Virus record (IMG/VR): IMGVR_UViG_3300043446_005562
Location: 62,001 to 126,000 of that record
Reading direction: 5' to 3' (one strand)
DNA length: 64,000 nucleotides
In this document: positions 1 to 64,000 of the stretch, piece after piece
Position numbering within the stretch: the stretch's first letter is position 1
How the letters are laid out: each line of letters starts with the position of its first letter
Made by a program: the position numbers and the translations under genes
Notes under the pieces: generated by a model
What the model was told of the DNA's origin: nothing
Databases searched by the model: none
Seen by the model: only the letters and a program-made list of their open reading frames with translations

Positions 1-1
1 T

Positions 2-709
2 TTAACGATCAAACGGTTTCTTTAAAGTATTGGTTCCGGCAAGCGGAAGGCCTCTAGCAATAATATCATCAATTGATCTAGTCTTATCTATTCGAGGGTT
101 TGGAGTAGTTGTTTCAGAAGTCGGTACTGGTTCTTCTTCAATTTGGGAGTCAGCTGGTTCCACCTCGTTGGCCGGGTGTTCATACGGAACCTCAACCGGT
201 TCAGTCTTGGCCTCAACCTGCTCGGCTTGAGGCTCATCAGCCTTGGAAAGGGTCGATTCAGCCTCTACTGCAATCTCGCTGGGTTTAATGTAGTCAACTA
301 AAGATTTAATAAAGCCAAGCGCAACAACTGGTAAAATTGCACCGCTGACTATTGAGAGCATTCTCTTTTGATAGATTAACTCCTCATCAACTAGCCCAAA
401 CAATTCAATCCAGCCCTGAAAATCATGCAGGTGAGTGAATGCATAGTAAGTATTACCCATGGCCTGCATTGCGGTTAAGATTATGAAAAGTCCCCAAACA
501 ATGCCCTTGTTCATTTTTTCAAGGGTTATGAGAGACGCAAGAGATGCGGCTGCTCCAACTTCAAATGCAATCGCTAGACTTATGGCCAACCAGGTTGGAT
601 TGGACAACATAAAGAAGTCAATTACGTGAATTGTTGAAATTACTGAAACTAGTAGATAAAGGGTAACAAATGTACCGATTATGAAATAGCCAGTTGCCTT
701 TTTTCCCAT
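2..709 (-). CDS. Hypothetical integral membrane protein (about 4 TM segments, acidic Pro/Glu-rich C-terminal tail)
   Basis: 235-aa ORF with several hydrophobic stretches in the N-terminal half and an E/P-rich tail; TAA stop at 2-4; family not recognised. Confidence 0.7.
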   Translation of the reverse strand: MGKKATGYFIIGTFVTLYLLVSVISTIHVIDFFMLSNPTWLAISLAIAFEVGAAASLASLITLEKMNKGIVWGLFIILTAMQAMGNTYYAFTHLHDFQGWIELFGLVDEELIYQKRMLSIVSGAILPVVALGFIKSLVDYIKPSEIAVEAESTLSKADEPQAEQVEAKTEPVEVPYEHPANEVEPADSQIEEEPVPTSETTTPNPRIDKTRSIDDIIARGLPLAGTNTLKKPFDR

Positions 710-1002
710 TATTTACTTGATTCTAATTTTTTGATCTCGTTATCGATTTCAGTTTGACGATTTACATCAAGAATCTTACGATCGGTCGATTGAATCATAC
801 GCTTCTCGGCCTTTAGTCCCTCAATCTCAAGAAACTTGTTAAGCTCTTTGGTTGTGCATAGCGAATCCAGGTGAGAATTTGTAATTTTTTCCTGTTTTTC
901 AATTTTAGAGATTCGGCTTGAATTGCCGCATTGTTGTACGAATAGGATCAATAACAGACCCAATACAATCTTGTTGAAATGCTTATTTAAGAAATTCATC
1001 AT
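709..1002 (-). CDS. Small membrane-anchored or secreted protein with coiled-coil tendency
   Basis: 97 aa; N-terminal KIVLGLLLILFVQQC hydrophobic segment ending in Cys; ATAAATAA motif upstream. Confidence 0.65.
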   Translation of the reverse strand: MMNFLNKHFNKIVLGLLLILFVQQCGNSSRISKIEKQEKITNSHLDSLCTTKELNKFLEIEGLKAEKRMIQSTDRKILDVNRQTEIDNEIKKLESSK

Positions 1003-1028
1003 TTTTAAAAAGACTTTTTGTTATTTAT

Positions 1029-1535
1029 TTATTTTCGGTTAAAGAAGTTAGTGATAGCCTCTCCGATCTCACGATAGTGTAGTGCACCCTGAGTGATCCA
1101 ATAAATTAAAAAGGCTGCTGCTGTTAACCAAGTAAGAACATAAAAATAGTCCCTAAATTTAGCAGATGGTCGATACTTGATTTGAATGAGATAGGCGTAA
1201 TAGTCTTCGGTTTTGATTCGCTCGGTCTTGGCCTCAATCAATTCACCAAGCTCAGCCTTTTCAAAAATTGGTTTTCTTAGACCCAGTGACTCAAAAACTC
1301 GGCTTCTTTCCAACTCTAAAGCATCAGCTCCGGCCATTAGGGTCTCGGGCTCTAAATTGAGAATGTAATAGGCTCGGGATCTCATATCGAGTCTCATGCT
1401 AAGCTGTTTTAGAGAACCGTCATTTTTTAATTTTTTGACCTGCGATTTATAAAATCTGTGATTAACAATATTTCTTACGCACCTGACTAGGGTCTCGTAA
1501 AACGTAATGGGATTAAGTAGATTAAGTATTTCCAT
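1029..1535 (-). CDS. Hypothetical protein with a single C-terminal TM helix (anti-sigma-like topology)
   Basis: 168 aa; soluble N-terminal ~130 aa then FYVLTWLTAAAFLIYWI; starts 2 nt after the sigma factor stop. Confidence 0.6.
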   Translation of the reverse strand: MEILNLLNPITFYETLVRCVRNIVNHRFYKSQVKKLKNDGSLKQLSMRLDMRSRAYYILNLEPETLMAGADALELERSRVFESLGLRKPIFEKAELGELIEAKTERIKTEDYYAYLIQIKYRPSAKFRDYFYVLTWLTAAAFLIYWITQGALHYREIGEAITNFFNRK

Positions 1536-1537
1536 AA

Positions 1538-2164
1538 TTAAAAGTATTGTTCTAAATTATCTTTCATTTGCGGATTTTTCTCCAGCACCCGGTCCCTAAC
1601 CATTTTTCTGGCTTTGCGAATTTTGGTCTTGACTGTATTGAGATTCATGCTGTATTTTTCAGCAATTTCATTGCCTTTCATTGAATGAATCTCCTTGTCA
1701 ATTAGGATGGACTTTTCAATGCACTCAGGTAAATCAGCCATCTCCATTTGAGTCATTGTGTAGAGAGAATCAAGATAGAGTTCCTTTTCAAAATTAAAGG
1801 CTGAATCATCCTCAATCGCAGGCGGTGTCAACATATTATCCAAACGAACTGCCCATTGTTTTTGAAGCTTATGTTTGTGTAGTAGAGATTCGTTCTTGGC
1901 AATCGTATAGATCCAGGTCGTGAATCTAAAGTTGTCGTTGTACGATGAGATTCCCTTGAATATTTTAAAAAGAGTGTTGTGTAGCACCTCGTCAGTCTCG
2001 TCTTGATCGTTAAAGAACTTCCAAATAAAATACTTTAATTTTGGATACATGATTGAGGCTAATCGATTGCGATCGCGTTCAGTGTACTCTCCACTCTTGA
2101 TTTTTTCAGCTAGGGATTGCATTTCATCGTTTAGCTGTCTGTTGATTAAGTCGTATGACGTCAT
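1538..2164 (-). CDS. ECF-type (sigma-70 family) RNA polymerase sigma factor
   Basis: Region-2-like DEVLHNTLFKIF...FRFTTWIYTIAKN and region-4 HTH-like EIAEKYSMNLNTVKTKIRKARK. Confidence 0.88.
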   Translation of the reverse strand: MTSYDLINRQLNDEMQSLAEKIKSGEYTERDRNRLASIMYPKLKYFIWKFFNDQDETDEVLHNTLFKIFKGISSYNDNFRFTTWIYTIAKNESLLHKHKLQKQWAVRLDNMLTPPAIEDDSAFNFEKELYLDSLYTMTQMEMADLPECIEKSILIDKEIHSMKGNEIAEKYSMNLNTVKTKIRKARKMVRDRVLEKNPQMKDNLEQYF

Positions 2165-2171
2165 TTATTTT

Positions 2172-2894
2172 TTAGTTAAAGAATTTATGATTTGGGTTTT
2201 CATCTTTCCATTTTTCGTATCGTTCGGTAATCTGTATTAGAATACGGTTGCGAACAATATCTTCATCTCCGAATTTGTGTATCGATATGCCTTGAATGCC
2301 AGTCATCAATTTTATAAAATCAGGTAGAGCTACTTTACTCTTATTAATATCATATTGGCTTACGTCGCCGCAAATTAATGTTTTAGAGTCCTTACCCATT
2401 CTGGTCAAAAAGAGCATAAGCTGTTTGAAATCAGCATTTTGAGCCTCATCAAGTATCATTAGACAATTATCAAAGGTAGCGCCTCTCATATAGGCAAGAG
2501 GTCTAAATTCAATAACGCCAGCTCCTTCGAGCCAGTTAACAAGATTTGGATCATGTAATATCTTTACCAAATTTGATCGATAACTTTCCATGAATGGATC
2601 AATCTTATCCTTGATTTCACCGGGTAAAAATCCCAGTTTTTCGCCGGACTCTTGAATCGGCTTGGATAGGATGATCTTTTTTATTTTACCTGAAATATAG
2701 AGATTTAGCGCAGCTAGACATGCAGTAAACGTTTTGCTTGTGCCGGCTGGTCCATAGCAAAATGTGATTTCGCTAGAGAGTATTCGATTTAGGTATGCCT
2801 GTTGAGAAGGCTTGAGTGAGATTGGACGTATGTCCTTTTCAGTAATTTCAGTAACTGTGCGTTGAGTTTTCCTAGAGGATTTGTTACTTGGCAT
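2172..2894 (-). CDS. phoH: PhoH-like ATPase
   Basis: GPAGTSKT Walker A, LGFLPG, RGATF, ILDEAQN and GDVSQYD motifs. Confidence 0.95.
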   Translation of the reverse strand: MPSNKSSRKTQRTVTEITEKDIRPISLKPSQQAYLNRILSSEITFCYGPAGTSKTFTACLAALNLYISGKIKKIILSKPIQESGEKLGFLPGEIKDKIDPFMESYRSNLVKILHDPNLVNWLEGAGVIEFRPLAYMRGATFDNCLMILDEAQNADFKQLMLFLTRMGKDSKTLICGDVSQYDINKSKVALPDFIKLMTGIQGISIHKFGDEDIVRNRILIQITERYEKWKDENPNHKFFN

Positions 2895-3183
2895 TGCGTT
2901 TTGTTTTTTTAATTGGCGTTGTTATTTTAACCTGCAGAGTTTTACAGAATTGGCAGGCTTCATAATCTTCGACCTGTTCAAATAGAGCCAGTGCTTTATC
3001 CAGACAGGTTGGCCAGTCTTCTCGATTCGCAATCACGTCCAAGTTTTCGTCCATTATTCTTAATTTCTTAATGTAGATTCTTGGCGCGCCCTTTTTATGA
3101 GCTTTATCGATTGCATCGACTATTTTTGAAAAAATCTCGTGTTTGTTATCTAGATAATCCTTTATTTCGGTTGGGCTTTTCAT
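2884..3183 (-). CDS. Hypothetical protein, possible UVR-like helical hairpin at the C-terminus
   Basis: 99 aa; ALALFEQVEDYEAC resembles the UvrB/UvrC 'EDYE.A' motif; sits between terL and phoH. Confidence 0.55.
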   Translation of the reverse strand: MKSPTEIKDYLDNKHEIFSKIVDAIDKAHKKGAPRIYIKKLRIMDENLDVIANREDWPTCLDKALALFEQVEDYEACQFCKTLQVKITTPIKKTKRNAK

Positions 3184-5130
3184 TTAGGTATTTCCATAGA
3201 ATTTTTGCAAAGTCTCCCTATAATAATCCACGTACTCCTGATCAGCCTGTCTGGTTGTACCAGCTCGTTTTGCAAGATTCGACTGATTTAGATTGCGTAG
3301 AGTTTCAAAATCGTACTTTGAATCTTTTGTTAAATATACTTCATTTAATAACTTTGAGTAGACCTCGGCCAAATATTCCTTTGGTTGATTGTCGATTTCC
3401 TCATTTGCAATTTCCCAAAAATTAGGTGATTCAAAAAAGGCAGAAGTATTAACACATGTCATGGCTAAATCGTCATTACCGCTCTGGCTTCGATAGGATC
3501 CGTTTGAGGATTTACCAAAGGAGCCAAGCTCATGAATTGTCTTGAATTCATTTGGCAAAATTTTATTGACTGCCGCAAGATACTTGAATCTTTCGCAGAA
3601 TTTTATCTTATTGGTCATGGTCAGTTTTAAACCAGGCTTCCAACCCTGAGCGGCTTCAGTATGTTTTGAAAAGACGAGCATGCCGTTCCAATAGGCTTCG
3701 TTTTTCATGATCTTATCCATTACGTACTCGCCCTTGTGGTTTAACTCAATCAACATTCTAACCTTTTCCGGATTAAAAACGTTAAAGATGATGTGCTCTA
3801 GAGAATTGCAGAACTCATTAATGTCTTTCTTATTGGTTCTAAATGTTGCAACCTGCACAAGTGCAAAAATATCGGTTTCATTCTTGATAAAGTCTTTCAC
3901 CTGCTCCAGCATTTTTATGGGTAGAGCAACAAACTTGAATACATTGACAACCGAATAGTCTCGACTCAGGCCATCCGCTGTATCGACCGAGATAACGTAA
4001 TAATTGGGATCGGCTTTAATGTCATCTGGTGATAACTTGTTAAAGTTTGGATGAACCGAAAATCCGTCCAATATGTCTAATCTATCCGGGGTTTGGGCCC
4101 ATTCTGGGATGAGATAGTCAGTCCTGAGATTGAATATTTTTTTAAGATCCTTGGACGGCAATAGCAGCTTATCAGATGAAAAGAACTGGAGCCCATATTC
4201 CTGATTGAAATCTTCCTCTGATCCCAAGTTGGCAATCGTCATCTTCTTCCATTCATCGTCACGGCCAGGTACCTGCCACCAGTCAACCCTAAGCGGCACA
4301 TAGGCGTTCTTTTGTTCAAGCGCATCCATGTAGATCTCATAAAAACGGTTCATTCCGTTCGGCGTGGATGTGATGATAATTTTTGAATTGGTTGAGGCTG
4401 AAATTGTCGGATAGATTGCTCGATAAAAGAAATCCAGATAGGATGGATTGATGTGCGCAAATTCGTCAATATAGAGTACGTGAATCGTAAAACCAATACC
4501 CGTGTTTTTGGTGGTAGTACGCCCAATCAAGCGACAGCCGTTGTCGAACTTCATTGACATTACGTTATTTGAAATACAGCCAGGTTTTAAAAAGAATGGC
4601 AGATTCTCAAATACTGATTTGATTTTATCCAATACCTCTTTGGTCGTGGATGCAATGTTTGCAACAGCTAACACATTTTTATCAGTGTGAAATATGAGAT
4701 ACCAGGCAATGAATACGCCTGACATGACAGTCTTTCCAATTTGTCGACTTGCCATTAGACAATTGAATCGATTGTTCTTAAAGGACCTAATGATCTCTTC
4801 TTGATAATCACGCAGTTTGATCTGTTGAATTCCGTCCTCGGTCATTACCTGCGCGTACTTACTTGCAAAATAGACTGGATCGGCCTTACATCGCTTGATT
4901 TCCTCAAGCTCCTCCGGCGTGTATTCAAAAACAATATTGGCTTTTTTCCAAACAGGATCATTGTCTTTGAACGGCGAATTTTTGATTGTTTTAATATCAA
5001 TCAAACCATTCTCAAAATCAGCCAATAGCTGATCGACTTTTGCGGTGGTCCAAATTGCACTATTCTCTTGATCAAGATTGGATAGCTTGATTCTAGAAGC
5101 TCCACCTGCATTGGTTAAGAAATCTTTCAT
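3184..5130 (-). CDS. terL: Terminase large subunit (T4 gp17-like)
   Basis: RQIGKT Walker A, YIDEFAH Walker B, STPNGMN coupling motif, VDTADG and NDDLAM nuclease aspartates. Confidence 0.95.
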   Translation of the reverse strand: MKDFLTNAGGASRIKLSNLDQENSAIWTTAKVDQLLADFENGLIDIKTIKNSPFKDNDPVWKKANIVFEYTPEELEEIKRCKADPVYFASKYAQVMTEDGIQQIKLRDYQEEIIRSFKNNRFNCLMASRQIGKTVMSGVFIAWYLIFHTDKNVLAVANIASTTKEVLDKIKSVFENLPFFLKPGCISNNVMSMKFDNGCRLIGRTTTKNTGIGFTIHVLYIDEFAHINPSYLDFFYRAIYPTISASTNSKIIITSTPNGMNRFYEIYMDALEQKNAYVPLRVDWWQVPGRDDEWKKMTIANLGSEEDFNQEYGLQFFSSDKLLLPSKDLKKIFNLRTDYLIPEWAQTPDRLDILDGFSVHPNFNKLSPDDIKADPNYYVISVDTADGLSRDYSVVNVFKFVALPIKMLEQVKDFIKNETDIFALVQVATFRTNKKDINEFCNSLEHIIFNVFNPEKVRMLIELNHKGEYVMDKIMKNEAYWNGMLVFSKHTEAAQGWKPGLKLTMTNKIKFCERFKYLAAVNKILPNEFKTIHELGSFGKSSNGSYRSQSGNDDLAMTCVNTSAFFESPNFWEIANEEIDNQPKEYLAEVYSKLLNEVYLTKDSKYDFETLRNLNQSNLAKRAGTTRQADQEYVDYYRETLQKFYGNT

Positions 5131-5864
5131 ATTAGCGAGTTAACATCATCCGAAAAATCCTCTTGCGATTCCTCGGGCTGAATTACATCGGTAAGGCCAC
5201 GTTCGTGCATTACCTCGGTCTTTTTTCCAGGATGAGTCAGATGACGTGAGTCGTCCTCATCTTCAACCTCTTCAGCAGTTATCTCTTTAATTAAATTTTT
5301 TGTGCCGGCTGTGATGTAGTAATCGTTAGCTGATGCCAATAATGGAGTGACTGAACCGGTGCCGCCGGTCGCGCGCTGTTCAATTTCACCGTGCATCTTT
5401 TTGTAAGTATCCTCAAGAAATAGAATATAATTTGCTTGGGTCTTGATCACCGTTGTTAATTTATCTTGCAGCTGTCCAAAAACCTCAAACAGGCGAGGAT
5501 GAGCGTTGCCTTGATTAATCTCTTCTGCAATTTTTTCAATAGCCATTCGAATTGTCTTTAATTGAAAGAAGATATTTTGAATATTTGTGTTGTCTAGTTG
5601 CTGCTTTTGTTTTAGATAGTCGTGCTTGTCTAGCACACCAAGATCTACGTAAAATTTAAGCATTGAGCCGGTAATGTCCTTGGCCTGTTTTTCAAACTGT
5701 GCGTTCATTTCAACAAAATCCAACGGTGGAGCCGCTGCAATTTCACCAAGCTGCTCATCTACAATATCGTCATCGCCGTTTGGTCCGGCTGAATAGCCTC
5801 TAAGTAGATCCTCAAGTTCACTTTTGATTTGGGCCTTCTTTTCCTTGTTGAATACTTGACTCAT
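5127..5864 (-). CDS. Probable terminase small subunit (T4 gp16-like)
   Basis: HPRLFEVFGQL resembles the HPRAYEV.GQL motif of T4-like gp16; its stop overlaps the terL start (ATGA). Confidence 0.6.
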   Translation of the reverse strand: MSQVFNKEKKAQIKSELEDLLRGYSAGPNGDDDIVDEQLGEIAAAPPLDFVEMNAQFEKQAKDITGSMLKFYVDLGVLDKHDYLKQKQQLDNTNIQNIFFQLKTIRMAIEKIAEEINQGNAHPRLFEVFGQLQDKLTTVIKTQANYILFLEDTYKKMHGEIEQRATGGTGSVTPLLASANDYYITAGTKNLIKEITAEEVEDEDDSRHLTHPGKKTEVMHERGLTDVIQPEESQEDFSDDVNSLI

Positions 5865-5871
5865 ATAATTA

Positions 5872-6117
5872 TTAGTTTAATCGATTTTCGTTCTTGTCAA
5901 GAGCCGGGTTTGCAAATATCTTGATCTGTTTCACAGCCTCAATGTGTTCATAAATATAGGTTTCAATGTAACCCATGAAACTGTCTAATACAGGGTTTGC
6001 ATCAAACATTTGATTAGACAGAGTTCTTTTTAATAGACTGCCCTTGTATTTAAAACCTAGGTGTAAGCGTCGGTCCTTTCGATTGTAGATTGTCCAATAG
6101 AGAGAATTTCTTATCAT
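5872..6117 (-). CDS. Small hypothetical protein, possibly baseplate-associated
   Basis: 81 aa; start overlaps the stop of the baseplate wedge gene. Confidence 0.55.
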   Translation of the reverse strand: MIRNSLYWTIYNRKDRRLHLGFKYKGSLLKRTLSNQMFDANPVLDSFMGYIETYIYEHIEAVKQIKIFANPALDKNENRLN

Positions 6118-7802
6118 GATAAAAGTCCTAATTTTTTACGAATTGACTTGTCCGGTTTTATTTCAATATTTAATGCGCTCAGCGTGCTATCTGAAATCCC
6201 AGCCTGATAGGCATTACCGCTACGATCTGTCCAACCTCCTCTAATTACTGGAAATTCAGACGGCTTAATAATAATATCGTTAAATTCATCCAGCCCAACC
6301 CGTTTGGTTTCGTCCCGATTTGGATTGTCCTTAAAGGCTTTTTCGTTCAGTTCTGACAGAATGGCCACGCTAACAGAATCGACTCCGTTTATCTCTTCAA
6401 TGATTTTAATTAAATCGCTCTTTGGCACACGGTCATTACGATTAAGTTTTATAAAGTAATTACCGACCGCGTCTGCAATATCCGATTTAATAATATCGGT
6501 TGCAACATCGTCAAATGCAACAACGCTGACGTTTAAAACATAGCGAGTAATTATGGGATCCAATAGATTAATCTCGGATGAAATCATCTTGGTACCAGAT
6601 TTTTCAATGTATTTTAAAAGTTCTTTCTTTTGAAACTCCGTCAATTTGAATTTGGTTAGAGATAGTTTAAAGTAGTCAGTGCCGGTTTTAAATAATTTAG
6701 AGACGTCCGGTACCAGAAATAGATTGATCATGCGAGAATCAAGTTCATCCAAAAATACTCTAACCGTTGAGAACATCTGCATTTTATGTAGCAGCACTTC
6801 ATAATTATCAACGTTAACGAGCGCAAAATTCTTTGAGGCTTTTGGCGCAATCAATCTGGTCAATTCAATCTCTTCCGGATCAACTCCAAAACTCGGTGGA
6901 CTTATTGTAAAAATATCAAAATACTCGTTCATATTGACCTCTTCGCCGATTGGAGAAAAGGCTGTTTCCGCGAATGTGAATTGAACTTGGCTTGCACTAT
7001 CGACCAAAACATTACCGCCAGCCCCTTCTGATACAAGATACTCGACGATTATTTCGGATCCAGCTGGTGGAATTTTACCAAATGAACCGTTTCCAAAATA
7101 AATGTCCAGACCGTTTGTTATGCCGGTTTTGGCAATAAAACCTTTACCACCGCGTGGAATGTCCAATAGCGAATCGTATTTTGTCCATTGTTCGCCATTA
7201 ACGTACACGTTAACTCGGAAATGATCAATGTAGTAGTTATATGGATGGCCTAACTGATAGCTCTCCAGCGGCTGACCCTTACCAGTAAATGTTTGGGATT
7301 CAATTTGACCCTGGCGCAAGTTAAAAATTGCAACAGTTTCATCGCCAGTTAAGTTTAGTCTAATCTCGTCCTGTGGTAATTCAATGACGTAGGTTAGGTT
7401 ATTATTGGAACAGGTTAATTTAAAAAGATCGTTAAGTAGAACCTTTGTTGCCGGTGGATTAATATTGGGTTTTCTAACTATTCTAATTTGAGAGGTTGCA
7501 CCGATTGCTCGACTTGGATTGTGACCTGCTAAACTTGCTAATGAATAGATTGAAGAAGGCCGAGTTGCCTCGTTAATGTTAAGTTCGGTGATTGAGTCCT
7601 CAATGTAATAAAAAATTAACTGACTTAAATTTTCAAAAACAATTAGTAATTGACCAAATGGCGAAGATGCCGTGAATATGGTCTTTGCCTGCTTGAATCT
7701 TTCCTGTAGAAATGTGATTGTCTCTCCAAGAATATCATTTATTCGGATTTTTAAGCTGGTAAAAAGCCTAAGGGAAGTATTTTGACTTGATAAATTGGCC
7801 AT
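6114..7802 (-). CDS. Baseplate wedge subunit (T4 gp6 / baseplate J-like)
   Basis: SIYSLASLAGHNP, IYFGNGSFGKIP, IVEYLVSEG.GGN and ALVNVDNYE motifs typical of gp6. Confidence 0.85.
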   Translation of the reverse strand: MANLSSQNTSLRLFTSLKIRINDILGETITFLQERFKQAKTIFTASSPFGQLLIVFENLSQLIFYYIEDSITELNINEATRPSSIYSLASLAGHNPSRAIGATSQIRIVRKPNINPPATKVLLNDLFKLTCSNNNLTYVIELPQDEIRLNLTGDETVAIFNLRQGQIESQTFTGKGQPLESYQLGHPYNYYIDHFRVNVYVNGEQWTKYDSLLDIPRGGKGFIAKTGITNGLDIYFGNGSFGKIPPAGSEIIVEYLVSEGAGGNVLVDSASQVQFTFAETAFSPIGEEVNMNEYFDIFTISPPSFGVDPEEIELTRLIAPKASKNFALVNVDNYEVLLHKMQMFSTVRVFLDELDSRMINLFLVPDVSKLFKTGTDYFKLSLTKFKLTEFQKKELLKYIEKSGTKMISSEINLLDPIITRYVLNVSVVAFDDVATDIIKSDIADAVGNYFIKLNRNDRVPKSDLIKIIEEINGVDSVSVAILSELNEKAFKDNPNRDETKRVGLDEFNDIIIKPSEFPVIRGGWTDRSGNAYQAGISDSTLSALNIEIKPDKSIRKKLGLLS

Positions 7803-7823
7803 TATTAACGGACTTCTTTTTGA

Positions 7824-7832
7824 TTATTTATC
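7824..7832 (-). promoter_or_regulatory. Putative T4-like late promoter (GATAAATAA) for the baseplate/terminase operon
   Basis: Motif 21 nt upstream of the ATG at 7802; recurs before about 11 genes. Confidence 0.55.
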
Positions 7833-7867
7833 AGTCCAATCTTTTCTTTAGAGAAACCGTGACCTTG

Positions 7868-7876
7868 GATAAATAC
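7868..7876 (+). promoter_or_regulatory. Putative late promoter (GATAAATAC) for the tmRNA
   Basis: Motif 27 nt upstream of the tmRNA 5' end; divergent from the motif at 7824. Confidence 0.5.
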
Positions 7877-7903
7877 TTTTAGTACAATACTTTTATACTA
7901 CAT

Positions 7904-8272
7904 GGGGGTGCTTGGATTTGACGTGGGCAGTTTAAGTACGCTCGCATGCCGAGGAAGATGCTAAGACTCGTTAAAACGTATCGAAACGATAAGTGGCAAC
8001 ACTACCTTCTGGAGTCTTGTTAACGAGAACGTTAACGCTCCTGTCGCAGAAGAGCTCCTAGCAGCCTAAGCGACCAAGCGGCAACTGCTTGACTAAAACA
8101 AAGTTGCAAAACCAGCATGGCGTGACGGCCAAGTCGAACCGTCACCGACTTTTTGCCCCAAGTCGTTAAAGAACGGGATAGTTTGTCCAGTTAGAAAACG
8201 GGACCAAGCATGTGAACGAGGGCCTATTTAAGGGTCAAACGGACGAGGGTTCGACTCCCTCCACCTCCACCA
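7904..8272 (+). ncRNA. ssrA: Transfer-messenger RNA (tmRNA)
   Basis: 5' GGGGGTG pairs with 3' CACCTCC including a G3:U wobble, followed by A-CCA; 5' GGATTTGAC; T-arm GAGGGTTCGACTCCCTC; tag ORF 7995-8069 ends in LAA-stop. Confidence 0.96.
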
Positions 8273-8278
8273 AAGGTT

Positions 8279-8307
8279 AAGGGCTCTTCGGAGCCCTTTT
8301 TCTTTTT
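8279..8307 (+). terminator. Rho-independent terminator after tmRNA
   Basis: AAGGGCTC-TTCG-GAGCCCTT hairpin followed by a T-rich run. Confidence 0.9.
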
Positions 8308-8320
8308 AATTTTCCGGGCT

Positions 8321-8329
8321 GATAAATAA
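8321..8329 (+). promoter_or_regulatory. Putative late promoter (GATAAATAA)
   Basis: Lies just after the terminator and 5 nt before the ATG at 8335. Confidence 0.55.
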
Positions 8330-8334
8330 ACAAT

Positions 8335-9087
8335 ATGAAAGCTTTAAACACGGACGACATTTTTCTCAGAAATTTAACGATTGCTCTGCTTGATCTGCTA
8401 AACGGCTCAATGAATATTACCTTGTCTCGAGAAGATCACAAGGAGACTTTCACGGTTCCATTTCTCTACAATTTTGGAACGGACGAGGGTTTCTTAAAGG
8501 ATTTTTACATAGGCCTACCCGACAACTGTCAAATTCCAGTCGCGGAAGGTACTTACGATATTATTCCAAGGGGCATAGTTACGCTTAGCTCCTTTCAGGT
8601 AAAATCGTCAGATATTACAAATCGATTCGTTAGAGGTCAGTATGCCGAGCCTGAGAGGGGAGACAATGATCAGAACGTTCTCACAGGCTATTCGGCTCAA
8701 CTCTATTCTCTACCAATGTCGGTTAAATTTGATGTAAAAATCATTTGCGATAATTTAAACAAGGCTTTTAAAATCGCTGAGAGAATGCTAGACATTAACT
8801 ATGCAAATCGAGTGATGTATTTTCAATACAATGGTGTTAGAATCCCGGCGCAATTTCAGTTTCCAACCAATGAAACCATTGATAAAACTTACAAATTCAC
8901 GCTGGTTGAAAACAATAAACTAAATGTTAGCCTTTCAATCGACGTTGAGACCTACTTTCCGAGTTTTGAACAAAGCTCAAAAAGAAAGAGCACAAATGTT
9001 ATTGAGAGATTTAATTACACTAAAAAGGATGCGGGCGGCACAATTATGACATCGGGTTGGGTTGACCAAAATACAAAAGTTGACTAA
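8335..9087 (+). CDS. Tail sheath stabiliser / tail completion protein (T4 gp15-like)
   Basis: N-terminal F...LRNLTIALLDLLN, 'TVPFLYN', and later 'LPMSVKFDVKI' pattern resemble gp15. Confidence 0.7.
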   Translation: MKALNTDDIFLRNLTIALLDLLNGSMNITLSREDHKETFTVPFLYNFGTDEGFLKDFYIGLPDNCQIPVAEGTYDIIPRGIVTLSSFQVKSSDITNRFVRGQYAEPERGDNDQNVLTGYSAQLYSLPMSVKFDVKIICDNLNKAFKIAERMLDINYANRVMYFQYNGVRIPAQFQFPTNETIDKTYKFTLVENNKLNVSLSIDVETYFPSFEQSSKRKSTNVIERFNYTKKDAGGTIMTSGWVDQNTKVD

Positions 9088-9869
9088 TGAAGTATCTATT
9101 GGAATTTAAAACATTTTCTGTGCTCGAGGGCGGTAATGCTTTTCCAGAGGCACAGAGTCTTAAACGCGATCAGGTCGAATCGGCCTTTGCTAAATTTGAG
9201 GCAGCCATGACTCAAGTCTTTGGCGAAGCTGAGCTTGAATTAATTGGTTCATGGAAGCAGAAAGAGATTTCAGGCGATCTTGATACACTATTCTATTCTG
9301 ATTTGACGCTACCTGAAATTTCAGCAAAATTACAGTCACATGATTACGAAACCAAAATTTTCTATGGTTTCAATATTGTCTCAGTTAAATTTGAGATTGA
9401 GCCGGGTCTTTTTGTACAGTTTGACATGTTTGTTAGACCAATGGACACAAATCGAGACGTCAACGATCTCTTCTATAAGTCCCCAGCGGATGAGGAGTAT
9501 TCAACCAAGCACAGGGTGTTTTTGATATTTTGTGCACTTGACTCCATGAAATTTGACAAGATTGAAAAGGACGGGGCCTTGACGCAATTCAAAGGATACA
9601 TGCTCAGACCCGATGGACTCTATCAATTCACCAAGGAGATGAAAAAGGTAAATTACAAGATAACGGATCGTCAAAAACTAACGGACGATCTTGATCAAAT
9701 TTCCCTAATCCTATTTGGCAAGGTCTATCCTTACGAGCAATGGAACACCTTTGAAAAAACCCTGGCTCTACTCGAAAAGAATCCAAAATTGGACATGCGC
9801 CAAATCCTAGAAGAGTATCGTGCCAAGCTTGCAGAAGAGGGTTTAAGAGAGCCGGCCTCAATTAGTTAA
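9087..9869 (+). CDS. Pol-beta superfamily nucleotidyltransferase-like protein
   Basis: LIGS...SGDLD motif plus a third Asp in VQFDMF. Confidence 0.65.
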   Translation: MKYLLEFKTFSVLEGGNAFPEAQSLKRDQVESAFAKFEAAMTQVFGEAELELIGSWKQKEISGDLDTLFYSDLTLPEISAKLQSHDYETKIFYGFNIVSVKFEIEPGLFVQFDMFVRPMDTNRDVNDLFYKSPADEEYSTKHRVFLIFCALDSMKFDKIEKDGALTQFKGYMLRPDGLYQFTKEMKKVNYKITDRQKLTDDLDQISLILFGKVYPYEQWNTFEKTLALLEKNPKLDMRQILEEYRAKLAEEGLREPASIS

Positions 9870-10477
9870 AAATCCAATTCCAAATCAAAATTGAAGTACT
9901 TGAAATCGACAGTGAATGTCTGAAATTGTGGGGTGGTTGATGAATATGACAGCGTGATTGCGCTCATTGCGGTAATCATTGGTCGGTTAAAAATGATTGA
10001 GCTAACTCCGTAACCTTCATTGTTCAATAGGGTCAATCTGATTGGACTAAAGTAGGGATGATTTGCGTTTCTGATCTGATTATTGGTTAGTGCCTGACCC
10101 AGGGATTTTCCCGTGTTATTTTGATTAACGTTTGCGGGTTCAAGGTAATTGAGCACATTATCCATCATGATGAAGTAATTTAGGTAGGCATCAGTCAACT
10201 TAAAGGTCAGCTTAAGATCACGTGAAAACATGTCTGAAATTGGCTTTGCTGACTGCACTTCTTGAATTTTACCTAAGGTTCTGGTTTGGGTTGGCAATTG
10301 ACTTGTTAGTCCAGGAAAGGTCACACTTTGAATAGTCGATGCCATGAAATCCGAAATGGATCGATACGGCAACAGCAAATTACGATAGTACTGTTCATAC
10401 TTATCGTTCACCGTCTGGTTGAAAAAATCCTGCGGTAAATTGACTAAAAAACTGTTCTGTCTAGAATTAAGTATCAT
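9866..10477 (-). CDS. Tail tube-fold protein (T4 gp3/gp54-like tube terminator or initiator)
   Basis: IQSVTFPGL, LKLTFKL.D.YLNY and C-terminal FTVDFKYFNF pattern. Confidence 0.6.
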   Translation of the reverse strand: MILNSRQNSFLVNLPQDFFNQTVNDKYEQYYRNLLLPYRSISDFMASTIQSVTFPGLTSQLPTQTRTLGKIQEVQSAKPISDMFSRDLKLTFKLTDAYLNYFIMMDNVLNYLEPANVNQNNTGKSLGQALTNNQIRNANHPYFSPIRLTLLNNEGYGVSSIIFNRPMITAMSAITLSYSSTTPQFQTFTVDFKYFNFDLELDF

Positions 10478-10487
10478 ATAGAATTAT

Positions 10488-12815
10488 CTATACGAGGCCT
10501 AACACAGTCTTTAATTTATTGATGACTTCGGTTGCCTCAATTGATTTAGAACACTCAAACATTCGGTCTGTGCCCTTGTGTATGGGACACCAATTCCAAT
10601 CGCCTGGATCGAGTCGATGCGTGTTGAAACAGCCCGAGCACTTGTTGGAAGGTGCGCATATTCGGTGAGTGTTATGAAGAGTCTCAGTGTAGTCAAATGA
10701 AAAACCTGAAATTAGAATCAATGGAGTAGTCGTTGCCCAGGCAAGCCAGCTTAAACCGCTGCCTATTCCAACAAAGGCTTGCGACTCTTCCAATTCCCGA
10801 ATCACGGTTGAGAGCGGACCTGACTCAAGTTTTCTAATACCGGTTGGATGAGAATTGCCCATGAACCCGTCCTCCTCTCGAGAGAGTAATACCACTTCAT
10901 AGCCTCGCTCATTACACCAATCAACAACCTCTTGCCAGCCGGTTGGATTATTCCAATACTTTGCTTGGCAGGTGCCGTGAATTCCAATTGCGATTTTCTT
11001 CTTCTTTTCAACCTTTGGAATCTGAATGAGCGGTCTGGTCTCTTGATAGGCTAACCCTAAAATATCAAATGCGCATTTTTGCATAGGCTGGTCCTTGACC
11101 TCCCTGACATTTCGGGCCAGGTCAATTTCGTTCTGGTCATTGTAGTACCAGCCGATGTTGTACATCGCAACAATATTGTCCACCACCTCGCCCGGATTTA
11201 CAAATTCAATTTCCGGATACTGGTCCTTGAACATGTAATTCATGTGCGTTGAACAGACCACCTGGCAACCGTGCTTCTTTCTAAACTCTTCAACCGCTGG
11301 AAACCAGGCTAGGCTGTCTCCAAGCGAGCTTGAATCTAATGAAATGTAGACCCTGCGATCTTTGAGCACAATCGGCTCGTTAACAATCATTCTGCCGCTC
11401 TTGACGTCCGTGACTTGCACTCGCCAGTCGGTGTAAAACTTGCGGCTTGCCTTGACCCACATGTTTCTTTTGATTGTATCGCGATGAATGGTCCTACCTG
11501 AGGTTTGATCTATGAATTCAACTAGGTATTCGTCCTGAGGTCCCCCGGTTATCTCTACGTGAGGCCCGCCAACGAAATGATAGTTAATAACGAATTCTGC
11601 TTCGCGACTCTTGTTCACCTCTCTGATGTGATCTGACCGTTTAGCAATATGATTAGCGGCAAGCTCAGCAACCCTGTCCCAATTAAAATCCGAATGGATT
11701 TGAGCAGATTCCCTAACCGCCTTTTTTCGATATTCGGCTGAATTTTGATACACGTCCAGCATGACCCGGCCCAGGTCCTCAAAATCGGGCTCATAATAAT
11801 TGCCGCTTGCCCCATTGAAATGATTGTAGTCCGCGTCCCTTGCTGGTACCTGACCCAGTATTTTAACTGGATGACCCTTACCCTCAGCAAATTCAAGCTG
11901 ACCTGAGCAGTTTGAGTAGATTGCTGGCACTCCGCATGCCATTGCCTCGATTAGAGGTAGATTCCAACCCTCAGAGCGGGCACACGATAAAAAGGCACCA
12001 CATGATTTTAAAAGGTTAACATACTCTTTTCTGTCTGGAAAATGAATCACCTTGATACGGTCATCGTTGAGTCCAAAATGGGCTAGCCGTTTTTCGGTTG
12101 TCTCAAGGCCATCGCCTGAAAATGGATTATCGATTGAGACAATGAGGTCGACAGGCTCTTCTTTTTTGAATGTTTTTAAAAAGGTCTCAACAATCTCTTT
12201 GGTTGATTTTCGGTAATCCCAACGGCCGGCTAAAAAGAATTTAAAACGACCGTCCTGGGTCAATTCGTGTTTGGCTCCCGGGTCCGGATAGAACACTTGA
12301 GTGTCCACCCCCTCCGGAATAACAAAGATTTTTTCGGCTGGATAGCCTTGCGCAATGGTACAGTCGCGTTGCCATTTTGAAGGCACCCACATTTCATCAA
12401 ACTCCAGCAGTCGCTTAAAGAAATTTTCAGGCTGTTGAGTGGTCTCCCAAACGTTATAGGCTATTCGATAGTTCTGGTAATCGTGATAGAAGTAATGATG
12501 ATCGGTTTCATTTAGCACCAGGTCAATCTCGGCCTCACCCGGATTGGGCCAGGCCTCGTACATTTTAAACTCCATTAATCTCTGGTCCGGCGTCCACAGG
12601 GATTGCTCATGCAGCAAGGTCTTCATCCGGTCCGTTAGATAGGGTTCCTGATTGTGGGGCTCTTCTGACATGCCCTGCCAGGTTTTACCCACCGTAAAAT
12701 TTCTGATCTCAAGAGGCACTCTTTCGGAGAGCTTTGTAAAAAAGGATTGTGCGTGATTGTTGTAACCGGTCGAGCCTATGAATGAGGTATGAACCTTGAT
12801 TTTTGGAAGAGTCAC
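10488..12815 (-). CDS. Bifunctional glycosyltransferase: GT4 domain plus TibC/Aah-like autotransporter O-heptosyltransferase domain
   Basis: GT4: EGWNLPLIE (EX7E), GRWDYRK. C-terminal part: SSSLGDSLAWF, FVGIGSGLSWLAW and a four-Cys CSGC...WCP...FECSK motif like the Fe site of TibC. GTG start. Confidence 0.88.
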   Translation of the reverse strand: MTLPKIKVHTSFIGSTGYNNHAQSFFTKLSERVPLEIRNFTVGKTWQGMSEEPHNQEPYLTDRMKTLLHEQSLWTPDQRLMEFKMYEAWPNPGEAEIDLVLNETDHHYFYHDYQNYRIAYNVWETTQQPENFFKRLLEFDEMWVPSKWQRDCTIAQGYPAEKIFVIPEGVDTQVFYPDPGAKHELTQDGRFKFFLAGRWDYRKSTKEIVETFLKTFKKEEPVDLIVSIDNPFSGDGLETTEKRLAHFGLNDDRIKVIHFPDRKEYVNLLKSCGAFLSCARSEGWNLPLIEAMACGVPAIYSNCSGQLEFAEGKGHPVKILGQVPARDADYNHFNGASGNYYEPDFEDLGRVMLDVYQNSAEYRKKAVRESAQIHSDFNWDRVAELAANHIAKRSDHIREVNKSREAEFVINYHFVGGPHVEITGGPQDEYLVEFIDQTSGRTIHRDTIKRNMWVKASRKFYTDWRVQVTDVKSGRMIVNEPIVLKDRRVYISLDSSSLGDSLAWFPAVEEFRKKHGCQVVCSTHMNYMFKDQYPEIEFVNPGEVVDNIVAMYNIGWYYNDQNEIDLARNVREVKDQPMQKCAFDILGLAYQETRPLIQIPKVEKKKKIAIGIHGTCQAKYWNNPTGWQEVVDWCNERGYEVVLLSREEDGFMGNSHPTGIRKLESGPLSTVIRELEESQAFVGIGSGLSWLAWATTTPLILISGFSFDYTETLHNTHRICAPSNKCSGCFNTHRLDPGDWNWCPIHKGTDRMFECSKSIEATEVINKLKTVLGLV

Positions 12816-12843
12816 AGAAAAAGGAGTTTATAGACTTATACTC

Positions 12844-12851
12844 CAAACCTA
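12844..12851 (-). promoter_or_regulatory. Possible Bacteroidota sigma-A -7 element (TAGGTTTG)
   Basis: Matches TAnnTTTG 28 nt upstream of the glycosyltransferase start; no clear -33 TTTG. Confidence 0.35.
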
Positions 12852-12895
12852 ATTTTGAGTTTTAGCCATAACCCTGAAAATTAGGGCAGCTCTTT

Positions 12896-13657
12896 TTAAG
12901 TACTGATTATGAAGGCTGGGCATCTATAAAAATCAACACCGGCTTGGCCCTCCCAGACGTTATTTGGAGAGTTCTTTGCTGCATCAAGAAACTGGGCCTG
13001 ATGAGCTAATGATTCACCGGTATGATGATCGAGTATGTCTAAATTAACGTTGTAACCGTTGTTAAGATCCTGATTTACAATGGACCAGTAATATCTGACT
13101 CCGCCGTTTGCTCCACTGGTCGATTGGCTTGTACCATTACCACCGGCTGCAATATTGCCGTAAAAATCTACTCCGCCACCGGCTGGCCACATTTGAGATG
13201 GTGGCGGCGCAAACGTTATGCCAGGGATTTGAAAAATCCACTCACTCCAAAGACGTATGTTAACATCAATATTGGTGTTTGGATCATTGGTTACAACTTC
13301 AAGGCGCCCTCGATTGTCAAAGGGCCAGTGATCATATCCTTTAAAATCTCCCCATCGTATTTTGCCATTGCTCCACGCATAATTATAGATATTTTCGCCA
13401 GATGTGCTATTGCGATTAATATAATAAGAAGTTCCTGAATATGTTCCAGCCGTAATGTAGCCGTTCATTGAGCTATGGGGAGCAGGATTCGAAGAATCTA
13501 GATCAAATTGTGCAATATCGCCTGCCGCAAGACTGGCTGTTCCGTTTTGAGTGAATGCTCTGATCAAACTATTGGTCGAGGTTGTGCCGACTGATGTGCC
13601 GTTCCATCCAACTCTCACGCTGGAGCCGCTCTGCATTACGTATGGACTTGTTGCCAT
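12896..13657 (-). CDS. Probable fibre-associated virion protein
   Basis: 253 aa, G/N/S-rich beta-type composition; start overlaps the stop of the giant fibre gene. Confidence 0.6.
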   Translation of the reverse strand: MATSPYVMQSGSSVRVGWNGTSVGTTSTNSLIRAFTQNGTASLAAGDIAQFDLDSSNPAPHSSMNGYITAGTYSGTSYYINRNSTSGENIYNYAWSNGKIRWGDFKGYDHWPFDNRGRLEVVTNDPNTNIDVNIRLWSEWIFQIPGITFAPPPSQMWPAGGGVDFYGNIAAGGNGTSQSTSGANGGVRYYWSIVNQDLNNGYNVNLDILDHHTGESLAHQAQFLDAAKNSPNNVWEGQAGVDFYRCPAFIIST

Positions 13658-16600
13658 TAACTTAGTTTATTTTTTAAGTCCTCAATCTGGGCCTGCTGTT
13701 CCTTGATTGCCTCAATCAGGACCGAAACCAGATTTGCATAGGAAACTGCTTTGGTACCGTCCGGATTGGTGAAGACCACCTGCGGGAATGCCGCTTCCAT
13801 CTCCTGCGCAATGACTCCAGCGTAAACTCTAGTCTGGTCTTCTTGATCGTTACGTGTGAAGGTTACACCGCGCATTGCCTTTACCTTAGCCAGGGCGTCT
13901 GTGATGGTTTCAACATTATCCTTAACCGATCGATCTGAAAAGGCTATAATATTACCGGCTGCATAGATATCTCCAGTACCACCGCCGACCGTACCAACTT
14001 CAAGCGTATAACCTGGAGTTGCACCAGCATTCACGCTTAATCTCGCATTGGTTTGATCCCAATAGAGTTGATTCGTATCATCAACTGCTGCACCCGTTGC
14101 TGGGTAATAAGCAACATAGCCTGCATTACCGGAGTTTACCGTACCCGAACCTCCACCGCCGGAAATCGTAACGTCCGCCTGGCTACCCGAAGCGGCAACG
14201 GTTGCGCCCGACACAAAGTTAATAGAGGTAGCGCTTGAAACAATGGTGGTTCCAGCTTGTTTAACCGAGACAGCTGATGCGGTTCCAGAAGTTCCGCTTG
14301 AGCCAGAAGTTCCTGAAGAACCCGCTGCTCCTGTTGCGCCGCTTGTTCCTGATGATCCAGAAGTTCCTGACGAACCTGCGGGACCAGTCGCTCCAGTAGC
14401 ACCGCTTGTTCCTGAAGAACCTGAAGTTCCTGAAGAACCTGAAGTTCCTGACGAACCTGCTGCACCGGTTGCTCCGCTTGTACCTGAAGAACCTGAAGTT
14501 CCTGAAGAACCAGCTGCACCGGTTGCTCCGCTTGTGCCAGAAGAACCTGAAGTTCCGTCTTTTCCATTAAATACCCATGATACTGTGTAGTAAGAGGTTG
14601 TGTTCACTATACCAGTTCCAGCGAGTAGGGTATTTAATTGTATGTCGTAGTATGTTGTCTGATTTGTGAAAGTTCCAACTTTCCATGCTCCAATTGCTGC
14701 GTTGTTGCCAACCTCTGTTATTTGAAGATAAGAGACATTTCCTGCTGCGAGCATTGTGCCCAATGTATTAAACCAAGTTGCGTATGCTGTGCCAAATGTG
14801 TCCTGTCTTGAAATACTTAATTTAGTAGCTGTCCCAAGGTTAGTTGTGTCTAATTTGAATTGACCGAGACCTGGTGAAGAATATGCAAGCGCACTATTAT
14901 CAAACCTCCATCGACCTGAGTTTGAACCGTCATTACCTGCTGCTCCAGCCGCTCCGGTTGCTCCGCTTGTTCCACTAGAACCTGAAGTTCCCGAAGAGCC
15001 TGAAGTTCCAGAAGAACCTGCTGCTCCAGTAGCACCGCTTGTTCCGCTACTTCCACTTGTTCCAGAAGAACCGGCTGCACCGGTTGCTCCACTTGTGCCA
15101 GAAGAACCCGAAGTTCCACTAGAGCCTGATGATCCGGAAGTTCCTGAAGAACCTGCCGCACCGGTTGCTCCGCTTGTTCCTGAAGAACCGGACGTACCTG
15201 ACGAACCAGCAGGACCTGTTGCTCCGGTTGCTCCACTTGTACCAGAAGAACCAGATGTTCCGCTTGATCCAGAAGAACCAGAAGTTCCGCTAGAGCCTGA
15301 TGATCCAGAAGTTCCTGAAGAACCTGCTGCACCAGTTGCGCCGCTTGTTCCAGAACTGCCTGATGTGCCAGAAGATCCTGAACTACCTGATGTGCCTGAG
15401 CTTCCAGAAGAACCTGATGTTCCACTACTTCCACTTGTTCCAGATGAACCTGCAGGACCAGTCGCTCCAGTAGCACCACTAGTTCCTGAAGAACCTGAGC
15501 TACCTGACGTACCTGAACTACCGGACGTTCCCGAAGAACCGGCTGCTCCAGTCGCTCCACTCGTACCTGAAGAACCCGAAGTTCCTGAGCTACCGGCAGC
15601 ACCAGTTGCTCCGCTAGTTCCTGATGAACCAGATGTTCCGCTTGAACCAGACGAGCCGCTAGTTCCCGATGAACCTGAAGAGCCTGATGTTCCACTAGAG
15701 CCTGATGTACCGCTTGCTCCACTTATACCGCTAGTTCCGCTTGAACCGGATGAACCGCTTGTTCCTGAAGAACCGGCAGCACCCGTTGCTCCACTCGTAC
15801 CTGAAGAACCTGAAGTTCCTGAGCTGCCGCTTGAACCTGAAGTTCCCGAAGAACCTGAACTGCCGCTTGTTCCGCTAGAACCGCTAGTTCCCGAAGAACC
15901 TGCTGCACCAGTTGCACCGCTTGTTCCAGAAGAACCAGATGTTCCCGAAGAACCCGCTGCTCCGGTTGCTCCACTAGTTCCTGATGAACCGCTAGTTCCT
16001 GAAGATCCTGAAGAGCCGCTAGTTCCTGATGAACCGCTTGAGCCAGATGTTCCCGAGCTTCCGCTAGTTCCTGAAGAACCTGAGGAACCGCTAGTTCCGC
16101 TTGAACCTGAAGTTCCAGATGAGCCAGATGTTCCTGAGCTACCGCTTGTTCCACTTGAACCACTTGTTCCTGAAGAACCGGCTGTACCGTTTTTACCATT
16201 AAACCACCAGCTAATTACATGTTCATTACCGTTAGTTAAAGTTCCAGTGCCGGCATTCAAGTTTAAATCAACTTGTACAACGTTTCCAACTGGAGAACCA
16301 ACTGCTGTGATTGCATAAACTCCTCCAATTCCAGTAGTTAATTCAAAAATTTCTAAGTATGCTTGATTACCTGCAGTTACTTGAGTTTGAATAGCCGACC
16401 ACCATTGAGTTGAATTGAATGAACTTGGTCTGTATGCCGTTATATTTACATAAAATTTGTTAATTAAACCGACGTTCGTTGTAGCAGTTACACCCGCATA
16501 ATAGTTAATGTTTGTAGAACCTGGTGTAGTTGAAGCGCTTGAATTGAATATCCATGAAACGCCGTTTCCTATTGAACTTGCACCCGAAGTACCTGAGCTG

Positions 16601-19600
16601 CCGCTTGTTCCACTAGAACCTGAAGTACCTGAGCTACCTGAAGATCCGGATGTTCCAGATGATCCCGATGTACCTGATGAACCTGACGATCCACTTGTAC
16701 CGCTGCTTCCACTTGAACCTGATGTTCCACTTGAACCTGAACTGCCTGAAGTACCCGATGAACCGCTAGTACCGCTAGAACCGGAAGTTCCAGATGAACC
16801 TGAAGAACCTGATGTACCGCTTGATCCAGACGAGCCAGATGTTCCTGACGAACCGCTAGTACCAGAGGAACCTGAAGAACCACTAGTTCCGGATGAACCG
16901 CTTGAACCGCTTGTTCCAGACGAGCCAGAACTTCCTGAAGTACCACTTGAACCCGAGCTTCCAGATGTACCAGAAGAGCCAGATGTTCCAGAGCTACCTG
17001 AAGTTCCGCTAGATCCAGATGAACCTGAAGTACCTGAAGAACCTGAGCTACCAGAAGTTCCACTTGATCCTGATGTACCAGAAGAACCTGATGTTCCTGA
17101 GCTTCCACTAGTTCCTGATGAACCTGAAGAGCCAGATGTTCCCGAAGAACCACTACTACCACTTGTTCCACTTGAACCCGATGTTCCGCTACTACCCGAT
17201 GAGCCGCTAGTTCCTGAAGAACCGCTGCTTCCTGATGTCCCACTTGAACCACTTGTTCCAGAAGAACCCGAAGATCCTGATGTGCCAGATGAGCCTGAAG
17301 AACCTGAAGTTCCTGAGCTTCCGCTTGTTCCTGAGCTACCCGAACTACCAGAAGTTCCACTTGAACCTGAAGTACCTGAAGATCCAGAAGTTCCAGAAGA
17401 ACCGCTTGAGCCTGATGTTCCTGAGCTACCAGATGTTCCCGAAGAACCAGAAGTACCTGAAGATCCAGAAGTACCTGAGCTGCCTGAAGAACCTGAAGTT
17501 CCAGATGAACCGGACGAACCAGAGGTTCCAGAGCTTCCTGAAGTTCCTGAACTACCTGATGTTCCAGAGCTACCGGATGTACCGGAAGAGCCTGAGCTTC
17601 CGCTTGTTCCGCTTGAACCTGAACTTCCGCTAGTTCCGGATGAACCGCTTGAGCCTGAAGTACCACTACTACCTGATGAACCTGAAGAACCACTTGTTCC
17701 GCTTGAACCTGAAGAACCGCTAGTACCTGAACTTCCCGAAGTACCTGATGAGCCAGACGTTCCTGAAGAACCTGAAGAACCAGAAGTTCCGCTTGAGCCT
17801 GAGCTTCCTGATGTACCGCTACTTCCACTTGTACCACTTGAGCCAGAAGTTCCTGACGAACCGCTTGAACCAGAGGTACCGCTACTACCTGATGAACCTG
17901 ACGTTCCTGAAGAACCAGAAGAACCCGATGTTCCTGAGCTACCGCTTGTACCACTTGAACCTGATGTTCCACTGCTGCCTGATGAACCGCTAGTACCAGA
18001 AGAACCTGAAGTACCAGAAGATCCACTTGAACCAGAGGTACCAGAACTTCCTGAAGAGCCGGATGTTCCAGAGCTTCCGCTTGTACCAGATGAACCTGAA
18101 CTTCCAGAGGTTCCAGATGAACCACTAGAACCTGAAGTTCCAGAGCTTCCTGATGTACCCGATGAGCCTGAGGTTCCAGCGCTTCCGCTAGTACCAGATG
18201 AACCGCTTGATCCGGACGTACCATTTACTCCAGAAAGACCAGATGTTCCACTTGAGCCTGATGTACCTGAACTTCCTGAAGAGCCAGATGTTCCAGAGCT
18301 TCCGCTTGTACCTGAACTTCCAGATGTTCCAGATGAACCGCTTGAGCCCGAAGTCCCTGAGCTACCAGATGTTCCGCTTGAGCCTGACGAGCCGGATGTT
18401 CCGGAAGAACCTGAGCTGCCAGACGTGCCTGAAGATCCAGAAGTACCTGAGCTTCCACTTGTTCCGGATGAACCTGAAGAGCCGCTTGTTCCGGATGAAC
18501 CTGAACTACCGCTTGTTCCACTTGAACCGCTTGAACCTGATGTTCCTGAAGAACCTGAGGTGCCAGAACTTCCTGAAGTACCAGAAGAACCTGAACTACC
18601 GCTTGTTCCACTAGAACCGCTTGAACCTGATGTTCCTGAAGAACCGCTCGTTCCTGAAGAACCAGAAGAACCTGATGTTCCTGAAGAACCTGATGTACCA
18701 GATGACCCTGATGTTCCACTTGAGCCTGATGAGCCACTTGTTCCTGAACTACCCGAACTTCCACTTGTACCTGAAGAACCACTAGTTCCTGATGAACCTG
18801 AACTTCCAGATGTTCCTGACGAACCAGAAGAACCTGATGTTCCGGAACTACCACTAGTTCCTGATGAACCACTAGTTCCAGAAGAACCCGAAGATCCGCT
18901 TGTTCCGGATGAACCGCTTGAGCCGCTAGTTCCAGAGCTACCTGATGTTCCAGATGAACCTGACGTACCTGAACTACCACTAGTTCCAGAAGAACCGCTT
19001 GAACCTGATGTTCCTGAAGAACCTGAACTACCTGAAGTTCCTGAAGAACCGCTAGTTCCTGATGAACCTGAAGAGCCAGATGTTCCTGAGCTACCACTTG
19101 TTCCACTTGAACCAGATGTACCTGAACTACCTGAAGTTCCTGAAGAACCGCTGCTTCCCGATGTCCCACTTGAACCACTTGTTCCAGAAGAACCCGAGGA
19201 TCCTGATGTGCCAGATGAGCCTGAAGAACCTGAAGTTCCTGAGCTTCCACTAGTTCCGCTTGAACCTGATGTACCACTAGAGCCTGAACTGCCTGAAGTA
19301 CCTGAACTACCACTTGAGCCAGAAGTTCCTGACGAACCGCTTGAGCCTGAAGTACCACTACTACCTGATGAACCGCTAGTACCAGAGGAACCTGACGTTC
19401 CTGAAGAACCGCTTGTTCCTGATGAACCGGATGAGCCAGAAGTTCCACTTGAACCGGACGAACCAGAGGTTCCAGAGCTTCCTGAAGTTCCGCTTGAGCC
19501 AGAGCTACCGCTTGTTCCTGATGAACCTGAGCTACCGGATGTACCGGAAGAGCCTGAACTTCCGCTTGTTCCTGATGAACCCGACGTTCCTGAAGAACCA

Positions 19601-22089
19601 CTTGTACCGCTAGAACCGGAAGTTCCAGATGAACCTGAAGAACCTGATGTACCGCTTGATCCAGACGAGCCAGATGTTCCTGAGCTTCCACTTGTTCCGG
19701 ATGAACCGCTTGAACCGGATGTTCCAGAAGAACCAGAAGTTCCGCTTGAGCCTGATGTTCCTGAGCTACCCGAAGAACCTGAGGTTCCAGATGAACCGCT
19801 AGATCCAGAAGTGCCACTTGAGCCAGAAGTTCCTGACGAACCAGAAGATCCGCTTGTACCGCTACTACCTGAAGAACCAGATGTACCGCTTGAACCTGAA
19901 GAACCAGATGTACCGCTTGAACCTGAAGTACCAGATGAGCCACTTGAACCTGAAGTACCGGATGAGCCAGAAGTACCGCTACTTCCGCTAGAACCAGATG
20001 TTCCACTTGAACCTGAAGTACCTGAACTTCCAGAAGAACCGCTTGTTCCCGATGAGCCTGAAGAACCGCTTGAACCAGAAGTTCCAGACGAACCTGAAGT
20101 ACCAGATGATCCGCTTGAACCAGAAGTACCTGAAGAACCGGATGAACCTGAAGAACCGGAAGTTCCACTTGAACCAGATGAGCCGCTAGTGCCACTTGAG
20201 CCTGAAGAACCTGATGTTCCTGAAGATCCGGAAGTTCCGCTTGAACCTGATGTTCCTGAGCTTCCAGATGTACCGCTACTTCCAGAAGAACCGCTTGTTC
20301 CAGAGCTTCCTGACGTTCCAGAAGATCCTGAGCTACCGCTTGTTCCAGAAGAACCACTTGAACCTGATGTACCGGATGTTCCACTTGCTCCACTTGCTCC
20401 ACTTGTTCCAGACGAGCCTGACGTTCCTGAAGAACCAGAAGAACCAGATGTTCCAGAGCTACCAGAAGAGCCAGAGGTTCCCGAAGAACCTGATGTACCG
20501 CTACTTCCAGAAGAACCGCTAGTTCCTGAACTTCCACTTGTTCCTGACGAACCAGAAGAGCCAGATGTTCCTGAGCTACCTGAAGTTCCGCTAGAGCCTG
20601 ATGATCCAGAAGTACCAGATGAACCGCTTGTTCCACTAGAACCCGAAGAACCTGATGTTCCAGACGATCCTGATGAACCTGAAGTTCCGCTACTACCACT
20701 TGTTCCAGATGAACCAGAGCTTCCCGATGTTCCGGAGCTGCCGCTTGTACCAGATGAACCTGAGGAACCTGATGTTCCGCTACTACCACTAGTGCCAGAT
20801 GAACCAGATGTTCCAGAAGAACCACTTGATCCGCTTGTACCGCTTGAGCCAGACGTACCTGAGCTACCACTAGTTCCTGACGAACCTGAAGAGCCGGATG
20901 TTCCCGAAGATCCAGATGAACCGCTTGTTCCACTTGAACCAGCTGTACCTGAACTTCCGCTTGTTCCTGATGAACCTGAAGAACCAGAAGTTCCCGAAGA
21001 ACCACTAGTGCCAGAAGAACCTGAACTGCCGCTTGTACCAGATGAACCTGATGTTCCAGAGCTGCCAGATGTACCTGACGAACCACTAGTTCCTGAAGAG
21101 CCTGAACTTCCAGATGTTCCAGAAGATCCTGATGAGCCGCTAGTTCCCGAAGAACCAGATGTTCCAGAAGAACCGCTTGTTCCAGACGAACCACTTGAGC
21201 CAGACGTACCTGAGCTACCTGATGTACCACTTGAACCTGATGTGCCCGATGAACCTGAACTTCCACTTGTTCCTGACGAACCAGAAGAACCCGATGTTCC
21301 TGAGCTACCACTTGAACCGCTAGTTCCACTAGAACCTGATGTACCAGACGAGCCGCTAGAACCCGAAGTTCCTGATGAGCCGCTTGAACCGGACGTTCCA
21401 CTAGAACCGGCTGTTCCAGATGAACCGCTAGTTCCGCTTGAACCAGAAGAACCAGATGTTCCCGAGCTACCCGAAGTTCCAGAAGATCCAGAGCTACCCG
21501 AGGTTCCGCTACTTCCGGAAGAGCCGGATGTACCCGAGCTGCCAGAAGTACCTGAACTTCCTGATGTTCCGCTTGAACCGCTTGAACCTGAAGTTCCAGA
21601 AGAACCGCTTGTACCACTACTTCCGGAAGAACCTGAAGTACCACTTGAGCCGGATGTTCCGGATGAACCAGATGAACCGGATGTGCCCGAAGAACCGCTA
21701 GTTCCTGACGAACCAGCTGCGCCTGAACCGCCCTGTATCATGGTGAACATATTGTCACCTTCATATATTATAAGATATTTAGCATGAGCTACGGTAAATG
21801 GTTTATAGGTAGTTGTTCCAATGTTTACTCCATTTACGTACACCGTTAACGCACTATCACTTGAACTTTTTTGAAGTTGAGGTCCAGTTGAGGTAATGTT
21901 ACCGCTCGGGTCAGTTATCTCAAAGGTCTCGCCTTCGTAAATTGTTCCAGTTGAAATACTTGGCAATTGAATAACCGAGGATGATCCGCCAGCACCAGAT
22001 CCACCAATTTTGAATTCAAAATATAATTGAGTATTCAGTGAATGTGGGCCGGTTCCCGTTAACGTTTGTGTGCTCTTAAAAACTGCCAT
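13657..22089 (-). CDS. Giant collagen-like (Gly-Ser/Thr-Ser)n fibre protein with C-terminal intramolecular chaperone (Peptidase S74) domain
   Basis: 2810 aa; three Gly-X-Y blocks (573, 142 and 32 triplets by coordinates); C-terminal FSDRSVKDN...GVIAQE...LIEAIKEQQAQIEDLK. Confidence 0.9.
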   Translation of the reverse strand: MAVFKSTQTLTGTGPHSLNTQLYFEFKIGGSGAGGSSSVIQLPSISTGTIYEGETFEITDPSGNITSTGPQLQKSSSDSALTVYVNGVNIGTTTYKPFTVAHAKYLIIYEGDNMFTMIQGGSGAAGSSGTSGSSGTSGSSGSSGTSGSSGTSGSSGSSGTSGSSGTSGSSGSSGTSGSSGTSGSSGTSGSSGSSGTSGSSGSSGTSGSSGTSGSSGSSGTSGSSGTAGSSGTSGSSGSSGTSGSSGSSGTSGSSGTSGSSGSSGTSGSSGSSGTSGSSGSSGTSGSSGTSGSSGTSGSSGSSGTSGSSGTSGSSGTSGSSGSSGTSGSSGSSGTSGSSGTSGSSGTSGSSGTSGSSGSSGTSGSSGTSGSSGSSGTSGSSGTAGSSGTSGSSGSSGTSGSSGSSGTSGSSGTSGSSGTSGSSGSSGTSGSSGTSGSSGTSGSSGSSGTSGSSGTSGSSGSSGTSGSSGTSGSSGSSGTSGSSGSSGTSGSSGTSGSSGSSGTSGSSGTSGSSGSSGTSGSSGTSGSSGSSGTSGSSGTSGSSGSSGTSGSSGSSGTSGSSGTSGASGASGTSGTSGSSGSSGTSGSSGSSGTSGSSGTSGSSGSSGTSGSSGTSGSSGTSGSSGTSGSSGSSGTSGSSGSSGTSGSSGSSGSSGTSGSSGSSGTSGSSGTSGSSGSSGSSGTSGSSGSSGTSGSSGTSGSSGSSGTSGSSGTSGSSGSSGTSGSSGTSGSSGSSGTSGSSGSSGTSGSSGSSGTSGSSGTSGSSGSSGTSGSSGSSGTSGSSGTSGSSGTSGSSGSSGTSGSSGTSGSSGSSGTSGSSGSSGTSGSSGTSGSSGTSGSSGTSGSSGSSGTSGSSGSSGTSGSSGSSGTSGSSGTSGSSGSSGTSGSSGSSGTSGSSGTSGSSGTSGSSGSSGTSGSSGSSGTSGSSGSSGTSGSSGSSGTSGSSGTSGSSGTSGSSGSSGTSGSSGSSGTSGSSGTSGSSGSSGTSGSSGTSGSSGTSGSSGTSGSSGSSGTSGSSGTSGSSGSSGTSGSSGSSGTSGSSGTSGSSGTSGSSGTSGSSGSSGTSGSSGSSGTSGSSGTSGSSGTSGSSGSSGTSGSSGSSGTSGSSGTSGSSGSSGTSGSSGSSGTSGSSGTSGSSGTSGSSGSSGTSGSSGTSGSSGSSGTSGSSGSSGTSGSSGTSGSSGTSGSSGSSGTSGSSGSSGTSGSSGSSGTSGSSGTSGSSGTSGSSGSSGTSGSSGSSGTSGSSGTSGSSGSSGTSGSSGTSGSSGTSGSSGSSGTSGSSGTSGLSGVNGTSGSSGSSGTSGSAGTSGSSGTSGSSGTSGSSGSSGTSGSSGSSGTSGSSGTSGSSGSSGTSGSSGSSGTSGSSGTSGSSGSSGTSGSSGTSGSSGTSGSSGSSGTSGSSGSSGTSGSSGSSGTSGSSGTSGSSGTSGSSGSSGTSGSSGSSGTSGSSGTSGSSGTSGSSGSSGTSGSSGSSGSSGTSGSSGSSGTSGSSGSSGTSGSSGSSGTSGSSGTSGSSGTSGSSGTSGSSGSSGTSGSSGSSGTSGSSGTSGSSGTSGSSGTSGSSGSSGTSGSSGTSGSSGTSGSSGSSGTSGSSGTSGSSGSSGTSGSSGSSGTSGSSGTSGSSGSSGTSGSSGSSGTSGSSGTSGSSGSSGTSGSSGSSGTSGSSGTSGSSGTSGSSGTSGSSGSSGTSGSSGSSGTSGSSGTSGSSGTSGSSGSSGTSGSSGSSGTSGSSGSSGTSGSSGSSGTSGSSGTSGSSGSSGTSGSSGSSGTSGSSGTSGSSGTSGSSGSSGTSGSSGSSGTSGSSGSSGTSGSSGTSGSSGSSGTSGSSGTSGSSGTSGASSIGNGVSWIFNSSASTTPGSTNINYYAGVTATTNVGLINKFYVNITAYRPSSFNSTQWWSAIQTQVTAGNQAYLEIFELTTGIGGVYAITAVGSPVGNVVQVDLNLNAGTGTLTNGNEHVISWWFNGKNGTAGSSGTSGSSGTSGSSGTSGSSGTSGSSGTSGSSGSSGTSGSSGTSGSSGSSGTSGSSGSSGTSGSSGTSGATGAAGSSGTSGSSGTSGATGAAGSSGTSGSSGTSGSSGSSGTSGSSGSSGTSGSSGTSGATGAAGSSGTSGSSGSSGTSGISGASGTSGSSGTSGSSGSSGTSGSSGSSGTSGSSGTSGATGAAGSSGTSGSSGTSGATGAAGSSGTSGSSGTSGSSGSSGTSGATGATGPAGSSGTSGSSGTSGSSGSSGTSGSSGSSGTSGSSGTSGATGAAGSSGTSGSSGSSGTSGSSGSSGTSGSSGTSGATGATGPAGSSGTSGSSGTSGATGAAGSSGTSGSSGSSGTSGSSGTSGATGAAGSSGTSGSSGTSGATGAAGSSGTSGSSGTSGSSGTSGATGAAGAAGNDGSNSGRWRFDNSALAYSSPGLGQFKLDTTNLGTATKLSISRQDTFGTAYATWFNTLGTMLAAGNVSYLQITEVGNNAAIGAWKVGTFTNQTTYYDIQLNTLLAGTGIVNTTSYYTVSWVFNGKDGTSGSSGTSGATGAAGSSGTSGSSGTSGATGAAGSSGTSGSSGTSGSSGTSGATGATGPAGSSGTSGSSGTSGATGAAGSSGTSGSSGTSGTASAVSVKQAGTTIVSSATSINFVSGATVAASGSQADVTISGGGGSGTVNSGNAGYVAYYPATGAAVDDTNQLYWDQTNARLSVNAGATPGYTLEVGTVGGGTGDIYAAGNIIAFSDRSVKDNVETITDALAKVKAMRGVTFTRNDQEDQTRVYAGVIAQEMEAAFPQVVFTNPDGTKAVSYANLVSVLIEAIKEQQAQIEDLKNKLS
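14278..14565 (-). repeat. Gly-X-Y block 3 of fibre 1 (32 triplets; GSS/GTS/GAT/GAA/GPA)
   Basis: 288 nt = 32 x 9. Confidence 0.9.
14920..16197 (-). repeat. Gly-X-Y block 2 of fibre 1 (142 triplets)
   Basis: 1278 nt = 142 x 9; includes GAT-GAA and GAT-GPA variants. Confidence 0.9.
16576..21732 (-). repeat. Gly-X-Y block 1 of fibre 1 (573 triplets, almost all GSS/GTS)
   Basis: 5157 nt = 573 x 9; degenerate 9-nt DNA repeat. Confidence 0.92.
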
Positions 22090-22121
22090 TTATCTGCAAT
22101 TGTTTTTTATTATCTATATTT

Positions 22122-25100
22122 TTATCGTGGTCGATTAGTTCCGACCAAGAAATTTGCCCAACCGCTCAATGATGGAGGTAGGGCATTCCAGCTACCTGCT
22201 GGAAAAGGAGTTTGTCCACTAGATACAACGGTTCCACCAATCCAATAGTCATCGGTATGTGTCACATTATCGTTGAATAAAGTGTATGAAGAGACTTCTT
22301 CTGTGTGGAAATAAACGTCATCCAACAGAATACCTTTACTTGTACCTTGAGGATCTGTGTATATGAAATTTGGAGAACCTCCAGTTAGTCCAAGCGAAGC
22401 AAATGTCGTTTGGTGAATACTTAATCTGGATTCAACAGTATATGAAGAATTTAGATCTAAAAGCATCCAACTTTCGCTAGAAGCAGTTGCTGTTCCTGGG
22501 GTAAGTACGCTGTTTGGACGGCGGTTATACATTTCAAAATGGCAACCTCTAATGTATGCAGTAGACTGATCTAGCGATACAAGATAGCAGTACACATTAT
22601 TGTTTGCGCCAGTATCAACAATCTCACAATTTTCCAAATACAGAGATGAATATCTTGCTAAAATTGCATAGGCCCCGTTTGATGAATGGTCTACCTGTAT
22701 TTTGATATTATTCATCTTTAGTGAGCCGTTTGCTACAAATATAGCGTTCATAGTCGGCACTGATATTACGCTGTTATAACGACCCGATCCAGTTATTGTC
22801 AACTCAGCAGCAGTCAACCAAGTATTACCAGCAGAGCCTGATACAGCTAATGTTACGCCTGGCTCAAAGTAGAGAGATACATTGTATGAACTCGATACAG
22901 TTACCGTAGTCGATTCAGTATAGGCTCCTCTAAATACATGAATTGTATAGCTACCTGCTCCAAGAGCAGAAAGGCCATTTAAAGCGCCGTTGATTGTTTG
23001 CCAAGGTAAATCTAATCTACCTAATTGTGCAGTAGTATTATTTCCATTCGGATCAACAAATAAAGTTTGAGCATATCCTATTGCTTGGAAAGAGGTTCCA
23101 CTTGTTCCGCTTGATCCTGAAGTTCCACTTGAGCCAGAAGAACCCGATGTGCCTGACGAACCAGAAGTTCCAGAAGATCCGCTTGAACCTGACGTTCCAG
23201 AGCTTCCACTGGTTCCTGACGAACCACTAGTTCCGCTTGAGCCACTAGAACCAGATGTTCCTGAAGATCCTGAAGTACCTGACGAACCAGACGAGCCAGA
23301 TGTTCCGGCTGAACCTGACGTACCAGATGAACCTGAACTACCTGATGTTCCGGAAGAGCCTGAGCTTCCACTAGTTCCACTAGAACCAGATGTACCACTT
23401 GAACCTGATGAACCTGAAGTTCCTGAGCTACCTGATGTTCCAGATGAGCCACTGGAACCGCTTGTGCCCGAAGAACCTGAAGTTCCACTAGATCCCGAAG
23501 ATCCAGATGTTCCCGAAGAACCACTTGATCCAGATGTTCCGGACGATCCACTAGTTCCTGATGAACCTGAACTACCTGATGTTCCCGAAGAACCGCTAGA
23601 GCCTGACGTACCTGAGCTTCCACTAGTTCCTGATGAACCTGAAGTTCCTGAGCTACCTGATGTTCCAGATGAGCCACTTGAACCTGAAGTGCCACTAGAT
23701 CCTGAAGATCCTGAAGTTCCGCTTGAGCCACTAGTTCCACTAGAACCAGATGTTCCTGAAGAACCGCTAGATCCTGACGTACCGGAGCTTCCACTAGTAC
23801 CTGAAGAACCGCTACTACCGGATGTTCCCGAAGAGCCCGAAGTTCCGCTACTTCCTGAAGATCCTGAGGTACCAGACGATCCTGAACTACCTGATGTTCC
23901 GCTTGAACCGCTTGTTCCTGAAGAACCTGAACTACCTGATGTTCCCGAAGAACCTGAAGTACCACTTGACCCTGATGTACCTGATGAACCTGAGCTTCCG
24001 CTAGTACCAGATGAACCACTTGAGCCTGAAGTTCCTGAGCTTCCGCTAGTTCCTGATGAACCTGATGTACCGCTTGAGCCAGATGTACCGCTTGAACCTG
24101 AAGAACCACTTGTTCCGCTTGAACCTGAAGAACCACTTGTTCCGCTTGAACCTGAAGAACCTGATGTACCTGATGAACCTGAGCTTCCTGAAGTTCCGCT
24201 TGAACCGCTTGTTCCTGAAGAACCCGAGCTTCCACTAGTTCCGGATGATCCACTTGAACCCGACGTTCCCGACGAACCGCTTGTTCCACTTGAACCAGAA
24301 CTTCCGCTTGTTCCAGAAGAGCCTGAGCTTCCTGAAGTACCACTTGAGCCAGATGTTCCACTAGAACCACTACTACCTGAAGTACCAGATGATCCCGATG
24401 TACCGGAAGATCCACTTGTTCCACTAGATCCACTTGAGCCTGATGTACCAGATGATCCTGAAGTACCAGATGAACCGCTTGTTCCGGATGAACCTGAGCT
24501 TCCTGAAGTACCGCTTGAACCTGATGTTCCTGAGCTTCCGCTAGTACCTGATGAACCTGACGAACCGCTTGTTCCGCTTGAACCGCTTGAACCTGATGTC
24601 CCAGAAGATCCACTAGTTCCTGACGAACCCGATGTACCTGAACTTCCTGATGAACCTGATGTACCAGAGCTGCCTGATGTTCCAGATGATCCCGAAGATC
24701 CTGAAGTACCAGATGAACCGCTGCTTCCTGATGTGCCCGAAGAACCAGAGGTTCCACTTGAACCTGATGTACCTGAGCTACCACTAGAACCGCTAGTACC
24801 GGATGAGCCGCTAGAACCCGAAGTTCCTGATGAACCTGAACTTCCACTAGTTCCGCTAGATCCACTTGAGCCGGAAGTTCCTGATGAACCTGACGTACCC
24901 GATGATCCGGAAGTTCCACTTGAACCGCTGCTACCTGATGAACCTGATGTTCCGCTAGAACCTGATGTTCCTGATGAACCTGAACTGCCGCTTGTTCCTG
25001 AAGAACCGCTTGAACCTGAGGTTCCTGAAGAGCCTGAACTTCCAGAAGTACCGGATGAACCGGCTGTTCCGCTAGATCCTGATGTTCCAGATGAACCACT

Positions 25101-28100
25101 CGTACCCGAAGAGCCTGAGCTACCGGATGTACCAGATGAACCGCTTGATCCAGATGTTCCGGAAGATCCACTAGTTCCTGAAGAACCACTTGAACCTGAA
25201 GTTCCGCTACTTCCTGATGAACCTGCTGTACCAGAGCTGCCAGATGTTCCAGAAGATCCTGAGCTTCCGGAAGTGCCAGAGGATCCACTAGAACCTGAGG
25301 TTCCTGAGCTTCCGCTAGTTCCTGAAGAACCCGAAGTTCCGCTAGAACCGGAACTACCTGCTGTACCGGAACTTCCACTAGTTCCTGACGTACCTGAGCT
25401 ACCAGATGTACCGGCTGATCCACTTGTTCCAGAAGAACCGCTTGAGCCCGAAGTTCCGCTAGATCCACTTAAACCTGATGTTCCAGAGCTTCCACTAGTT
25501 CCTGACGAACCACTTGAGCCCGATGTTCCTGACGAACCGCTTGTTCCGGAGCTACCTGAAGTCCCGGCGCTACCGCTGGTCCCTGATGAGCCTGAGCTTC
25601 CACTAGTTCCACTTGAGCCGGATGAGCCAGAGCTTCCCGATGTTCCAGAAGAACCACTAGAACCAGAAGTTCCTGACGAACCGCTAGTTCCTGAAGTACC
25701 ACCACCTACTATGAGATGTGCATGAAAGAACGTTTGAGAGCGTTGATTACTTCCGAAAATAGTGATATTGCTTGAATTTCCACTGTATACTGTGAAATCT
25801 ACATAATCGGTTGTACCGTTCATGTAAATTATTTTATCGTTACCCTGTGTTAAACCAACTGTTGTTGTTATTTGATTTTGCCAAATCGCCTCTTGGCTAT
25901 TTCCATTCTTACGAATTTGCGAATTGTATTGATTTGTGGTTATAGCGCCAGGATCAAATAAAACTTGTAGAGTTATTTGATAATACCCTGAAATGGTCGG
26001 TTTAAATTGATAGGTTGACTGATTCCACCAGTTATTTGGATCAAAATCATCAATGAATTGGATTACAGTATCGCTATTAGGTGTTACTGTTTGGTTAGCA
26101 GCTAGGTAACCCTGAACAACATAATTAGAGGCAACTAAACCAGTTGGAGAAGTTCCACTAGTTCCAGAAGAACCGGAAGATCCGGATGTTCCGCTTGAAC
26201 CTGATGAGCCAGACGTTCCAGAGCTTCCCGATGTACCAGAGCTTCCGCTAGTTCCAGATGAACCTGAACTACCGCTGGTACCGCTTGAACCAGAACTACC
26301 TGACGTACCCGAACTACCCGAAGAGCCAGATGTTCCACTTGAACCTGAAGTTCCGGCGCTACCGCTTGTTCCAGAAGAACCGCTAGTTCCGGAGCTACCG
26401 CTAGAACCTGAAGTTCCAGAAGAACCCGCTGTTCCAGAAGATCCACTGCTACCTGAAGTTCCTGAAGAACCGCTTGACCCTGATGTTCCAGAGCTTCCAC
26501 TTGTTCCACTACTTCCTGATGAGCCAGATGTTCCTGAAGAACCACTACTTCCACTTGTTCCTGAACTACCTGATGTACCACTACTTCCTGATGTTCCAGA
26601 GCTTCCGCTTGTTCCACTTGAACCTGAAGAGCCTGAAGTTCCGCTTGAGCCAGATGTTCCTGACGAACCGCTTGAGCCCGAAGTTCCAGACGAGCCAGAT
26701 GTTCCTGACGAACCGCTAGTTCCTGAGCTTCCTGATGTTCCTGAAGAACCTGAGCTTCCAGAAGTTCCTGATGAACCACTTGTTCCTGATGAACCGCTTG
26801 TTCCTGAAGAGCCCGATGTTCCGGAAGATCCACTTGAACCTGAGGTTCCAGATGTTCCGCTTGCGCCGCTTGCGCCGCTAGTACCAGAAGTCCCGGATGA
26901 CCCTGAGCTTCCAGAAGTTCCTGAACTGCCTGAAGAACCTGATGAACCTGAGCTTCCTGAAGTACCACTTGAGCCAGACGTTCCCGAAGAGCCCGATGTT
27001 CCAGAAGATCCTGAACTTCCGCTAGTTCCTGAAGAGCCTGAACTACCGCTGGTACCGCTTGAACCAGAACTACCTGACGTACCTGAGCTTCCGGAAGTTC
27101 CAGAAGAGCCTGAGGTACCACTACTACCACTCGAACCTGAGGTACCAGATGAACCCGAAGTTCCTGACGAACCGCTTGAGCCTGACGTACCACTACTACC
27201 GGATGAACCTGAAGTACCTGAACTACCACTAGTTCCTGAAGAACCGGCTGTTCCAGATGAACCAGAGCTTCCGCTAGTTCCCGAAGAACCTGAGCTGCCT
27301 GAAGTACCAGAAGAACCGGATGATCCACTTGAACCAGATGTTCCCGAAGAACCCGAGCTTCCACTGGTTCCTGAACTACCAGAGGTTCCTGAACTGCCTG
27401 AAGAACCTGACGTACCTGAACTACCAGAGGTTCCACTAGAACCTGAAGTTCCTGAGCTGCCGCTTGAACCTGAAGTTCCCGAAGAACCTGAGCTTCCAGA
27501 AGTTCCTGAGCTGCCTGATGTTCCCGACGATCCTGAACTACCAGAGGTTCCACTTGAACCTGAAGTACCTGAGCTGCCTGATGTTCCGGATGAACCTGAG
27601 CTTCCACTAGTTCCACTAGAACCTGAAGTTCCCGAAGAACCTGAGCTTCCAGAAGTTCCTGAGCTGCCTGATGTTCCCGACGTACCCGAAGAACCTGAAG
27701 TTCCGCTAGAACCTGATGTACCTGAGCTGCCTGATGTTCCAGATGAACCTGAGCTTCCACTAGTTCCACTAGAACCTGATGTACCAGAGCTGCCGCTTGT
27801 TCCCGAAGAGCCTGACGTACCCGAAGAACCTGAAGTTCCGCTAGAACCTGATGTACCTGAACTGCCTGATGTTCCAGAGCTTCCAGATGTACCAGATGAA
27901 CCTGAAGTTCCGGCAACTTGGCCTACTGAAGTCAATACAAATGAATAATATGAATTGCCTTCCGTGTAAAAATCGATTGAGTGAGCATTGTTATCTAAAT
28001 TATTAAGATAGATTCTGACTCTCATTCGGTCAGTTGGATTAATAGTGGTTGTCGGTAAAGTTATGTCTAGCGTATTTTCAGCTGGCACAACGGCTGACAC

Positions 28101-29666
28101 CCAATCTAATAATTGAAGACCTGTGCTACCTATTAAGGTATTATATGAATTTCCTGCACTATCGCATAAATCGATTTGTGCATAGACCTCAATACTATCG
28201 TTTGAGGCCTGTTTAAGTAAATGAAGATGAAATCTTTGAGTTCCTCCAGGAATAACTGCAAATCCTAATTGATCGGTAATGTATTCTTGAACAAGAACAT
28301 TCATGGCATTGCCGGATAAAGCAGTTGTCTTTATTTGTTGGGCGGCACCAGACGGAGTGATTTCTAATTTCTTAAGTCCTGAAATACTTGAACTTACTGA
28401 TTGATTGAAATAATATACTTGGCCGGCTGATATACCTTGCGGACCAGTTGCGCCAGATGTTCCTGAAGAACCTGATGTGCCAGAGCTGCCAGATGTTCCT
28501 GAAGAACCTGAGCTGCCGCTAGTTCCACTTGAGCCTGAAGAACCGGATGTTCCAGAGCTTCCGCTTGTTCCTGACGAACCGGAGCTACCGGATGTTCCCG
28601 AAGAGCCAGAGGTTCCACTTGAACCTGAAGTACCTGAGCTTCCTGATGTTCCAGAAGATCCTGAACTACCACTAGTTCCGCTAGATCCTGAAGAACCGGA
28701 TGTTCCGGATGAACCGTCTATACCAGAGGTTCCCGAAGAACCTGAAGTGCCTGAACTTCCTGATGTTCCAGAACTGCCAGACGAACCAGAGGTTCCACTT
28801 GAACCTGAAGTACCAGACGAACCGGATTCCCCACTTGTACCAGATGAACCTGAAGTTCCAGATGAACCGTCTATTCCGCTTGTTCCAGAAGAGCCGCTAG
28901 TACCAGAAGAACCAGACTCTCCGCTTGTACCTGAAGAACCTGAAGTCCCAGATGAACCTGAACTTCCAGAAGTTCCGCTAGAGCCAGACGTTCCGCTTGA
29001 ACCAGAACTGCCTGATGTACCAGAAGAACCTGAAGTTCCACTTGATGTTGATATACTTCCTAAAGTTTGACCTATATAATAAAATCCTCTGATGTATGGA
29101 TTTACGCTACCGTAGGTTGTCTGCAAATAGGTTACCATTGAATCCGATAAAAGAAGTAATCCATTATCGTAATTGAATACCCAGCTTACTTCTGAACCAG
29201 CATTCGTTGTTGTAGCAATTTGCGTGCCACCGGCAGTAGGATCGCCGTTCCAAAATTCAGCAGTCCATCCAATTGATGGTGAACCGTTTGCTTGTAAAAT
29301 CTTTTGAGGTTGAATCCAATCTAGGATTTGGGTTGTAATATCGCCGTATGTTGAGGCAGCGACCCATGTTGTGTTATTACCAGTTATGACTTGCGTTAAT
29401 CTTACGGCATTTCCACTAGAATAGGCATTTTCAACTATACCGTCAAGCGGATTGCCTGAGCCCAATAGGGCAAGAGCAGCTGCTTTATTTGCAACTGGAT
29501 TAGCTTTGACCTGATCAAATTGAGTTAGAACCCGATCGGCAGAAATATTTGGATTGAATGCAAATTTTGCTTCATACCAATTGAAGTTTGAGGCTGAATC
29601 TATTACGTTCGCAGCCTGGACCTTAAATACGAGTTTTAACCTTTCATTATCGGTATATCCAGCCAT
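22122..29666 (-). CDS. Second giant collagen-like fibre protein with internal C1q-like domain and C-terminal beta-helix-like domain
   Basis: 2514 aa; Gly-X-Y blocks of 68, 196 and 290 triplets; FKPTISGYYQ...IRKNG...TFFHAHLI (gC1q-like); LFVDPNGNN...LPWQTINGA (start of pectin-lyase-like beta-helix). Confidence 0.88.
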   Translation of the reverse strand: MAGYTDNERLKLVFKVQAANVIDSASNFNWYEAKFAFNPNISADRVLTQFDQVKANPVANKAAALALLGSGNPLDGIVENAYSSGNAVRLTQVITGNNTTWVAASTYGDITTQILDWIQPQKILQANGSPSIGWTAEFWNGDPTAGGTQIATTTNAGSEVSWVFNYDNGLLLLSDSMVTYLQTTYGSVNPYIRGFYYIGQTLGSISTSSGTSGSSGTSGSSGSSGTSGSSGTSGSSGSSGTSGSSGTSGESGSSGTSGSSGTSGIDGSSGTSGSSGTSGESGSSGTSGSSGTSGSSGSSGTSGSSGTSGSSGTSGIDGSSGTSGSSGSSGTSGSSGSSGTSGSSGTSGSSGTSGSSGTSGSSGSSGTSGSSGTSGSSGSSGTSGSSGSSGTSGSSGTSGSSGTSGATGPQGISAGQVYYFNQSVSSSISGLKKLEITPSGAAQQIKTTALSGNAMNVLVQEYITDQLGFAVIPGGTQRFHLHLLKQASNDSIEVYAQIDLCDSAGNSYNTLIGSTGLQLLDWVSAVVPAENTLDITLPTTTINPTDRMRVRIYLNNLDNNAHSIDFYTEGNSYYSFVLTSVGQVAGTSGSSGTSGSSGTSGSSGTSGSSGTSGSSGTSGSSGTSGSSGTSGSSGTSGSSGSSGTSGSSGTSGSSGTSGSSGTSGTSGSSGTSGSSGSSGTSGSSGTSGSSGSSGTSGSSGTSGSSGTSGSSGSSGTSGSSGTSGSSGSSGTSGSSGSSGTSGSSGTSGSSGTSGSSGSSGTSGSSGTSGSSGSSGTSGSSGSSGSSGTSGSSGSSGTSGSSGSSGTAGSSGTSGSSGTSGSSGSSGTSGSSGSSGTSGSSGTSGSSGSSGTSGSSGTSGSSGTSGSSGSSGTSGSSGSSGTSGSSGSSGTSGSSGTSGSSGTSGSSGSSGSSGSSGTSGSSGSSGTSGTSGASGASGTSGTSGSSGSSGTSGSSGTSGSSGTSGSSGTSGSSGSSGTSGSSGTSGSSGTSGSSGTSGSSGSSGTSGSSGTSGSSGSSGTSGSSGTSGSSGTSGSSGTSGSSGSSGTSGSSGSSGTSGSSGTSGSSGSSGTSGSSGSSGTAGSSGTSGSSGSSGTSGSSGTSGSAGTSGSSGTSGSSGSSGTSGSSGSSGTSGSSGSSGTSGSSGTSGSSGTSGSSGSSGTSGSSGSSGTSGTSPTGLVASNYVVQGYLAANQTVTPNSDTVIQFIDDFDPNNWWNQSTYQFKPTISGYYQITLQVLFDPGAITTNQYNSQIRKNGNSQEAIWQNQITTTVGLTQGNDKIIYMNGTTDYVDFTVYSGNSSNITIFGSNQRSQTFFHAHLIVGGGTSGTSGSSGTSGSSGSSGTSGSSGSSGSSGTSGSSGSSGTSGSAGTSGSSGTSGSSGTSGSSGSSGTSGSSGTSGLSGSSGTSGSSGSSGTSGSAGTSGSSGTSGTSGSSGTAGSSGSSGTSGSSGTSGSSGTSGSSGSSGTSGSSGSSGTSGSSGTAGSSGSSGTSGSSGSSGTSGSSGTSGSSGSSGTSGSSGSSGTSGSSGTSGSSGTAGSSGTSGSSGSSGTSGSSGSSGTSGSSGSSGTSGSSGTSGSSGSSGSSGTSGSSGTSGSSGTSGSSGSSGTSGSSGSSGTSGSSGSSGTSGSSGSSGTSGSSGTSGSSGTSGSSGSSGTSGSSGSSGTSGSSGTSGSSGSSGTSGSSGTSGSSGTSGSSGSSGTSGSSGSSGTSGSSGTSGSSGTSGSSGSSGTSGSSGTSGSSGTSGSSGSSGTSGSSGTSGSSGTSGSSGSSGTSGSSGTSGSSGSSGTSGSSGSSGTSGSSGTSGSSGSSGTSGSSGSSGTSGSSGTSGSSGSSGTSGSSGSSGTSGSSGSSGTSGSSGSSGTSGSSGTSGSSGTSGSSGTSGSSGSSGTSGSSGSSGTSGSSGTSGSSGTSGSSGSSGTSGSSGTSGSSGSSGTSGSSGSSGTSGSSGTSGSSGSSGTSGSSGTSGSSGSSGTSGSSGTSGSSGTSGSSGSSGTSGSSGSSGTSGSSGTSGSSGTSGSSGTSGSSGSSGTSGSSGSSGTSGSSGTSGSSGSSGTSGSSGSSGTSGSSGTSGSSGSSGTSGSSGTSGSSGSSGTSGSSGTSGSSGSSGTSGSSGSSGTSGSAGTSGSSGSSGTSGSSGTSGSSGSSGTSGSSGTSGSSGTSGSSGSSGTSGSSGTSGSSGSSGTSGSSGTSGTSFQAIGYAQTLFVDPNGNNTTAQLGRLDLPWQTINGALNGLSALGAGSYTIHVFRGAYTESTTVTVSSSYNVSLYFEPGVTLAVSGSAGNTWLTAAELTITGSGRYNSVISVPTMNAIFVANGSLKMNNIKIQVDHSSNGAYAILARYSSLYLENCEIVDTGANNNVYCYLVSLDQSTAYIRGCHFEMYNRRPNSVLTPGTATASSESWMLLDLNSSYTVESRLSIHQTTFASLGLTGGSPNFIYTDPQGTSKGILLDDVYFHTEEVSSYTLFNDNVTHTDDYWIGGTVVSSGQTPFPAGSWNALPPSLSGWANFLVGTNRPR
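23091..25700 (-). repeat. Gly-X-Y block 3 of fibre 2 (290 triplets)
   Basis: 2610 nt = 290 x 9. Confidence 0.9.
26148..27911 (-). repeat. Gly-X-Y block 2 of fibre 2 (196 triplets)
   Basis: 1764 nt = 196 x 9. Confidence 0.9.
28428..29039 (-). repeat. Gly-X-Y block 1 of fibre 2 (68 triplets, includes GES and GID)
   Basis: 612 nt = 68 x 9. Confidence 0.9.
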
Positions 29667-29673
29667 TTAATTA

Positions 29674-29892
29674 TTAGTTTATTTCGATACTTTCAGTAGT
29701 TGTAGTGATAGAATTTTCGTCAATTCCGGCATCAAATAGCTGAGCTTGATACTCTGCAATCATGATGTTGAATTCCGATAGGCTGGTTTTAAATACATTT
29801 ACCATCTCATCCGAAACCTTCATACTAAGAGATACTGACTGTTTTTCTTTATCTATTTTTACCTTTAGCTTTTTATCGAAAGTCTTTTCCAT
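29674..29892 (-). CDS. Small hypothetical protein
   Basis: 72 aa; fills the gap between two structural genes on the same strand. Confidence 0.6.
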   Translation of the reverse strand: MEKTFDKKLKVKIDKEKQSVSLSMKVSDEMVNVFKTSLSEFNIMIAEYQAQLFDAGIDENSITTTTESIEIN

Positions 29893-29907
29893 TGTTTAAA
29901 CTTATTT

Positions 29908-32088
29908 TTAATTAAATGCGACCGTTATTGTGTCAATTTTTATAGCAGAATTACAGATTTGAACCTCAACATAGATTCCGTTTGTTGCATTGAATCCGCC
30001 AAAAGTACCGTTGATTGTACCACCGCTTGATGATCCGAGTCTAATGCCTGGAGTGTCGGTACCTGAAGTGCTACCATCATTGAATGTTCCAAAATCATAT
30101 TCTGCACCATGTAATAATAAAGGTGGCGAACCTGTTCCGGAGTTTCCAACGGTTGCTCCAATCTTTCTAACAAATACTTTTAAGTATTGATTTTGCAGAT
30201 CGCTTAGTGCTGTTCCTACAAACGTTCCGGCGAATACCATTGAAAAACTTGGGATTGGGGTAGAAGATACACCTAGAGTTGTATAGAATAATCTGTAAAA
30301 GCTTGCGTTACCAGTTAACGAAGAGTAATTTGGATTTGCGCCGTTTTTATCAGGTTTAAATGAACTTAGATTTGGTTGAATCGTTGCAGTACTTGGATCG
30401 GTCAAGAAAAATCGATCCGGCCGTACTATTGTTCCGCCAACCACACAGGCTTCCCCGTTTGATAGAGTCGCGGTTGGATCCCAGGAGGTTGTGTAATCTG
30501 AGGCTTTTCTCCATTGTTCATCATTAAAAGTTTCAACGTATTGTGTGCTATTACCTGAAGTTGAGTAAGTATCAACTAGGATTGAATGATTAGTCGATGA
30601 ATTTGCTCCGCCAGTATTCCATGGATCGAATAGGGTTGCAGTCGCAGCCCCACTTGTTCCACGATATCTAAAGCTGGCAGCTGTGATTGTCCAATCCGAG
30701 ATATCATACTGAGCATTTGCATTGTTATAGTAATTGGTCCAACCGGTAAAAGAACCGGAAGATGGACTCCATGCATACTCTGAAATGGTCGGTAGACCGT
30801 AGTTTGCTGCTGTGAATTGAAAATTTTGAGAGGCTGCGCCTGAGCGGCCCTGTGTGTTTGCATTCAAGTTGTCAATATCATCAGTATGAGCATCGAACTT
30901 TGAACCAAGTATGTAATACTCTACACCACTTAGGTGCTTGGTAACAATATTAGCAGACGTACCAGACTCAGAGATTGTGGTTGATGCGGCTCCACCAAAG
31001 CTTGGAGTCGATGGATTCTTGTCTAAGAAAACATCACTTTGTGTGTATGTGAATGTTTGTGCACCGTCCGTTGTTGAATCCGTAACATTGGTAATTACAA
31101 TGTGATATCGACCCCCACTCAAACCGTTTGCGGTTAAAATAGTATCAGCATTTACTGAAACTGAAATGTTTGCTTTGTATTTTAGGCTATCTGCTCCGTA
31201 ATTTGAGATGGTGACTGTGATTCCAGCATTCGCGCCGCTTGATGAGTTTGAACCATCACCAGTTATGGCTGGAGTTGTGTAGGTTGCAAGTAGAGTTGTC
31301 CCGTCAGCGTCATAAACATCAACCGTTATTGTTGAATCCCCGCCCAATCCAGTAACAGCGTTTGCAGTTGAAAAGCTTGGAGTGGTCGATGTGGTTGCTG
31401 ACCGAGTTGAGGCAGCCCAGGTGTTGGTTTTAAAAGGTGAACCTTCTGAAGTTGGCGTACTAATTCTCACGCTGTATCGACTAAGAGATTCGCTTACATA
31501 ACCGGAAGAAGTTCCATCATTTGTGTTAAAATGGCTTGAAAAGGTTGGAGTTGGAATATACACGTTCAGAGTAGTATTGTCTCCAGGCTTTTGATCTGCA
31601 AAAACGTCTGCTCCAACAAAATTTACCTTTGAATAGGTTCCGAGCGAGGTGCCTTCATCGTAAAATTCAATTGCGCCGCCTGATACTGATACATCAACTT
31701 GACCGGAAGTTCCGCTGGTTGACACGGTTATGCCTGAGCCAAAATTAATTATCTGTGTTCCAACTAGCGCGGAAGTTCCATTTGACTGAACCTCTAGCGA
31801 AGAGCCCGCTGCTCCCGATTGAAAAACTGTCCAGTCGCTCAATTGAGTTGAGTCTGTGCCAGGCTCATTTGTTAAAGAATAATAGGTTCCGCTGGTACCG
31901 CTGATTCCAACGCCGACTATCATACCCAAACGACGTCTGTCCTTGGTGATGGCAAGCATTGCAGAAGTATCGTCAACGTTTCGTAGACCGTCCCGACCAT
32001 ACACGGCGTCGGTCACCGCATAGATATCTGTGGTGTCCGTTGGTGCAACTATACCTGTTACTGTAACTGATCCGGTTATTTGACTCAT
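29908..32088 (-). CDS. Probable virion structural / fibre protein
   Basis: 726 aa, S/T/G-rich; N-terminal AITKDRRRLGMIVGV resembles a module seen in phage tail proteins. Confidence 0.65.
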   Translation of the reverse strand: MSQITGSVTVTGIVAPTDTTDIYAVTDAVYGRDGLRNVDDTSAMLAITKDRRRLGMIVGVGISGTSGTYYSLTNEPGTDSTQLSDWTVFQSGAAGSSLEVQSNGTSALVGTQIINFGSGITVSTSGTSGQVDVSVSGGAIEFYDEGTSLGTYSKVNFVGADVFADQKPGDNTTLNVYIPTPTFSSHFNTNDGTSSGYVSESLSRYSVRISTPTSEGSPFKTNTWAASTRSATTSTTPSFSTANAVTGLGGDSTITVDVYDADGTTLLATYTTPAITGDGSNSSSGANAGITVTISNYGADSLKYKANISVSVNADTILTANGLSGGRYHIVITNVTDSTTDGAQTFTYTQSDVFLDKNPSTPSFGGAASTTISESGTSANIVTKHLSGVEYYILGSKFDAHTDDIDNLNANTQGRSGAASQNFQFTAANYGLPTISEYAWSPSSGSFTGWTNYYNNANAQYDISDWTITAASFRYRGTSGAATATLFDPWNTGGANSSTNHSILVDTYSTSGNSTQYVETFNDEQWRKASDYTTSWDPTATLSNGEACVVGGTIVRPDRFFLTDPSTATIQPNLSSFKPDKNGANPNYSSLTGNASFYRLFYTTLGVSSTPIPSFSMVFAGTFVGTALSDLQNQYLKVFVRKIGATVGNSGTGSPPLLLHGAEYDFGTFNDGSTSGTDTPGIRLGSSSGGTINGTFGGFNATNGIYVEVQICNSAIKIDTITVAFN

Positions 32089-32102
32089 TTACTTTTCTTT
32101 TT

Positions 32103-33002
32103 TTATGATACAATCATTGACACTGCGCCAACGAGAGGATTTTTTGATCTAAATACATTATATGTGGTGGTCTGACCAAAATCGTTTGTGATTGATATTG
32201 GCAGATACGTAATATTTCCGCCTCCGCTTGAATAGCCGTCTCCTGAATCTGCAAGCGCAAACGGTAAGCCGTTATAATATATTGAACCCGGTACTCCATA
32301 ACTTGCTGGAATTGCAAGATACTTATAATCATTTGCACTAAATGAATATGTTCCAGCCTTGCCTCCAAGCAATTGTCCATTTGTTAGATTTTTGACGAAT
32401 GACGCGGTTGGAGTTGATGTAGAAGATGAAGTACCCCAATAAACTTTCCAAAACCAATACTTGGTTAAAGAAGAGGCATAGGTGCCGTTCAGAGTATTTG
32501 TGCCGCTGATGCTCCAAGTGTATGAACCGTAAGTGTTTAGGCTAACTGCACTGCCGTAGGTATGAGAGTTGGAACCGTCAGCTGGCTGACCGGTTAAAAG
32601 AGTACCGGTCGTATCAGTAATTACAATTGAATTTGGAGAAACGTTAGAGTCTTGAGTTGAATTCCAGCTAAAGGTTAACGAAGTAGGTAGAGCATCCCCA
32701 ACCTCCAACACGGAGGCTCCGGAAACTCCAAAGCTGCTGAACGCTGGATTTAGGTATGGGTAGAGTAAATAATCCCACATTTGCTGCATTGTTGCCCCGT
32801 TAAAGGTTTGCCCAACAGTAATACCGCCCAGGGCAGATTGAATTGGAGTTAAATTGGTATAGGTGATACTCGCTCCGCCGCCAGCAACATCATTGCTCCA
32901 GGAGAGATTGCCATTGGAATCTATTACTAGAAATCTGGTCTTGGCATTATCCTGGGTGACCCCGCTAAGATCTACCTGTTTTATTTTTAACTTATGGGAC
33001 AT
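32103..33002 (-). CDS. Probable virion structural protein
   Basis: 299 aa; S/T/G-rich with an Ig-like beta pattern; GATAAATAA motif at 33032-33040. Confidence 0.6.
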   Translation of the reverse strand: MSHKLKIKQVDLSGVTQDNAKTRFLVIDSNGNLSWSNDVAGGGASITYTNLTPIQSALGGITVGQTFNGATMQQMWDYLLYPYLNPAFSSFGVSGASVLEVGDALPTSLTFSWNSTQDSNVSPNSIVITDTTGTLLTGQPADGSNSHTYGSAVSLNTYGSYTWSISGTNTLNGTYASSLTKYWFWKVYWGTSSSTSTPTASFVKNLTNGQLLGGKAGTYSFSANDYKYLAIPASYGVPGSIYYNGLPFALADSGDGYSSGGGNITYLPISITNDFGQTTTYNVFRSKNPLVGAVSMIVS

Positions 33003-33061
33003 ATTAGATTGATACGTTTTTCTCTACAGAGTTATTTATCAATCCAAAACCGATTAAGAAA

Positions 33062-34018
33062 TTAATTACGTCTTTCTTTTGCGTATAAAATTGCCTCAAC
33101 GTATTTTGCAGAAGCCGTATTTGGGTCAATGCTGGAAAAGTCAGCTTCGAATGGATTTTTATTGATAAATTCACCCTTATAAAACAACTTTCCGCCATTA
33201 TTATTTGTGACCCCGGCGTTATGCATGATATTGTGTTTGTTATAGTCATTAAGGGATGAAGTTCCCCAGCTAAAATCCAGTTCAGGTTCAATTAGGGTCT
33301 GTGCACCCATTTTCCAGGCACCCCAAAGAACTGCCCACATATCTGCGCACCATTTTTGAATTGGATGATATTTTGCAAGTTCATCCGGGGGTAAAGTTTC
33401 GCGTTCATGTGCTTCTCGATCTGCCATGTATCGATAAAGGGCTAGGGAAACCTCTTTTACGTCTTGCCAATATTCGGCTGAAACCCCCTTCATTAGATAT
33501 TGAGCTCCGCCTGAATTATTTTGATTTTGTTCCACCATCTCGGGTAAAATCTTGGCAAGAGAACACATATCGACAAAAAGATCATTTGATTTTGATTTAA
33601 TGTATTCGGCTCCAATGTAAGAGACAGTATCGCTGACATACCAGTATAGGTTATCTCGCATTTCATCAAAATTCGGCAGTTGCCTAAAGATGATGTCAGA
33701 ATCATGATAGAAGATGACCTCTTTGTTGAGCTCAGGATGGGCTCTGAAATGCTGCTCAATTATGTCGGGTCTAAGAATTGGAATGTAACCGAAATTATTG
33801 GTAATGGTCTTGCGATAAGAAAAAAATCTAACGTATGGGTACTTTGCAGCAAGGGCATTAAGCTCTTGGGAAGGCGTGCCTGCATGCGCCCAAAGTACTT
33901 CAATCCAATTTGGATTTATTCCGGCTTTTATAAAATTATGAATCATTACCTCAACCTGCCAATGAAAGTATGGCACATCAGGTTGAGCTGATAAAAATAC
34001 AATCTTCTTAGATAACAT
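33062..34018 (-). CDS. GT-A fold glycosyltransferase resembling plant peptidyl-serine galactosyltransferase (SERGT1, GT96) / Hyp-arabinosyltransferase (HPAT, GT95)
   Basis: PYFHWQVEVMIHNF, GYIPILRP, FYHDSDIIF (DxD) and WCADMWAVLW motifs parallel GT95/96 conserved blocks. Confidence 0.7.
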   Translation of the reverse strand: MLSKKIVFLSAQPDVPYFHWQVEVMIHNFIKAGINPNWIEVLWAHAGTPSQELNALAAKYPYVRFFSYRKTITNNFGYIPILRPDIIEQHFRAHPELNKEVIFYHDSDIIFRQLPNFDEMRDNLYWYVSDTVSYIGAEYIKSKSNDLFVDMCSLAKILPEMVEQNQNNSGGAQYLMKGVSAEYWQDVKEVSLALYRYMADREAHERETLPPDELAKYHPIQKWCADMWAVLWGAWKMGAQTLIEPELDFSWGTSSLNDYNKHNIMHNAGVTNNNGGKLFYKGEFINKNPFEADFSSIDPNTASAKYVEAILYAKERRN

Positions 34019-34049
34019 ACTAAATTATACTAGAAATTGCCTATTGGAT

Positions 34050-36884
34050 TTATGGACATGCTTGAAAATCCATCACCGTACCGTCATCATAAATTTGGAT
34101 AACTCCGGTCGATATTCTAAACCATTGTGAATTACCTACAAAGCCAGAGGTTGGTGGATAATCGACTGTAACTGTATCACCAATTGTTGGATAGATGCCC
34201 ATTCCTGTGTGATAGAGTAGAGTATCGATTGTAAAGCTGCATGCTGGGTTAGGAACCGGGCTTCCAGCACTAGAAATCATGAAGGAGCCGGCTGCTAGCG
34301 TTGTAGTAGTCGTTGTTGCAGCCGCCGTTGTAGTAGTCGTTGTCGGAGCCGCAGTTGTTGTAGTCGTTGTCGGAGCCGCAGTTGTTGTAGTCGTAGTTGG
34401 AGCAGCTGTTGTGGTTGTTGTAGTTAAGCACGGACCGGCACTCATACAATCACCAAAAATTGCACCGCTTATTGTTGCAGCCGGCGTAGTTGGGAAAGTT
34501 GTTGCGAAATTAGTATAAACATATCCGTCATCTCCTAACGCATAATCACTAGGAGTTAGCCACATTAAGCTGCTAACAATTACCCCAATTCCAGTTTGAG
34601 TACATGTTCCGCATTCTAATTGATCAGCCGTGTAAATGTATATTACTGCGCCAGTCGTAGTTGTTGTAGTTGGAGCCTCAGTCGTAGTTGTTGTAGTTGG
34701 AGCCTCAGTCGTAGTTGTTGTAGTTGGAGCCGCAGTTGTTGTAGTTGTTGCTGGTGCATTGGTTGTTGTAGTGGTAGTTCCGCTACATGGAATTGATACG
34801 CCAGTTGCAGCATCATAGCATTGTTCACAAGCACCTTTGGAAATATTGATTATACTGGTTGTAAAGTCGCCTATTGTAAAACCTATTGGCGAGTGAGCTA
34901 ACACTACTCCAAGAGTTGATGAATTTCCATCATTAACTGATAATGAGAAACCTTCATTGTTTATGATATTAATGTTGGAACCGTCGGACGATACTAGTAC
35001 ATCATACACTGGACAAGTTGTGGTTGTCGTTGTCGGAGCCCCAGTTGTTGTAGTTGTAGTTGGAGCCTCAGTTGTTGTAGTTGTAGTTGGAGCCTCAGTT
35101 GTTGTAGTCGTAGTTGGAGCCTCAGTTGTTGTAGTCGTTGTCGGAGCCGCAGTTGTAGTCGTAGTTGGAGCAGCGGTAGTTGTAGTCGTAGTTGGAGCTG
35201 CCGTTGTAGTAGTTGTGGTAGGAGCAGCAGTCGTCGTTGTAGTCGTAGGCGCGGCTGTTGTGGTTGTCGTAGCAGCAGTTGTGGTTGTTGTGGTTTCACC
35301 TTGAATAGGCACAGTCACAGTATATTCGCAAACTCCTTTGGAGAATGTGTAAACCCCTACCACATTTGGAATTCCTGCAAAAATTGGATTTGCAACATTG
35401 AAGGTCCAAGGTAGAGTTACGTATTCACCAATTATACCGGTTAAATCGTGAGAATCATTACTTTGATCAACGAACGTAATTGTGTATGGCCCGCTTGGGG
35501 TTCCGCTGAATGTTATGCTAGTCGGCAAAGCTCCATCTCCTGGAGAATAGGCTAGTCCATTTGGCGCGCACGTTGTTGTAGTAGTTACGCCTGAGGTTGT
35601 AGTTGTTGTGGTTGCCGCTGTCGTTGTAGTTGTTGTTCCAACCAATTCCGGTATCAAATAGAATGGGCTAAACGAAGTAACTTGCGCATAAATTGATCTG
35701 GTTGCATAGTTTGGAACGTATACATCACCGGCGATATCCCCAGCCTCGATGGTCTCATCCGTTAAGACTCCGCTAACTTCATGAAATATTCTGACTAGAT
35801 CAAATTCTGCTTCGCTGATGCTTTGCGGTAGGGTAAATTTAACTATTGTACCGTTGGGCATGACAGAATTCCAATCGGTTATGCTAAATGCATAAATTGA
35901 ATTTTGTAGATAGAATCCAGCAGGCAATGAATCTCCGTTAGTATTATCGATTGGATTTGGCATTTTACAGATTGTAACTGGGCTTGCCTCAGTTGGGGTA
36001 CCGATTAGCTGAATGCCAAAATTAAAATTAGTTGAGCTTCCGCTTACAATATGGGTATTACATGAATATCCGGCTTGCGAGCAGTATGGATCCTCTGTGA
36101 AGTAGTGTAGTAGTAGTTTATCGCCCGTATCTAAATTAAAACCAGCAACACTAGGATTCCAATAGAGTTGACAAGTCGAATCCGCTTCATTAAAGGTTAC
36201 GGCGGTTGTGCCGCCATCACTGCTTAAATAGGCGGGCGCAGTAATATCCCCATCGCCAACTGGAATTAATTGACCGTTCACAAATAGCATGAACGCAGTT
36301 GAAGCCAACGGAGCTGGCACCAAAAATATTCCATTTTCGGATGCATTTGTGTTGTTTGTGGAAACCGCATCGGCTGTTGCCTGCATCACAACTTCTTGCA
36401 TGCACTTTGCGCCAGAGCCTCCGCCCGACAACAGGGTCCAGCCAGTTGATGTCAACCAGACGTAGACACCCTCAACGTAATTTCCTTGAGCCGCAATATA
36501 GACAATTTCACCAGGAACTCCAGTCGTTGGTAATTCGCCAAACACCCTGAGTCTTAATCTCAATATCTCAGCAACATCCTCTGCAATAAAATTCTTTGCA
36601 GTAACAGTTCCGCTTGGGGACAAGTTGATTACGGTTGGATAGACTGAATTGACCAGCTGTGTTCCGTATACTGAGAGACCTTGTCTTACTTTTACCAGAT
36701 CAGCAGATACTGTATTAATATCAACAGTAACCGCTGAGGTTCCCTGATTATAATTTATTGATGATAGAAATTCTTTGATAGCAGAGGTAATTTCTCCAAA
36801 GTTAAAATTGGAGAGCTCAACAACGGATGTTGTGCTGGAATTTGATAGTTTTTTGACCGCTGTTAATTTTACCTGTACTGACAT
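34050..36884 (-). CDS. Mucin-like Thr-rich virion protein
   Basis: 944 aa; four poly-Thr tracts (TTTTTAAP / TTTTTTEAP) separated by small Cys-containing domains. Confidence 0.75.
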   Translation of the reverse strand: MSVQVKLTAVKKLSNSSTTSVVELSNFNFGEITSAIKEFLSSINYNQGTSAVTVDINTVSADLVKVRQGLSVYGTQLVNSVYPTVINLSPSGTVTAKNFIAEDVAEILRLRLRVFGELPTTGVPGEIVYIAAQGNYVEGVYVWLTSTGWTLLSGGGSGAKCMQEVVMQATADAVSTNNTNASENGIFLVPAPLASTAFMLFVNGQLIPVGDGDITAPAYLSSDGGTTAVTFNEADSTCQLYWNPSVAGFNLDTGDKLLLHYFTEDPYCSQAGYSCNTHIVSGSSTNFNFGIQLIGTPTEASPVTICKMPNPIDNTNGDSLPAGFYLQNSIYAFSITDWNSVMPNGTIVKFTLPQSISEAEFDLVRIFHEVSGVLTDETIEAGDIAGDVYVPNYATRSIYAQVTSFSPFYLIPELVGTTTTTTAATTTTTTSGVTTTTTCAPNGLAYSPGDGALPTSITFSGTPSGPYTITFVDQSNDSHDLTGIIGEYVTLPWTFNVANPIFAGIPNVVGVYTFSKGVCEYTVTVPIQGETTTTTTAATTTTTAAPTTTTTTAAPTTTTTTAAPTTTTTTAAPTTTTTAAPTTTTTTEAPTTTTTTEAPTTTTTTEAPTTTTTTGAPTTTTTTCPVYDVLVSSDGSNINIINNEGFSLSVNDGNSSTLGVVLAHSPIGFTIGDFTTSIINISKGACEQCYDAATGVSIPCSGTTTTTTNAPATTTTTAAPTTTTTTEAPTTTTTTEAPTTTTTTGAVIYIYTADQLECGTCTQTGIGVIVSSLMWLTPSDYALGDDGYVYTNFATTFPTTPAATISGAIFGDCMSAGPCLTTTTTTAAPTTTTTTAAPTTTTTTAAPTTTTTTAAATTTTTTLAAGSFMISSAGSPVPNPACSFTIDTLLYHTGMGIYPTIGDTVTVDYPPTSGFVGNSQWFRISTGVIQIYDDGTVMDFQACP
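34300..35640 (-). repeat. Four Thr-rich tracts (T5-6-A/E-A-P units, 24-27 nt)
   Basis: About 34300-34425, 34655-34775, 35020-35295 and 35575-35640. Confidence 0.85.
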
Positions 36885-36915
36885 TTAGAATTTGGAATAT
36901 TTCTTTCTTTATTTA

Positions 36916-38265
36916 TTACTTTTGATCCAGGTTGTCAGATCTTAGTTCTTTTAAAAATTCTGTTTTTGAATCAACTTTGCAGTTGAAACCGACTGTGCCT
37001 GAGCTAATTATGCATTCATTAAGATCTCCATAAATTACAACGCCTGGCTCGTTTTTAATGTAACTTAGATCAAGCCGATTGTTGCCGTCCCTTTCAAATG
37101 AGCAGTGTTTTAAGTATGAGTATCTAATATCGTTGCCTGTAATTATTTTAGACTCCTTAATTCTTGAAGATCTTATTTTGCAGCCATAGAGCACACAGTC
37201 TTGGATTTCGCCTTCAATTGAACAATTTATAAAATCAATTCCATGAATTGAAAAACCCTCTTTTAATTTTACGTCTTTTAGCTGAACTCTATTTGAAGAG
37301 GTGTCGTAATTAAAAATTCCCTTTTTAAGATTACCGGTAGTAATGAGTTCAAATAATTTTTCTTTAAATGCTTGATAGTTTGACTCAACAATCCGTGGAT
37401 CATTTCGTAAATCAACATAGAGTTCAATTTCAGGATACGCCTTTATAAAACTCTCATAGGTTTTTACTGAGTCCAGTAGGGTTTTATGACGCGTTAAAAT
37501 TTCAGAAATTCTGCGAGTTTCATTAACCGAATAGGAATTATTTTCGCTTAGCGTCTCGTATAGGCTCTCTGCCATGTAATTAATAAGTTCAACTGCATCT
37601 TTCTTTTTGGTCTCATAACCTGTGCCGCCAGCATATCTAACTTCAAGATAGTTATTTGATAGCTTGGTGAAATTTAGACCAAAATACTTTGCATGTGGCA
37701 GTTTAAAATCTAGAGGACTTGCTGGATAGGCATAGTTTAGACCAGTCTCAGCAATAAATTTATTCTTTGGATAGATATTTAGCACCGAGTTCTTGTAAAT
37801 CTTCTGCATTCTAGATTTAGCAGAAGGCCACATTTCAAAAATTTTGGCCTCATTTAGGTTAAGAATGTACTTGAAAACATTCAAATTCTGTAATCTATCC
37901 CTTAATCCAAGGTCAAGTTCATTGAATGAGATATTGACGTGGATTCCCGTTCTTTCGCTTGTGAAACCGTGCTCATTTATAAAATTAAAAACTTTAAAAA
38001 GCACATGAACCGCCTCATTATACGGCATCACTCCAGTAACAAGCTCATTCATTTTGAATCCGCCTGAAAAATCTGGCTCAATCTTGAAATCGTTTTCTGC
38101 AACTGGCATCGATGAATGATAACGATCTGTCCAGTGTACGTTCTTTTTTAATACCTTTGACAATTTCTCAGAGAGCTCCTTTCTGCTTAACGGCGAAAAG
38201 AATTCAAATTCAAAACCTAGATTTACGTTATCGAACAGGTACTTTTTATTAATATCTTTATACAT
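36916..38265 (-). CDS. Putative amidoligase (COOH-NH2 ligase type 2)
   Basis: GFEFEF, EPDFS, NELVT, TGIHVNIS, KYFGLNF and LEVRYAGG motifs. Confidence 0.75.
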   Translation of the reverse strand: MYKDINKKYLFDNVNLGFEFEFFSPLSRKELSEKLSKVLKKNVHWTDRYHSSMPVAENDFKIEPDFSGGFKMNELVTGVMPYNEAVHVLFKVFNFINEHGFTSERTGIHVNISFNELDLGLRDRLQNLNVFKYILNLNEAKIFEMWPSAKSRMQKIYKNSVLNIYPKNKFIAETGLNYAYPASPLDFKLPHAKYFGLNFTKLSNNYLEVRYAGGTGYETKKKDAVELINYMAESLYETLSENNSYSVNETRRISEILTRHKTLLDSVKTYESFIKAYPEIELYVDLRNDPRIVESNYQAFKEKLFELITTGNLKKGIFNYDTSSNRVQLKDVKLKEGFSIHGIDFINCSIEGEIQDCVLYGCKIRSSRIKESKIITGNDIRYSYLKHCSFERDGNNRLDLSYIKNEPGVVIYGDLNECIISSGTVGFNCKVDSKTEFLKELRSDNLDQK

Positions 38266-38283
38266 AGAGTTATTTATTAAAAT

Positions 38284-40356
38284 TTATCGGTTTATTGCAA
38301 TGAACGGCACATTTAGACGAGGTCTGGCATTGTCAATGATTGAGAGGGTAGATTCATCCCTAATGAACAATTGACTCACTACAAATTCATGATCCTCGCT
38401 CTGAATCATAGTGTTAAATAGTCTGATATTTGCAATTAGATAATTTGCGCTAGGTACACACCAGGTAGCAGTTGTTTCAAAACTAAATGCGCCTGGCTTA
38501 ATCACATTGGACTGGTATACGGTTTCAAGCTTATTAAAATTCTTGATATTGGCAGGATCCTGTCTTAGCTGATAAAGATTAATCTCAAATTGGCCAAATT
38601 CGCTTGAAATTGGAATAATTAGCGGATACCATCTAAAATACTCAATGTTACCGGCTGAGTAGGTGTATTCTTGTGAATTTATTGTGATCTTAATACTTAG
38701 ATTTGGTGTACCAGAAAGATCCTGGACAATAGCCTGGATGATTAAACCTTTCTGATCATAGTCATCATAACCTCTGAATATCGTCACATCCTGGCTGCCC
38801 CTATTAAAATTAATTAGTGCAGCAAAGGTCATATTTGGAGTCTCAACCGTTGAGGCTGACTTTTTATAGACGATTGCATTCTCAGCCTGTTTGAAATTAA
38901 CTATGCCCGAGCCGGTCGTGGTTTCCAAAATGGGTCGTTTTTCGCCAGTTTTGAAACCCAAAGTTTTATAGCCTTCAACTATTACGTATTTGCCCTTGGC
39001 TCCAAAAGAATCCTTTGGGCCATTCATTTTTATTCTGGCCTTGTTGGCATTTAGGTCAGCCACATTAATATCGCCAGTCACCAACTGATTTTGGCGCCAG
39101 GTTTTAAAAATTTCACTGTCCTCATAGGCATAGATCTCATTGTCTGGTGAAAATTCCTGAGTGGTCGGTAGAGCATTTGAAACCAGAGTATAGGAATTTA
39201 TTTTATGATTGATTGCGCTTAGGTCGTAATAGTATTCAATTAACGGTGCATAATTGAATGTGATATCCAAAATTTTATTTTTGATATCCGGATGAATGGT
39301 CCGACGTGACTCATCGAATCTCGTTGAAATTGTTGAAAACTGCTGTTTATCAAGAGCATCGGCAGTTTGAACCCTGGCCTCAGCTCCAAATAATTCTTTG
39401 GATGATGTGATGATATTATCTAGGAAAGTTCGGTCAGCTGCTTTCATCAACATATCGATGTTGGGATGGAATTTAGTCAATTGAATTTTCCAATAGATTG
39501 GCTCCATCATAAAACCTCTATAGAGATAAGAGCCCTGAATTTCGTACATACGATTGACCAATGGAAAGAAGAGATAGTCTCTCTTTCTGGGCTGGGAGCC
39601 TTTGCCGAAAATCATCTGAAAATAGCTGTGATCTATGTGAATTTCAAATGGAACCTCAAAATCAACTCCAAATTCTGTAAAATTGGGCTTGTTATCCGGA
39701 AATTTATTGTCTGGCACCATTATCTTGATGCACTTACGTTCGGTTGTTTTAAAAAGAGTCCACTCCTTAAAAATGAAGTCGGCGCCGTCCCGGTCGGGTT
39801 CAGTTTTAAAATAGACAACCTCATGCCCGAATATCTTATTGGTTTGTAGACTTAATTCCTTGGCAATACCGGTTGCTGTGCCAACTTCATAGGGTCTGAA
39901 AGTTGATTCGCGTTCAGCAATTATGGCTGGGCAGCGTTCGTCTGAACAAAATACGCTTGGCGTAAAAAGATCAGCCTGAGGCTGCGCGCTCTTTACTCTA
40001 ATCTTGACTTCATTTATTTTTAGTTCGGTTGAGAGAGCCTCGTATGTTGAATCATCGTACTCGTATTTTACCTCAAAAAATACTGATTTTTGACCAAATT
40101 CCAGATCTGTTAAATTTGTTAGGTCGTCTGGTGTAAAATTGTACCACAATGACCAGTTTGCACGGTCGTTGGAGTATCTTAACTTTCGGATTATGTAACC
40201 TGAATTTGCAGAGCCCAGGGTCAAATCTTCGTCAAACCCGGTAATCTCTACCGCTTTCTGCACGGGCTCGCCGGTCGAAAAAATTCGGTAGTTCTTAGAG
40301 AAGCTTATTGAATTTTTTGACTGATCTGTGATAATTTTATAGGCTACTACTTGCAT
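38284..40356 (-). CDS. Neck/head-closure protein (T4 gp14-like) with N- and C-terminal extensions
   Basis: FGHEVVYF...FGVDF...PRKRDYLFFPLVNRMYEI core; start moved to ATG 40356 because a GATAAATAA motif lies at 40373-40381. Confidence 0.65.
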   Translation of the reverse strand: MQVVAYKIITDQSKNSISFSKNYRIFSTGEPVQKAVEITGFDEDLTLGSANSGYIIRKLRYSNDRANWSLWYNFTPDDLTNLTDLEFGQKSVFFEVKYEYDDSTYEALSTELKINEVKIRVKSAQPQADLFTPSVFCSDERCPAIIAERESTFRPYEVGTATGIAKELSLQTNKIFGHEVVYFKTEPDRDGADFIFKEWTLFKTTERKCIKIMVPDNKFPDNKPNFTEFGVDFEVPFEIHIDHSYFQMIFGKGSQPRKRDYLFFPLVNRMYEIQGSYLYRGFMMEPIYWKIQLTKFHPNIDMLMKAADRTFLDNIITSSKELFGAEARVQTADALDKQQFSTISTRFDESRRTIHPDIKNKILDITFNYAPLIEYYYDLSAINHKINSYTLVSNALPTTQEFSPDNEIYAYEDSEIFKTWRQNQLVTGDINVADLNANKARIKMNGPKDSFGAKGKYVIVEGYKTLGFKTGEKRPILETTTGSGIVNFKQAENAIVYKKSASTVETPNMTFAALINFNRGSQDVTIFRGYDDYDQKGLIIQAIVQDLSGTPNLSIKITINSQEYTYSAGNIEYFRWYPLIIPISSEFGQFEINLYQLRQDPANIKNFNKLETVYQSNVIKPGAFSFETTATWCVPSANYLIANIRLFNTMIQSEDHEFVVSQLFIRDESTLSIIDNARPRLNVPFIAINR

Positions 40357-40433
40357 TAAACCCTTCTTTTTGTTATTTATCCGATTGTTGCCGGCTTTAC
40401 TCCGCAAATAAATAACAAGAAACGGGTTAGCTT

Positions 40434-41231
40434 ATGAAATCTCTTAACCCCAACCAGGTACTAGATCCAACTTGGATCTGCCAAGCCTACAAAGTTGACT
40501 TGGAATACTACACGTATCTCCTACTTGGAGCTCAACAAACCTATCTTAAAAATCTAGAATTAGGCAGGTTTGACTACTTTTATGAAATTGCATTTCACTA
40601 TCTAAATCTAAATACAATTATTGCGGATAGCAAAATGTACGACGCTGGCCTCAAACCAGTTACCACAGACCAAAATTTATTGCTGTTGATTGCGCAGCTT
40701 GCGGACAAAGAAAATAGTCAGGGTAAGGACATCATCAGGCAGACTTCCAAGATTTTGGCCGACACCATGAATCAATACTTGGAGAAGCAGATCATTAGCT
40801 TAGACAAGATTCACTTCTATTTCAACAATAATTGGATTCACAAGCAGGATCTTATCTACTTTGTGTGTAAAACCATTGAACCTGATAATTACGAAATTGT
40901 TGAACTTGAACTGGCGTCTTCTCAAAATCTGGGCTATTCGGTAAAGACTGTTGCTGAGGTTAAATTACCAGACCTAAAGGAAAATCAATTTAAGAATCGA
41001 TTACTTGAAAAGCTGCCTAATCTGGAAAAATTTGACCCGGAAAAAAATGTGATGGTAATCGGTGGAGGCGTTAATATTGATCCAGTAAATAGAGTATGCC
41101 TTGCAAAGGACACTGTGCTATTAAACCGAATAATGAATCATCAACATGGTTTTGATGGAAATGTTCTATTGGATTTTCATAGGCTTTTAGAAAAACAAAA
41201 GAGTATTCCATTCAAATTAAAGATTGGTTGA
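40434..41231 (+). CDS. Hypothetical protein (isolated plus-strand gene)
   Basis: 265-aa ORF; AATAAATAA motif at 40407-40415; convergent with the next gene. Confidence 0.7.
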   Translation: MKSLNPNQVLDPTWICQAYKVDLEYYTYLLLGAQQTYLKNLELGRFDYFYEIAFHYLNLNTIIADSKMYDAGLKPVTTDQNLLLLIAQLADKENSQGKDIIRQTSKILADTMNQYLEKQIISLDKIHFYFNNNWIHKQDLIYFVCKTIEPDNYEIVELELASSQNLGYSVKTVAEVKLPDLKENQFKNRLLEKLPNLEKFDPEKNVMVIGGGVNIDPVNRVCLAKDTVLLNRIMNHQHGFDGNVLLDFHRLLEKQKSIPFKLKIG

Positions 41232-43604
41232 TTAGCCGGCTGGATCCTGTTGCGCGCCGCCGCCTGCATCTATTTGTTCAGCAATACTGCCTGAATAAAC
41301 GCTATTTGTAACTTGGTGATTGGTTAGATAGGTGCCGTTTATGACAACCCATGTTTTATTGGCCGCTGTGCTGCCTTGATCGTATTTCACAAAATCGTAA
41401 ATACTTACATAGCATGGAATTGATGAATTTATGCCGGTTGAGTCTTGACGAAAACCTCTTAGTATTAATTGTGGATAATTTACCTGATTTACGCCATAAT
41501 AGCTAAATTGCGCAAAGACTGAGCCTGGATCAATAGCCCGTGCCGTGAATTGTGAGCTCGTCCCGGCTCCAGTTCCGCCGAATTTGTAAGTCATTGGAAA
41601 TGATCTCATGCCAGGTCTCCAAGTTTGGCCATAAATATTTACGTTGAATTTGACATTATCAATGCTCCAAGGCCAATGATTTGGAATACCTCTAACGTTT
41701 ATGCCATAGGACTCATAACCATATCGGAACGGGTCCGTAGCAATATTACCAATGTTTTTAAGATCACCAGTTGTTAAATCGACTGCTGCATGACTTGCTG
41801 TTCCAAGTGTACCTAAATCATTTAATACCCAATCTGTGATTGAGAATATTAATTGAAAGGTCACAACCTTTCCGACTTTTGTGTAATAACCGGCCTCATC
41901 GCCAATTGTAGGCTGTGCATTCTTAAGACCAGTATTTGAGGTTGATGCTGGTGCAGGCAGTGTTGAATTTCCAGCAAACCGTATGACCGGGGTAAAGGTT
42001 CCTTCTTGATACTCGTCTAACACATTTGCGTCCGTGCTATTGGCAGTTGGTACGGTACTGGTTGAAACTGGGAATGGTACTGCGCTATTTAGTCTATTTG
42101 CTTTAATACGTAGCGCATAATCGCTTGTGCTAGACGTACCTGCTCCAAGAAATATCTCCTTTGCGGTATTTGGTGCAAGCAACATCAAGTTACCACCGCT
42201 TGCTCCACCGCTCTTTACGGTCATATCGCCATTTGAGCCAGTTCCAGTAGAGGTGATTATGAATGCTGTGTTTGAGGTAAGATCAGTATCGGTCAAAACT
42301 GCAGTCGATGAATTATTCTTGAGAGTTAGTGAAATTTGATCAAGTACAACATTATCGATTGAATTGCCTGAATCTGATTTAATTAGGATATTATTGGTTG
42401 AGTTTGCAACGTTATTTGGGTCAAAACCAATTCCAAATTTGTAGAGGCTGTCCCAATTAAAATGTAGCCCGTCAACCAACGCGCCAGTTATTTTTGAGTT
42501 AGCGTTTGAGCTGTTTTCAAGTATGCTATTGCTAAAACCAAATTTAAGAATTCTATTATTTGGCGGAGAAGACGTTGTTGCGCCAGCCGCTGTTTTCTTG
42601 TTTATGGTCCACGTGAATCTAGAGTTAAGAGCCGGTGTTGTTGTTGTGTCAGCCGAGTGCAGATTAAAATCCACGCGAATCACAGCTTTTCCTGGAATTG
42701 AAGTGTCAGATATTCTAAATTTGCGGACTCTTAGATTTTGATAGGTTGGGCTTATTACGTAATTTGCGGTACCTGAATTTGTTAAATGACCTTCTGCTAA
42801 ATCGTCAACTGATCCCAATTCAAGTTGATGACGGTGACCGGTTGCGCCGTTTAAATGATCAGCTTCGGTTGCTGCATTCGAGGCTTCATAATAAGAATAC
42901 AACGAGAGCAGTGAAGTGTATGGAAAGGCATCCTCATTTATGTCTAACGAAGGCAATGAGCCTAAACGATTGGTGCTTGGAGTTACAGCGTAACCATTGA
43001 TTGAGCTTGCGCCAGAGACTATATTTTTTGCAGTATTTGGATCAAAATTAAAGAGAACTGTTTGAGAGTTTTGAGCAGTTCCGCCTGAAATTATCCAGTT
43101 GGGTGCATTTGTTGTATAGGCTCCCTGCGTACCGGCTGTTGTAATTCTATCAATTCCTCTAGAATTTTTAATTGGAATTAGAATCTTTGAAATCGCGGAG
43201 GCATTGATACCTAACTGCCAAGTAGAACTGCCAGCTAATGAGATAGAGTTAAAAATATCGTAAAAGTCGGTAATAACATCCCAGCCGCTTGAGCCGCTTG
43301 CAGTTTTCTTGTAAATCTTATCGTCTGTTATAAAATAATCCCCAATCACGGCGCTAGTTACAGCACCGGATGTAATTGTTACGCCTGTCGTTAGGGCAGT
43401 ATCTGAATATATTTGTGGGCCAGCCTCACCCTGAGGTCCGATTGGGCCCTGTGGACCAGCTGCGCCAGTTGAACCGGTTGCACCGGCTGGACCAGGTTCG
43501 CCAAAGCCTAACGCAAGGAGCTGGTTAAAATTAAAATTAAGTTTGCTGGCTAAGTCGGCCGGATTGTCTACCGAGAAGACTTCTTTTAGATTAATGTTTA
43601 TCAT
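41232..43604 (-). CDS. Tail fibre-like protein with a short Pro-containing collagen segment
   Basis: 790 aa; 10 GXY triplets GEPGPA...GPQ (43413-43502); LDEYQEGTFTP...GYYTKVGKVV motif typical of fibre distal domains. Confidence 0.7.
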   Translation of the reverse strand: MININLKEVFSVDNPADLASKLNFNFNQLLALGFGEPGPAGATGSTGAAGPQGPIGPQGEAGPQIYSDTALTTGVTITSGAVTSAVIGDYFITDDKIYKKTASGSSGWDVITDFYDIFNSISLAGSSTWQLGINASAISKILIPIKNSRGIDRITTAGTQGAYTTNAPNWIISGGTAQNSQTVLFNFDPNTAKNIVSGASSINGYAVTPSTNRLGSLPSLDINEDAFPYTSLLSLYSYYEASNAATEADHLNGATGHRHQLELGSVDDLAEGHLTNSGTANYVISPTYQNLRVRKFRISDTSIPGKAVIRVDFNLHSADTTTTPALNSRFTWTINKKTAAGATTSSPPNNRILKFGFSNSILENSSNANSKITGALVDGLHFNWDSLYKFGIGFDPNNVANSTNNILIKSDSGNSIDNVVLDQISLTLKNNSSTAVLTDTDLTSNTAFIITSTGTGSNGDMTVKSGGASGGNLMLLAPNTAKEIFLGAGTSSTSDYALRIKANRLNSAVPFPVSTSTVPTANSTDANVLDEYQEGTFTPVIRFAGNSTLPAPASTSNTGLKNAQPTIGDEAGYYTKVGKVVTFQLIFSITDWVLNDLGTLGTASHAAVDLTTGDLKNIGNIATDPFRYGYESYGINVRGIPNHWPWSIDNVKFNVNIYGQTWRPGMRSFPMTYKFGGTGAGTSSQFTARAIDPGSVFAQFSYYGVNQVNYPQLILRGFRQDSTGINSSIPCYVSIYDFVKYDQGSTAANKTWVVINGTYLTNHQVTNSVYSGSIAEQIDAGGGAQQDPAG

Positions 43605-46600
43605 TAAATATATTTAATTTTTAATTTTGGCACCAAGCTTATTCCAGTACTCGGTTTTTTAAGAATCGATCCTGATAAGATTGCTGAATTAGAATTATTT
43701 ATTTTGACCCCTTTAATTAGAGAATAGTCTAGATTATCTAACTGATTGTAAGGCACGTCTGCAATACTAAAGTTTGCAGCATAATTTGGTTTTTCGTAAA
43801 AATCTATCATGTCTAGCGCATAGAGTTTCACTAGATTTTGAAGGGTGTAATTGGTTAGATACTGCTCAAATGTTGAATTTGGGAAAAGTAGATCAGACGA
43901 TTCAATCGGTTGATTATTTGCGTCCTTAAAGAATTTTTGGAATTCTGATCTTAATCCATTATTGATTAGAGCCTTTGCAATGATCTTTCTCAGGTTGAAT
44001 TTTAACTTTATTTCAGCAGTATACTCCGAATAGATGATATCGATTGATTCGCCAGTTGCGTCTTTTAGATTTGCAAAGTATGAATCAGGATTTTCAAAAA
44101 TCTGATTTGTAACTGAAAGCACATTAAAAGAACCGACTGTGAAATTCTGTGGAACGTTCAATAGTTTTGAAACAAATGAATAGTCTTCGATTACGCGCTT
44201 TGTACCAGCTAGCGGATAGCGATTGGCTTTGTTAAAATATGCATAATGGTATCCTAGATCCCAACTGCTGGCTAGGCAGTTATAAGTAGATTGATCAATT
44301 GGAGTTTCTGCAATTAATGGGTATTGGGCCTTATACGAGCTATTTCCTTCAAAATCTAAAATCGCTTTTGTTGAATATTTTACAAATGAGAATTCTGGTA
44401 ATTTAAAGAAGTTAGCCACTCTTGGATTCAATAGTGAATTTGAGCCGCTTACTTCAAAATTACCAAGCTGAGTTGAATATTTAAAACCAGTCAATGGTCT
44501 AAATAGAATATCGTATTCCCCAGAATATCTGAATATTTCGTAATTGTTTGAGTTAGCTTCGTAAATTTGAAATCCTCCCAGTACTTCAGCACTCGCTGTT
44601 TGTACATAGGTTTCTTTAAGTGCAACTTGCGTATTTTTATTAATTTCATCAGCTCTTTCAATTGCTATTGAAATTTTTTGATTCTCCAGTAATTGACCGC
44701 CATCATAGGTTTCATAAGAGATCAACGGTGAATTTCTTTCCAATAGTTTGACAAAATTTGCAAACGAGATATTCTTAAATAGATTTGCAAAATAATCCTT
44801 TCCGCCAAAGAGCTGGAATTGCTGAGATGAATTCAACCAGGTATTTGAACTTCCGCCCGGAAATGAAACGCCTGAGATTGAAATAGTTGGCCCAATTGAT
44901 GTTGCTGATACTACTGGTTGTATTATTGAAAGCTGGCGCTTACACTGAATTTGCCAGTCATTTGAATTTGAGCCGCTGCCAACATTACTTCTGACAACAA
45001 ATTGCAGATAAAGATCAGTAAGATTTGGTGCAATCGTTATTTGAGTAACCTGGCCTATTAAATATTGGGTTGGATCTGCTAGATCTGAAACTGTTATGAT
45101 ATCGCCCAATTTAAGTGGAGTTGAGGTTACGCTGCTTAGCGTTGCTCTAAGATACAGATCAGTATAGTCATTTGCAAGATCAATTCCCGGAAATGCGGTT
45201 GTGGTAGTTGTGGTTGTGGCCGGCGCTGTTGTTGTGGTTGTTGTACCAGCGGCTGTTGTAGTTGAGGTTGTTGTAGTGGTCGCCGGATCAATGATTATGA
45301 AGCTTGAAAAACCTGCATCTATGGTTTCCGGCGATTCAAAAAGTAGTATATTATCATTGACGATTCGTAGTAAGTGAGACGTAATTGTTGAATTAGATAG
45401 ATCACTCTTGATAATATCTTGTTGAGCCGTTGAATCTAATATTGTACTTGTTCTTACTGGTATTGAAATTTCTCCGTTTTTTCCAATAAACATTAATGGC
45501 GCAAATGCAGGCAACGGTGAAGAGTTACCAAGTGAAGTATTGGTCAGATAATCGTGAGATGCACTAATTGGATTAACAAAGTCTTCAAGTCTAAAGCTTA
45601 GTTCTGGCATTTGAAAAAGCTGTGCAGCATTCGTTAAATATTTTGAACCTGTAATACTAACTCCAGTTGGACTAATGTCTACACCGGTTGCAAGTTTAAC
45701 CGTTGAAAATGATGACTTTGTGCTATTGTATTTTTTATCCCTAGCTGCGTAAATGAAATTGTAAGTTAAGTTTGAAACTCCATTTTGATTGAATTTAAGT
45801 CGGTAATCTCCAAATACTCCTAAATAGCTTGGCTTGGCTGAAATGATGCTAAGTTTGTTGTCTAGTGTTAATTGAATTTGGGTTAGATTTGGAGAATCGG
45901 TTGAATTATCGTAGAGTCTAACTATTCTAGAGCTGGTCGTTCCTAACAGGGCATACGCTGGCTGACTAATTGTAAAAAATTGAGTTGCTAATTCCCCGTT
46001 AGAAGATCCGCTTAATAGCTGTTGGGAAGTTGATTTTGTGTAAATTTGACTATCTCCAAATGCCATGATGAATTGGCTATCGGTTGGGTCACTACCCTTT
46101 TTAACCAAAATCACTGAATTTGAGGTTGGTGTGTATGAAAAGGTCTGACCAGTTGCCGGATTCGTAAATGTACCAGATAGATTTGAAACATCTGGATAGG
46201 CACCTGCTTTTAATGAAGTAAACTCCAGATCGCCATATCCGCTAGGATCATCAAGAGTTTCATAAATTGCTGAAATTGTGTAAATTGTTGGAGCAGCATC
46301 ATTTAGGATATTTTCATCCAAAAATAATTTAGTTTGATCCAATCTATTATCTTGGAATTGCAGCGACTCGGCCAGCAGAACTGGATTAATTTGACTAATA
46401 TCACTTAATGCTAGCTCAATCAAAATCAAGATTGATTTAGCATTGGTATTTTCAATAACTCTAAATTTAACTGGAGATTGAGGGCCAGTTAAGTCCTCTG
46501 GGATAGGCTTTAGCAAAATACTAAAATTGTAGTCTTCGAATCTATCAGTTGTTATTGAGATTTGATCGTTGACTATTTCTGAGAATACAAATTTTGCTCC

Positions 46601-49600
46601 ATTGAATACTGTGGTATACTGATTTGAAAATTCATCCTTTATTAATTTAGAATATCTAAATTGAGGTCGATCTATTTCAACTCCATCAAATGTTGGAATA
46701 TAGGTAAAATATCTTTCAAAATAAGCAGACTCATTAATAAGAGAGGATACGCTTAATGGTTCATCAAAGTAATAGTAATTCTTTTTTATTAAATTAGCAT
46801 CCTTTGTATAATCAAAATCAGATTCAATATAGAACCATTCGTGTGTTAATTTTTCAGCGGTGGGTGCGGTTTCACGATGAGATGGGCCAAAATTATCTTT
46901 ACCAAATAGTATATCAGAATTCAAGCGATAGGTATTTCCCCTAGAATCGGTTGAATTACTGATTCCCCATTTAGAAATATACGGTATGATCTTACCTTCA
47001 TTTGCAAATTCAGTTGAATAATTCTCAAGGTAGATATCGTATTCTGTTTTTAAATTACTGGTTGTAAATTTTTCACGATAAGGATAGGTCAAAGCCTCTT
47101 GGTTTGGTTTTGTGTGGTCTGCGCCTAATCCAAAAAATCCAGTAAAAGTCTGTAAATTATTATCTTGATCTTGCATGCCAATATCAAGCCTTACTGAATT
47201 TGCTGAATACGGTAAATATTCGGATTTGGTTAGGATGACATCTCCTGATACTACTTGATATGAATGTAAGCCAGTTAAATTAAACCACACGGTATTATCT
47301 CCAGCTGAGTCAGTATCAATTTGCTGACCGTTAATCAAGATGGAACCTGATCCAATCATTGTGTATCGGTATTGCGTAAAATCCAATATTTTAGTATTTA
47401 CTGGTACGTAATAGTATTGATATAGATCTAATTCTGGAATTTTAGAGTATTCTGAAATGTGTCTTGTAAAATCAATATCCTTTGTGTCAAAAATTGATAA
47501 TATTCCAAATTTGGGTTTAAAAAGATTACGTATCTCAATTTTATCGTAGCTGATGAGGGTAGATTCTTCATCTTGCAACATTAGCGTTGAGTATTTGCTA
47601 AATGCCAAAGTCTTTTCCAGATTTAGTCCACCGGTTTCATTGTTGATATTCGCAGCTGAATTGCAGACTCTCAATATTTTAGACCAGTTCTTGTCAGTTT
47701 TTACAACGATATCGTTGATTACTGGAAGAATTTTATCAATGTTTTGAACCGGTATAACCGCTTGTGTCTGACCAACAAAACCACCATCTGCGTAAATCAC
47801 ATTTTGAGTCAATGCTGAGTTAATCAAAATGGCTGAACCACTTTGTAGAGTTTGAACAGCTAGCATTCCGAACTTATTGCCATAGGCTTGAGTCTGAATG
47901 TAGGCTTTATTCAAAAATGAATCGCCTGTTAAAAAGGAGTTATTTAAACTCTTTGCAATTTTTACAATGGTTTTTGCCAATTGAGTTAGATCCGTGTGGA
48001 CAGGCGCTGAGGTCGTTGTTGTAGTGGTTGTGCCCGCAACCGTCGTTGTAGTTGTAGTGCCGGCAATCGTTGTTGTTGTAGTGGTCTGTAATGAATTTTC
48101 AAGATTCACATAGATTCTTGAGCCAAGTGCTCCTTTAACATAGTTAGAGCCATCCCAAATCCATTTCGATCCGTTTGCTGAAGAAATGTATTGAGTTCCA
48201 ATTATTTGTGGAGTTCCTGTAAAAATGCTTGATGCATCATTTGGTGAGGCTGTACTAAATTCAACCTCAAGTATGGTTGGATATTCCAATGAATATTCTT
48301 CGCCATTTGTAAAGTAATTGCTTACAAACACAATATCATCATATCGACCATCATTATTGGAACGATCAAAGGTTGATCCATTTTGATGATACACTCTAAT
48401 TGTGTCTAGATGATTTGGAACCTGATCTAGAGTTAATTCAACGGTTGATCTTGTATTTAGAGTGTATGCAGTTGCAAGTTCTTGTGAAAATATATCATTT
48501 GGGCCAAACATTGTTCCCAAGTCCAATGCTGTGTCGTCTATTGTAAATTCAGCGGTTGTTCCAACCTGAGAAAAGGTCTGTTGATTAAGATCATCGTGTT
48601 GAATTTTTAAAAAGTGTAAATTATCTTTACTACGAAGATACGGAAAGAAAAGAGTATCTTCATTACTTAGCGCTGAGTTAAAAAATGTAAGATCCGAGTT
48701 CACACTGCTTGCTCTAAGCTTGATTCCATTTGGATTTGTAATGTTAACGCTAACATCATCTGACTGGCTAAATTTACGAGGTAATGGATTGTCGTTATCT
48801 TGTTCATTTTCATACATTTGATCAAGGTCAATATTGATTGACTCTAGATCGATTGCATTGCAATAAAAACCTAAATACCTATTGAATGAATATTGATCGG
48901 AGACTGTGTCGTCAAATAAAAATTCAAGATTTAATATTTTTGGATAGATGACATTATTTCTCTCAAAACCTTCAGTAACGTATTTTTCAAGTTTTAATTG
49001 AGGTGATGCTTTGTATAGAGCGTCTGCTAGGATTTCAGGTATTTCAACGTAGGTCCCAGCATTAATACTGGCGCCGCGATACAGCGAATATTTACTCTCT
49101 TTAAAATTAACATAGAGCGGATTGACTGGATACATTGGATCAGCCACCATATTTCGAATGTATTTACCAATTTTAGAATTGGCATTTAGGGGTATTGCCT
49201 TTAGAATAGTTGCATCCTGAAAAAGATTCAGCGCAAAGGTTTTGTCGCTAATTGCTGGCGTTGCATAGGTTTCAGTTGGTGAAACTCCTAATACTGAGTT
49301 ATCTAGCCATTGGCCAGCTGTATAGTTTGAGGCACCAGGTATTCTAAGTATTACAAAGTATTCAGGCAAAACTTTATCAACGTAAAGTGGTGCAAAATAG
49401 CTAAACTTTTCTGAATAGTTTTTAGTGGTCAAGTATTTTGCGCCGCTGGAATAGAGATCAAAATCGTATTGGTCCTTTAGGTCTTTTGCAACCACATCGG
49501 TTCTAATTGAAGAACCCAATGCATACGATATTGAATTGGGAGTCTTTCCCATATCGTAAAATTTAAAAATATTTACGGCATGATTGGAATTTTCCCCAAT

Positions 49601-49780
49601 TGGAAATTTCTTGTACTTTTGACTTGCGAGTGAACTTGTTGCATCAATTGAATTAAACCACAAATTTCCAACCGAATCTACTGTTAACTTTAAATTAGAA
49701 GTTAATTTTGGATTGGTTCGAAGTAGACCAAAGCTAACGTTTCGGTCAGTTAATTTTGTGTATGATAAATTACTTGACAA
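43604..49780 (-). CDS. Very large virion structural protein (probably baseplate-associated) with two poly-Thr linkers
   Basis: 2058 aa; TTG start; Thr tracts at about 48005-48085 and 45200-45285. Confidence 0.65.
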   Translation of the reverse strand: MSSNLSYTKLTDRNVSFGLLRTNPKLTSNLKLTVDSVGNLWFNSIDATSSLASQKYKKFPIGENSNHAVNIFKFYDMGKTPNSISYALGSSIRTDVVAKDLKDQYDFDLYSSGAKYLTTKNYSEKFSYFAPLYVDKVLPEYFVILRIPGASNYTAGQWLDNSVLGVSPTETYATPAISDKTFALNLFQDATILKAIPLNANSKIGKYIRNMVADPMYPVNPLYVNFKESKYSLYRGASINAGTYVEIPEILADALYKASPQLKLEKYVTEGFERNNVIYPKILNLEFLFDDTVSDQYSFNRYLGFYCNAIDLESINIDLDQMYENEQDNDNPLPRKFSQSDDVSVNITNPNGIKLRASSVNSDLTFFNSALSNEDTLFFPYLRSKDNLHFLKIQHDDLNQQTFSQVGTTAEFTIDDTALDLGTMFGPNDIFSQELATAYTLNTRSTVELTLDQVPNHLDTIRVYHQNGSTFDRSNNDGRYDDIVFVSNYFTNGEEYSLEYPTILEVEFSTASPNDASSIFTGTPQIIGTQYISSANGSKWIWDGSNYVKGALGSRIYVNLENSLQTTTTTTIAGTTTTTTVAGTTTTTTTSAPVHTDLTQLAKTIVKIAKSLNNSFLTGDSFLNKAYIQTQAYGNKFGMLAVQTLQSGSAILINSALTQNVIYADGGFVGQTQAVIPVQNIDKILPVINDIVVKTDKNWSKILRVCNSAANINNETGGLNLEKTLAFSKYSTLMLQDEESTLISYDKIEIRNLFKPKFGILSIFDTKDIDFTRHISEYSKIPELDLYQYYYVPVNTKILDFTQYRYTMIGSGSILINGQQIDTDSAGDNTVWFNLTGLHSYQVVSGDVILTKSEYLPYSANSVRLDIGMQDQDNNLQTFTGFFGLGADHTKPNQEALTYPYREKFTTSNLKTEYDIYLENYSTEFANEGKIIPYISKWGISNSTDSRGNTYRLNSDILFGKDNFGPSHRETAPTAEKLTHEWFYIESDFDYTKDANLIKKNYYYFDEPLSVSSLINESAYFERYFTYIPTFDGVEIDRPQFRYSKLIKDEFSNQYTTVFNGAKFVFSEIVNDQISITTDRFEDYNFSILLKPIPEDLTGPQSPVKFRVIENTNAKSILILIELALSDISQINPVLLAESLQFQDNRLDQTKLFLDENILNDAAPTIYTISAIYETLDDPSGYGDLEFTSLKAGAYPDVSNLSGTFTNPATGQTFSYTPTSNSVILVKKGSDPTDSQFIMAFGDSQIYTKSTSQQLLSGSSNGELATQFFTISQPAYALLGTTSSRIVRLYDNSTDSPNLTQIQLTLDNKLSIISAKPSYLGVFGDYRLKFNQNGVSNLTYNFIYAARDKKYNSTKSSFSTVKLATGVDISPTGVSITGSKYLTNAAQLFQMPELSFRLEDFVNPISASHDYLTNTSLGNSSPLPAFAPLMFIGKNGEISIPVRTSTILDSTAQQDIIKSDLSNSTITSHLLRIVNDNILLFESPETIDAGFSSFIIIDPATTTTTSTTTAAGTTTTTTAPATTTTTTTAFPGIDLANDYTDLYLRATLSSVTSTPLKLGDIITVSDLADPTQYLIGQVTQITIAPNLTDLYLQFVVRSNVGSGSNSNDWQIQCKRQLSIIQPVVSATSIGPTISISGVSFPGGSSNTWLNSSQQFQLFGGKDYFANLFKNISFANFVKLLERNSPLISYETYDGGQLLENQKISIAIERADEINKNTQVALKETYVQTASAEVLGGFQIYEANSNNYEIFRYSGEYDILFRPLTGFKYSTQLGNFEVSGSNSLLNPRVANFFKLPEFSFVKYSTKAILDFEGNSSYKAQYPLIAETPIDQSTYNCLASSWDLGYHYAYFNKANRYPLAGTKRVIEDYSFVSKLLNVPQNFTVGSFNVLSVTNQIFENPDSYFANLKDATGESIDIIYSEYTAEIKLKFNLRKIIAKALINNGLRSEFQKFFKDANNQPIESSDLLFPNSTFEQYLTNYTLQNLVKLYALDMIDFYEKPNYAANFSIADVPYNQLDNLDYSLIKGVKINNSNSAILSGSILKKPSTGISLVPKLKIKYI

Positions 49781-49795
49781 ATGTTAATAGTATTT

Positions 49796-52700
49796 TTATA
49801 TGGTGTTGGTGGTTGGTGCAACGGCTGTTGTATTAGTTATTGTAGTGAACGACGTTGGAACGGTTTTTGTTGTTTCTTTGTCGTATTCCGCGCTCACCAA
49901 CACATCAAAAGAAAAAGTCTCTTCTTTTAGAGAAATGTCTAATCCAATCTTTTTTGCGTATTTTACATTTACTAATCCAGAAGTTGCATTTCCACGATAG
50001 CCTCCAACGTATTTTAAATAGTCGGAGCAACGATATTGAAATATTAATGGAATTTGTATAGCTGAGGTTGTGCCAAATTCAATAAGGCGTTTTGCTGCGG
50101 TTGGGCTAAAAGAGGTTGCGCCAATATCTTCATACGACTTTGGAGCAATATACAAATACGCGCCGCATGTGTATTTTCCAATTAAGTATCTGTCATTTTC
50201 GGTATAGCCTAATTTAATTGGATAATTTTCTTCTCTCATACCAGCTGAGGTCAACACCAACGGGCTTGGTGTGATTGGCGTTGAGTATGCAGCCTGCTGT
50301 TCGTAGCTTGCACCGAATGCATTTGTATTATCAGATACGGCAGTTTCACTGTGAATTGCTTGGCTAAACGGTAGAGTTATCTGTTTGGTTGCAGAGCTTG
50401 ATGAATAGACTGGTCTGTATAAATTTGACCAAGTTGAATTGTATTTTCCTCCAGCTTTAATATCCGGATGGTCAATTGAAATACAGAATTCTGAAAGAAG
50501 TCCTCCACCAATCGGCGAAGAGTTTGTATCAAGCAGACCGTTCCAAACGTTTGAATTTGGAGAATAGGACCCCAACAGAACAGTTAAGTTGCTCAAGGTT
50601 GGATCATAAGGTAGATAATGACCTGCTGCATACGGTACAGTTTGACCACCAATATTTACACCTTGATAACCGTAATTGCTGCTACTTAAAGTAGTATCGT
50701 ATGAAATATTATCTGGATCAGCGGTAGTTATCAACTGACGATCGCCTTCAACTAATTTTGTTGCTAAATTTACCGATTTACCTCTACGATAAATGATTTG
50801 ACCTTTTACTTGAGAGGATTGGTATCCACTAATTTGTCTAATTGCTGAAATATCACCTGCTGTAACATTTGAGATTGAAATCGGCGCAGCATCATATCTT
50901 AAACTTGTATGATATGCATCAGATGGTGAATTTGCAGGGTTGGAAACTGGTGCTTTTTCGCCAAGACCTCCAAGTAATGATGAAATTAATTGTAAAGGAG
51001 TTTGCGAAGCATTTTCTAACTGAATATAATATTGAGCAGTTATTATTTTACCGTGATCATAGGTAACGGTTGCGCCTGCACTATTTTTAATCTGATCTTT
51101 GTAATAACCTGCAAAGATTTCAACAGTTTGGCCGTTTTTGACTGAAATTTGGCCGCCGCTTTGATCAACCAGGCTCACCTTTAATTGGCCTGCACCCGTT
51201 GCAATTGACGTTTGAATTGCTGCAAGAGAATCTGTTATTGATTTTAGTTTGGTATAAAGATCAACAATGCTACCGTCTGACGAAAAGAATCCGCTTGCAA
51301 CGTCCTCCGCTCTGTGAGCGAAGTACTTGTCTCGACTCGTAAATGCGGTGCTTAAGTGAATGTCTAGGCCCTTTGCATTTAATTCATCTTGGAAATTTAT
51401 TCTGGCCTCTTCGGCAAAAACCTGCTGAGATATTACTGAAATATCTTCAATGCTTTGTAGGTTTGCTGGAAATTCTACTAATACTGAGTTTGACCAATCT
51501 GATTCGGTTGGATTTTCTGGCCAGCCTGCCTCGGATAGACTTTTTACCTTGATTTCAAGAACTTCGCCTTTATTAATGGGTAATTCTAATTGATTCGAAT
51601 TTACTACAGTTGGGTCAGATATTGACTCTTCTTGCCAAACATAAAAACCAGTTAATGGATCTAATTTTTTTACTCTAGGCTTTGTTAAAAATTCTTTCCA
51701 TGGAGATATTGAACCCTGTGTTTGATTACCGGCGCTGTCTGTTACCGGTATTTGAGTGGCCTCTTCACTTGCTCCAGTTTTACTTAGAATCCGATATTGA
51801 ACTTTAAACTGAACAATCTGTTGTAATCCATACGCCGTATCCTTTCCTGCTGGAATTGCCCAAAAGCCCTTTACCTTGTAAACTGGCGGTGAAATTAATT
51901 GAGGAGTTGAATTAACTGACGTTGTTACTGAGCTAACATAACTTGAATATTGAGTTGTTAGTGTGTTGCGCTCATCGGTTAATGTTGAAAGATCTTTGTT
52001 TAACTTTAATTTGATTGACTCTGTTAATTGAGCATTGGTATTTAACTCAGAACGCTTAGAACTAATTTGCTTATCGACTTCTCTAATTTGAGCCTTGAGA
52101 GACTCAATTGAAGAAATATTTTGCTTTACGTCCGCAATATCGTTGTCTGCTTGAATATGTGCATCTGTTCTAACTACTTTAAAACTTGCTGTGTCTAGCG
52201 TAACAAGGTTTGGAATTTGACCAAGCGCTGATGGTAATTTTTTCTCCTTTGCGTAATTCACAAACATTAAACCAAAATCTGACACGAATTGTTTGTAAAA
52301 ATCGCTCATTGTCATGGTCTTACCGTTGTTGAGACCTATTGTTAAAGTATTTGAAAATACTCCAACTCCTTTTGAATAACTCTCAGTTGAAAGCTTTAGC
52401 CTTGAGCTGATTGGTTTCAAAAAGATGACCTGACGATCATTATAGCCTATGTTAATCGGTAGAGTGGTTGCTGCTGCAATCTCTGGTTTTATTCTTAATT
52501 CTGTGCCTTGCGCAAGAGTTCCTATTCCAAATATTCTATTTAAAATAACAACTGAACCTGCGGTTTCAACTCCTTTTACTTCATATTCAGAGTTGTCTGC
52601 TGTTAAAAGACGATCTCCTATTTTTAAGGTTCTTTGCACCAAGCCATTTGGTGAAGATGCAAGTTTTTCATCGTATTTTAGAGTGTCTAACTTGTATTTG

Positions 52701-53428
52701 GTAACGGTGGTTGAAACTGCAACGCCCGCCACAATATCAGTAGAAGGAACATCTCGGTTGATTCCGGATATGTTAAATACTCCGGTTTTCTTATTTTGAG
52801 AAGGCGGTAGAGAAACTTCGTTTGTGTCTTCAAAATAAGGAATTCCTCTTGAACTTAAATCTTTAATTAGTTCCGAATAGGCAATGTTGTTTTTACCAGA
52901 ATAGGTTTGATCAAAGTAGGTTGTATTGGTCTCAAGCTGAGATGTCATCAAGACTCTAAGAACTTCAAATCTATCAACATCCGCTGTTACAATTGATTGA
53001 ATCGGCAGATCAATATAGATTAGCGGATTTAAAAATGATTCAAAAAACCAGTTAGTTTTATATTTAAAGGTTTCAGGTATTTCGATTGCGGCATTTGAAA
53101 CAGAATCTAGATCTGAAATTACTTTTGAAACGTCCTGTAATTCAAATGTTTTTAGCGTGCCGTTTGCATCTTTAACTCCAATTTGATTGCCGTTTGCAGA
53201 AAGCAGAGAATTAAATTTTGTGTCAATTGAATTTATTTTATCGCTAAGATGAGCAAATGACGGTACATTGAATGTTTTGACAGTGCCGTCCTGTAAAGTT
53301 TGATTAATATTTACGGTGTCGGACGGAGTTGTTAACATCAATGAGAGTTTATTTAAAAACTCTTGCATGTTGTTTATGTCAACGCCAAGTTCAGCTAAGT
53401 AATCGGATAATGTCGATTTGTCTGCCAT
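49796..53428 (-). CDS. Large virion structural protein with coiled coil and FN3-like segment
   Basis: 1210 aa; heptad region around aa 430-490; VQYRI...IKVKSLSEAGW...SDWS resembles FN3. Confidence 0.6.
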   Translation of the reverse strand: MADKSTLSDYLAELGVDINNMQEFLNKLSLMLTTPSDTVNINQTLQDGTVKTFNVPSFAHLSDKINSIDTKFNSLLSANGNQIGVKDANGTLKTFELQDVSKVISDLDSVSNAAIEIPETFKYKTNWFFESFLNPLIYIDLPIQSIVTADVDRFEVLRVLMTSQLETNTTYFDQTYSGKNNIAYSELIKDLSSRGIPYFEDTNEVSLPPSQNKKTGVFNISGINRDVPSTDIVAGVAVSTTVTKYKLDTLKYDEKLASSPNGLVQRTLKIGDRLLTADNSEYEVKGVETAGSVVILNRIFGIGTLAQGTELRIKPEIAAATTLPINIGYNDRQVIFLKPISSRLKLSTESYSKGVGVFSNTLTIGLNNGKTMTMSDFYKQFVSDFGLMFVNYAKEKKLPSALGQIPNLVTLDTASFKVVRTDAHIQADNDIADVKQNISSIESLKAQIREVDKQISSKRSELNTNAQLTESIKLKLNKDLSTLTDERNTLTTQYSSYVSSVTTSVNSTPQLISPPVYKVKGFWAIPAGKDTAYGLQQIVQFKVQYRILSKTGASEEATQIPVTDSAGNQTQGSISPWKEFLTKPRVKKLDPLTGFYVWQEESISDPTVVNSNQLELPINKGEVLEIKVKSLSEAGWPENPTESDWSNSVLVEFPANLQSIEDISVISQQVFAEEARINFQDELNAKGLDIHLSTAFTSRDKYFAHRAEDVASGFFSSDGSIVDLYTKLKSITDSLAAIQTSIATGAGQLKVSLVDQSGGQISVKNGQTVEIFAGYYKDQIKNSAGATVTYDHGKIITAQYYIQLENASQTPLQLISSLLGGLGEKAPVSNPANSPSDAYHTSLRYDAAPISISNVTAGDISAIRQISGYQSSQVKGQIIYRRGKSVNLATKLVEGDRQLITTADPDNISYDTTLSSSNYGYQGVNIGGQTVPYAAGHYLPYDPTLSNLTVLLGSYSPNSNVWNGLLDTNSSPIGGGLLSEFCISIDHPDIKAGGKYNSTWSNLYRPVYSSSSATKQITLPFSQAIHSETAVSDNTNAFGASYEQQAAYSTPITPSPLVLTSAGMREENYPIKLGYTENDRYLIGKYTCGAYLYIAPKSYEDIGATSFSPTAAKRLIEFGTTSAIQIPLIFQYRCSDYLKYVGGYRGNATSGLVNVKYAKKIGLDISLKEETFSFDVLVSAEYDKETTKTVPTSFTTITNTTAVAPTTNTI

Positions 53429-53432
53429 TTAG

Positions 53433-55658
53433 TTATCTTATTATTTTATCCACTTGAAATACAAAGTTTACTGGATCAATGCAAGTAATTTCAATGATAG
53501 GTCTGCCGGTTCTACCGTAATTAACTGGAAAATCGGCTTGAGTTAACGTATCAATTATTACGCTGTATTCAGCTACTTGATTTGATGCATTGGCTGCATC
53601 TGTTTTAATGTATATTGTGTAGTTATTTGGTACAATTTGAGTGTCAATTACAAGCCTAACCGTTTGGCCCTTTCTCCAGTTATAAACAGAGTCGTCTAAT
53701 TTTATCGTTTGATCCGATGTTAGGGTCCAACTTGCTGGATTCAAATTATTTTGTGAAATTGGCTTGTAGTGCTTGTAGTAGGTATTTGAAGTACCTAGAG
53801 TAAGCGTGGTAACATTTAAAATATTGATTAGGGTACTTGATAAATCAACTTGTGACATATTTGAATAGGCTTGAACGTCTGATGCAATTGTCATTTGACC
53901 TGGCACAGTTTTATCCAACACAATACCGTAGCCCTTTTTAAATGGGGCTAAATTATAAGATAGTTGTAGAGAAGTTTGATTATTGTGTAGATCGTCTAGT
54001 CTTGAATTGAGGCTATCAATTAAATCCATAATTGCTGCAGCATTATCAAAGGCCTCGGTTGAGGCAGCAACAGTTGTTTCAACCTGAGAAATCCGTGTTG
54101 CAAGCGCAGCTATCCCAGTTGTATTGGTTAGTGCCTGTTTTGCAGCATCAACGTCAATTTTTAGAGCCTCTAATTCAGCAAGCTTATCATTGAATTTTGT
54201 TTGAAGCTTTCTAAACTCTGTTAACACATCCAAGAAAAGATCTAATCCGACTGTTGTGTAGTCGTTTATTGATTTTTCGACCGCAACGTCTTCAATTGAG
54301 GTATCAAATTTTAAATTTACTTTGAATGCAAATGCATTACCGTTGGTTTTGTTGATTGGATCCGGCTTTTCTTTGGTAATCATTGGTATAATAAAATCAA
54401 TACCGGATTGTTCTACTTTATTTAAAAAGTAAACTCCATATAGATTTGTTGCAGTATCGGTTGGATTGGCTGGATCAAATACATCATAGTAAACCAAGAT
54501 AGCATTGAATTCAAAATCATAATTGCCAACTGAATCATTTAATTGTGCAAGGCTATTAATGTTGCTGTTTTGTTGAGCAACTTTGTAATTAGCTAAATCA
54601 AAATCAATCACGGCACCGTCTAGCGTAGATCTTAAATATTCAACTGATCTAACTGGTGAAGCGTTTTTCTTGTAAATCTTTTGGGTTTTTATAGCAGAAG
54701 AGGCGCTTGAATTTGTCCCGGTTCTAGCCCCATAGTAAGCAGCTTGATCCGTATGATAACTGTTTACAAGTTGATTTGCACCCCACCAAAAACCAACTCC
54801 AGTTGGATTTGAAACTGCATTATATGGAGAAGTTATTGAAGTCCAGTTAATGACAGTATTGGTTACATCTGACATTTTTTGAGTAGCTGAATCTGAATCC
54901 AGATCATAATAGGCTAATAGATCCATGCCGGTGTATGGATGACTATCTGTGTAATGACGGCCCGCTAGGTATTCAACGTCTAACGGATCGCCTGGCGAAT
55001 TTACAACCAGCATGCCTGGATGATAGTTGACATCGGCGATTGAATTAAATAGAACGGTTGGTGAGGTTCCAACATTGGTTGGCACATGTATGTAAAGTTC
55101 GCTATAGGAATTTTCTTTACTCCTAACTGAGTTAATTACATCAATGTCCGCAATGTATTGGACTACTCGATTGTATGAAGTTGAGCTTGCATCTCCCCAA
55201 TCTTCAGCCCAACGGCTTTGATTTACTGGAAGAGTTGAAATTACCTCGGTGTTGTTAGCCGCTCTCCAACGAATTGCACCAGTCTCTTTAAGCCATTTCC
55301 AAAAAACACGTTCGCTTACATTCAATTTTTGCTCACGAGCATAGGCCTCTTGGGATATCAATAGCGTCTCTAAATTAAGAGCATAATTTTGAAAGCTCTT
55401 GGCTAAGTTGATATTTTGATTTGCGCTCAATCCGGTAGTGATTGGTGTTTCGCCAACCGCTAAAAATTGAGTACGATTATCTGTTGCCATTGTTGTTGGA
55501 ATTCCTATTTCAGGAATTCGCAAAAGAGCAAATTTTGAAAATCTAAATTTATTCGTATTATTATTGAATGTTAAACTTAGATCCTCAAGCGAACTCTGGA
55601 ATGTATAGAACATTCCTTTTTGAGTCTGAATTGGTTTTATTAAGGGTGCAACTGCCAT
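53433..55658 (-). CDS. Virion structural protein with central coiled coil
   Basis: 741 aa; heptad-like FRKLQTKFNDKLAELEALK...; structural gene context. Confidence 0.55.
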   Translation of the reverse strand: MAVAPLIKPIQTQKGMFYTFQSSLEDLSLTFNNNTNKFRFSKFALLRIPEIGIPTTMATDNRTQFLAVGETPITTGLSANQNINLAKSFQNYALNLETLLISQEAYAREQKLNVSERVFWKWLKETGAIRWRAANNTEVISTLPVNQSRWAEDWGDASSTSYNRVVQYIADIDVINSVRSKENSYSELYIHVPTNVGTSPTVLFNSIADVNYHPGMLVVNSPGDPLDVEYLAGRHYTDSHPYTGMDLLAYYDLDSDSATQKMSDVTNTVINWTSITSPYNAVSNPTGVGFWWGANQLVNSYHTDQAAYYGARTGTNSSASSAIKTQKIYKKNASPVRSVEYLRSTLDGAVIDFDLANYKVAQQNSNINSLAQLNDSVGNYDFEFNAILVYYDVFDPANPTDTATNLYGVYFLNKVEQSGIDFIIPMITKEKPDPINKTNGNAFAFKVNLKFDTSIEDVAVEKSINDYTTVGLDLFLDVLTEFRKLQTKFNDKLAELEALKIDVDAAKQALTNTTGIAALATRISQVETTVAASTEAFDNAAAIMDLIDSLNSRLDDLHNNQTSLQLSYNLAPFKKGYGIVLDKTVPGQMTIASDVQAYSNMSQVDLSSTLINILNVTTLTLGTSNTYYKHYKPISQNNLNPASWTLTSDQTIKLDDSVYNWRKGQTVRLVIDTQIVPNNYTIYIKTDAANASNQVAEYSVIIDTLTQADFPVNYGRTGRPIIEITCIDPVNFVFQVDKIIR

Positions 55659-55670
55659 GTAGTTTTAAAA

Positions 55671-56819
55671 TTAGTTTACAACACAAATATTGTGACTGCT
55701 AGTTATTGTGAAATATGATGAGTTTGTTTCCTGTTGAGTTTTTGTTAAACTAACGCTAGATCCACGATATTGAGGAGTTGCTCCGCTTTGAACGTTTGTG
55801 TTGAACATTTTGATGTAGGCTTTATTATCAAGAGTTGAACCTGACGTGCTTGCGGTTACTGCCGCAGTTGCGCTACCCGGCAGAGAGTTCCAAAGAGCAC
55901 TATTGATGTAGCCGGTTTTTAGATTACCACTACCGGTTGAGGCACTTTGTGTGAAACCTGAAATAATATTGATTCCCACAGTTGGGCTAGTCGCTGGGTC
56001 ATTTGGAGCTGGCCAGTTTGCAACAGCAACCGCAGTTGATCCATTAGACTCGTAAATTTTATTGATAATAATTGTAAAAGTTTGACCAACCGCTGGGCGA
56101 CTTGTTGAGCTTGTATAGTCTTCATGCAGAAGTAACCAAATTGGTTTTGAACTTGTTTGTGTGTAACCTGCTGGTAAAACTAGATCAATATAGATGAATT
56201 GTGGATCGGTTTTAGCAAGGGTTAGATTTGCATAGGTATAGGTTGTACTGTTTGCAGTCAATTGAATTGTTCTTGAAAATATTGAACTCTGTTGAATTGC
56301 CTGCTTTGCAAAATTGGCTTCTCCGTAAAATCTAGAAGGGATGGCGGTTGAACTGTCCGGATCTCCAACATATAAACCCTTATCAGCAATACCCGATCCG
56401 CCTGAGGTTGGAAAACCTAGAGCCGTTCCACCAGCAGTTGTTCCAATAACAACGGTTGGGGTTGAAACTTTTGAGCCAGTTGCAGTTGACTGTAGAGTCT
56501 TTGTGAATGAGATATTATCCGCTAAAAATGTTGATACTCCAGCACTTTGAGTCAGCGATGCAATGGTTGCAGCTGCGCCACTTGTTCCAGCCTTGAATAG
56601 GATTTGGTTGGAAACAACCACGTTGTTAGAGTAAACTTTTTCAACTGGATTATCGACGCCGATGTATTTATTGACCAGGTCGATTTCAAGTTCATTAATA
56701 ACGTCTTCTAATTGAGTTCTCAATAGAGTAACGTTTGCGTTAACGATCAATCTCATATCTGAGATGAAAGTTGTCTCCAGAAGTGGAGTTGTTGATAGAT
56801 TGGTTGGAGTAAATGCCAT
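55671..56819 (-). CDS. Fibre-like structural protein
   Basis: Start moved to ATG 56819 (MAFTP) because a GATAAATAA motif lies at 56845-56853; S/T/G-rich. Confidence 0.6.
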   Translation of the reverse strand: MAFTPTNLSTTPLLETTFISDMRLIVNANVTLLRTQLEDVINELEIDLVNKYIGVDNPVEKVYSNNVVVSNQILFKAGTSGAAATIASLTQSAGVSTFLADNISFTKTLQSTATGSKVSTPTVVIGTTAGGTALGFPTSGGSGIADKGLYVGDPDSSTAIPSRFYGEANFAKQAIQQSSIFSRTIQLTANSTTYTYANLTLAKTDPQFIYIDLVLPAGYTQTSSKPIWLLLHEDYTSSTSRPAVGQTFTIIINKIYESNGSTAVAVANWPAPNDPATSPTVGINIISGFTQSASTGSGNLKTGYINSALWNSLPGSATAAVTASTSGSTLDNKAYIKMFNTNVQSGATPQYRGSSVSLTKTQQETNSSYFTITSSHNICVVN

Positions 56820-56861
56820 TTTACTAGTTTCTTTTTTTCTGTTTTTATTTATCAAAACCCA

Positions 56862-59800
56862 TTAGTGGTGGGTCATTTTGAGCTTTCGGTCGTTGAGTTG
56901 TTTTTCGATTGTCCTAAAATAGTCAATTGGGGACAGTACATTACATATTGCGGTTTGAGTTGGAGTTGAGAATTCATTACTTCTAGAGTCTCGAGTAACC
57001 GCGGTTAATTTGTATTGGCCTGGCTCTGGGAATCTCCAAACAAAATAGGATGGAGTTTTCAACTTTATTATTGTATTGCCAATCATGTCACTTAAAGTCC
57101 ATTCGGTTTCAATATTAGAACTGATATTTGAAATTATTACAAATATTGGATGAAACGTTGGAATTGTTAGAGTATCACCAGTTATTTTTGTATTGACCAA
57201 ATTAAATGAGTTTTCATCATAATACGAAGGTAAATAGCCGGTTTGAACTGGCTCAATGCTTGCGCTTGGATCCTCTGGCACAATATATTCGAATTTTATG
57301 TAGCCGTTGTCTATCCAATACTGAATATTTGAAGCCGGCGCAGGTTTACCCAGATTCAAGTCCTTTACAATATCATCAAATGGACTTGCTAGAAATAGAA
57401 GATCTTCGTCCACGACTTTATTGACCTGGGAGAGTGTTTGTTGAATACTGCTAAACGCAGTATTGTCAAAGATATTTCTAGGATTATTAAAGGTATAGAC
57501 TGGAATTATTTGAAGTACAATAAACGAGTTTAAATCTCCGCCGCTATCCATTGCGGTTGAGGCAATCATAGTTAATGAGGTTTCATCAATCTGAGTAATT
57601 AAACCCTCAACGTAATCCGTTCCGCCCGATGGGCTGTAACCTGTGCTTAATATTTGTATTTGGTCGCCAACTGCTAAATAGGAGTTTAGATTTAAGTCGG
57701 TGAGAAGTGGATCTTGTGTAAGAGTGTAGGTTTCGCCTTCTGTTATTGTGGTGGTTGATAGTGAGGCAACTCCGTCTGTTAGTTCGTAGCCTGAACCTAA
57801 ATTATCCAATCCAGTAACCCTCTTGGTTAATTTAATAATCATGCTATTGCTCTTTTGTTGCAATTTAGCGGTGGCTTTGATATTTGAGCCAATTTTTTGA
57901 TATCTAAAATTATTCCAGCCAGGATAAGAAGTTGTCTGTAGGAAATCGAGTAGATCATCAACGGTAAAGGTTGCGCCAATCTCAGAAGTTAAGTCAAGCT
58001 CATTGAACCCTCCAAATCTTAGGCTAACTAAATTTGAATTTGGTGAATCGTTTAGGTCAATTAGATTGGTTAGTGTGTAACCGTTTAAGGTATCACCAAT
58101 GTATCCAAAATCGCTAAAGTCCAAATGATATATTTCATTTATTTTTGCGGTTGCGTAATCTGAAATTGTTGGTTGGCCGTTTTTTATGCCGGTGCCCCAA
58201 TATTTTTTGTTTGCATTGGTTGAGACTGAGTAGGGTTCGTATCCTGTTGAAAGGCTGTTAAATATCTGAATTTCGTCCTGATGGCCGCCTACTCCATAAT
58301 AATTAGAATAGGTGTACCAGTCTAAATATTGATTTGAGATTGTTGTTATTGCACCGTTTTCTCCATTTGGATTAATGATGTTTGCAAAAGGATCATACAG
58401 TGGACTGTTGGTAAGATCACCAATTGTTACATTGTGAAGTGATCTAAAATCGTACTTGAATTTGTCTTGAATTTTTGTAAATACTTGTATTGTTGGAATT
58501 TCGGTATTCACAGTTATGGTTTTGTAGTCAACCGAGATTCCACCCTGTAAATCATAAATTTTTATCTGAATATCGTAGTTTCCAACATAAGGTAAAATAT
58601 GAGGCAATTTAGCAAGATCGCCGACTGCTCCACGAATTTCAAAATGATAACCTTTAGGCCCATCAATTATCCACTCTAATTCATATCCATTTTTATATTT
58701 TAGATTAGACAGAGTAAAATGGGTATCAACAATGTGAATTGTCCAACTTGTGTTGTTTGTCGCGTATCCATTGTAATCGGTGATTAAAACCTCAATTGTA
58801 TTTGTGGCTTGGCCTATTGGATTCACAGCTGTCACTTTGCCTAAAATCCATTGTGAAGTGTCTGTTGTGATGTATATTTTTATGGGAGTATCAACCTTGA
58901 ATGGCTGAACCGACGCACACGTAAAATACTTTGTTCCCGTGCTAATATTGTTGGAGGTTGATGAAGTTGACGGTGAAACTACTGTGAAATCGATAAATGA
59001 TAAGCTGTCTAATTCCTGTAGAGTTAAATCAGTTATAAAGGCCTCAAGTACAACTGGGCAGCCGATTGTGTCCAACACGTCATCGCCTGGAGTCAGTGGG
59101 CTTGCTTCACCAATATTTGTGTATTCATGTTCGGTAACCGCTGTGTAATAGCTCTCAATTGCATCGTTTAGGTAACTAATTTGTGCAGTTGGATACTTTT
59201 GATCCGACGAATAGGGATTTGCTGTGCCATAATTAAAGCTTAGCGCTGGAAAGGCTGATGTTCCATTTATTTTTGGATAAAGCGTTTTAATATCTCTAAT
59301 CTTTAGGTTTAGCGCAGTTAAGTTTGGAGAGAGTATTTTTATTGAATAGACATCATTTACTTTGAGCTCCTCAATTTGAGTCTCGTCCAACCAATTACGT
59401 AGATTAAACTTATTGAAATAGATGAATTCACCAATGATGTCTTTGATGATTACGTTGACTGGAATGACTTCGTTTTTAAGTTTTCTAGCAAGACCGTGTA
59501 GTTTGAAAAATATTTCGTCAACTGTGAAATCAGTTGTTGCCTCTACCTCCGGTAAACCATCATCATCGTATACGTCTGTTGCTACGGTAAATTCATAAGC
59601 CAATGCTAAAAACTCGGTCTTTCTAAATTTTAAACCATTTCTAATTTGGCTGTTTTCGTCAACTAGATTAACTTTGTTAATGTCTCCCAACTGCATTAGA
59701 TCAGTTACGTCAACCATTGCAAGTTTATTGTAGTAGGTTGAATTGGGATCGCGGTCTCTCCAGTATTCTTTGACTCTGAGCACATCCTTATAGCCCATTA

Positions 59801-60500
59801 ATGTGATTAGGTTAAGTAGGCCCTTGTAGGTACCAACGTATGGATAAACTTGGTCTACACTGACTAGTAATTGCTTTCTAGCCTGGTTAATTTGTGCCCA
59901 GTCAGGTAAGCCCTCCTTAAGATCGTAATCCTTAAGTAGTAGAGCGTCTTCTCGATTGAATTTTACTCCAAAATTGCTTAGCCATATCCTAAATCTCTCG
60001 TCCTCGTCTTCTCCTTCTCCGTAAAATGTCATCTCCAACACAAGAGTTGATTCGCTCGCGGTTGTGTAGTAGACTTGAAGAACTCTGGAATAGGATTTTT
60101 CTTGAGCTGGGGTAAATGCAACATTAAGCTGCATTGGATAGCTTATGTCTAAAGGTTGTGCTGAGACTCCAAAATCACTGTGATTGATTGTTAGAGAATC
60201 TTGTTTGGTTAAAAAATTATGAGTTCCGTCTGGCAGTTTTTCTTGAGAAACTGTGAATATGAAAAAGTTGTCAGCTGAGTCAGCAGTTTTCCATTTAAAC
60301 TCGAATTTTGTGTCAGGATCTAATTTTGGATAGGAATAGACACCGTTTGTATTTTCAAGAATAAAGATATTGGAACAATCGTACAGAGCGGTTGAAATTG
60401 GCAAAAAATAGTCAGCTCCAGCCCAATAACCGTCGGTTGTTTGGCTTAAGTTATAAGCTTCTCCGTTCTTGTCAAAAAAGACGAGATTGTTAATATCCAT
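56862..60500 (-). CDS. Baseplate wedge-like protein (P2 gpI / T4 gp7-like N-terminal part) with PKD/Ig-like domains
   Basis: YPYVGTYKGLLNLITLMGY...VKEYW motif; GNYDIQIKIYD and PGQYKLTAVTRD PKD-like strands. Confidence 0.55.
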   Translation of the reverse strand: MDINNLVFFDKNGEAYNLSQTTDGYWAGADYFLPISTALYDCSNIFILENTNGVYSYPKLDPDTKFEFKWKTADSADNFFIFTVSQEKLPDGTHNFLTKQDSLTINHSDFGVSAQPLDISYPMQLNVAFTPAQEKSYSRVLQVYYTTASESTLVLEMTFYGEGEDEDERFRIWLSNFGVKFNREDALLLKDYDLKEGLPDWAQINQARKQLLVSVDQVYPYVGTYKGLLNLITLMGYKDVLRVKEYWRDRDPNSTYYNKLAMVDVTDLMQLGDINKVNLVDENSQIRNGLKFRKTEFLALAYEFTVATDVYDDDGLPEVEATTDFTVDEIFFKLHGLARKLKNEVIPVNVIIKDIIGEFIYFNKFNLRNWLDETQIEELKVNDVYSIKILSPNLTALNLKIRDIKTLYPKINGTSAFPALSFNYGTANPYSSDQKYPTAQISYLNDAIESYYTAVTEHEYTNIGEASPLTPGDDVLDTIGCPVVLEAFITDLTLQELDSLSFIDFTVVSPSTSSTSNNISTGTKYFTCASVQPFKVDTPIKIYITTDTSQWILGKVTAVNPIGQATNTIEVLITDYNGYATNNTSWTIHIVDTHFTLSNLKYKNGYELEWIIDGPKGYHFEIRGAVGDLAKLPHILPYVGNYDIQIKIYDLQGGISVDYKTITVNTEIPTIQVFTKIQDKFKYDFRSLHNVTIGDLTNSPLYDPFANIINPNGENGAITTISNQYLDWYTYSNYYGVGGHQDEIQIFNSLSTGYEPYSVSTNANKKYWGTGIKNGQPTISDYATAKINEIYHLDFSDFGYIGDTLNGYTLTNLIDLNDSPNSNLVSLRFGGFNELDLTSEIGATFTVDDLLDFLQTTSYPGWNNFRYQKIGSNIKATAKLQQKSNSMIIKLTKRVTGLDNLGSGYELTDGVASLSTTTITEGETYTLTQDPLLTDLNLNSYLAVGDQIQILSTGYSPSGGTDYVEGLITQIDETSLTMIASTAMDSGGDLNSFIVLQIIPVYTFNNPRNIFDNTAFSSIQQTLSQVNKVVDEDLLFLASPFDDIVKDLNLGKPAPASNIQYWIDNGYIKFEYIVPEDPSASIEPVQTGYLPSYYDENSFNLVNTKITGDTLTIPTFHPIFVIISNISSNIETEWTLSDMIGNTIIKLKTPSYFVWRFPEPGQYKLTAVTRDSRSNEFSTPTQTAICNVLSPIDYFRTIEKQLNDRKLKMTHH

Positions 60501-60545
60501 GTGAGTGTTCTACCTTTGAATTATTTATTAAGGGTAGGACTAGAG

Positions 60546-60989
60546 TTAAATAGTGTAGATCTCGCTCTCGCCCGTAAAACTTAATGAGACGAATTCCACC
60601 TTTTCACCCTTGCCTATGTGCTTGTAAATCTTTTTGTACTCTTTAGCATAGCCGTTCTTGGCAATTTGAGTGAAATAGGCAAATGCATTATTGGATTTTT
60701 CTTCGTTGAAGTTTTTCCAGTAACGCAAAAGATCCAAGAGGGCGGATTGAATACAGTCTTCGCGGTCTAATGGATTCGAAAAGGTCAATTTTTGAATTGC
60801 CCGGTTTGCAAGCAGCATAAAATACTCAATTGCCTTTGGTGAAAGCTCTCCAGCTTTGTGCTGATAGCCAGTTTCCTCATTAAGTAGTCCATGTTTACAC
60901 CTTATAATTTCATTAGTGAAATCTCGGTTGTTGATGTAGTACTTATTTTGTTTTGCTTTACTTAGGGGTTTAACTGGATCGGTTGCCAT
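60546..60989 (-). CDS. Late-transcription sigma factor (T4 gp55-like)
   Basis: YYINNRDF and NFNEEKSNNAFAYFTQIA motifs characteristic of gp55. Confidence 0.85.
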   Translation of the reverse strand: MATDPVKPLSKAKQNKYYINNRDFTNEIIRCKHGLLNEETGYQHKAGELSPKAIEYFMLLANRAIQKLTFSNPLDREDCIQSALLDLLRYWKNFNEEKSNNAFAYFTQIAKNGYAKEYKKIYKHIGKGEKVEFVSLSFTGESEIYTI

Positions 60990-60990
60990 G

Positions 60991-61659
60991 TTAATTGGGT
61001 TCTTTTAGCGACTCGTGTATTTTTAAAACGGCTAAATAAGCGTCAATCATGTCCATAAATGGTGATTTAACCTCTTGGCCCTTGAGAATCTGGTCCTCGT
61101 ATCTATTTATTGCATTATGTAGATCGCTGTTTATTGCGAGTCTTGGATTTTCTTTAAATATTTTGTAAATATCAAACTTTCCGGCATTACCCTTTGCACC
61201 AATTGCATTTTTAAGCTCGCCGGGTGAAAATATGAATACTCTTTCGCTGTGACCAGCTAAAATTCTGTCTAAAATAGCCTTTCTCATCATACCTGTCGAT
61301 TGGGCTATGTCTAATAAGGCATTGCCTTGGGCGCCGTACGCAATACCCTCAATTGAAACTATGACCAGGTCTTCATTTTTGACCTTGGCTAAAATCTCGG
61401 TCACTAGCGCATCGACTAGGGTTGAATAGTTTGATAGCTTAGACCTTTCTATTGCTGAATAGGTATCTTGGCCCTTTTGCCTAGCTGGTAAATGAACAAA
61501 TTTAAGCCCCTTGAACTCTGATTCAATGTCGTCTAGGAACTTTTTGTAAATTTTAGTGGTATTAGTATTGACACAGGCGATCCAGCTGAAACTTTTGAAG
61601 TCTCGACTAATGCAGACTGCTGGGAACTGTATTGAAAAATCTATGCCGACGATTATCAA
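60991..61659 (-). CDS. RuvC-like Holliday junction resolvase
   Basis: IVGIDFS, VSIEGIAYG, GAKGNAGK and DMIDAY acidic motifs; TTG start. Confidence 0.75.
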   Translation of the reverse strand: MIIVGIDFSIQFPAVCISRDFKSFSWIACVNTNTTKIYKKFLDDIESEFKGLKFVHLPARQKGQDTYSAIERSKLSNYSTLVDALVTEILAKVKNEDLVIVSIEGIAYGAQGNALLDIAQSTGMMRKAILDRILAGHSERVFIFSPGELKNAIGAKGNAGKFDIYKIFKENPRLAINSDLHNAINRYEDQILKGQEVKSPFMDMIDAYLAVLKIHESLKEPN

Positions 61660-61888
61660 CTTTCATGGGTGTCATTTTGACTATTCTACTCATAAAAAAA
61701 ATTTAGTTTTTAGTCAAAACCTTTTGAGTGCATACTGTAAAAAAAGGGTGTTGGGCGGGTATAGAGCCTTAGATTCTTAGTCTACTTATTTTTATAAAAT
61801 AAAGAATAAGGATTCTTAGAAACTTAGCACTTAGCAACCAATTCTGGCCCAATTTTAGTAAATTGTCACTAATTTTAAACGTAATCAC

Positions 61889-62632
61889 ATGTTCGATCAA
61901 CACCAAATTGAAAAATTTTTATTTTTTGACATTGAAACTGCCGGTATTGAGGCAGACTTTTCAAAATTATCACCCAGATTACAGCAGCAATGGGAACATC
62001 GAGCTGAATTCCTAAGAACTCAGCTTTCTCAAAAGTATCCAGATAATGCAGGCCGAGACACCGCAGACCTCTTTGCTGAAAAATCAGCCTTACAGGCAGA
62101 ATTTGGCAGAATTGTGTGCATTTCATTCGGTAAGGTCAAATTTAACGAGGATGGAGAGCCAAGCGCACAAATCGTTTCATATACTGGCTCCGAAGAAGAG
62201 ATCCTAACAAATGCTTTCAAACTTATTAGCGGTCTAACCAAACAAGGCAGTAAATTACTAGGTCACAATATTAAAAGATTTGATATTCCATTCCTGTGCA
62301 AACGAGCCTTCATTAATCGAATTGAGGTTCCAGCTGCTCTTCAGGTCTGGGATCGTAAGCCTTGGGAAATTCCAGTGGTCGATACCTCAGAATTATGGAG
62401 CTTTGGCGCATGGCAGGAGGGTTTCACCTCACTTGATCTGCTCTCAGCCGTTTTGGGAATTCCTTCACCAAAGGACGAGATGCAAGGCTCACAGGTTCAT
62501 TCCGAGTTTTACGCTGGCAATATTTTAGAGATTCAAAAATACTGTCAAAAAGACGTTATCTCCTTAATAAAGATAATTCTTTCGCTTGCAAACCTAAACC
62601 AAGTGGAAGAATCTAATATAATAATCAAGTAA
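61889..62632 (+). CDS. Stand-alone 3'-5' exonuclease (PolB exonuclease-like, DEDDy)
   Basis: FFDIET (ExoI), GHNIKRFDIPF (ExoII), YCQKDV (ExoIII). Confidence 0.88.
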   Translation: MFDQHQIEKFLFFDIETAGIEADFSKLSPRLQQQWEHRAEFLRTQLSQKYPDNAGRDTADLFAEKSALQAEFGRIVCISFGKVKFNEDGEPSAQIVSYTGSEEEILTNAFKLISGLTKQGSKLLGHNIKRFDIPFLCKRAFINRIEVPAALQVWDRKPWEIPVVDTSELWSFGAWQEGFTSLDLLSAVLGIPSPKDEMQGSQVHSEFYAGNILEIQKYCQKDVISLIKIILSLANLNQVEESNIIIK

Positions 62633-62646
62633 AATAACCAAATTAG

Positions 62647-64000
62647 ATGAAAGAAATCATTTTTAAGACTGATGCTAGAACTCAGTTAGGTAATGGAATC
62701 AATGCTCTAGCTGAAGCCGTTAAAGTGACACTTGGTCCACGTGGCCGCAATGTTGTCATCTCACGCGATAACAGTGTTGCTATAACAAAAGACGGAGTGA
62801 CCGTTGCTAGGGAAGTACATTTAGAAAATAACTTAGAGAACGTTGGAGCCCAGATGGTGAAACAGGTCGCAAACAAAGTTGCAATCGAAGCTGGTGACGG
62901 TACCACAACTGCGACGGTATTGGCTCATGCTATTTTTAACGAGGGTAATAAACTTGTTGTAGCTGGAACACACCCAATGGAACTTAAAAAGGGAATTGAA
63001 CTTGCCTCAAAGCAAATCATTGAATCTCTAAAATCTCAAGCCATCATGGTTGAAGACTTTGCAACAATCAAACAGGTTGCAACAATCTCAGCCAATAATG
63101 ATGAAGAGATCGGACAAATTATAGCTGACGCAATGGAGGCTGTGGGTTTTGATGGAATCATTACAACCGGTGAGAGTAAAACTGGGGAAACCTATGTTGA
63201 ATTAGTTGAAGGTATGCAATTTACAAGCGGCTATCTTTCGCCGTACTTCATCAATACCGAAAAATCCACAGTTGAATTTGACAAACCTCTTATTCTACTG
63301 TATGACGGCCGTATCACAAATTTACAAGACTGCTTGCAGTACTTGGAACACTCAAACAAATCAATGCGCCCGTTACTAATCATTAGCGAGAGCGTTGATG
63401 GTGAAGCCCTAAATACCCTATTGGTCAATAAGATCAAGGGAACTCTTAGAGTTGCTGCCGTAAAATCACCAGGCTTTGGCGATCAACGTAAATTAAAACT
63501 AGACGATATTGCCGTTTTAACCGGTGCAAAAACCGTATCTGAAATGGAAGGAGATACTCTAAAAGAGTCAATCGCTGCTAATTTTGTTGGTAGTTGTGAT
63601 CGAGTTGTGATTACCAACGATTCAACAATGATTATCGGCGGTCACGGCCAATCTTCTAAAATTGAGGCACACGTTAAAGATCTTGAAGCACAAATTGAGA
63701 ATCAAACGGACGACTCTAAAAAGTTGGTACTAAAGGAGCGCCTTTCTAAATTTAAAGGTGGAGTTGCAATCATCAAGATTGGTGCAACCTCTGAAATTGA
63801 AGCTCGCGAAAAATTCGACAGAATTGATGATGCGCTAGGCGCAACCCGATCAGCTGTGTCAGAGGGAATCATTCCAGGTGGAGGTATCACTCTTGCGCTA
63901 ACCGCCGATTCTTTAACCATTAATTTACCAAATCGCGAACAGCAACTTGGTGTAGAATTATTAAAACGGGCATGCCAGCAACCATTTAGAGTTATTTTAG
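62647..64000 (+). CDS. groEL: Chaperonin GroEL (partial, runs off the window end; absent from the ORF track)
   Basis: ATG at 62647 translates to MKEIIFKTDAR...AVKVTLGPRGRNV...ITKDGVTVA...AGDGTTTATVLA... Confidence 0.97.
   Translation, partial: MKEIIFKTDARTQLGNGINALAEAVKVTLGPRGRNVVISRDNSVAITKDGVTVAREVHLENNLENVGAQMVKQVANKVAIEAGDGTTTATVLAHAIFNEGNKLVVAGTHPMELKKGIELASKQIIESLKSQAIMVEDFATIKQVATISANNDEEIGQIIADAMEAVGFDGIITTGESKTGETYVELVEGMQFTSGYLSPYFINTEKSTVEFDKPLILLYDGRITNLQDCLQYLEHSNKSMRPLLIISESVDGEALNTLLVNKIKGTLRVAAVKSPGFGDQRKLKLDDIAVLTGAKTVSEMEGDTLKESIAANFVGSCDRVVITNDSTMIIGGHGQSSKIEAHVKDLEAQIENQTDDSKKLVLKERLSKFKGGVAIIKIGATSEIEAREKFDRIDDALGATRSAVSEGIIPGGGITLALTADSLTINLPNREQQLGVELLKRACQQPFRVIL

Follow-up and report, generated by a model that had tools for sequence, protein, structure and literature searches.

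A proline-free, putatively glycosylated collagen-like fibre protein encoded by a large freshwater phage

An uncultivated 252-kb freshwater myovirus-like phage encodes a tail-fibre-like protein with 573 uninterrupted Gly-Ser/Thr-Ser-type triplets that contain neither proline nor charged residues, and the gene is located close to that of an enzyme of a family that attaches sugars to protein serines, so that the protein is probably a very long sugar-stabilised collagen of an undescribed type. The gene was found in a 64,000-nucleotide stretch of DNA (positions 62,001 to 126,000 of the IMG/VR record IMGVR_UViG_3300043446_005562), hereafter referred to as the window, whose coordinates are used throughout. 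The initial annotation of this stretch, which was made from the sequence alone, reported a proline-free Gly-X-Y tract of 573 triplets at 16576-21732, and this observation is correct. The interpretation offered with it is only partly supported, as detailed below. The features considered here, all on the minus strand, are as follows.

9866..10477 (-), p203, a protein of unknown function that travels with the glycosyltransferase in 9 viral contigs
10488..12815 (-), a 775-aa two-module glycosyltransferase with an N-terminal GT4 module and a C-terminal TibC/AAH-type protein O-glycosyltransferase module (aa 404-771, window 10503-11606)
12896..13657 (-), p253, a 253-aa protein of unknown function whose ATG overlaps the fib1 stop codon (TAATG)
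13657..22089 (-), fib1, the 2810-aa fibre ORF (stop codon included)
13660..13938 (-), fib1 C-terminal region from the predicted cleavage residue Ser2718 to the end (Pfam Peptidase_S74 match at aa 2718-2772, window 13774-13938)
13939..14277 (-), fib1 distal tip domain (aa 2605-2717), the presumed receptor-binding end after cleavage
14278..14565 (-), third Gly-X-Y tract of fib1, 32 triplets
14566..14919 (-), knob K2 of fib1 (aa 2391-2508), a predicted beta-sandwich with one helix
14920..16197 (-), second Gly-X-Y tract of fib1, 142 triplets (GSS/GTS with GAT/GAA, 2 Pro)
16198..16575 (-), knob K1 of fib1 (aa 1839-1964), a folded domain interrupting the collagen-like shaft
16576..21732 (-), main Gly-X-Y tract of fib1 (aa 120-1838), 573 triplets with 909 Ser and 225 Thr
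21733..22089 (-), fib1 N-terminal non-collagen domain (aa 1-119), a presumed virion anchor
22122..29666 (-), fib2, a second fibre of the same class, 2514 aa, with Gly-X-Y runs of 68, 196 and 290 triplets separated by folded domains

A scripted scan of the fib1 translation finds Gly at every third residue from aa 120 to aa 1838. The triplets are 340 GSS, 223 GTS, 3 GAS and 2 GTA, with one each of GGS, GAA, GLS, GVN and GSA, and the tract contains no Pro and no D, E, K, R or H. The Pfam Collagen model (PF01391) matches throughout, at 946.8 bits against a cut-off of 27.2. Chance is excluded as an explanation of this register, since all 1146 first and second bases of the Gly codons are G while the third bases are mixed (entropy 1.47 bits). 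The initial annotation described the mix of GTS and GSS as aperiodic, but it is quasi-regular: Thr at X recurs every 2 or 3 triplets in 220 of 224 gaps, and the Y position is Ser in 568 of 573 triplets and never Thr. The Gly-X-Y runs are interrupted only by folded domains of 118-172 aa and never by short breaks.

The DNA encoding the tract is not a simple repeat. Synonymous codons differ throughout, there are 118 distinct 9-nt units, the longest exact repeat is 80 bp, and every 101-mer is unique. Independent public sequencing runs hold 57-91% of the tract's 31-mers, perfect pieces of 250-700 nt tile much of it, and the runs that hold it come from freshwater, river, reservoir and estuary samples and include RNA libraries. 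Of 31 variant sites seen in these runs, 28 are synonymous in the minus-strand frame and the remaining 3 are Ser/Thr swaps at X (chance probability 4e-12), whereas the two indels observed are 9 and 18 nt long and thus keep the register. The same variant pattern fits only the minus-strand frame, and the plus-strand ORF 16508..21787 and other overlapping ORFs were therefore rejected as by-products of the repeat. No single record was shown to span the whole tract, the Logan contigs being too fragmented for this, so its total length and the order of its segments, which come from a metagenome assembly, are not proven by one molecule.

The presence of a Peptidase_S74 intramolecular-chaperone domain at the C-terminus, which the initial annotation took to imply trimer assembly and self-cleavage, is confirmed at the level of sequence. 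Pfam PF13884 scores 48.3 bits (E 1.3e-12) against a cut-off of 22, and a scan of the phage's own genome gives 56 bits. The motif SDRSVK supplies Ser2718 and Lys2723, five residues apart, and it aligns to SDRRIK of the solved C-terminus of the S16 long tail fibre (PDB 6F45_A, E 3e-6); the catalytic role of this dyad at the cleavage site is taken from the endosialidase and T5 literature. A tblastn search with the C-terminus returns annotated phage tail fibres, and the neighbouring genes include a baseplate wedge, a gp15-like protein and a T4-type terminase. Homology to the shaft or tip domains of the T4-type long tail fibre proteins gp34-gp37 was not found, only the C-terminal chaperone region matching annotated tail fibres.

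The remaining non-collagen parts of fib1 have few relatives. K1 and K2 are paralogues (BLASTP E 2e-11). Word-indexed protein searches with K1 and K2 among giant proteins found nothing, and an exhaustive search with K1 among 1.8 billion representative proteins returned a single weak, distant hit. K2 was predicted by AF2 with a pLDDT of 86.9; no solved relative was identified by Foldseek against the PDB (no hit at E<0.001) or by a wide VIA search (best Z 6.6), although 39 BFVD models matched at E<0.001 with TM up to 0.85, most of them "Collagen triple helix repeat" proteins of uncultured phages, cyanophages and giant viruses. In cultured phages, tblastn of K2 and of the first fib2 knob and megablast of the structural module found nothing, and the N-terminus has no match there either. 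The N-terminal domain has no relatives in IMG/VR and only weak leads in the atlas searched, and a single-sequence AF2 prediction of it was unusable (pLDDT 35.6); its role as an anchor is inferred from position only, and the assignment of fib1 as a tail rather than a head or neck fibre is therefore unproven. The function of the distal tip, which lies between the last collagen run and the predicted cleavage serine, is likewise inferred. No family was found for p253 or p203 in Pfam, PHROGs, NCBIfam or the atlas; judging by position only, p253 may be a tip adhesin or an assembly factor.

The initial annotation also suggested that unmodified GSS/GTS triplets should be poorly stable and that modification is needed, and this suggestion gains strong circumstantial support from the glycosyltransferase encoded two genes downstream of fib1. 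The enzyme matches Pfam PF00534 and PF01075, and its C-terminal half scores 260.5 bits (E 2e-77, aa 404-771) with the TIGR04414 equivalog model, above the cut-off of 200, and matches TibC (PDB 4RAP_A) with an E of 8e-57. The TibC/AAH family hyperglycosylates serines of repetitive proteins. The iron-finger residues Cys339/342/358/370 and the catalytic base Asp110 of TibC, with roles assigned in PMC4358343, are all conserved in the alignment. Of the sugar-binding residues, Thr226, Lys230 and Trp305 are conserved, Arg286 aligns to Val with an Arg two residues later, and the donor-selectivity residue Pro300 aligns to Gly. The enzyme lies in a phage structural module with no autotransporter among its neighbours, and the genome contains no gmhA and no rfaE domain II for ADP-heptose synthesis, only a generic PfkB-like kinase scoring below the cut-off. 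By family it would thus work like a TibC/AAH protein O-heptosyltransferase (BAHT) but on a different target, with a sugar that cannot be assumed to be heptose. A pattern search confirmed no such glycosyltransferase in bacterial genomes.

Homologues of the enzyme occur in 12 of 120 IMG/VR viral contigs retrieved only by the repeat pattern. In the reverse direction, 24 of 33 enzyme-selected loci with full flanks carry a Ser/Thr-rich Gly-X-Y run, in three different gene arrangements and at 39-63% enzyme identity, although linkage among related phages is in part inherited synteny. The tract is longer than vertebrate fibrillar collagen domains, as the initial annotation pointed out, but it is not exceptional for its class: more than 120 viral contigs carry the motif, orthologues of fib2 with the same N-terminal domain carry 353+639, 869 or 1149 triplets, the last of these unbroken, and published surveys report prokaryotic collagen-like chains of up to 2000 triplets (PMC11923368). 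The length of about 490 nm proposed for the tract is a contour length; treated as a worm-like chain with assumed persistence lengths, it would have a root-mean-square reach of roughly 120-280 nm.

We consider it most likely, with moderate confidence, that fib1 is a structural fibre, probably a tail fibre, of the trimeric, O-glycosylated collagen-like type. In this view, three chains are brought into register from the C-terminus by the S74 chaperone, the two in-line knobs re-nucleate or clamp the trimer, and the tracts of 573, 142 and 32 triplets zip into a collagen-type triple helix with a contour length of about 640 nm, after which the chaperone would cut itself off at Ser2718 and expose a tip of about 113 aa. 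Because the tract has neither imino acids nor salt bridges, the helix is proposed to be stabilised, and its surface defined, by dense O-glycosylation of its serines by the TibC/AAH-type enzyme, with the fused GT4 module adding a second sugar. TibC modifies Ser but not Thr (PMC4358343), which agrees with the near-absolute Ser at Y, and there is a precedent in (Gly-Pro-Thr)10, which is a random coil unless galactosylated (PMC11923368). The sequence anatomy, the purifying selection on the register, the family membership of the S74 domain and of the glycosyltransferase, and the gene linkage are established by our analysis, whereas the trimer and the triple helix, self-cleavage, glycosylation itself with the fibre as the enzyme's substrate, the identity of the sugar, the exact tract length, the attachment site on the virion, and a function in extending the phage's reach for host capture are inferred. 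Against the proposed model, all three known stabilising strategies, i.e., imino acids, Lys-Asp/Glu salt bridges and Thr at Y (PMC11923368, PMC8968730), are absent, though these features are typical of collagen helices rather than strictly defining, and the known substrates of TibC are beta-helical autotransporter repeats, so that the true target could instead be the beta-rich tip domains.

Other explanations are possible but less likely. The tract may be glycosylated without being triple-helical, forming a mucin-like bottle-brush of three extended, heavily O-glycosylated chains held together only at the knobs and the C-terminus and acting as a flexible tether or an anti-fouling, protease-resistant spacer. 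A pure Gly/Ser/Thr composition without Pro or charge, which published host-guest and peptide data suggest is poor for triple helices (PMC11923368), the adjacent protein O-glycosyltransferase and the highly variable tract length among orthologues (68 to 1149 triplets) would fit such a spacer. However, a mucin-like spacer does not need Gly at exactly every third residue, and here no Gly is lost in 573 triplets, or in 1149 in a relative, despite saturated synonymous change, while all variants preserve Gly-X-Y; we regard this reading as unlikely. About equally unlikely is an unglycosylated triple helix in which a hydration network of Ser/Thr hydroxyls suffices at cold freshwater temperatures, helped by extreme length, the knob clamps and S74 nucleation, with the enzyme modifying tip domains, other virion proteins or host surface molecules. 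Hydration networks through polar residues are an accepted stabiliser of bacterial collagens (PMC8968730), the habitat is freshwater, river and reservoir, and the C-terminal domain of fib2 looks beta-rich, as are TibC's natural substrates. On the other hand, the common denominator of the enzyme-linked loci is the Ser/Thr-rich Gly-X-Y run while tip domains differ, and a hydration argument would not predict the exclusion of Thr from Y, which matches an enzyme that takes Ser only (PMC4358343).

It is improbable that the length or order of the tract results from a chimeric assembly path through similar repeats of co-occurring phages. Depth inside the tract is 10-1000 times the flank depth in public runs, so many look-alike sequences coexist, and many contigs with this motif end inside the repeat. 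Yet the uniqueness of all 101-mers argues against an artefact, as does a frame that is open for 8.4 kb and runs correctly into the folded and S74 domains, the presence of 87-91% of the tract's 31-mers in runs of other studies, and the assembly of an identical 639-triplet run in six contigs of relatives from different samples. Least likely is a polyglycine-II bundle or another Gly-periodic fold, an alternative also raised in the initial annotation. Gly-rich tripeptide periodicity is used by polyglycine-II sandwiches such as those of snow-flea antifreeze protein or the gp38 adhesin, and the only solved sequence relative of the fib1 C-terminus comes from PDB entry 6F45, the S16 long-tail-fibre distal subunit, reportedly solved together with such an adhesin. 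But antiparallel bundles of this kind need a turn every 6-10 residues, and the tract has none in 1719 residues; in addition, the Pfam Collagen model matches throughout.

Collagen stability is currently explained by hydroxyproline or proline, by Lys-Asp/Glu salt bridges, proposed in 2025 as a universal folding code, or by glycosylated Thr at Y, and the tract described here has none of these although its Gly register is kept with extreme fidelity. It is possible, though this remains a tentative idea, that such fibres define a fourth way to build a collagen triple helix, in which a Gly-(Ser/Thr)-Ser polymer becomes helical only through processive O-glycosylation of its serines by a phage-encoded TibC-type enzyme, giving sugar-sheathed rods or tethers of 0.5-1 micrometre contour length that are common among freshwater phages; this would contradict the proposed universality of the salt-bridge code. 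No description of Gly-Ser-Ser/Gly-Thr-Ser triple helices or of a phage TibC-like enzyme paired with collagen was found in the literature searched, which was incomplete. If the tract is a triple helix, it is a natural minimal system for asking what besides Gly is really needed and would also be a testable case of glycosylation-driven folding with the enzyme encoded next to its substrate. The fibres would have contour lengths several times that of the usual phage tail, and their great length variation between close relatives and abundance in freshwater metagenomes and metatranscriptomes point to a widespread host-capture device that has not been studied. The TibC/AAH protein-serine glycosyltransferases would also move from bacterial autotransporters into phage virion assembly.

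Gly-X-Y runs flanked by trimerising non-collagen domains are already known from phage fibre proteins ("Bacteriophage collagen", Smith et al. 1998). Orf028 of P-SSM2 is 49% Gly-X-Y, with X and Y often Pro, Ser or Thr (PMC1079782), and EPclA of an E. coli O157 prophage has been shown experimentally to be a trimeric triple helix (PMC3368898). EPclA has Pro in nearly half of its X positions and about 22% charged residues, whereas the fib1 tract has neither, is many times longer, and belongs to a protein that ends in an S74 domain and is encoded beside a protein O-glycosyltransferase. The K2-type knob fold, as predicted, is shared (TM 0.65-0.85) with proteins annotated as "Collagen triple helix repeat" in BFVD, from uncultured Caudovirales, cyanophages (S-CAM7, S-H34) and giant viruses (Klosneuvirus, Indivirus); these are database annotations only, and we found no study of them. 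With S74 fibres such as endosialidase tailspikes, the T5 L-shaped fibre pb1 and S16 gp37, fib1 shares the C-terminal domain with its Ser-x4-Lys dyad and a sequence match to the S16 gp37 C-terminus, but the shafts of those fibres are beta-helical or beta-structured and not collagen-like. The TibC/AAH heptosyltransferases acting on TibA/AIDA-I are likewise encoded beside long repetitive Ser-rich fibrous proteins and hyperglycosylate many Ser residues (PMC4358343); here, the enzyme is phage-encoded and fused to a GT4 module, its candidate substrate is a collagen-like tract rather than a beta-helix, and Arg286 and Pro300 differ, so that the donor may not be heptose. Finally, Bacillus BclA with its Gly-Pro-Thr repeats, C. 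difficile BclA3, which has a dedicated glycosyltransferase, SgtA, and Riftia cuticle collagen with galactosyl-Thr contain collagen-like regions that lack hydroxyproline and in which O-glycans on hydroxyl amino acids are thought to stabilise the helix (PMC8968730, PMC7157674, PMC11923368). Those proteins still contain Pro and carry the glycosylated Thr at Y, whereas in the fib1 tract Pro is absent, Thr is at X only, Y is Ser, and the neighbouring enzyme belongs to a different family.

fib1 and fib2 are two very large ORFs on the minus strand, and their positions in the window, together with those of the neighbouring features discussed below, are as follows.

13657..22089, minus strand: fib1, 2810 aa
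16576..21732, within fib1 (residues 120-1838): main Gly-X-Y tract of 573 triplets
22122..29666, minus strand: fib2, 2514 aa
27912-28427, within fib2 (aa 414-585): first in-line knob domain of fib2
22122-23090, within fib2: C-terminal 322 aa
12896-13657, minus strand: 253-aa ORF that follows fib1
10488..12815: 775-aa glycosyltransferase, two genes downstream of fib1
9866-10477, minus strand: 203-aa ORF directly downstream of the glycosyltransferase
41232-43604, minus strand: ORF of a 790-aa protein with a short Pro-rich collagen run at 43413-43502
43604-60500, minus strand: block of very large ORFs

The initial annotation had reported a proline-free run of 573 Gly-X-Y triplets, and scripted counting of the glycine periodicity confirmed it exactly: residues 120-1838 of fib1 are 573 consecutive triplets with no Pro and no charged, aromatic or sulphur residue. 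The tract holds 574 Gly, 909 Ser, 225 Thr, 8 Ala and one each of Val, Leu and Asn. fib1 has two further runs of 142 and 32 triplets, and fib2 has three of 68, 196 and 290; the runs are separated only by folded domains of 118-172 aa, never by short breaks. The local rise in G+C content (0.50 against about 0.40) follows from the codons for Gly, Ser and Thr.

At the DNA level, the tract is not a simple repeat. It contains 118 different 9-nt units, its longest exact repeat is 80 bp and every 101-mer is unique, while Tandem Repeats Finder sees only degenerate periods of 18-153 nt at 60-90% match. All 1146 first and second bases of the Gly codons are G, whereas the third bases are mixed, and Ser at Y is written with both TCN (403) and AGY (165) codons. 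The sequence occurs in many public sequencing runs from other studies, including freshwater DNA (0.91 of sampled 31-mers), river metatranscriptomes from 2018 (0.56-0.87), and reservoir and estuary DNA (0.52-0.66), and perfect pieces of 250-700 nt from these runs tile much of the tract. Of the 31 variant sites listed inside the tract, 28 are synonymous in the minus-strand frame and the other three are Ser/Thr swaps at X; since only 30% of random changes would be synonymous, P = 4e-12. The two insertions seen are 9 and 18 nt. The frame, the gene and strong purifying selection on the Gly-X-Y register are therefore established, and the overlapping ORFs on other frames are by-products. The total length, in contrast, rests on a linear, metagenome-assembled IMG/VR record with a CheckV completeness of 93% and on no single molecule, as no record was shown to span the tract. 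In three of the public runs, the summed contig depth inside the tract (window 16350-22000) is 10 to over 1000 times the flank depth because many look-alike genes coexist in these samples, and GSS/GTS-coding repeats from many other genomes are therefore extremely abundant in freshwater, reservoir and estuary metagenomes. In favour of the assembly, a 639-triplet run in relatives was assembled at identical length in six contigs from different samples.

The mix of GTS and GSS triplets had been described as aperiodic, and this needs correction. Thr at X recurs after 2 or 3 triplets in 220 of 224 gaps, and the tract is therefore built from GTS-GSS and GTS-GSS-GSS units with a weak tendency to alternate (the lag-10 autocorrelation is 0.25 against 0.00 ± 0.06 when the order of gaps is shuffled). 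The Y position is occupied by Ser in 568 of 573 triplets and never by Thr.

The C-terminus of fib1 carries a Peptidase_S74 domain (aa 2718-2772, 48.3 bits against a cut-off of 22). Ser2718 and Lys2723 lie in the motif SDRSVK, which aligns to SDRRIK in the solved C-terminus of the S16 long-tail-fibre distal subunit (6F45), and a tblastn search matched this region to annotated tail fibres of Synechococcus, Vibrio, Rhizobium and other phages. K1 and K2, the knob domains between the Gly-X-Y runs of fib1, are paralogues. K2 is confidently predicted to be a beta-sandwich with one helix (pLDDT 86.9); structure searches revealed no clear solved relative, but 39 predicted viral structures match it at E<0.001 with TM up to 0.85, and nearly all of those with a name are 'Collagen triple helix repeat' proteins of uncultured Caudovirales, cyanophages S-CAM7 and S-H34, and giant viruses. 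K2 is thus a recurrent, unstudied companion domain of viral collagen repeats. The 119-aa N-terminus of fib1 has no recognisable relative. The first knob of fib2 represents a second family of in-line knob domains, unrelated in sequence to K1 and K2, which recurs between Ser/Thr-rich Gly-X-Y runs in seven IMG/VR contigs at 24-57% identity and has no match in cultured phages.

The genome is 252,618 bp long and encodes a T4-type large terminase, whose nearest matches, all below 40% identity, are uncultured megaphages, Sphingomonas phage PAU and Lak phages, as well as a gp15-like tail protein, a baseplate wedge protein, PhoH and a late sigma factor. The phage may belong near the recently named aquatic 'moraphages' (PMC12619734), and the run metadata place it in fresh water. 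The block of very large ORFs at 43604-60500 (2058, 1210, 741, 394 and 1212 aa) matches only PHROGs of unknown function, and its products are probably baseplate or tail components of this jumbo phage. The 790-aa protein has weak tail-fibre PHROG hits and contains a short, conventional Pro-rich collagen run (10 triplets, including GPQ); the same phage therefore also has an ordinary Pro-containing collagen motif.

The key new result concerns the 775-aa glycosyltransferase. Its N-terminal half is GT4, and its C-terminal half (aa 404-771) scores 260.5 bits against a curated cut-off of 200 on TIGR04414, the equivalog model for the autotransporter O-heptosyltransferases AAH and TibC; the same region matches the TibC crystal structure 4RAP at E 8e-57. 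When the alignment was read against the residues defined in the TibC structure paper (PMC4358343), the four iron-finger cysteines (339, 342, 358 and 370), the catalytic base Asp110, and Thr226, Lys230 and Trp305 were found to be conserved, while Arg286 aligns to Val and the donor-selectivity residue Pro300 aligns to Gly. TibC and AAH hyperglycosylate many serines, but not threonines, of long repetitive fibrous proteins in the cytoplasm. A protein-serine glycosyltransferase beside a protein with 909 serines in one tract is a pointed coincidence, which also fits the otherwise odd rule that Y must be Ser and never Thr. It is possible, however, that the enzyme has another substrate: the C-terminal 322 aa of fib2, which gave no Pfam hit, look by eye like a parallel beta-helix of the depolymerase or tailspike type and could be an alternative one. 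No gmhA or rfaE domain II, and no other ADP-heptose pathway gene, was found in the phage genome, so the sugar donor, whichever it is, would come from the host. Outside the window, the genome contig (C1) encodes a 258-aa PfkB-like sugar kinase (C1:203037-203777), which scores 67 bits on the rfaE domain I model, far below its cut-off, and a single GT2-family gene (C1:215245-215724). Of the two small ORFs that flank the glycosyltransferase gene, the 253-aa one has an ATG overlapping the fib1 stop codon (TAATG), suggesting translational coupling; it has no family hit in any of the libraries searched and, from its position, could be a tip adhesin or a fibre assembly factor. The 203-aa ORF, also of unknown family, travels with the enzyme in 9 IMG/VR loci at up to 86% identity.

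The linkage between enzyme and fibre is conserved. An IUPAC scan of IMG/VR for twelve G-[ST-like]-[ST-like] triplets returned at least 120 contigs, and twelve of the 120 loci, fetched with no reference to the enzyme, encode its homologue at 38-60% identity. In the reverse direction, 73 loci were fetched by homology to the enzyme; of these, 47 have a Gly-X-Y run of at least 15 triplets within 10 kb, and in 41 there is a Ser/Thr-rich one. Among the 33 loci with at least 8 kb on both sides, 24 have a Ser/Thr-rich run, located upstream on the same strand, downstream on the same strand or downstream on the opposite strand. The loci without a run are mostly the most distant, single-module hits or short contigs. 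Although part of this linkage is inherited synteny, the different arrangements, the different fibre tips and the 39-63% enzyme identity argue for a functional link.

While the frame, the gene and the selection on its register are demonstrated by the sequence data, glycosylation of the fibre, its trimerisation, the triple helix and self-cleavage are inferred. In the mechanism that we consider the most likely, and somewhat more probable than not, the chains would be hyperglycosylated on Ser in the host cytoplasm and trimerised by the S74 domain, would zip from the C-terminus to the N-terminus through the knobs into a glycan-sheathed triple helix, and S74 would then cleave itself off. The contour length would be 492 nm for the main tract and 641 nm for all three runs of fib1, but as a worm-like chain with a persistence length of 15-100 nm, an assumed range, the main tract would reach only about 120-280 nm. 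We infer that the benefit is a larger capture radius in dilute water, together with a protease-resistant, non-sticky shaft.

Other readings appear less likely. The tract may be a glycosylated but non-helical, mucin-like tether, an unlikely alternative that is hard to square with the perfect Gly register, and it is about equally unlikely that the fibre is an unglycosylated helix held by hydration. An error in the assembled length of the tract is improbable, and a polyglycine-II bundle, which would need turns that are absent, is only a remote possibility.

The observation made in the initial annotation thus holds, and its interpretation is supported in part, being largely sound but overstated on uniqueness and on the distance that the fibre would span. 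The tract is not unusual in length. Orthologues of fib2 share an N-terminal domain of about 200 aa (83-86% identity) but have completely different shafts and tips, with runs of 353 + 639 triplets, a single run of 869 triplets or, on contig IMGVR_UViG_3300027736_000027, a complete 3852-aa ORF with one unbroken 1149-triplet run that has no Pro and no basic residue and whose contour length would be about 986 nm. Fibre length and tip modules are evidently swapped or resized quickly between close relatives. Published surveys report prokaryotic collagen-like chains of up to 2000 triplets (PMC11923368).

What is unusual is the composition. Reviews give Pro at 19-31% of X and Thr at 32-48% of Y in bacterial collagens (PMC8968730), and a 2025 study proposes Lys-Asp/Glu salt bridges as the folding code shared by collagens of all domains and viruses (PMC11923368), whereas the fib1 tract has no Pro, no charge, and Thr only at X. 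In the literature searched, we found no paper on Gly-Ser-Ser/Gly-Thr-Ser helices or on a phage TibC-like enzyme, and the system is of interest mainly because the putative substrate and its candidate modifying enzyme sit side by side. Phage collagen as such has been known since 1998, and Ser/Thr-containing Gly-X-Y fibres were noted in cyanophage P-SSM2 (PMC1079782).

Follow-up and report, generated by a model that had tools for sequence, protein, structure and literature searches.

A phage glycosyltransferase related to the plant HPAT and SERGT1 enzymes, encoded next to poly-threonine proteins, as a candidate for virion O-glycosylation

The locus and its genes

The window, that is the whole stretch of 64,000 nucleotides that was analysed, comes from the 252.6 kb genome of a freshwater jumbo phage. 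The ATG-initiated open reading frame at 33062..34018 on the minus strand is real and codes for a protein of 318 aa, which is referred to here as the GT. It sits in a block of co-oriented structural genes separated by gaps of 14-59 nt. The features discussed are as follows.

33062..34018, minus strand: HPAT/SERGT1-like GT-A glycosyltransferase of the GT95/GT96-related superfamily (from the open reading frame, PHROG 4417, AF2 fold and hhalign)
33695..33703, minus strand: codons for D106-S107-D108, the invariant DxD after the beta-strand VIFY (alignments A1 and A2)
34050..36884, minus strand: 944 aa "beads on a string" protein, the proposed acceptor, upstream of the GT with a gap of 31 nt, 24 T5-6 runs
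35571..35636, minus strand: Thr-rich linker 1 of the 944 aa protein, residues 417-438
35016..35294, minus strand: Thr-rich linker 2 of the 944 aa protein, residues 531-623, (T5-6-[A/E/G]AP) x 11
34653..34778, minus strand: Thr-rich linker 3 of the 944 aa protein, residues 703-744
34299..34424, minus strand: Thr-rich linker 4 of the 944 aa protein, residues 821-862
43604..49780, minus strand: 2058 aa protein of the structural module, a possible second acceptor, six T5-7 runs around residues 566-590 and 1501-1528
32103..33002, minus strand: 299 aa Ser/Thr-rich (25%) protein, directly downstream of the GT, co-oriented, gap of 59 nt
29908..32088, minus strand: 726 aa protein rich in Ser and Thr (28%), assigned to PHROG 31482 (unknown function), same direction as the GT
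38284..40407, minus strand: 707 aa protein with a T4-type neck / head-closure domain (phrog_679, E 7.6e-8; weak match to PF11649, T4 neck)
10488..12815, minus strand: 775 aa GT4 + GT9 fusion (Glycos_transf_1, 5e-14; Glyco_transf_9, 5.4e-7; phrog_2170)

The presence of the neck / head-closure protein nearby indicates that the surrounding block is a virion morphogenesis module. Two giant ORFs at 13657-22089 and 22122-29666 (2810 and 2514 aa, 37-41% Ser) carry (G-S/T-S)n repeats of the GTSGSS type.

The 944 aa protein consists of an N-terminal domain of 416 aa and four domains of 76-92 aa with poly-Thr linkers between them, and it holds (T5-6-[A/E]AP)n repeats. Runs of five or more Thr (T5+) were found in just 2 of about 280 ORFs of the genome, and the richest of these, the 944 aa protein, adjoins the GT. 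No Pfam, PHROG or fold match was obtained for this protein. Its N-terminal domain was modelled at a pLDDT of only 58.7 and matched PDB structures with TM of at most 0.23; the virion role of the protein therefore rests on its position. Complex prediction for the GT with a 24-residue linker peptide gave a score of 0.01, which by the scale of the tool is "no answer".

Conservation of the glycosyltransferase

The 318 aa protein is a member of PHROG 4417 (E 6e-66), an unnamed family which comprises 854 clusters at 50% identity and at least 3,199 clusters at 90% identity. The family is labelled hypothetical in every source, and there is no biochemical evidence for any member. The alignment of 57 relatives with 34-82% identity (A1) revealed (near-)invariant columns at W20, N28, Y78, D106, D108, F111, Q221, W223, M227 and W228, and further at G171, H266, G269 and K281. 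The blocks PYFHWQ (16-21), MIHNF (25-29), GYIPILRP (77-84), HDSDIIF (105-111) and WCADMW (223-228) are all present. Four such motifs (PYFHWQ...MIHNF, GY...LRP, HDSDIIF and W..DMW) had been pointed out in a sequence-only reading of the locus, and this part held, as they coincide with the invariant columns of the family. From general knowledge of GT-A enzymes, D106 and D108 are inferred to be the metal and nucleotide-sugar site.

The possibility that the protein is an inactive GT fold with a structural or chaperone role in the assembly of poly-Thr proteins was considered. It is favoured by the absence of activity data and by the location of the gene among assembly genes. Against it, the DxD, His and Lys are strictly invariant in more than 140 diverse members (alignments A1 and A2) and are common to the HPAT-positive family, and fusions of the domain with other catalytic GT domains recur; this explanation is judged highly improbable. 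The fusions are seen in relatives of 500-780 aa, in which the GT domain is joined to a GT2, GT7C, GT6, GT29 or GT25 domain. Catalytic activity of the phage enzyme nevertheless remains an inference.

All of the eight nucleotide differences between the gene and a contig from an estuary metagenome are synonymous, which shows purifying selection on the gene. Parts of it are represented by contigs from river metatranscriptomes, and a metatranscriptome contig of 151 nt spans its junction with the downstream 299 aa gene; such RNA-library contigs may come from DNA. Beta-strand 1 starts at residue 7, and neither a signal peptide nor a hydrophobic segment was found in the 318 aa protein. The maximum 19-residue Kyte-Doolittle mean is 0.74, and the GT is thus without a transmembrane segment.

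Fold and homology

The fold of the GT was predicted by AF2 with a pLDDT of 96.9 and compared with 550,129 reviewed Swiss-Prot models, so that predicted models stood on both sides of the comparison. Ranks 1-9 were occupied exclusively by SERGT1 (GT96) and HPAT/RDN/PLENTY (GT95) proteins, with TM of 0.53-0.69 and E of 6e-12 to 1e-7. The top match was Arabidopsis SERGT1 (Q8VYF9; residues 389-700 of 802 aa, E 5.7e-12, 17% identity), and the Chlamydomonas enzyme of 748 aa also matched, over its residues 36-303. The HPAT-type matches showed TM of 0.61-0.69 and E of 4e-10 to 1e-8 at an identity of just 14-16%, and the GT8, GT24 and GT6 models of Swiss-Prot reached TM of at most 0.51. Among AFDB clusters the first three matches were the GT's own family, followed mostly by algal and protist proteins, and "Hydroxyproline O-arabinosyltransferase-like domain" was the commonest name after the own family. 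The neighbours in the ESM Atlas were clusters with members bearing Pfam HPAT. NCBI-style and PDB searches with the phage GT or its profile gave nothing useful, and no solved structure represents the family. A TALE-repeat match from the PDB profile search was rejected as a short low-complexity artefact.

The Pfam search with the 318 aa protein gave no match even at E 10, and the Pfam HPAT HMM (PF23452, curated threshold 23.9 bits) matched nothing in the whole genome of this phage or in those of five further carriers; among the 57 relatives it weakly matched three (best E 0.019). As the direct HMM search was blank, the sequence link was made through a bridging bacterial family. Alignment A1 was compared by hhalign with A3, an alignment of 50 bacterial proteins that are mostly PF23452-positive and include no plant sequences. 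The two aligned over 256 columns with Prob 87% and E 4e-6, bringing together the DxD (phage D106/D108 with the invariant D108/D110), W-x-x-D-M, H266 with H231 and K281 with K247. The GT-A control was negative (Prob 0.8%, E 0.07).

Fold, profile-profile homology and motifs together support the placement of the phage GT in a sister family of the GT95/GT96 enzymes of plants and algae, a large one with phage and bacterial members. It is called a sister family and not a member of GT95 or GT96 because it lies below the Pfam HPAT threshold. The relationship to GT95/GT96 claimed by the sequence-only reading thus held, and the outcome that would have refuted it, best matches to unrelated GT-A families without GT95/GT96 likeness, was looked at and not met. 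Its statement that these families are known mainly from green plants and algae needs qualification. GT95 and GT96 are called plant-specific in the plant literature (PMC4738400), yet HPAT-like domains are already present in bacteria, and the fold is therefore not confined to plants. Its expectation that the gene would inform on the origin of extensin glycosylation enzymes is to be qualified as well, as the present data give no information on the direction of evolution. No paper connecting HPAT, GT95 or GT96 with phages was found in the literature searched.

Gene order across loci

The proteins encoded around the GT were analysed for T5+ runs. The protein at position -1, directly upstream of the GT, carried such a run in 57 of 77 viral loci, the background being about 3%. 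The frequency was 21/75 at -2 and 8/71 at -3, and 0-6% at every other position. The partners at -1 fall into 32 families without BLAST links, all co-oriented with the GT, and the association at the level of lineages has a P of about 2e-5. All 20 of the closest relatives of the window GT have a poly-Thr protein at -1. The result was replicated in bacterial genomes, where 19 of 28 loci with the short form of the GT showed a T5+ run at -1.

Where the phage is annotated, the protein at -1 is the major head protein (two PHROGs) or the tail tube / major tail protein (two PHROGs). These capsid and tail-tube proteins end in poly-Thr C-terminal tails, for example ...PTTTTTTQATTTTTSHA. The GT gene lies directly downstream of the major head or tail tube gene in bIL285, CHPC836, R3.3, VPE25, phiCTP1 and RQ1. 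The carriers of the gene include Lactococcus phage CHPC836, Lacticaseibacillus phage R3.3, Clostridium phage phiCTP1 and Staphylococcus phage RQ1. As the GT directly follows a poly-Thr virion protein in many unrelated phages, a sugar coating of the particles is suggested.

The association has exceptions. About a quarter of the viral loci have no T5+ run at -1, and in bIL285 and VPE25 the capsid protein upstream of the GT homologue has no poly-Thr tail. Among long two-domain bacterial forms a poly-Thr neighbour was found in just 2 of 48 (2/49 when ORFs down to 30 aa were allowed). In the reverse direction, a GT was near a poly-Thr (T7+) gene in 3 of 56 viral loci, so that the pairing is enriched and neither obligatory nor exclusive. 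No paper on the poly-Thr tails of GT-carrying phages was found in the literature searched. The gene order itself is shown; the poly-Thr acceptor of the phage GT is inferred from it.

A GT of the same superfamily could instead act on another acceptor: it might modify different virion proteins rich in Ser, Thr and Gly, for instance the (G-S/T-S)n giants or the neighbours of 299 aa and 726 aa, or it might elongate a glycan begun by another enzyme. In favour of this, structural proteins rich in Ser, Thr and Gly are unusually abundant in the window (37-41% Ser in the giants, 25-28% S+T in the neighbours), SERGT1, the best structural match, acts on Ser, and some GT homologues have no poly-Thr neighbour. 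On the other side, just 4 of 80 loci have (G-S/T-S/T)n repeats no more than 8 genes away from the GT, and none has them at -1, whereas the association of poly-Thr with the GT is tight, and in small siphophages the sole low-complexity hydroxyl-rich segment beside the GT is the poly-Thr tail. This alternative is considered unlikely. GTSGSS-type repeats as the acceptor are disfavoured in particular, since they do not co-occur with the GT family. The acceptor peptides named in the sequence-only reading do exist, TTTTTAAP-type repeats in the 944 aa protein and GTSGSS in the two giant ORFs; its proposal of a Ser/Thr-rich virion acceptor gained strong comparative support for poly-Thr and none for GTSGSS repeats.

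The location of the gene also bears on the possibility that the GT alters a glycan of the host envelope, be it teichoic acid, LPS, the capsule or a polysaccharide of the cell wall, and so brings about superinfection exclusion or a change of serotype. Temperate phages and prophages of Bacillota and Bacteroidota are among the carriers of homologues, and serotype-changing phage glycosyltransferases are well known and have been reviewed. Against this, the gene lies inside late morphogenesis operons, between capsid or tail-tube genes and connector or chaperone genes, and not at lysogeny or moron positions; the GT has neither a membrane segment nor a signal peptide; and the positional link to poly-Thr proteins would be left unexplained. 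This explanation is judged very improbable.

Proposed function and significance

The interpretation preferred, by a modest margin over its negation, is that the GT is a soluble, probably retaining GT-A enzyme which O-glycosylates the poly-Thr tracts of virion proteins; its activity, donor and acceptor are inferred. In this proposal the GT would be a soluble, cytoplasmic, single-domain GT-A enzyme in which D106 and D108 of the DxD would hold a divalent metal and the nucleotide sugar. The sugar would be moved to Thr hydroxyls in the extended poly-Thr tracts of new virion proteins, before or during assembly. In the window phage the sugar would be placed on the (T5-6-AAP)n linkers within the 944 aa protein, with the 2058 aa protein as a possible further acceptor. 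The anomeric configuration would probably be retained, by analogy with GT95, GT96, GT8, GT24 and GT6; the donor sugar and the stereochemistry are likewise inferred. The phage surface would then carry linkers or tails with mucin-like glycosylation, and any biological role of this glycan is also an inference.

The first sugar may be lengthened by other phage glycosyltransferases. Such extension is suggested by the second GT domain fused to the family domain in many relatives, and by the GT4 + GT9, GT2 and epimerase/dehydratase genes present here. The 775 aa GT4 + GT9 fusion could possibly take part in this lengthening or act for the (G-S/T-S)n giants encoded near it. The GT2 gene and the sugar epimerase/dehydratase lie in the phage genome as well.

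Glycosylation of hypermodified bases (5-hydroxymethyl pyrimidines) in phage DNA, as a protection against restriction, was considered as a further role. DNA glycosylation is a common role of phage glycosyltransferases, and a divergent second gene of the thymidylate-synthase (TS) family (76 bits), which could be a hydroxymethylase, is found beside a dCMP deaminase in the replication module. The GT, in contrast, lies about 59 kb from this gene, within the structural module; none of five complete carrier phage genomes (35-93 kb) has a gene of the TS/hydroxymethylase family; and the nearest characterised relatives are protein O-glycosyltransferases. The probability of this role is very low.

A bolder version of the poly-Thr glycosylation proposal is that the family represents a widespread, unrecognised machinery of mucin-type poly-Thr O-glycosylation in phages of Bacteroidota and Bacillota, and in addition the branch tied to the origin of GT95/GT96. 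It is judged less likely than not. If true, it would imply a glycan coat on capsids, tail tubes and fibre-like proteins, and the family would be the prokaryotic/viral branch from which, or alongside which, the GT95/GT96 extensin enzymes arose; recognition of extended hydroxy-amino-acid repeats would then be older than plants. Experimental demonstrations of virion glycosylation have so far come mainly from mycobacteriophages. If the proposal is true, virion glycosylation would be made general in phages by a second, unrelated enzyme family, one linked to the poly-Thr tails of capsid and tail-tube proteins in dairy, enterococcal, staphylococcal, clostridial and aquatic Bacteroidota phages. This would bear on the stability and adhesion of phages, on their recognition by the immune system and on phage therapy.

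To our knowledge, no structure of GT95 or GT96 has been solved, and a soluble, confidently folding phage homologue of 318 aa would offer an accessible model for their structure and mechanism. A family labelled hypothetical gains a specific, testable function with a predicted substrate, and a simple rule for annotation is to look for a PHROG 4417 gene behind the gene of a poly-Thr protein.

Comparison with known systems

GT95 transfers from UDP-beta-L-Araf to Hyp and GT96 from UDP-Gal to Ser, both with retention. The phage GT resembles the GT95 enzymes HPAT1-3, RDN1, PLENTY and NOD3 (PF23452) in the GT-A fold over nearly the whole length and in the order of the blocks PY-x-x-WQ, Y..(N/R)(R/P), DxD, W-x-x-D/E-M, H and K, which was tested on bacterial PF23452-positive proteins; extended low-complexity hydroxyl-bearing repeats are the substrate in GT95 and the proposed substrate of the phage GT. 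Unlike GT95, the phage GT is soluble without a type II membrane anchor and belongs to the bacterial cytoplasm rather than the Golgi, and its proposed acceptor is Thr, not hydroxyproline. GT96 is related to GT95 (PMC8012813), and SERGT1/SGT1 shares with the proposed function the O-glycosylation of a protein at a hydroxy amino acid beside a repetitive motif. SERGT1 is, however, a multi-domain membrane protein of about 750-800 aa that aligns in part, whereas the phage GT is a single domain of 318 aa. The next structural tier, which holds the best solved structures, is formed by GT8, GT24 and GT6 (LgtC, glycogenin, the UGGT catalytic domain, alpha-1,3-GalT) together with WbbM; these share the DxD-dependent GT-A core but differ from the phage GT with TM of at most 0.51 and rmsd of 7-10 Å.

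A biological parallel is the virion glycosylation of mycobacteriophages (Freeman et al. 2023, summarised in PMC12619734), where phage glycosyltransferases are encoded in or near structural operons and the glycans are on the C-terminal tails of capsid and tail-tube subunits (PMC12619734). The poly-Thr tails beside the GT in Bacillota phages are on the same two classes of protein. The hosts are different, and the candidate acceptor in the window is a multi-domain protein with internal linkers, not a capsid tail. The mycobacteriophage virion glycosyltransferases are of GT2 type and are not known to belong to the phage HPAT-like family. Two hallmarks of phage virion glycosylation are met at the present locus: the GT gene lies in a morphogenesis operon beside a structural gene, and the neighbouring candidate acceptor has a Ser/Thr-rich tail or linker.

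Conserved residues and family size

The open reading frame at 33062-34018 on the minus strand was found to be genuine, with an ATG start and a product of 318 aa (hereafter the GT). Its alignment with 57 relatives (34-82% identity to the query) revealed invariant columns at Y78, D106, D108, Y134, G171, Q221, W223, M227, F249, H266, G269, F279 and K281, and near-invariant columns including W20, N28, F111 and W228. The same invariant core was also present in 83 longer relatives. The motif blocks named in the sequence-only reading all held: PYFHWQ with MIHNF (16-29), GYIPILRP (77-84), HDSDIIF (105-111) and WCADMW (223-228) match invariant or near-invariant columns. The family, comprising 3,199 clusters at 90% identity and 854 at 50% identity, is PHROG 4417, labelled 'unknown function'; homologues in annotated phages are always labelled 'hypothetical', and a Pfam search with the GT gave no match. 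More than half of a diverse set of relatives were 500-780 aa long, the extra part in a number of them being a second glycosyltransferase domain (GT7C, GT2, GT6, GT29, GT25 or GT32-like). That the GT is an inactive structural protein is unlikely, being opposed by the invariant DxD, H and K and by this recurrent fusion to catalytic domains.

Predicted fold and relationship to the HPAT family

An AlphaFold2 model built from the 57-sequence alignment (pLDDT 96.9, pTM 0.93) predicted a GT-A core of the alpha/beta Rossmann type, in which the DxD immediately follows strand 101-104. The model was searched with Foldseek against all reviewed UniProt models. Ranks 1-9 comprised Arabidopsis SERGT1 (peptidyl serine alpha-galactosyltransferase, GT96; E 5.7e-12, 17% identity), six HPAT/RDN/PLENTY/NOD3 enzymes, HPAT1 (hydroxyproline O-arabinosyltransferase, GT95) and Chlamydomonas SERGT1 (TM 0.53), the GT95 matches having TM by query of 0.61-0.69. 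GNT1, GT8 enzymes, UGGT and others followed at TM 0.51 or less. Among AFDB fold clusters the top three were members of the GT's own family (TM 0.86-0.89), and the next were mainly algal or protist, many named 'Hydroxyproline O-arabinosyltransferase-like domain-containing'. BFVD held one close phage homologue and Lactobacillus phage LP65 Orf49, nothing more. The best solved structures were generic retaining GT-A enzymes only (WbbM, UGGT catalytic domain, LgtC, GT6, glycogenin; TM 0.48 or less); an experimental structure for the family is therefore lacking.

The Pfam HPAT model PF23452 did not match the GT, any ORF of the source genome or five other carrier phages. Weak matches were seen in 3 of the 57 relatives, and this was the sole family matched by more than two of them. 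The ESM Atlas neighbours of the GT were viral and bacterial clusters with PF23452 in 10-58% of members. A Candidatus Microthrix MAG protein passed the curated cut-off at 30.6 bits; its relatives numbered 129 proteins, the majority PF23452-positive and some fused to PqqD. Profile-profile comparison of fifty of these (alignment A3) with the GT family gave Prob 87% and E 4e-6, the 256 aligned columns extending across both families. The PY-x-x-WQ motifs of the two sides coincided; D106/D108 aligned with the invariant D108/D110, W223-x-x-D-M227 with W-E-S-D-M, H266 with H231 and K281 with K247. The negative control, 49 GT2/GT7C-type GT-A domains taken as C-terminal halves of long relatives and run under identical settings, scored Prob 0.8% with E 0.068 across 38 columns. 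The kinship is therefore specific to the HPAT family and not a generic GT-A likeness.

As the GT lies below the Pfam HPAT model's own threshold, it represents a sister family. The SERGT1/HPAT resemblance claimed earlier thus held as kinship: the GT is related to the GT95/GT96 superfamily yet is a member of neither. It differs from HPAT and SERGT1 in falling under that threshold and in having no membrane anchor, and from SERGT1 also in lacking its multi-domain architecture. The plant literature describes HPATs as plant-specific (PMC4738400), and no paper tying HPAT, GT95 or GT96 to phages was found in the literature searched.

In the Microthrix MAG, a protein of 1012 aa that contains the phage-type domain (L288:6001-9039, in the internal coordinates of that locus) lies about 4 kb from a 321 aa Pfam HPAT protein (L291:1333-2298), so both superfamily branches adjoin in one genome. 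Bacterial HPAT-positive proteins with a PqqD fusion were also observed in Pseudomonadota (P0366-P0389). PqqD is a peptide-binding domain of the RiPP-recognition type, and the fusions likewise point to peptide acceptors across the wider superfamily.

Gene order and poly-threonine partners

In annotated siphophages the GT homologue sits within the morphogenesis operon. It directly follows a major head gene in Lactococcus bIL285 and CHPC836, Lacticaseibacillus R3.3 and Enterococcus VPE25, and a tail tube or major tail gene in Clostridium phiCTP1 and Staphylococcus RQ1. PHROGs confirmed these neighbours as two head-protein and two tail families. The upstream protein carries a poly-threonine tail in CHPC836 (...PTTTTTTQATTTTTSHA), R3.3 (...ATTTTTTKAPTTTTTSSHA) and phiCTP1 (gp18, ...EETTTTTNAPITTTTTTV); the RQ1 major tail protein (L006:5223-5925 region) ends ...GSTTTTTTTP and the next ORF is (T7-x-P)n. 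No poly-Thr tail was found on the bIL285 and VPE25 capsids.

This RQ1 ORF (103 aa, nearly all T7-x-P repeats) overlaps the major tail ORF by about 50 nt (L006:5223-5925). A programmed frameshift giving a long poly-Thr-extended form of the tail tube is possible, and so is an annotation or sequencing split.

Runs of five or more Thr (T5+) were scored at positions -8 to +8 around the GT in 80 viral loci (GT 40-75% identical to the query). They occurred in 57/77 genes directly upstream (position -1), 21/75 at -2 and 8/71 at -3, and at 0-6% at all remaining positions. The partners all share the GT's orientation and belong to 32 families unlinked by BLAST. Independent bacterial-genome loci reproduced the pattern for 19 of 28 short-form GTs. 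When short-form lineages were collapsed at 50% identity, poly-Thr was at -1 in 4/7 and at -1 or -2 in 6/7 (lineage-level binomial P about 2e-5 against a 2.8% background). In reverse, just 3 of 56 viral loci found via T7+ coding runs contained a GT. The association is strong, not exclusive.

Together with the second GT domains of relatives, the morphogenesis-operon position and upstream poly-Thr tails indicate glycan building on proteins. The alternative that the GT modifies the host envelope is unlikely, as it mismatches the operon position, the poly-Thr link and the absence of any membrane segment in the GT sequence.

Long two-domain bacterial forms had a poly-Thr neighbour in 2/48 cases (2/49 with small ORFs admitted). 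In both exceptions the neighbour is a double-glycine-leader peptide of 82 aa, with a Lys-rich leader ending GG and a poly-Thr/Cys-rich core (L272:5608-5856 and L277:5615-5863; Mucilaginibacter, Sphingobacterium). Since these peptides look like bacteriocin/RiPP precursors, glycopeptides may be what some bacterial members make.

Candidate acceptors in the source genome

Only two of about 280 ORFs of the source genome contain T5+ runs:

Directly upstream of the GT, 31 nt gap: 944 aa protein, 24 T5+ runs
43604-49780: 2058 aa protein, 6 T5+ runs

The 944 aa protein consists of an N-terminal domain of 416 aa and, after it, four domains of 76-92 aa, with linkers of (T5-6-[A/E]AP)n, 22-93 residues long, between domains. 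Close relatives (518-1106 aa) keep the N-terminal domain and vary in linker and bead number. No fold could be assigned to this domain by fold search, so gene position is the sole basis for inferring that the protein is part of the virion. A complex prediction of the GT with a linker peptide returned no answer.

The sequence-only reading had also proposed GTSGSS-type repeats as acceptors. Their existence held, in two giant ORFs with long (G-S/T-S)n runs:

13657-22089 (-): 2810 aa
22122-29666 (-): 2514 aa

Their acceptor role received no comparative support, as the occurrence of such repeats does not follow that of the GT family (4/80 loci, never at -1). Ser makes up 37-41% of the giants, Gly 25-29% and Thr 12-13%. 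A Gly recurs every three residues, which is a collagen-like periodicity; they would form extremely long fibres if triple helices form. Their DNA is GC-richer (about 0.50 vs 0.38), with long spurious antisense ORFs. A 790 aa protein (41232-43604, minus strand), whose N-terminal part includes a collagen-like stretch of G-X-Y and which matched tail-fibre PHROGs weakly, is likely a fibre.

Proposed mechanism

On balance, we favour O-glycosylation by the GT of poly-Thr tracts of virion proteins. The analysis shows the fold, the homology, the conserved motifs and the gene order. Activity, donor, stereochemistry, acceptor and biological role rest on inference, as does the statement that the GT works like the GT95 and GT96 enzymes. 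It would be a soluble, DxD-dependent GT-A enzyme, probably retaining by analogy with GT95, GT96, GT8, GT24 and GT6. A host-derived nucleotide sugar would serve as donor, its sugar being attached to Thr hydroxyls in extended poly-Thr tracts. Other GTs may then add to the first sugar, so that the particle surface would bear mucin-like linkers or tails. Plant HPAT and SERGT1 offer a close parallel: these recognise extended hydroxy-amino-acid repeats (Ser-Hyp4), and the phage repeat is (Thr)5-6-Ala-Ala-Pro. Mycobacteriophage virion glycosylation (PMC12619734) shares the logic of a GT beside capsid or tail-tube genes and modified C-terminal tails; its enzymes are not known to come from the GT's family and, as far as is known, belong to a different one.

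Other sugar-related genes of the source genome were:

10488-12815 (-): GT4 + GT9 fusion, 775 aa, Glycos_transf_1 and GT9 heptosyltransferase-like domains
Genome 198103-198813 (+) (L292), outside the window: NAD-dependent sugar epimerase/dehydratase, 182 bits
Genome 215245-215724 (-) (L293), outside the window: GT2 glycosyltransferase, 84 bits

From this gene content it is inferred that the phage could modify a host nucleotide sugar and extend the glycan; no nucleotidyltransferase was found in the source genome. The product of the fusion gene, which lies two genes away from the (G-S/T-S)n giants, could possibly glycosylate them; this is an inference resting only on analogy with serine-rich-repeat glycoprotein systems.

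Glycosylation of hypermodified DNA bases by the GT was also considered. In its favour, the source genome encodes a canonical ThyA and a divergent thymidylate-synthase (TS)-family gene beside a dCMP deaminase (L210 in its own locus coordinates):

Genome 28.2-29.4 kb: canonical ThyA
L210:5573-6451 (+): divergent TS-family gene, 76 bits, directly upstream of the deaminase
L210:6451-6906 (+): dCMP deaminase

The latter pair lies at genome 154.6-155.9 kb, outside the window, in a DnaB / Mre11-Rad50-like replication module, and the divergent gene is possibly a pyrimidine hydroxymethylase, which would mean modified DNA. Against this, a TS-family gene is absent from five complete carrier phages (35-93 kb), so the GT family cannot depend on hydroxymethyl-pyrimidine DNA, and the explanation is very unlikely.

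Phage, host and expression

The virus record is 252.6 kb and about 93% complete, the window being its bases 62001-126000. Genes for large terminase, a T4-type baseplate wedge protein, a T4-type neck/head-closure protein, PhoH and a sigma factor in the window identify the source as a jumbo tailed phage. The nearest copy of the GT gene in a cellular-genome bin has 69% identity and comes from a 254 kb contig binned with an uncultured Bacteroidetes MAG, and cellular homologues are mostly from Bacteroidota and Bacillota; a Bacteroidota host is therefore inferred as likely. Near-identical DNA was found in many freshwater, estuary, reservoir and river metagenomes, the estuary, reservoir and freshwater recoveries coming from several independent studies.

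The GT sits in a same-strand gene block with gaps of 14-59 nt, in which consensus scans showed promoter-like and terminator-like sites to be no commoner than chance. Three river metatranscriptomes yielded contigs that agree with parts of the GT at, or close to, 100% identity (region 32000-34290); one of them, 151 nt long, spans the junction with the downstream gene. Judged from the metagenomes and these three runs, the phage is apparently widespread and likely active in situ, with the caution that such libraries can contain DNA. Compared with an estuary DNA contig, all differences in the GT (8/8) were synonymous.
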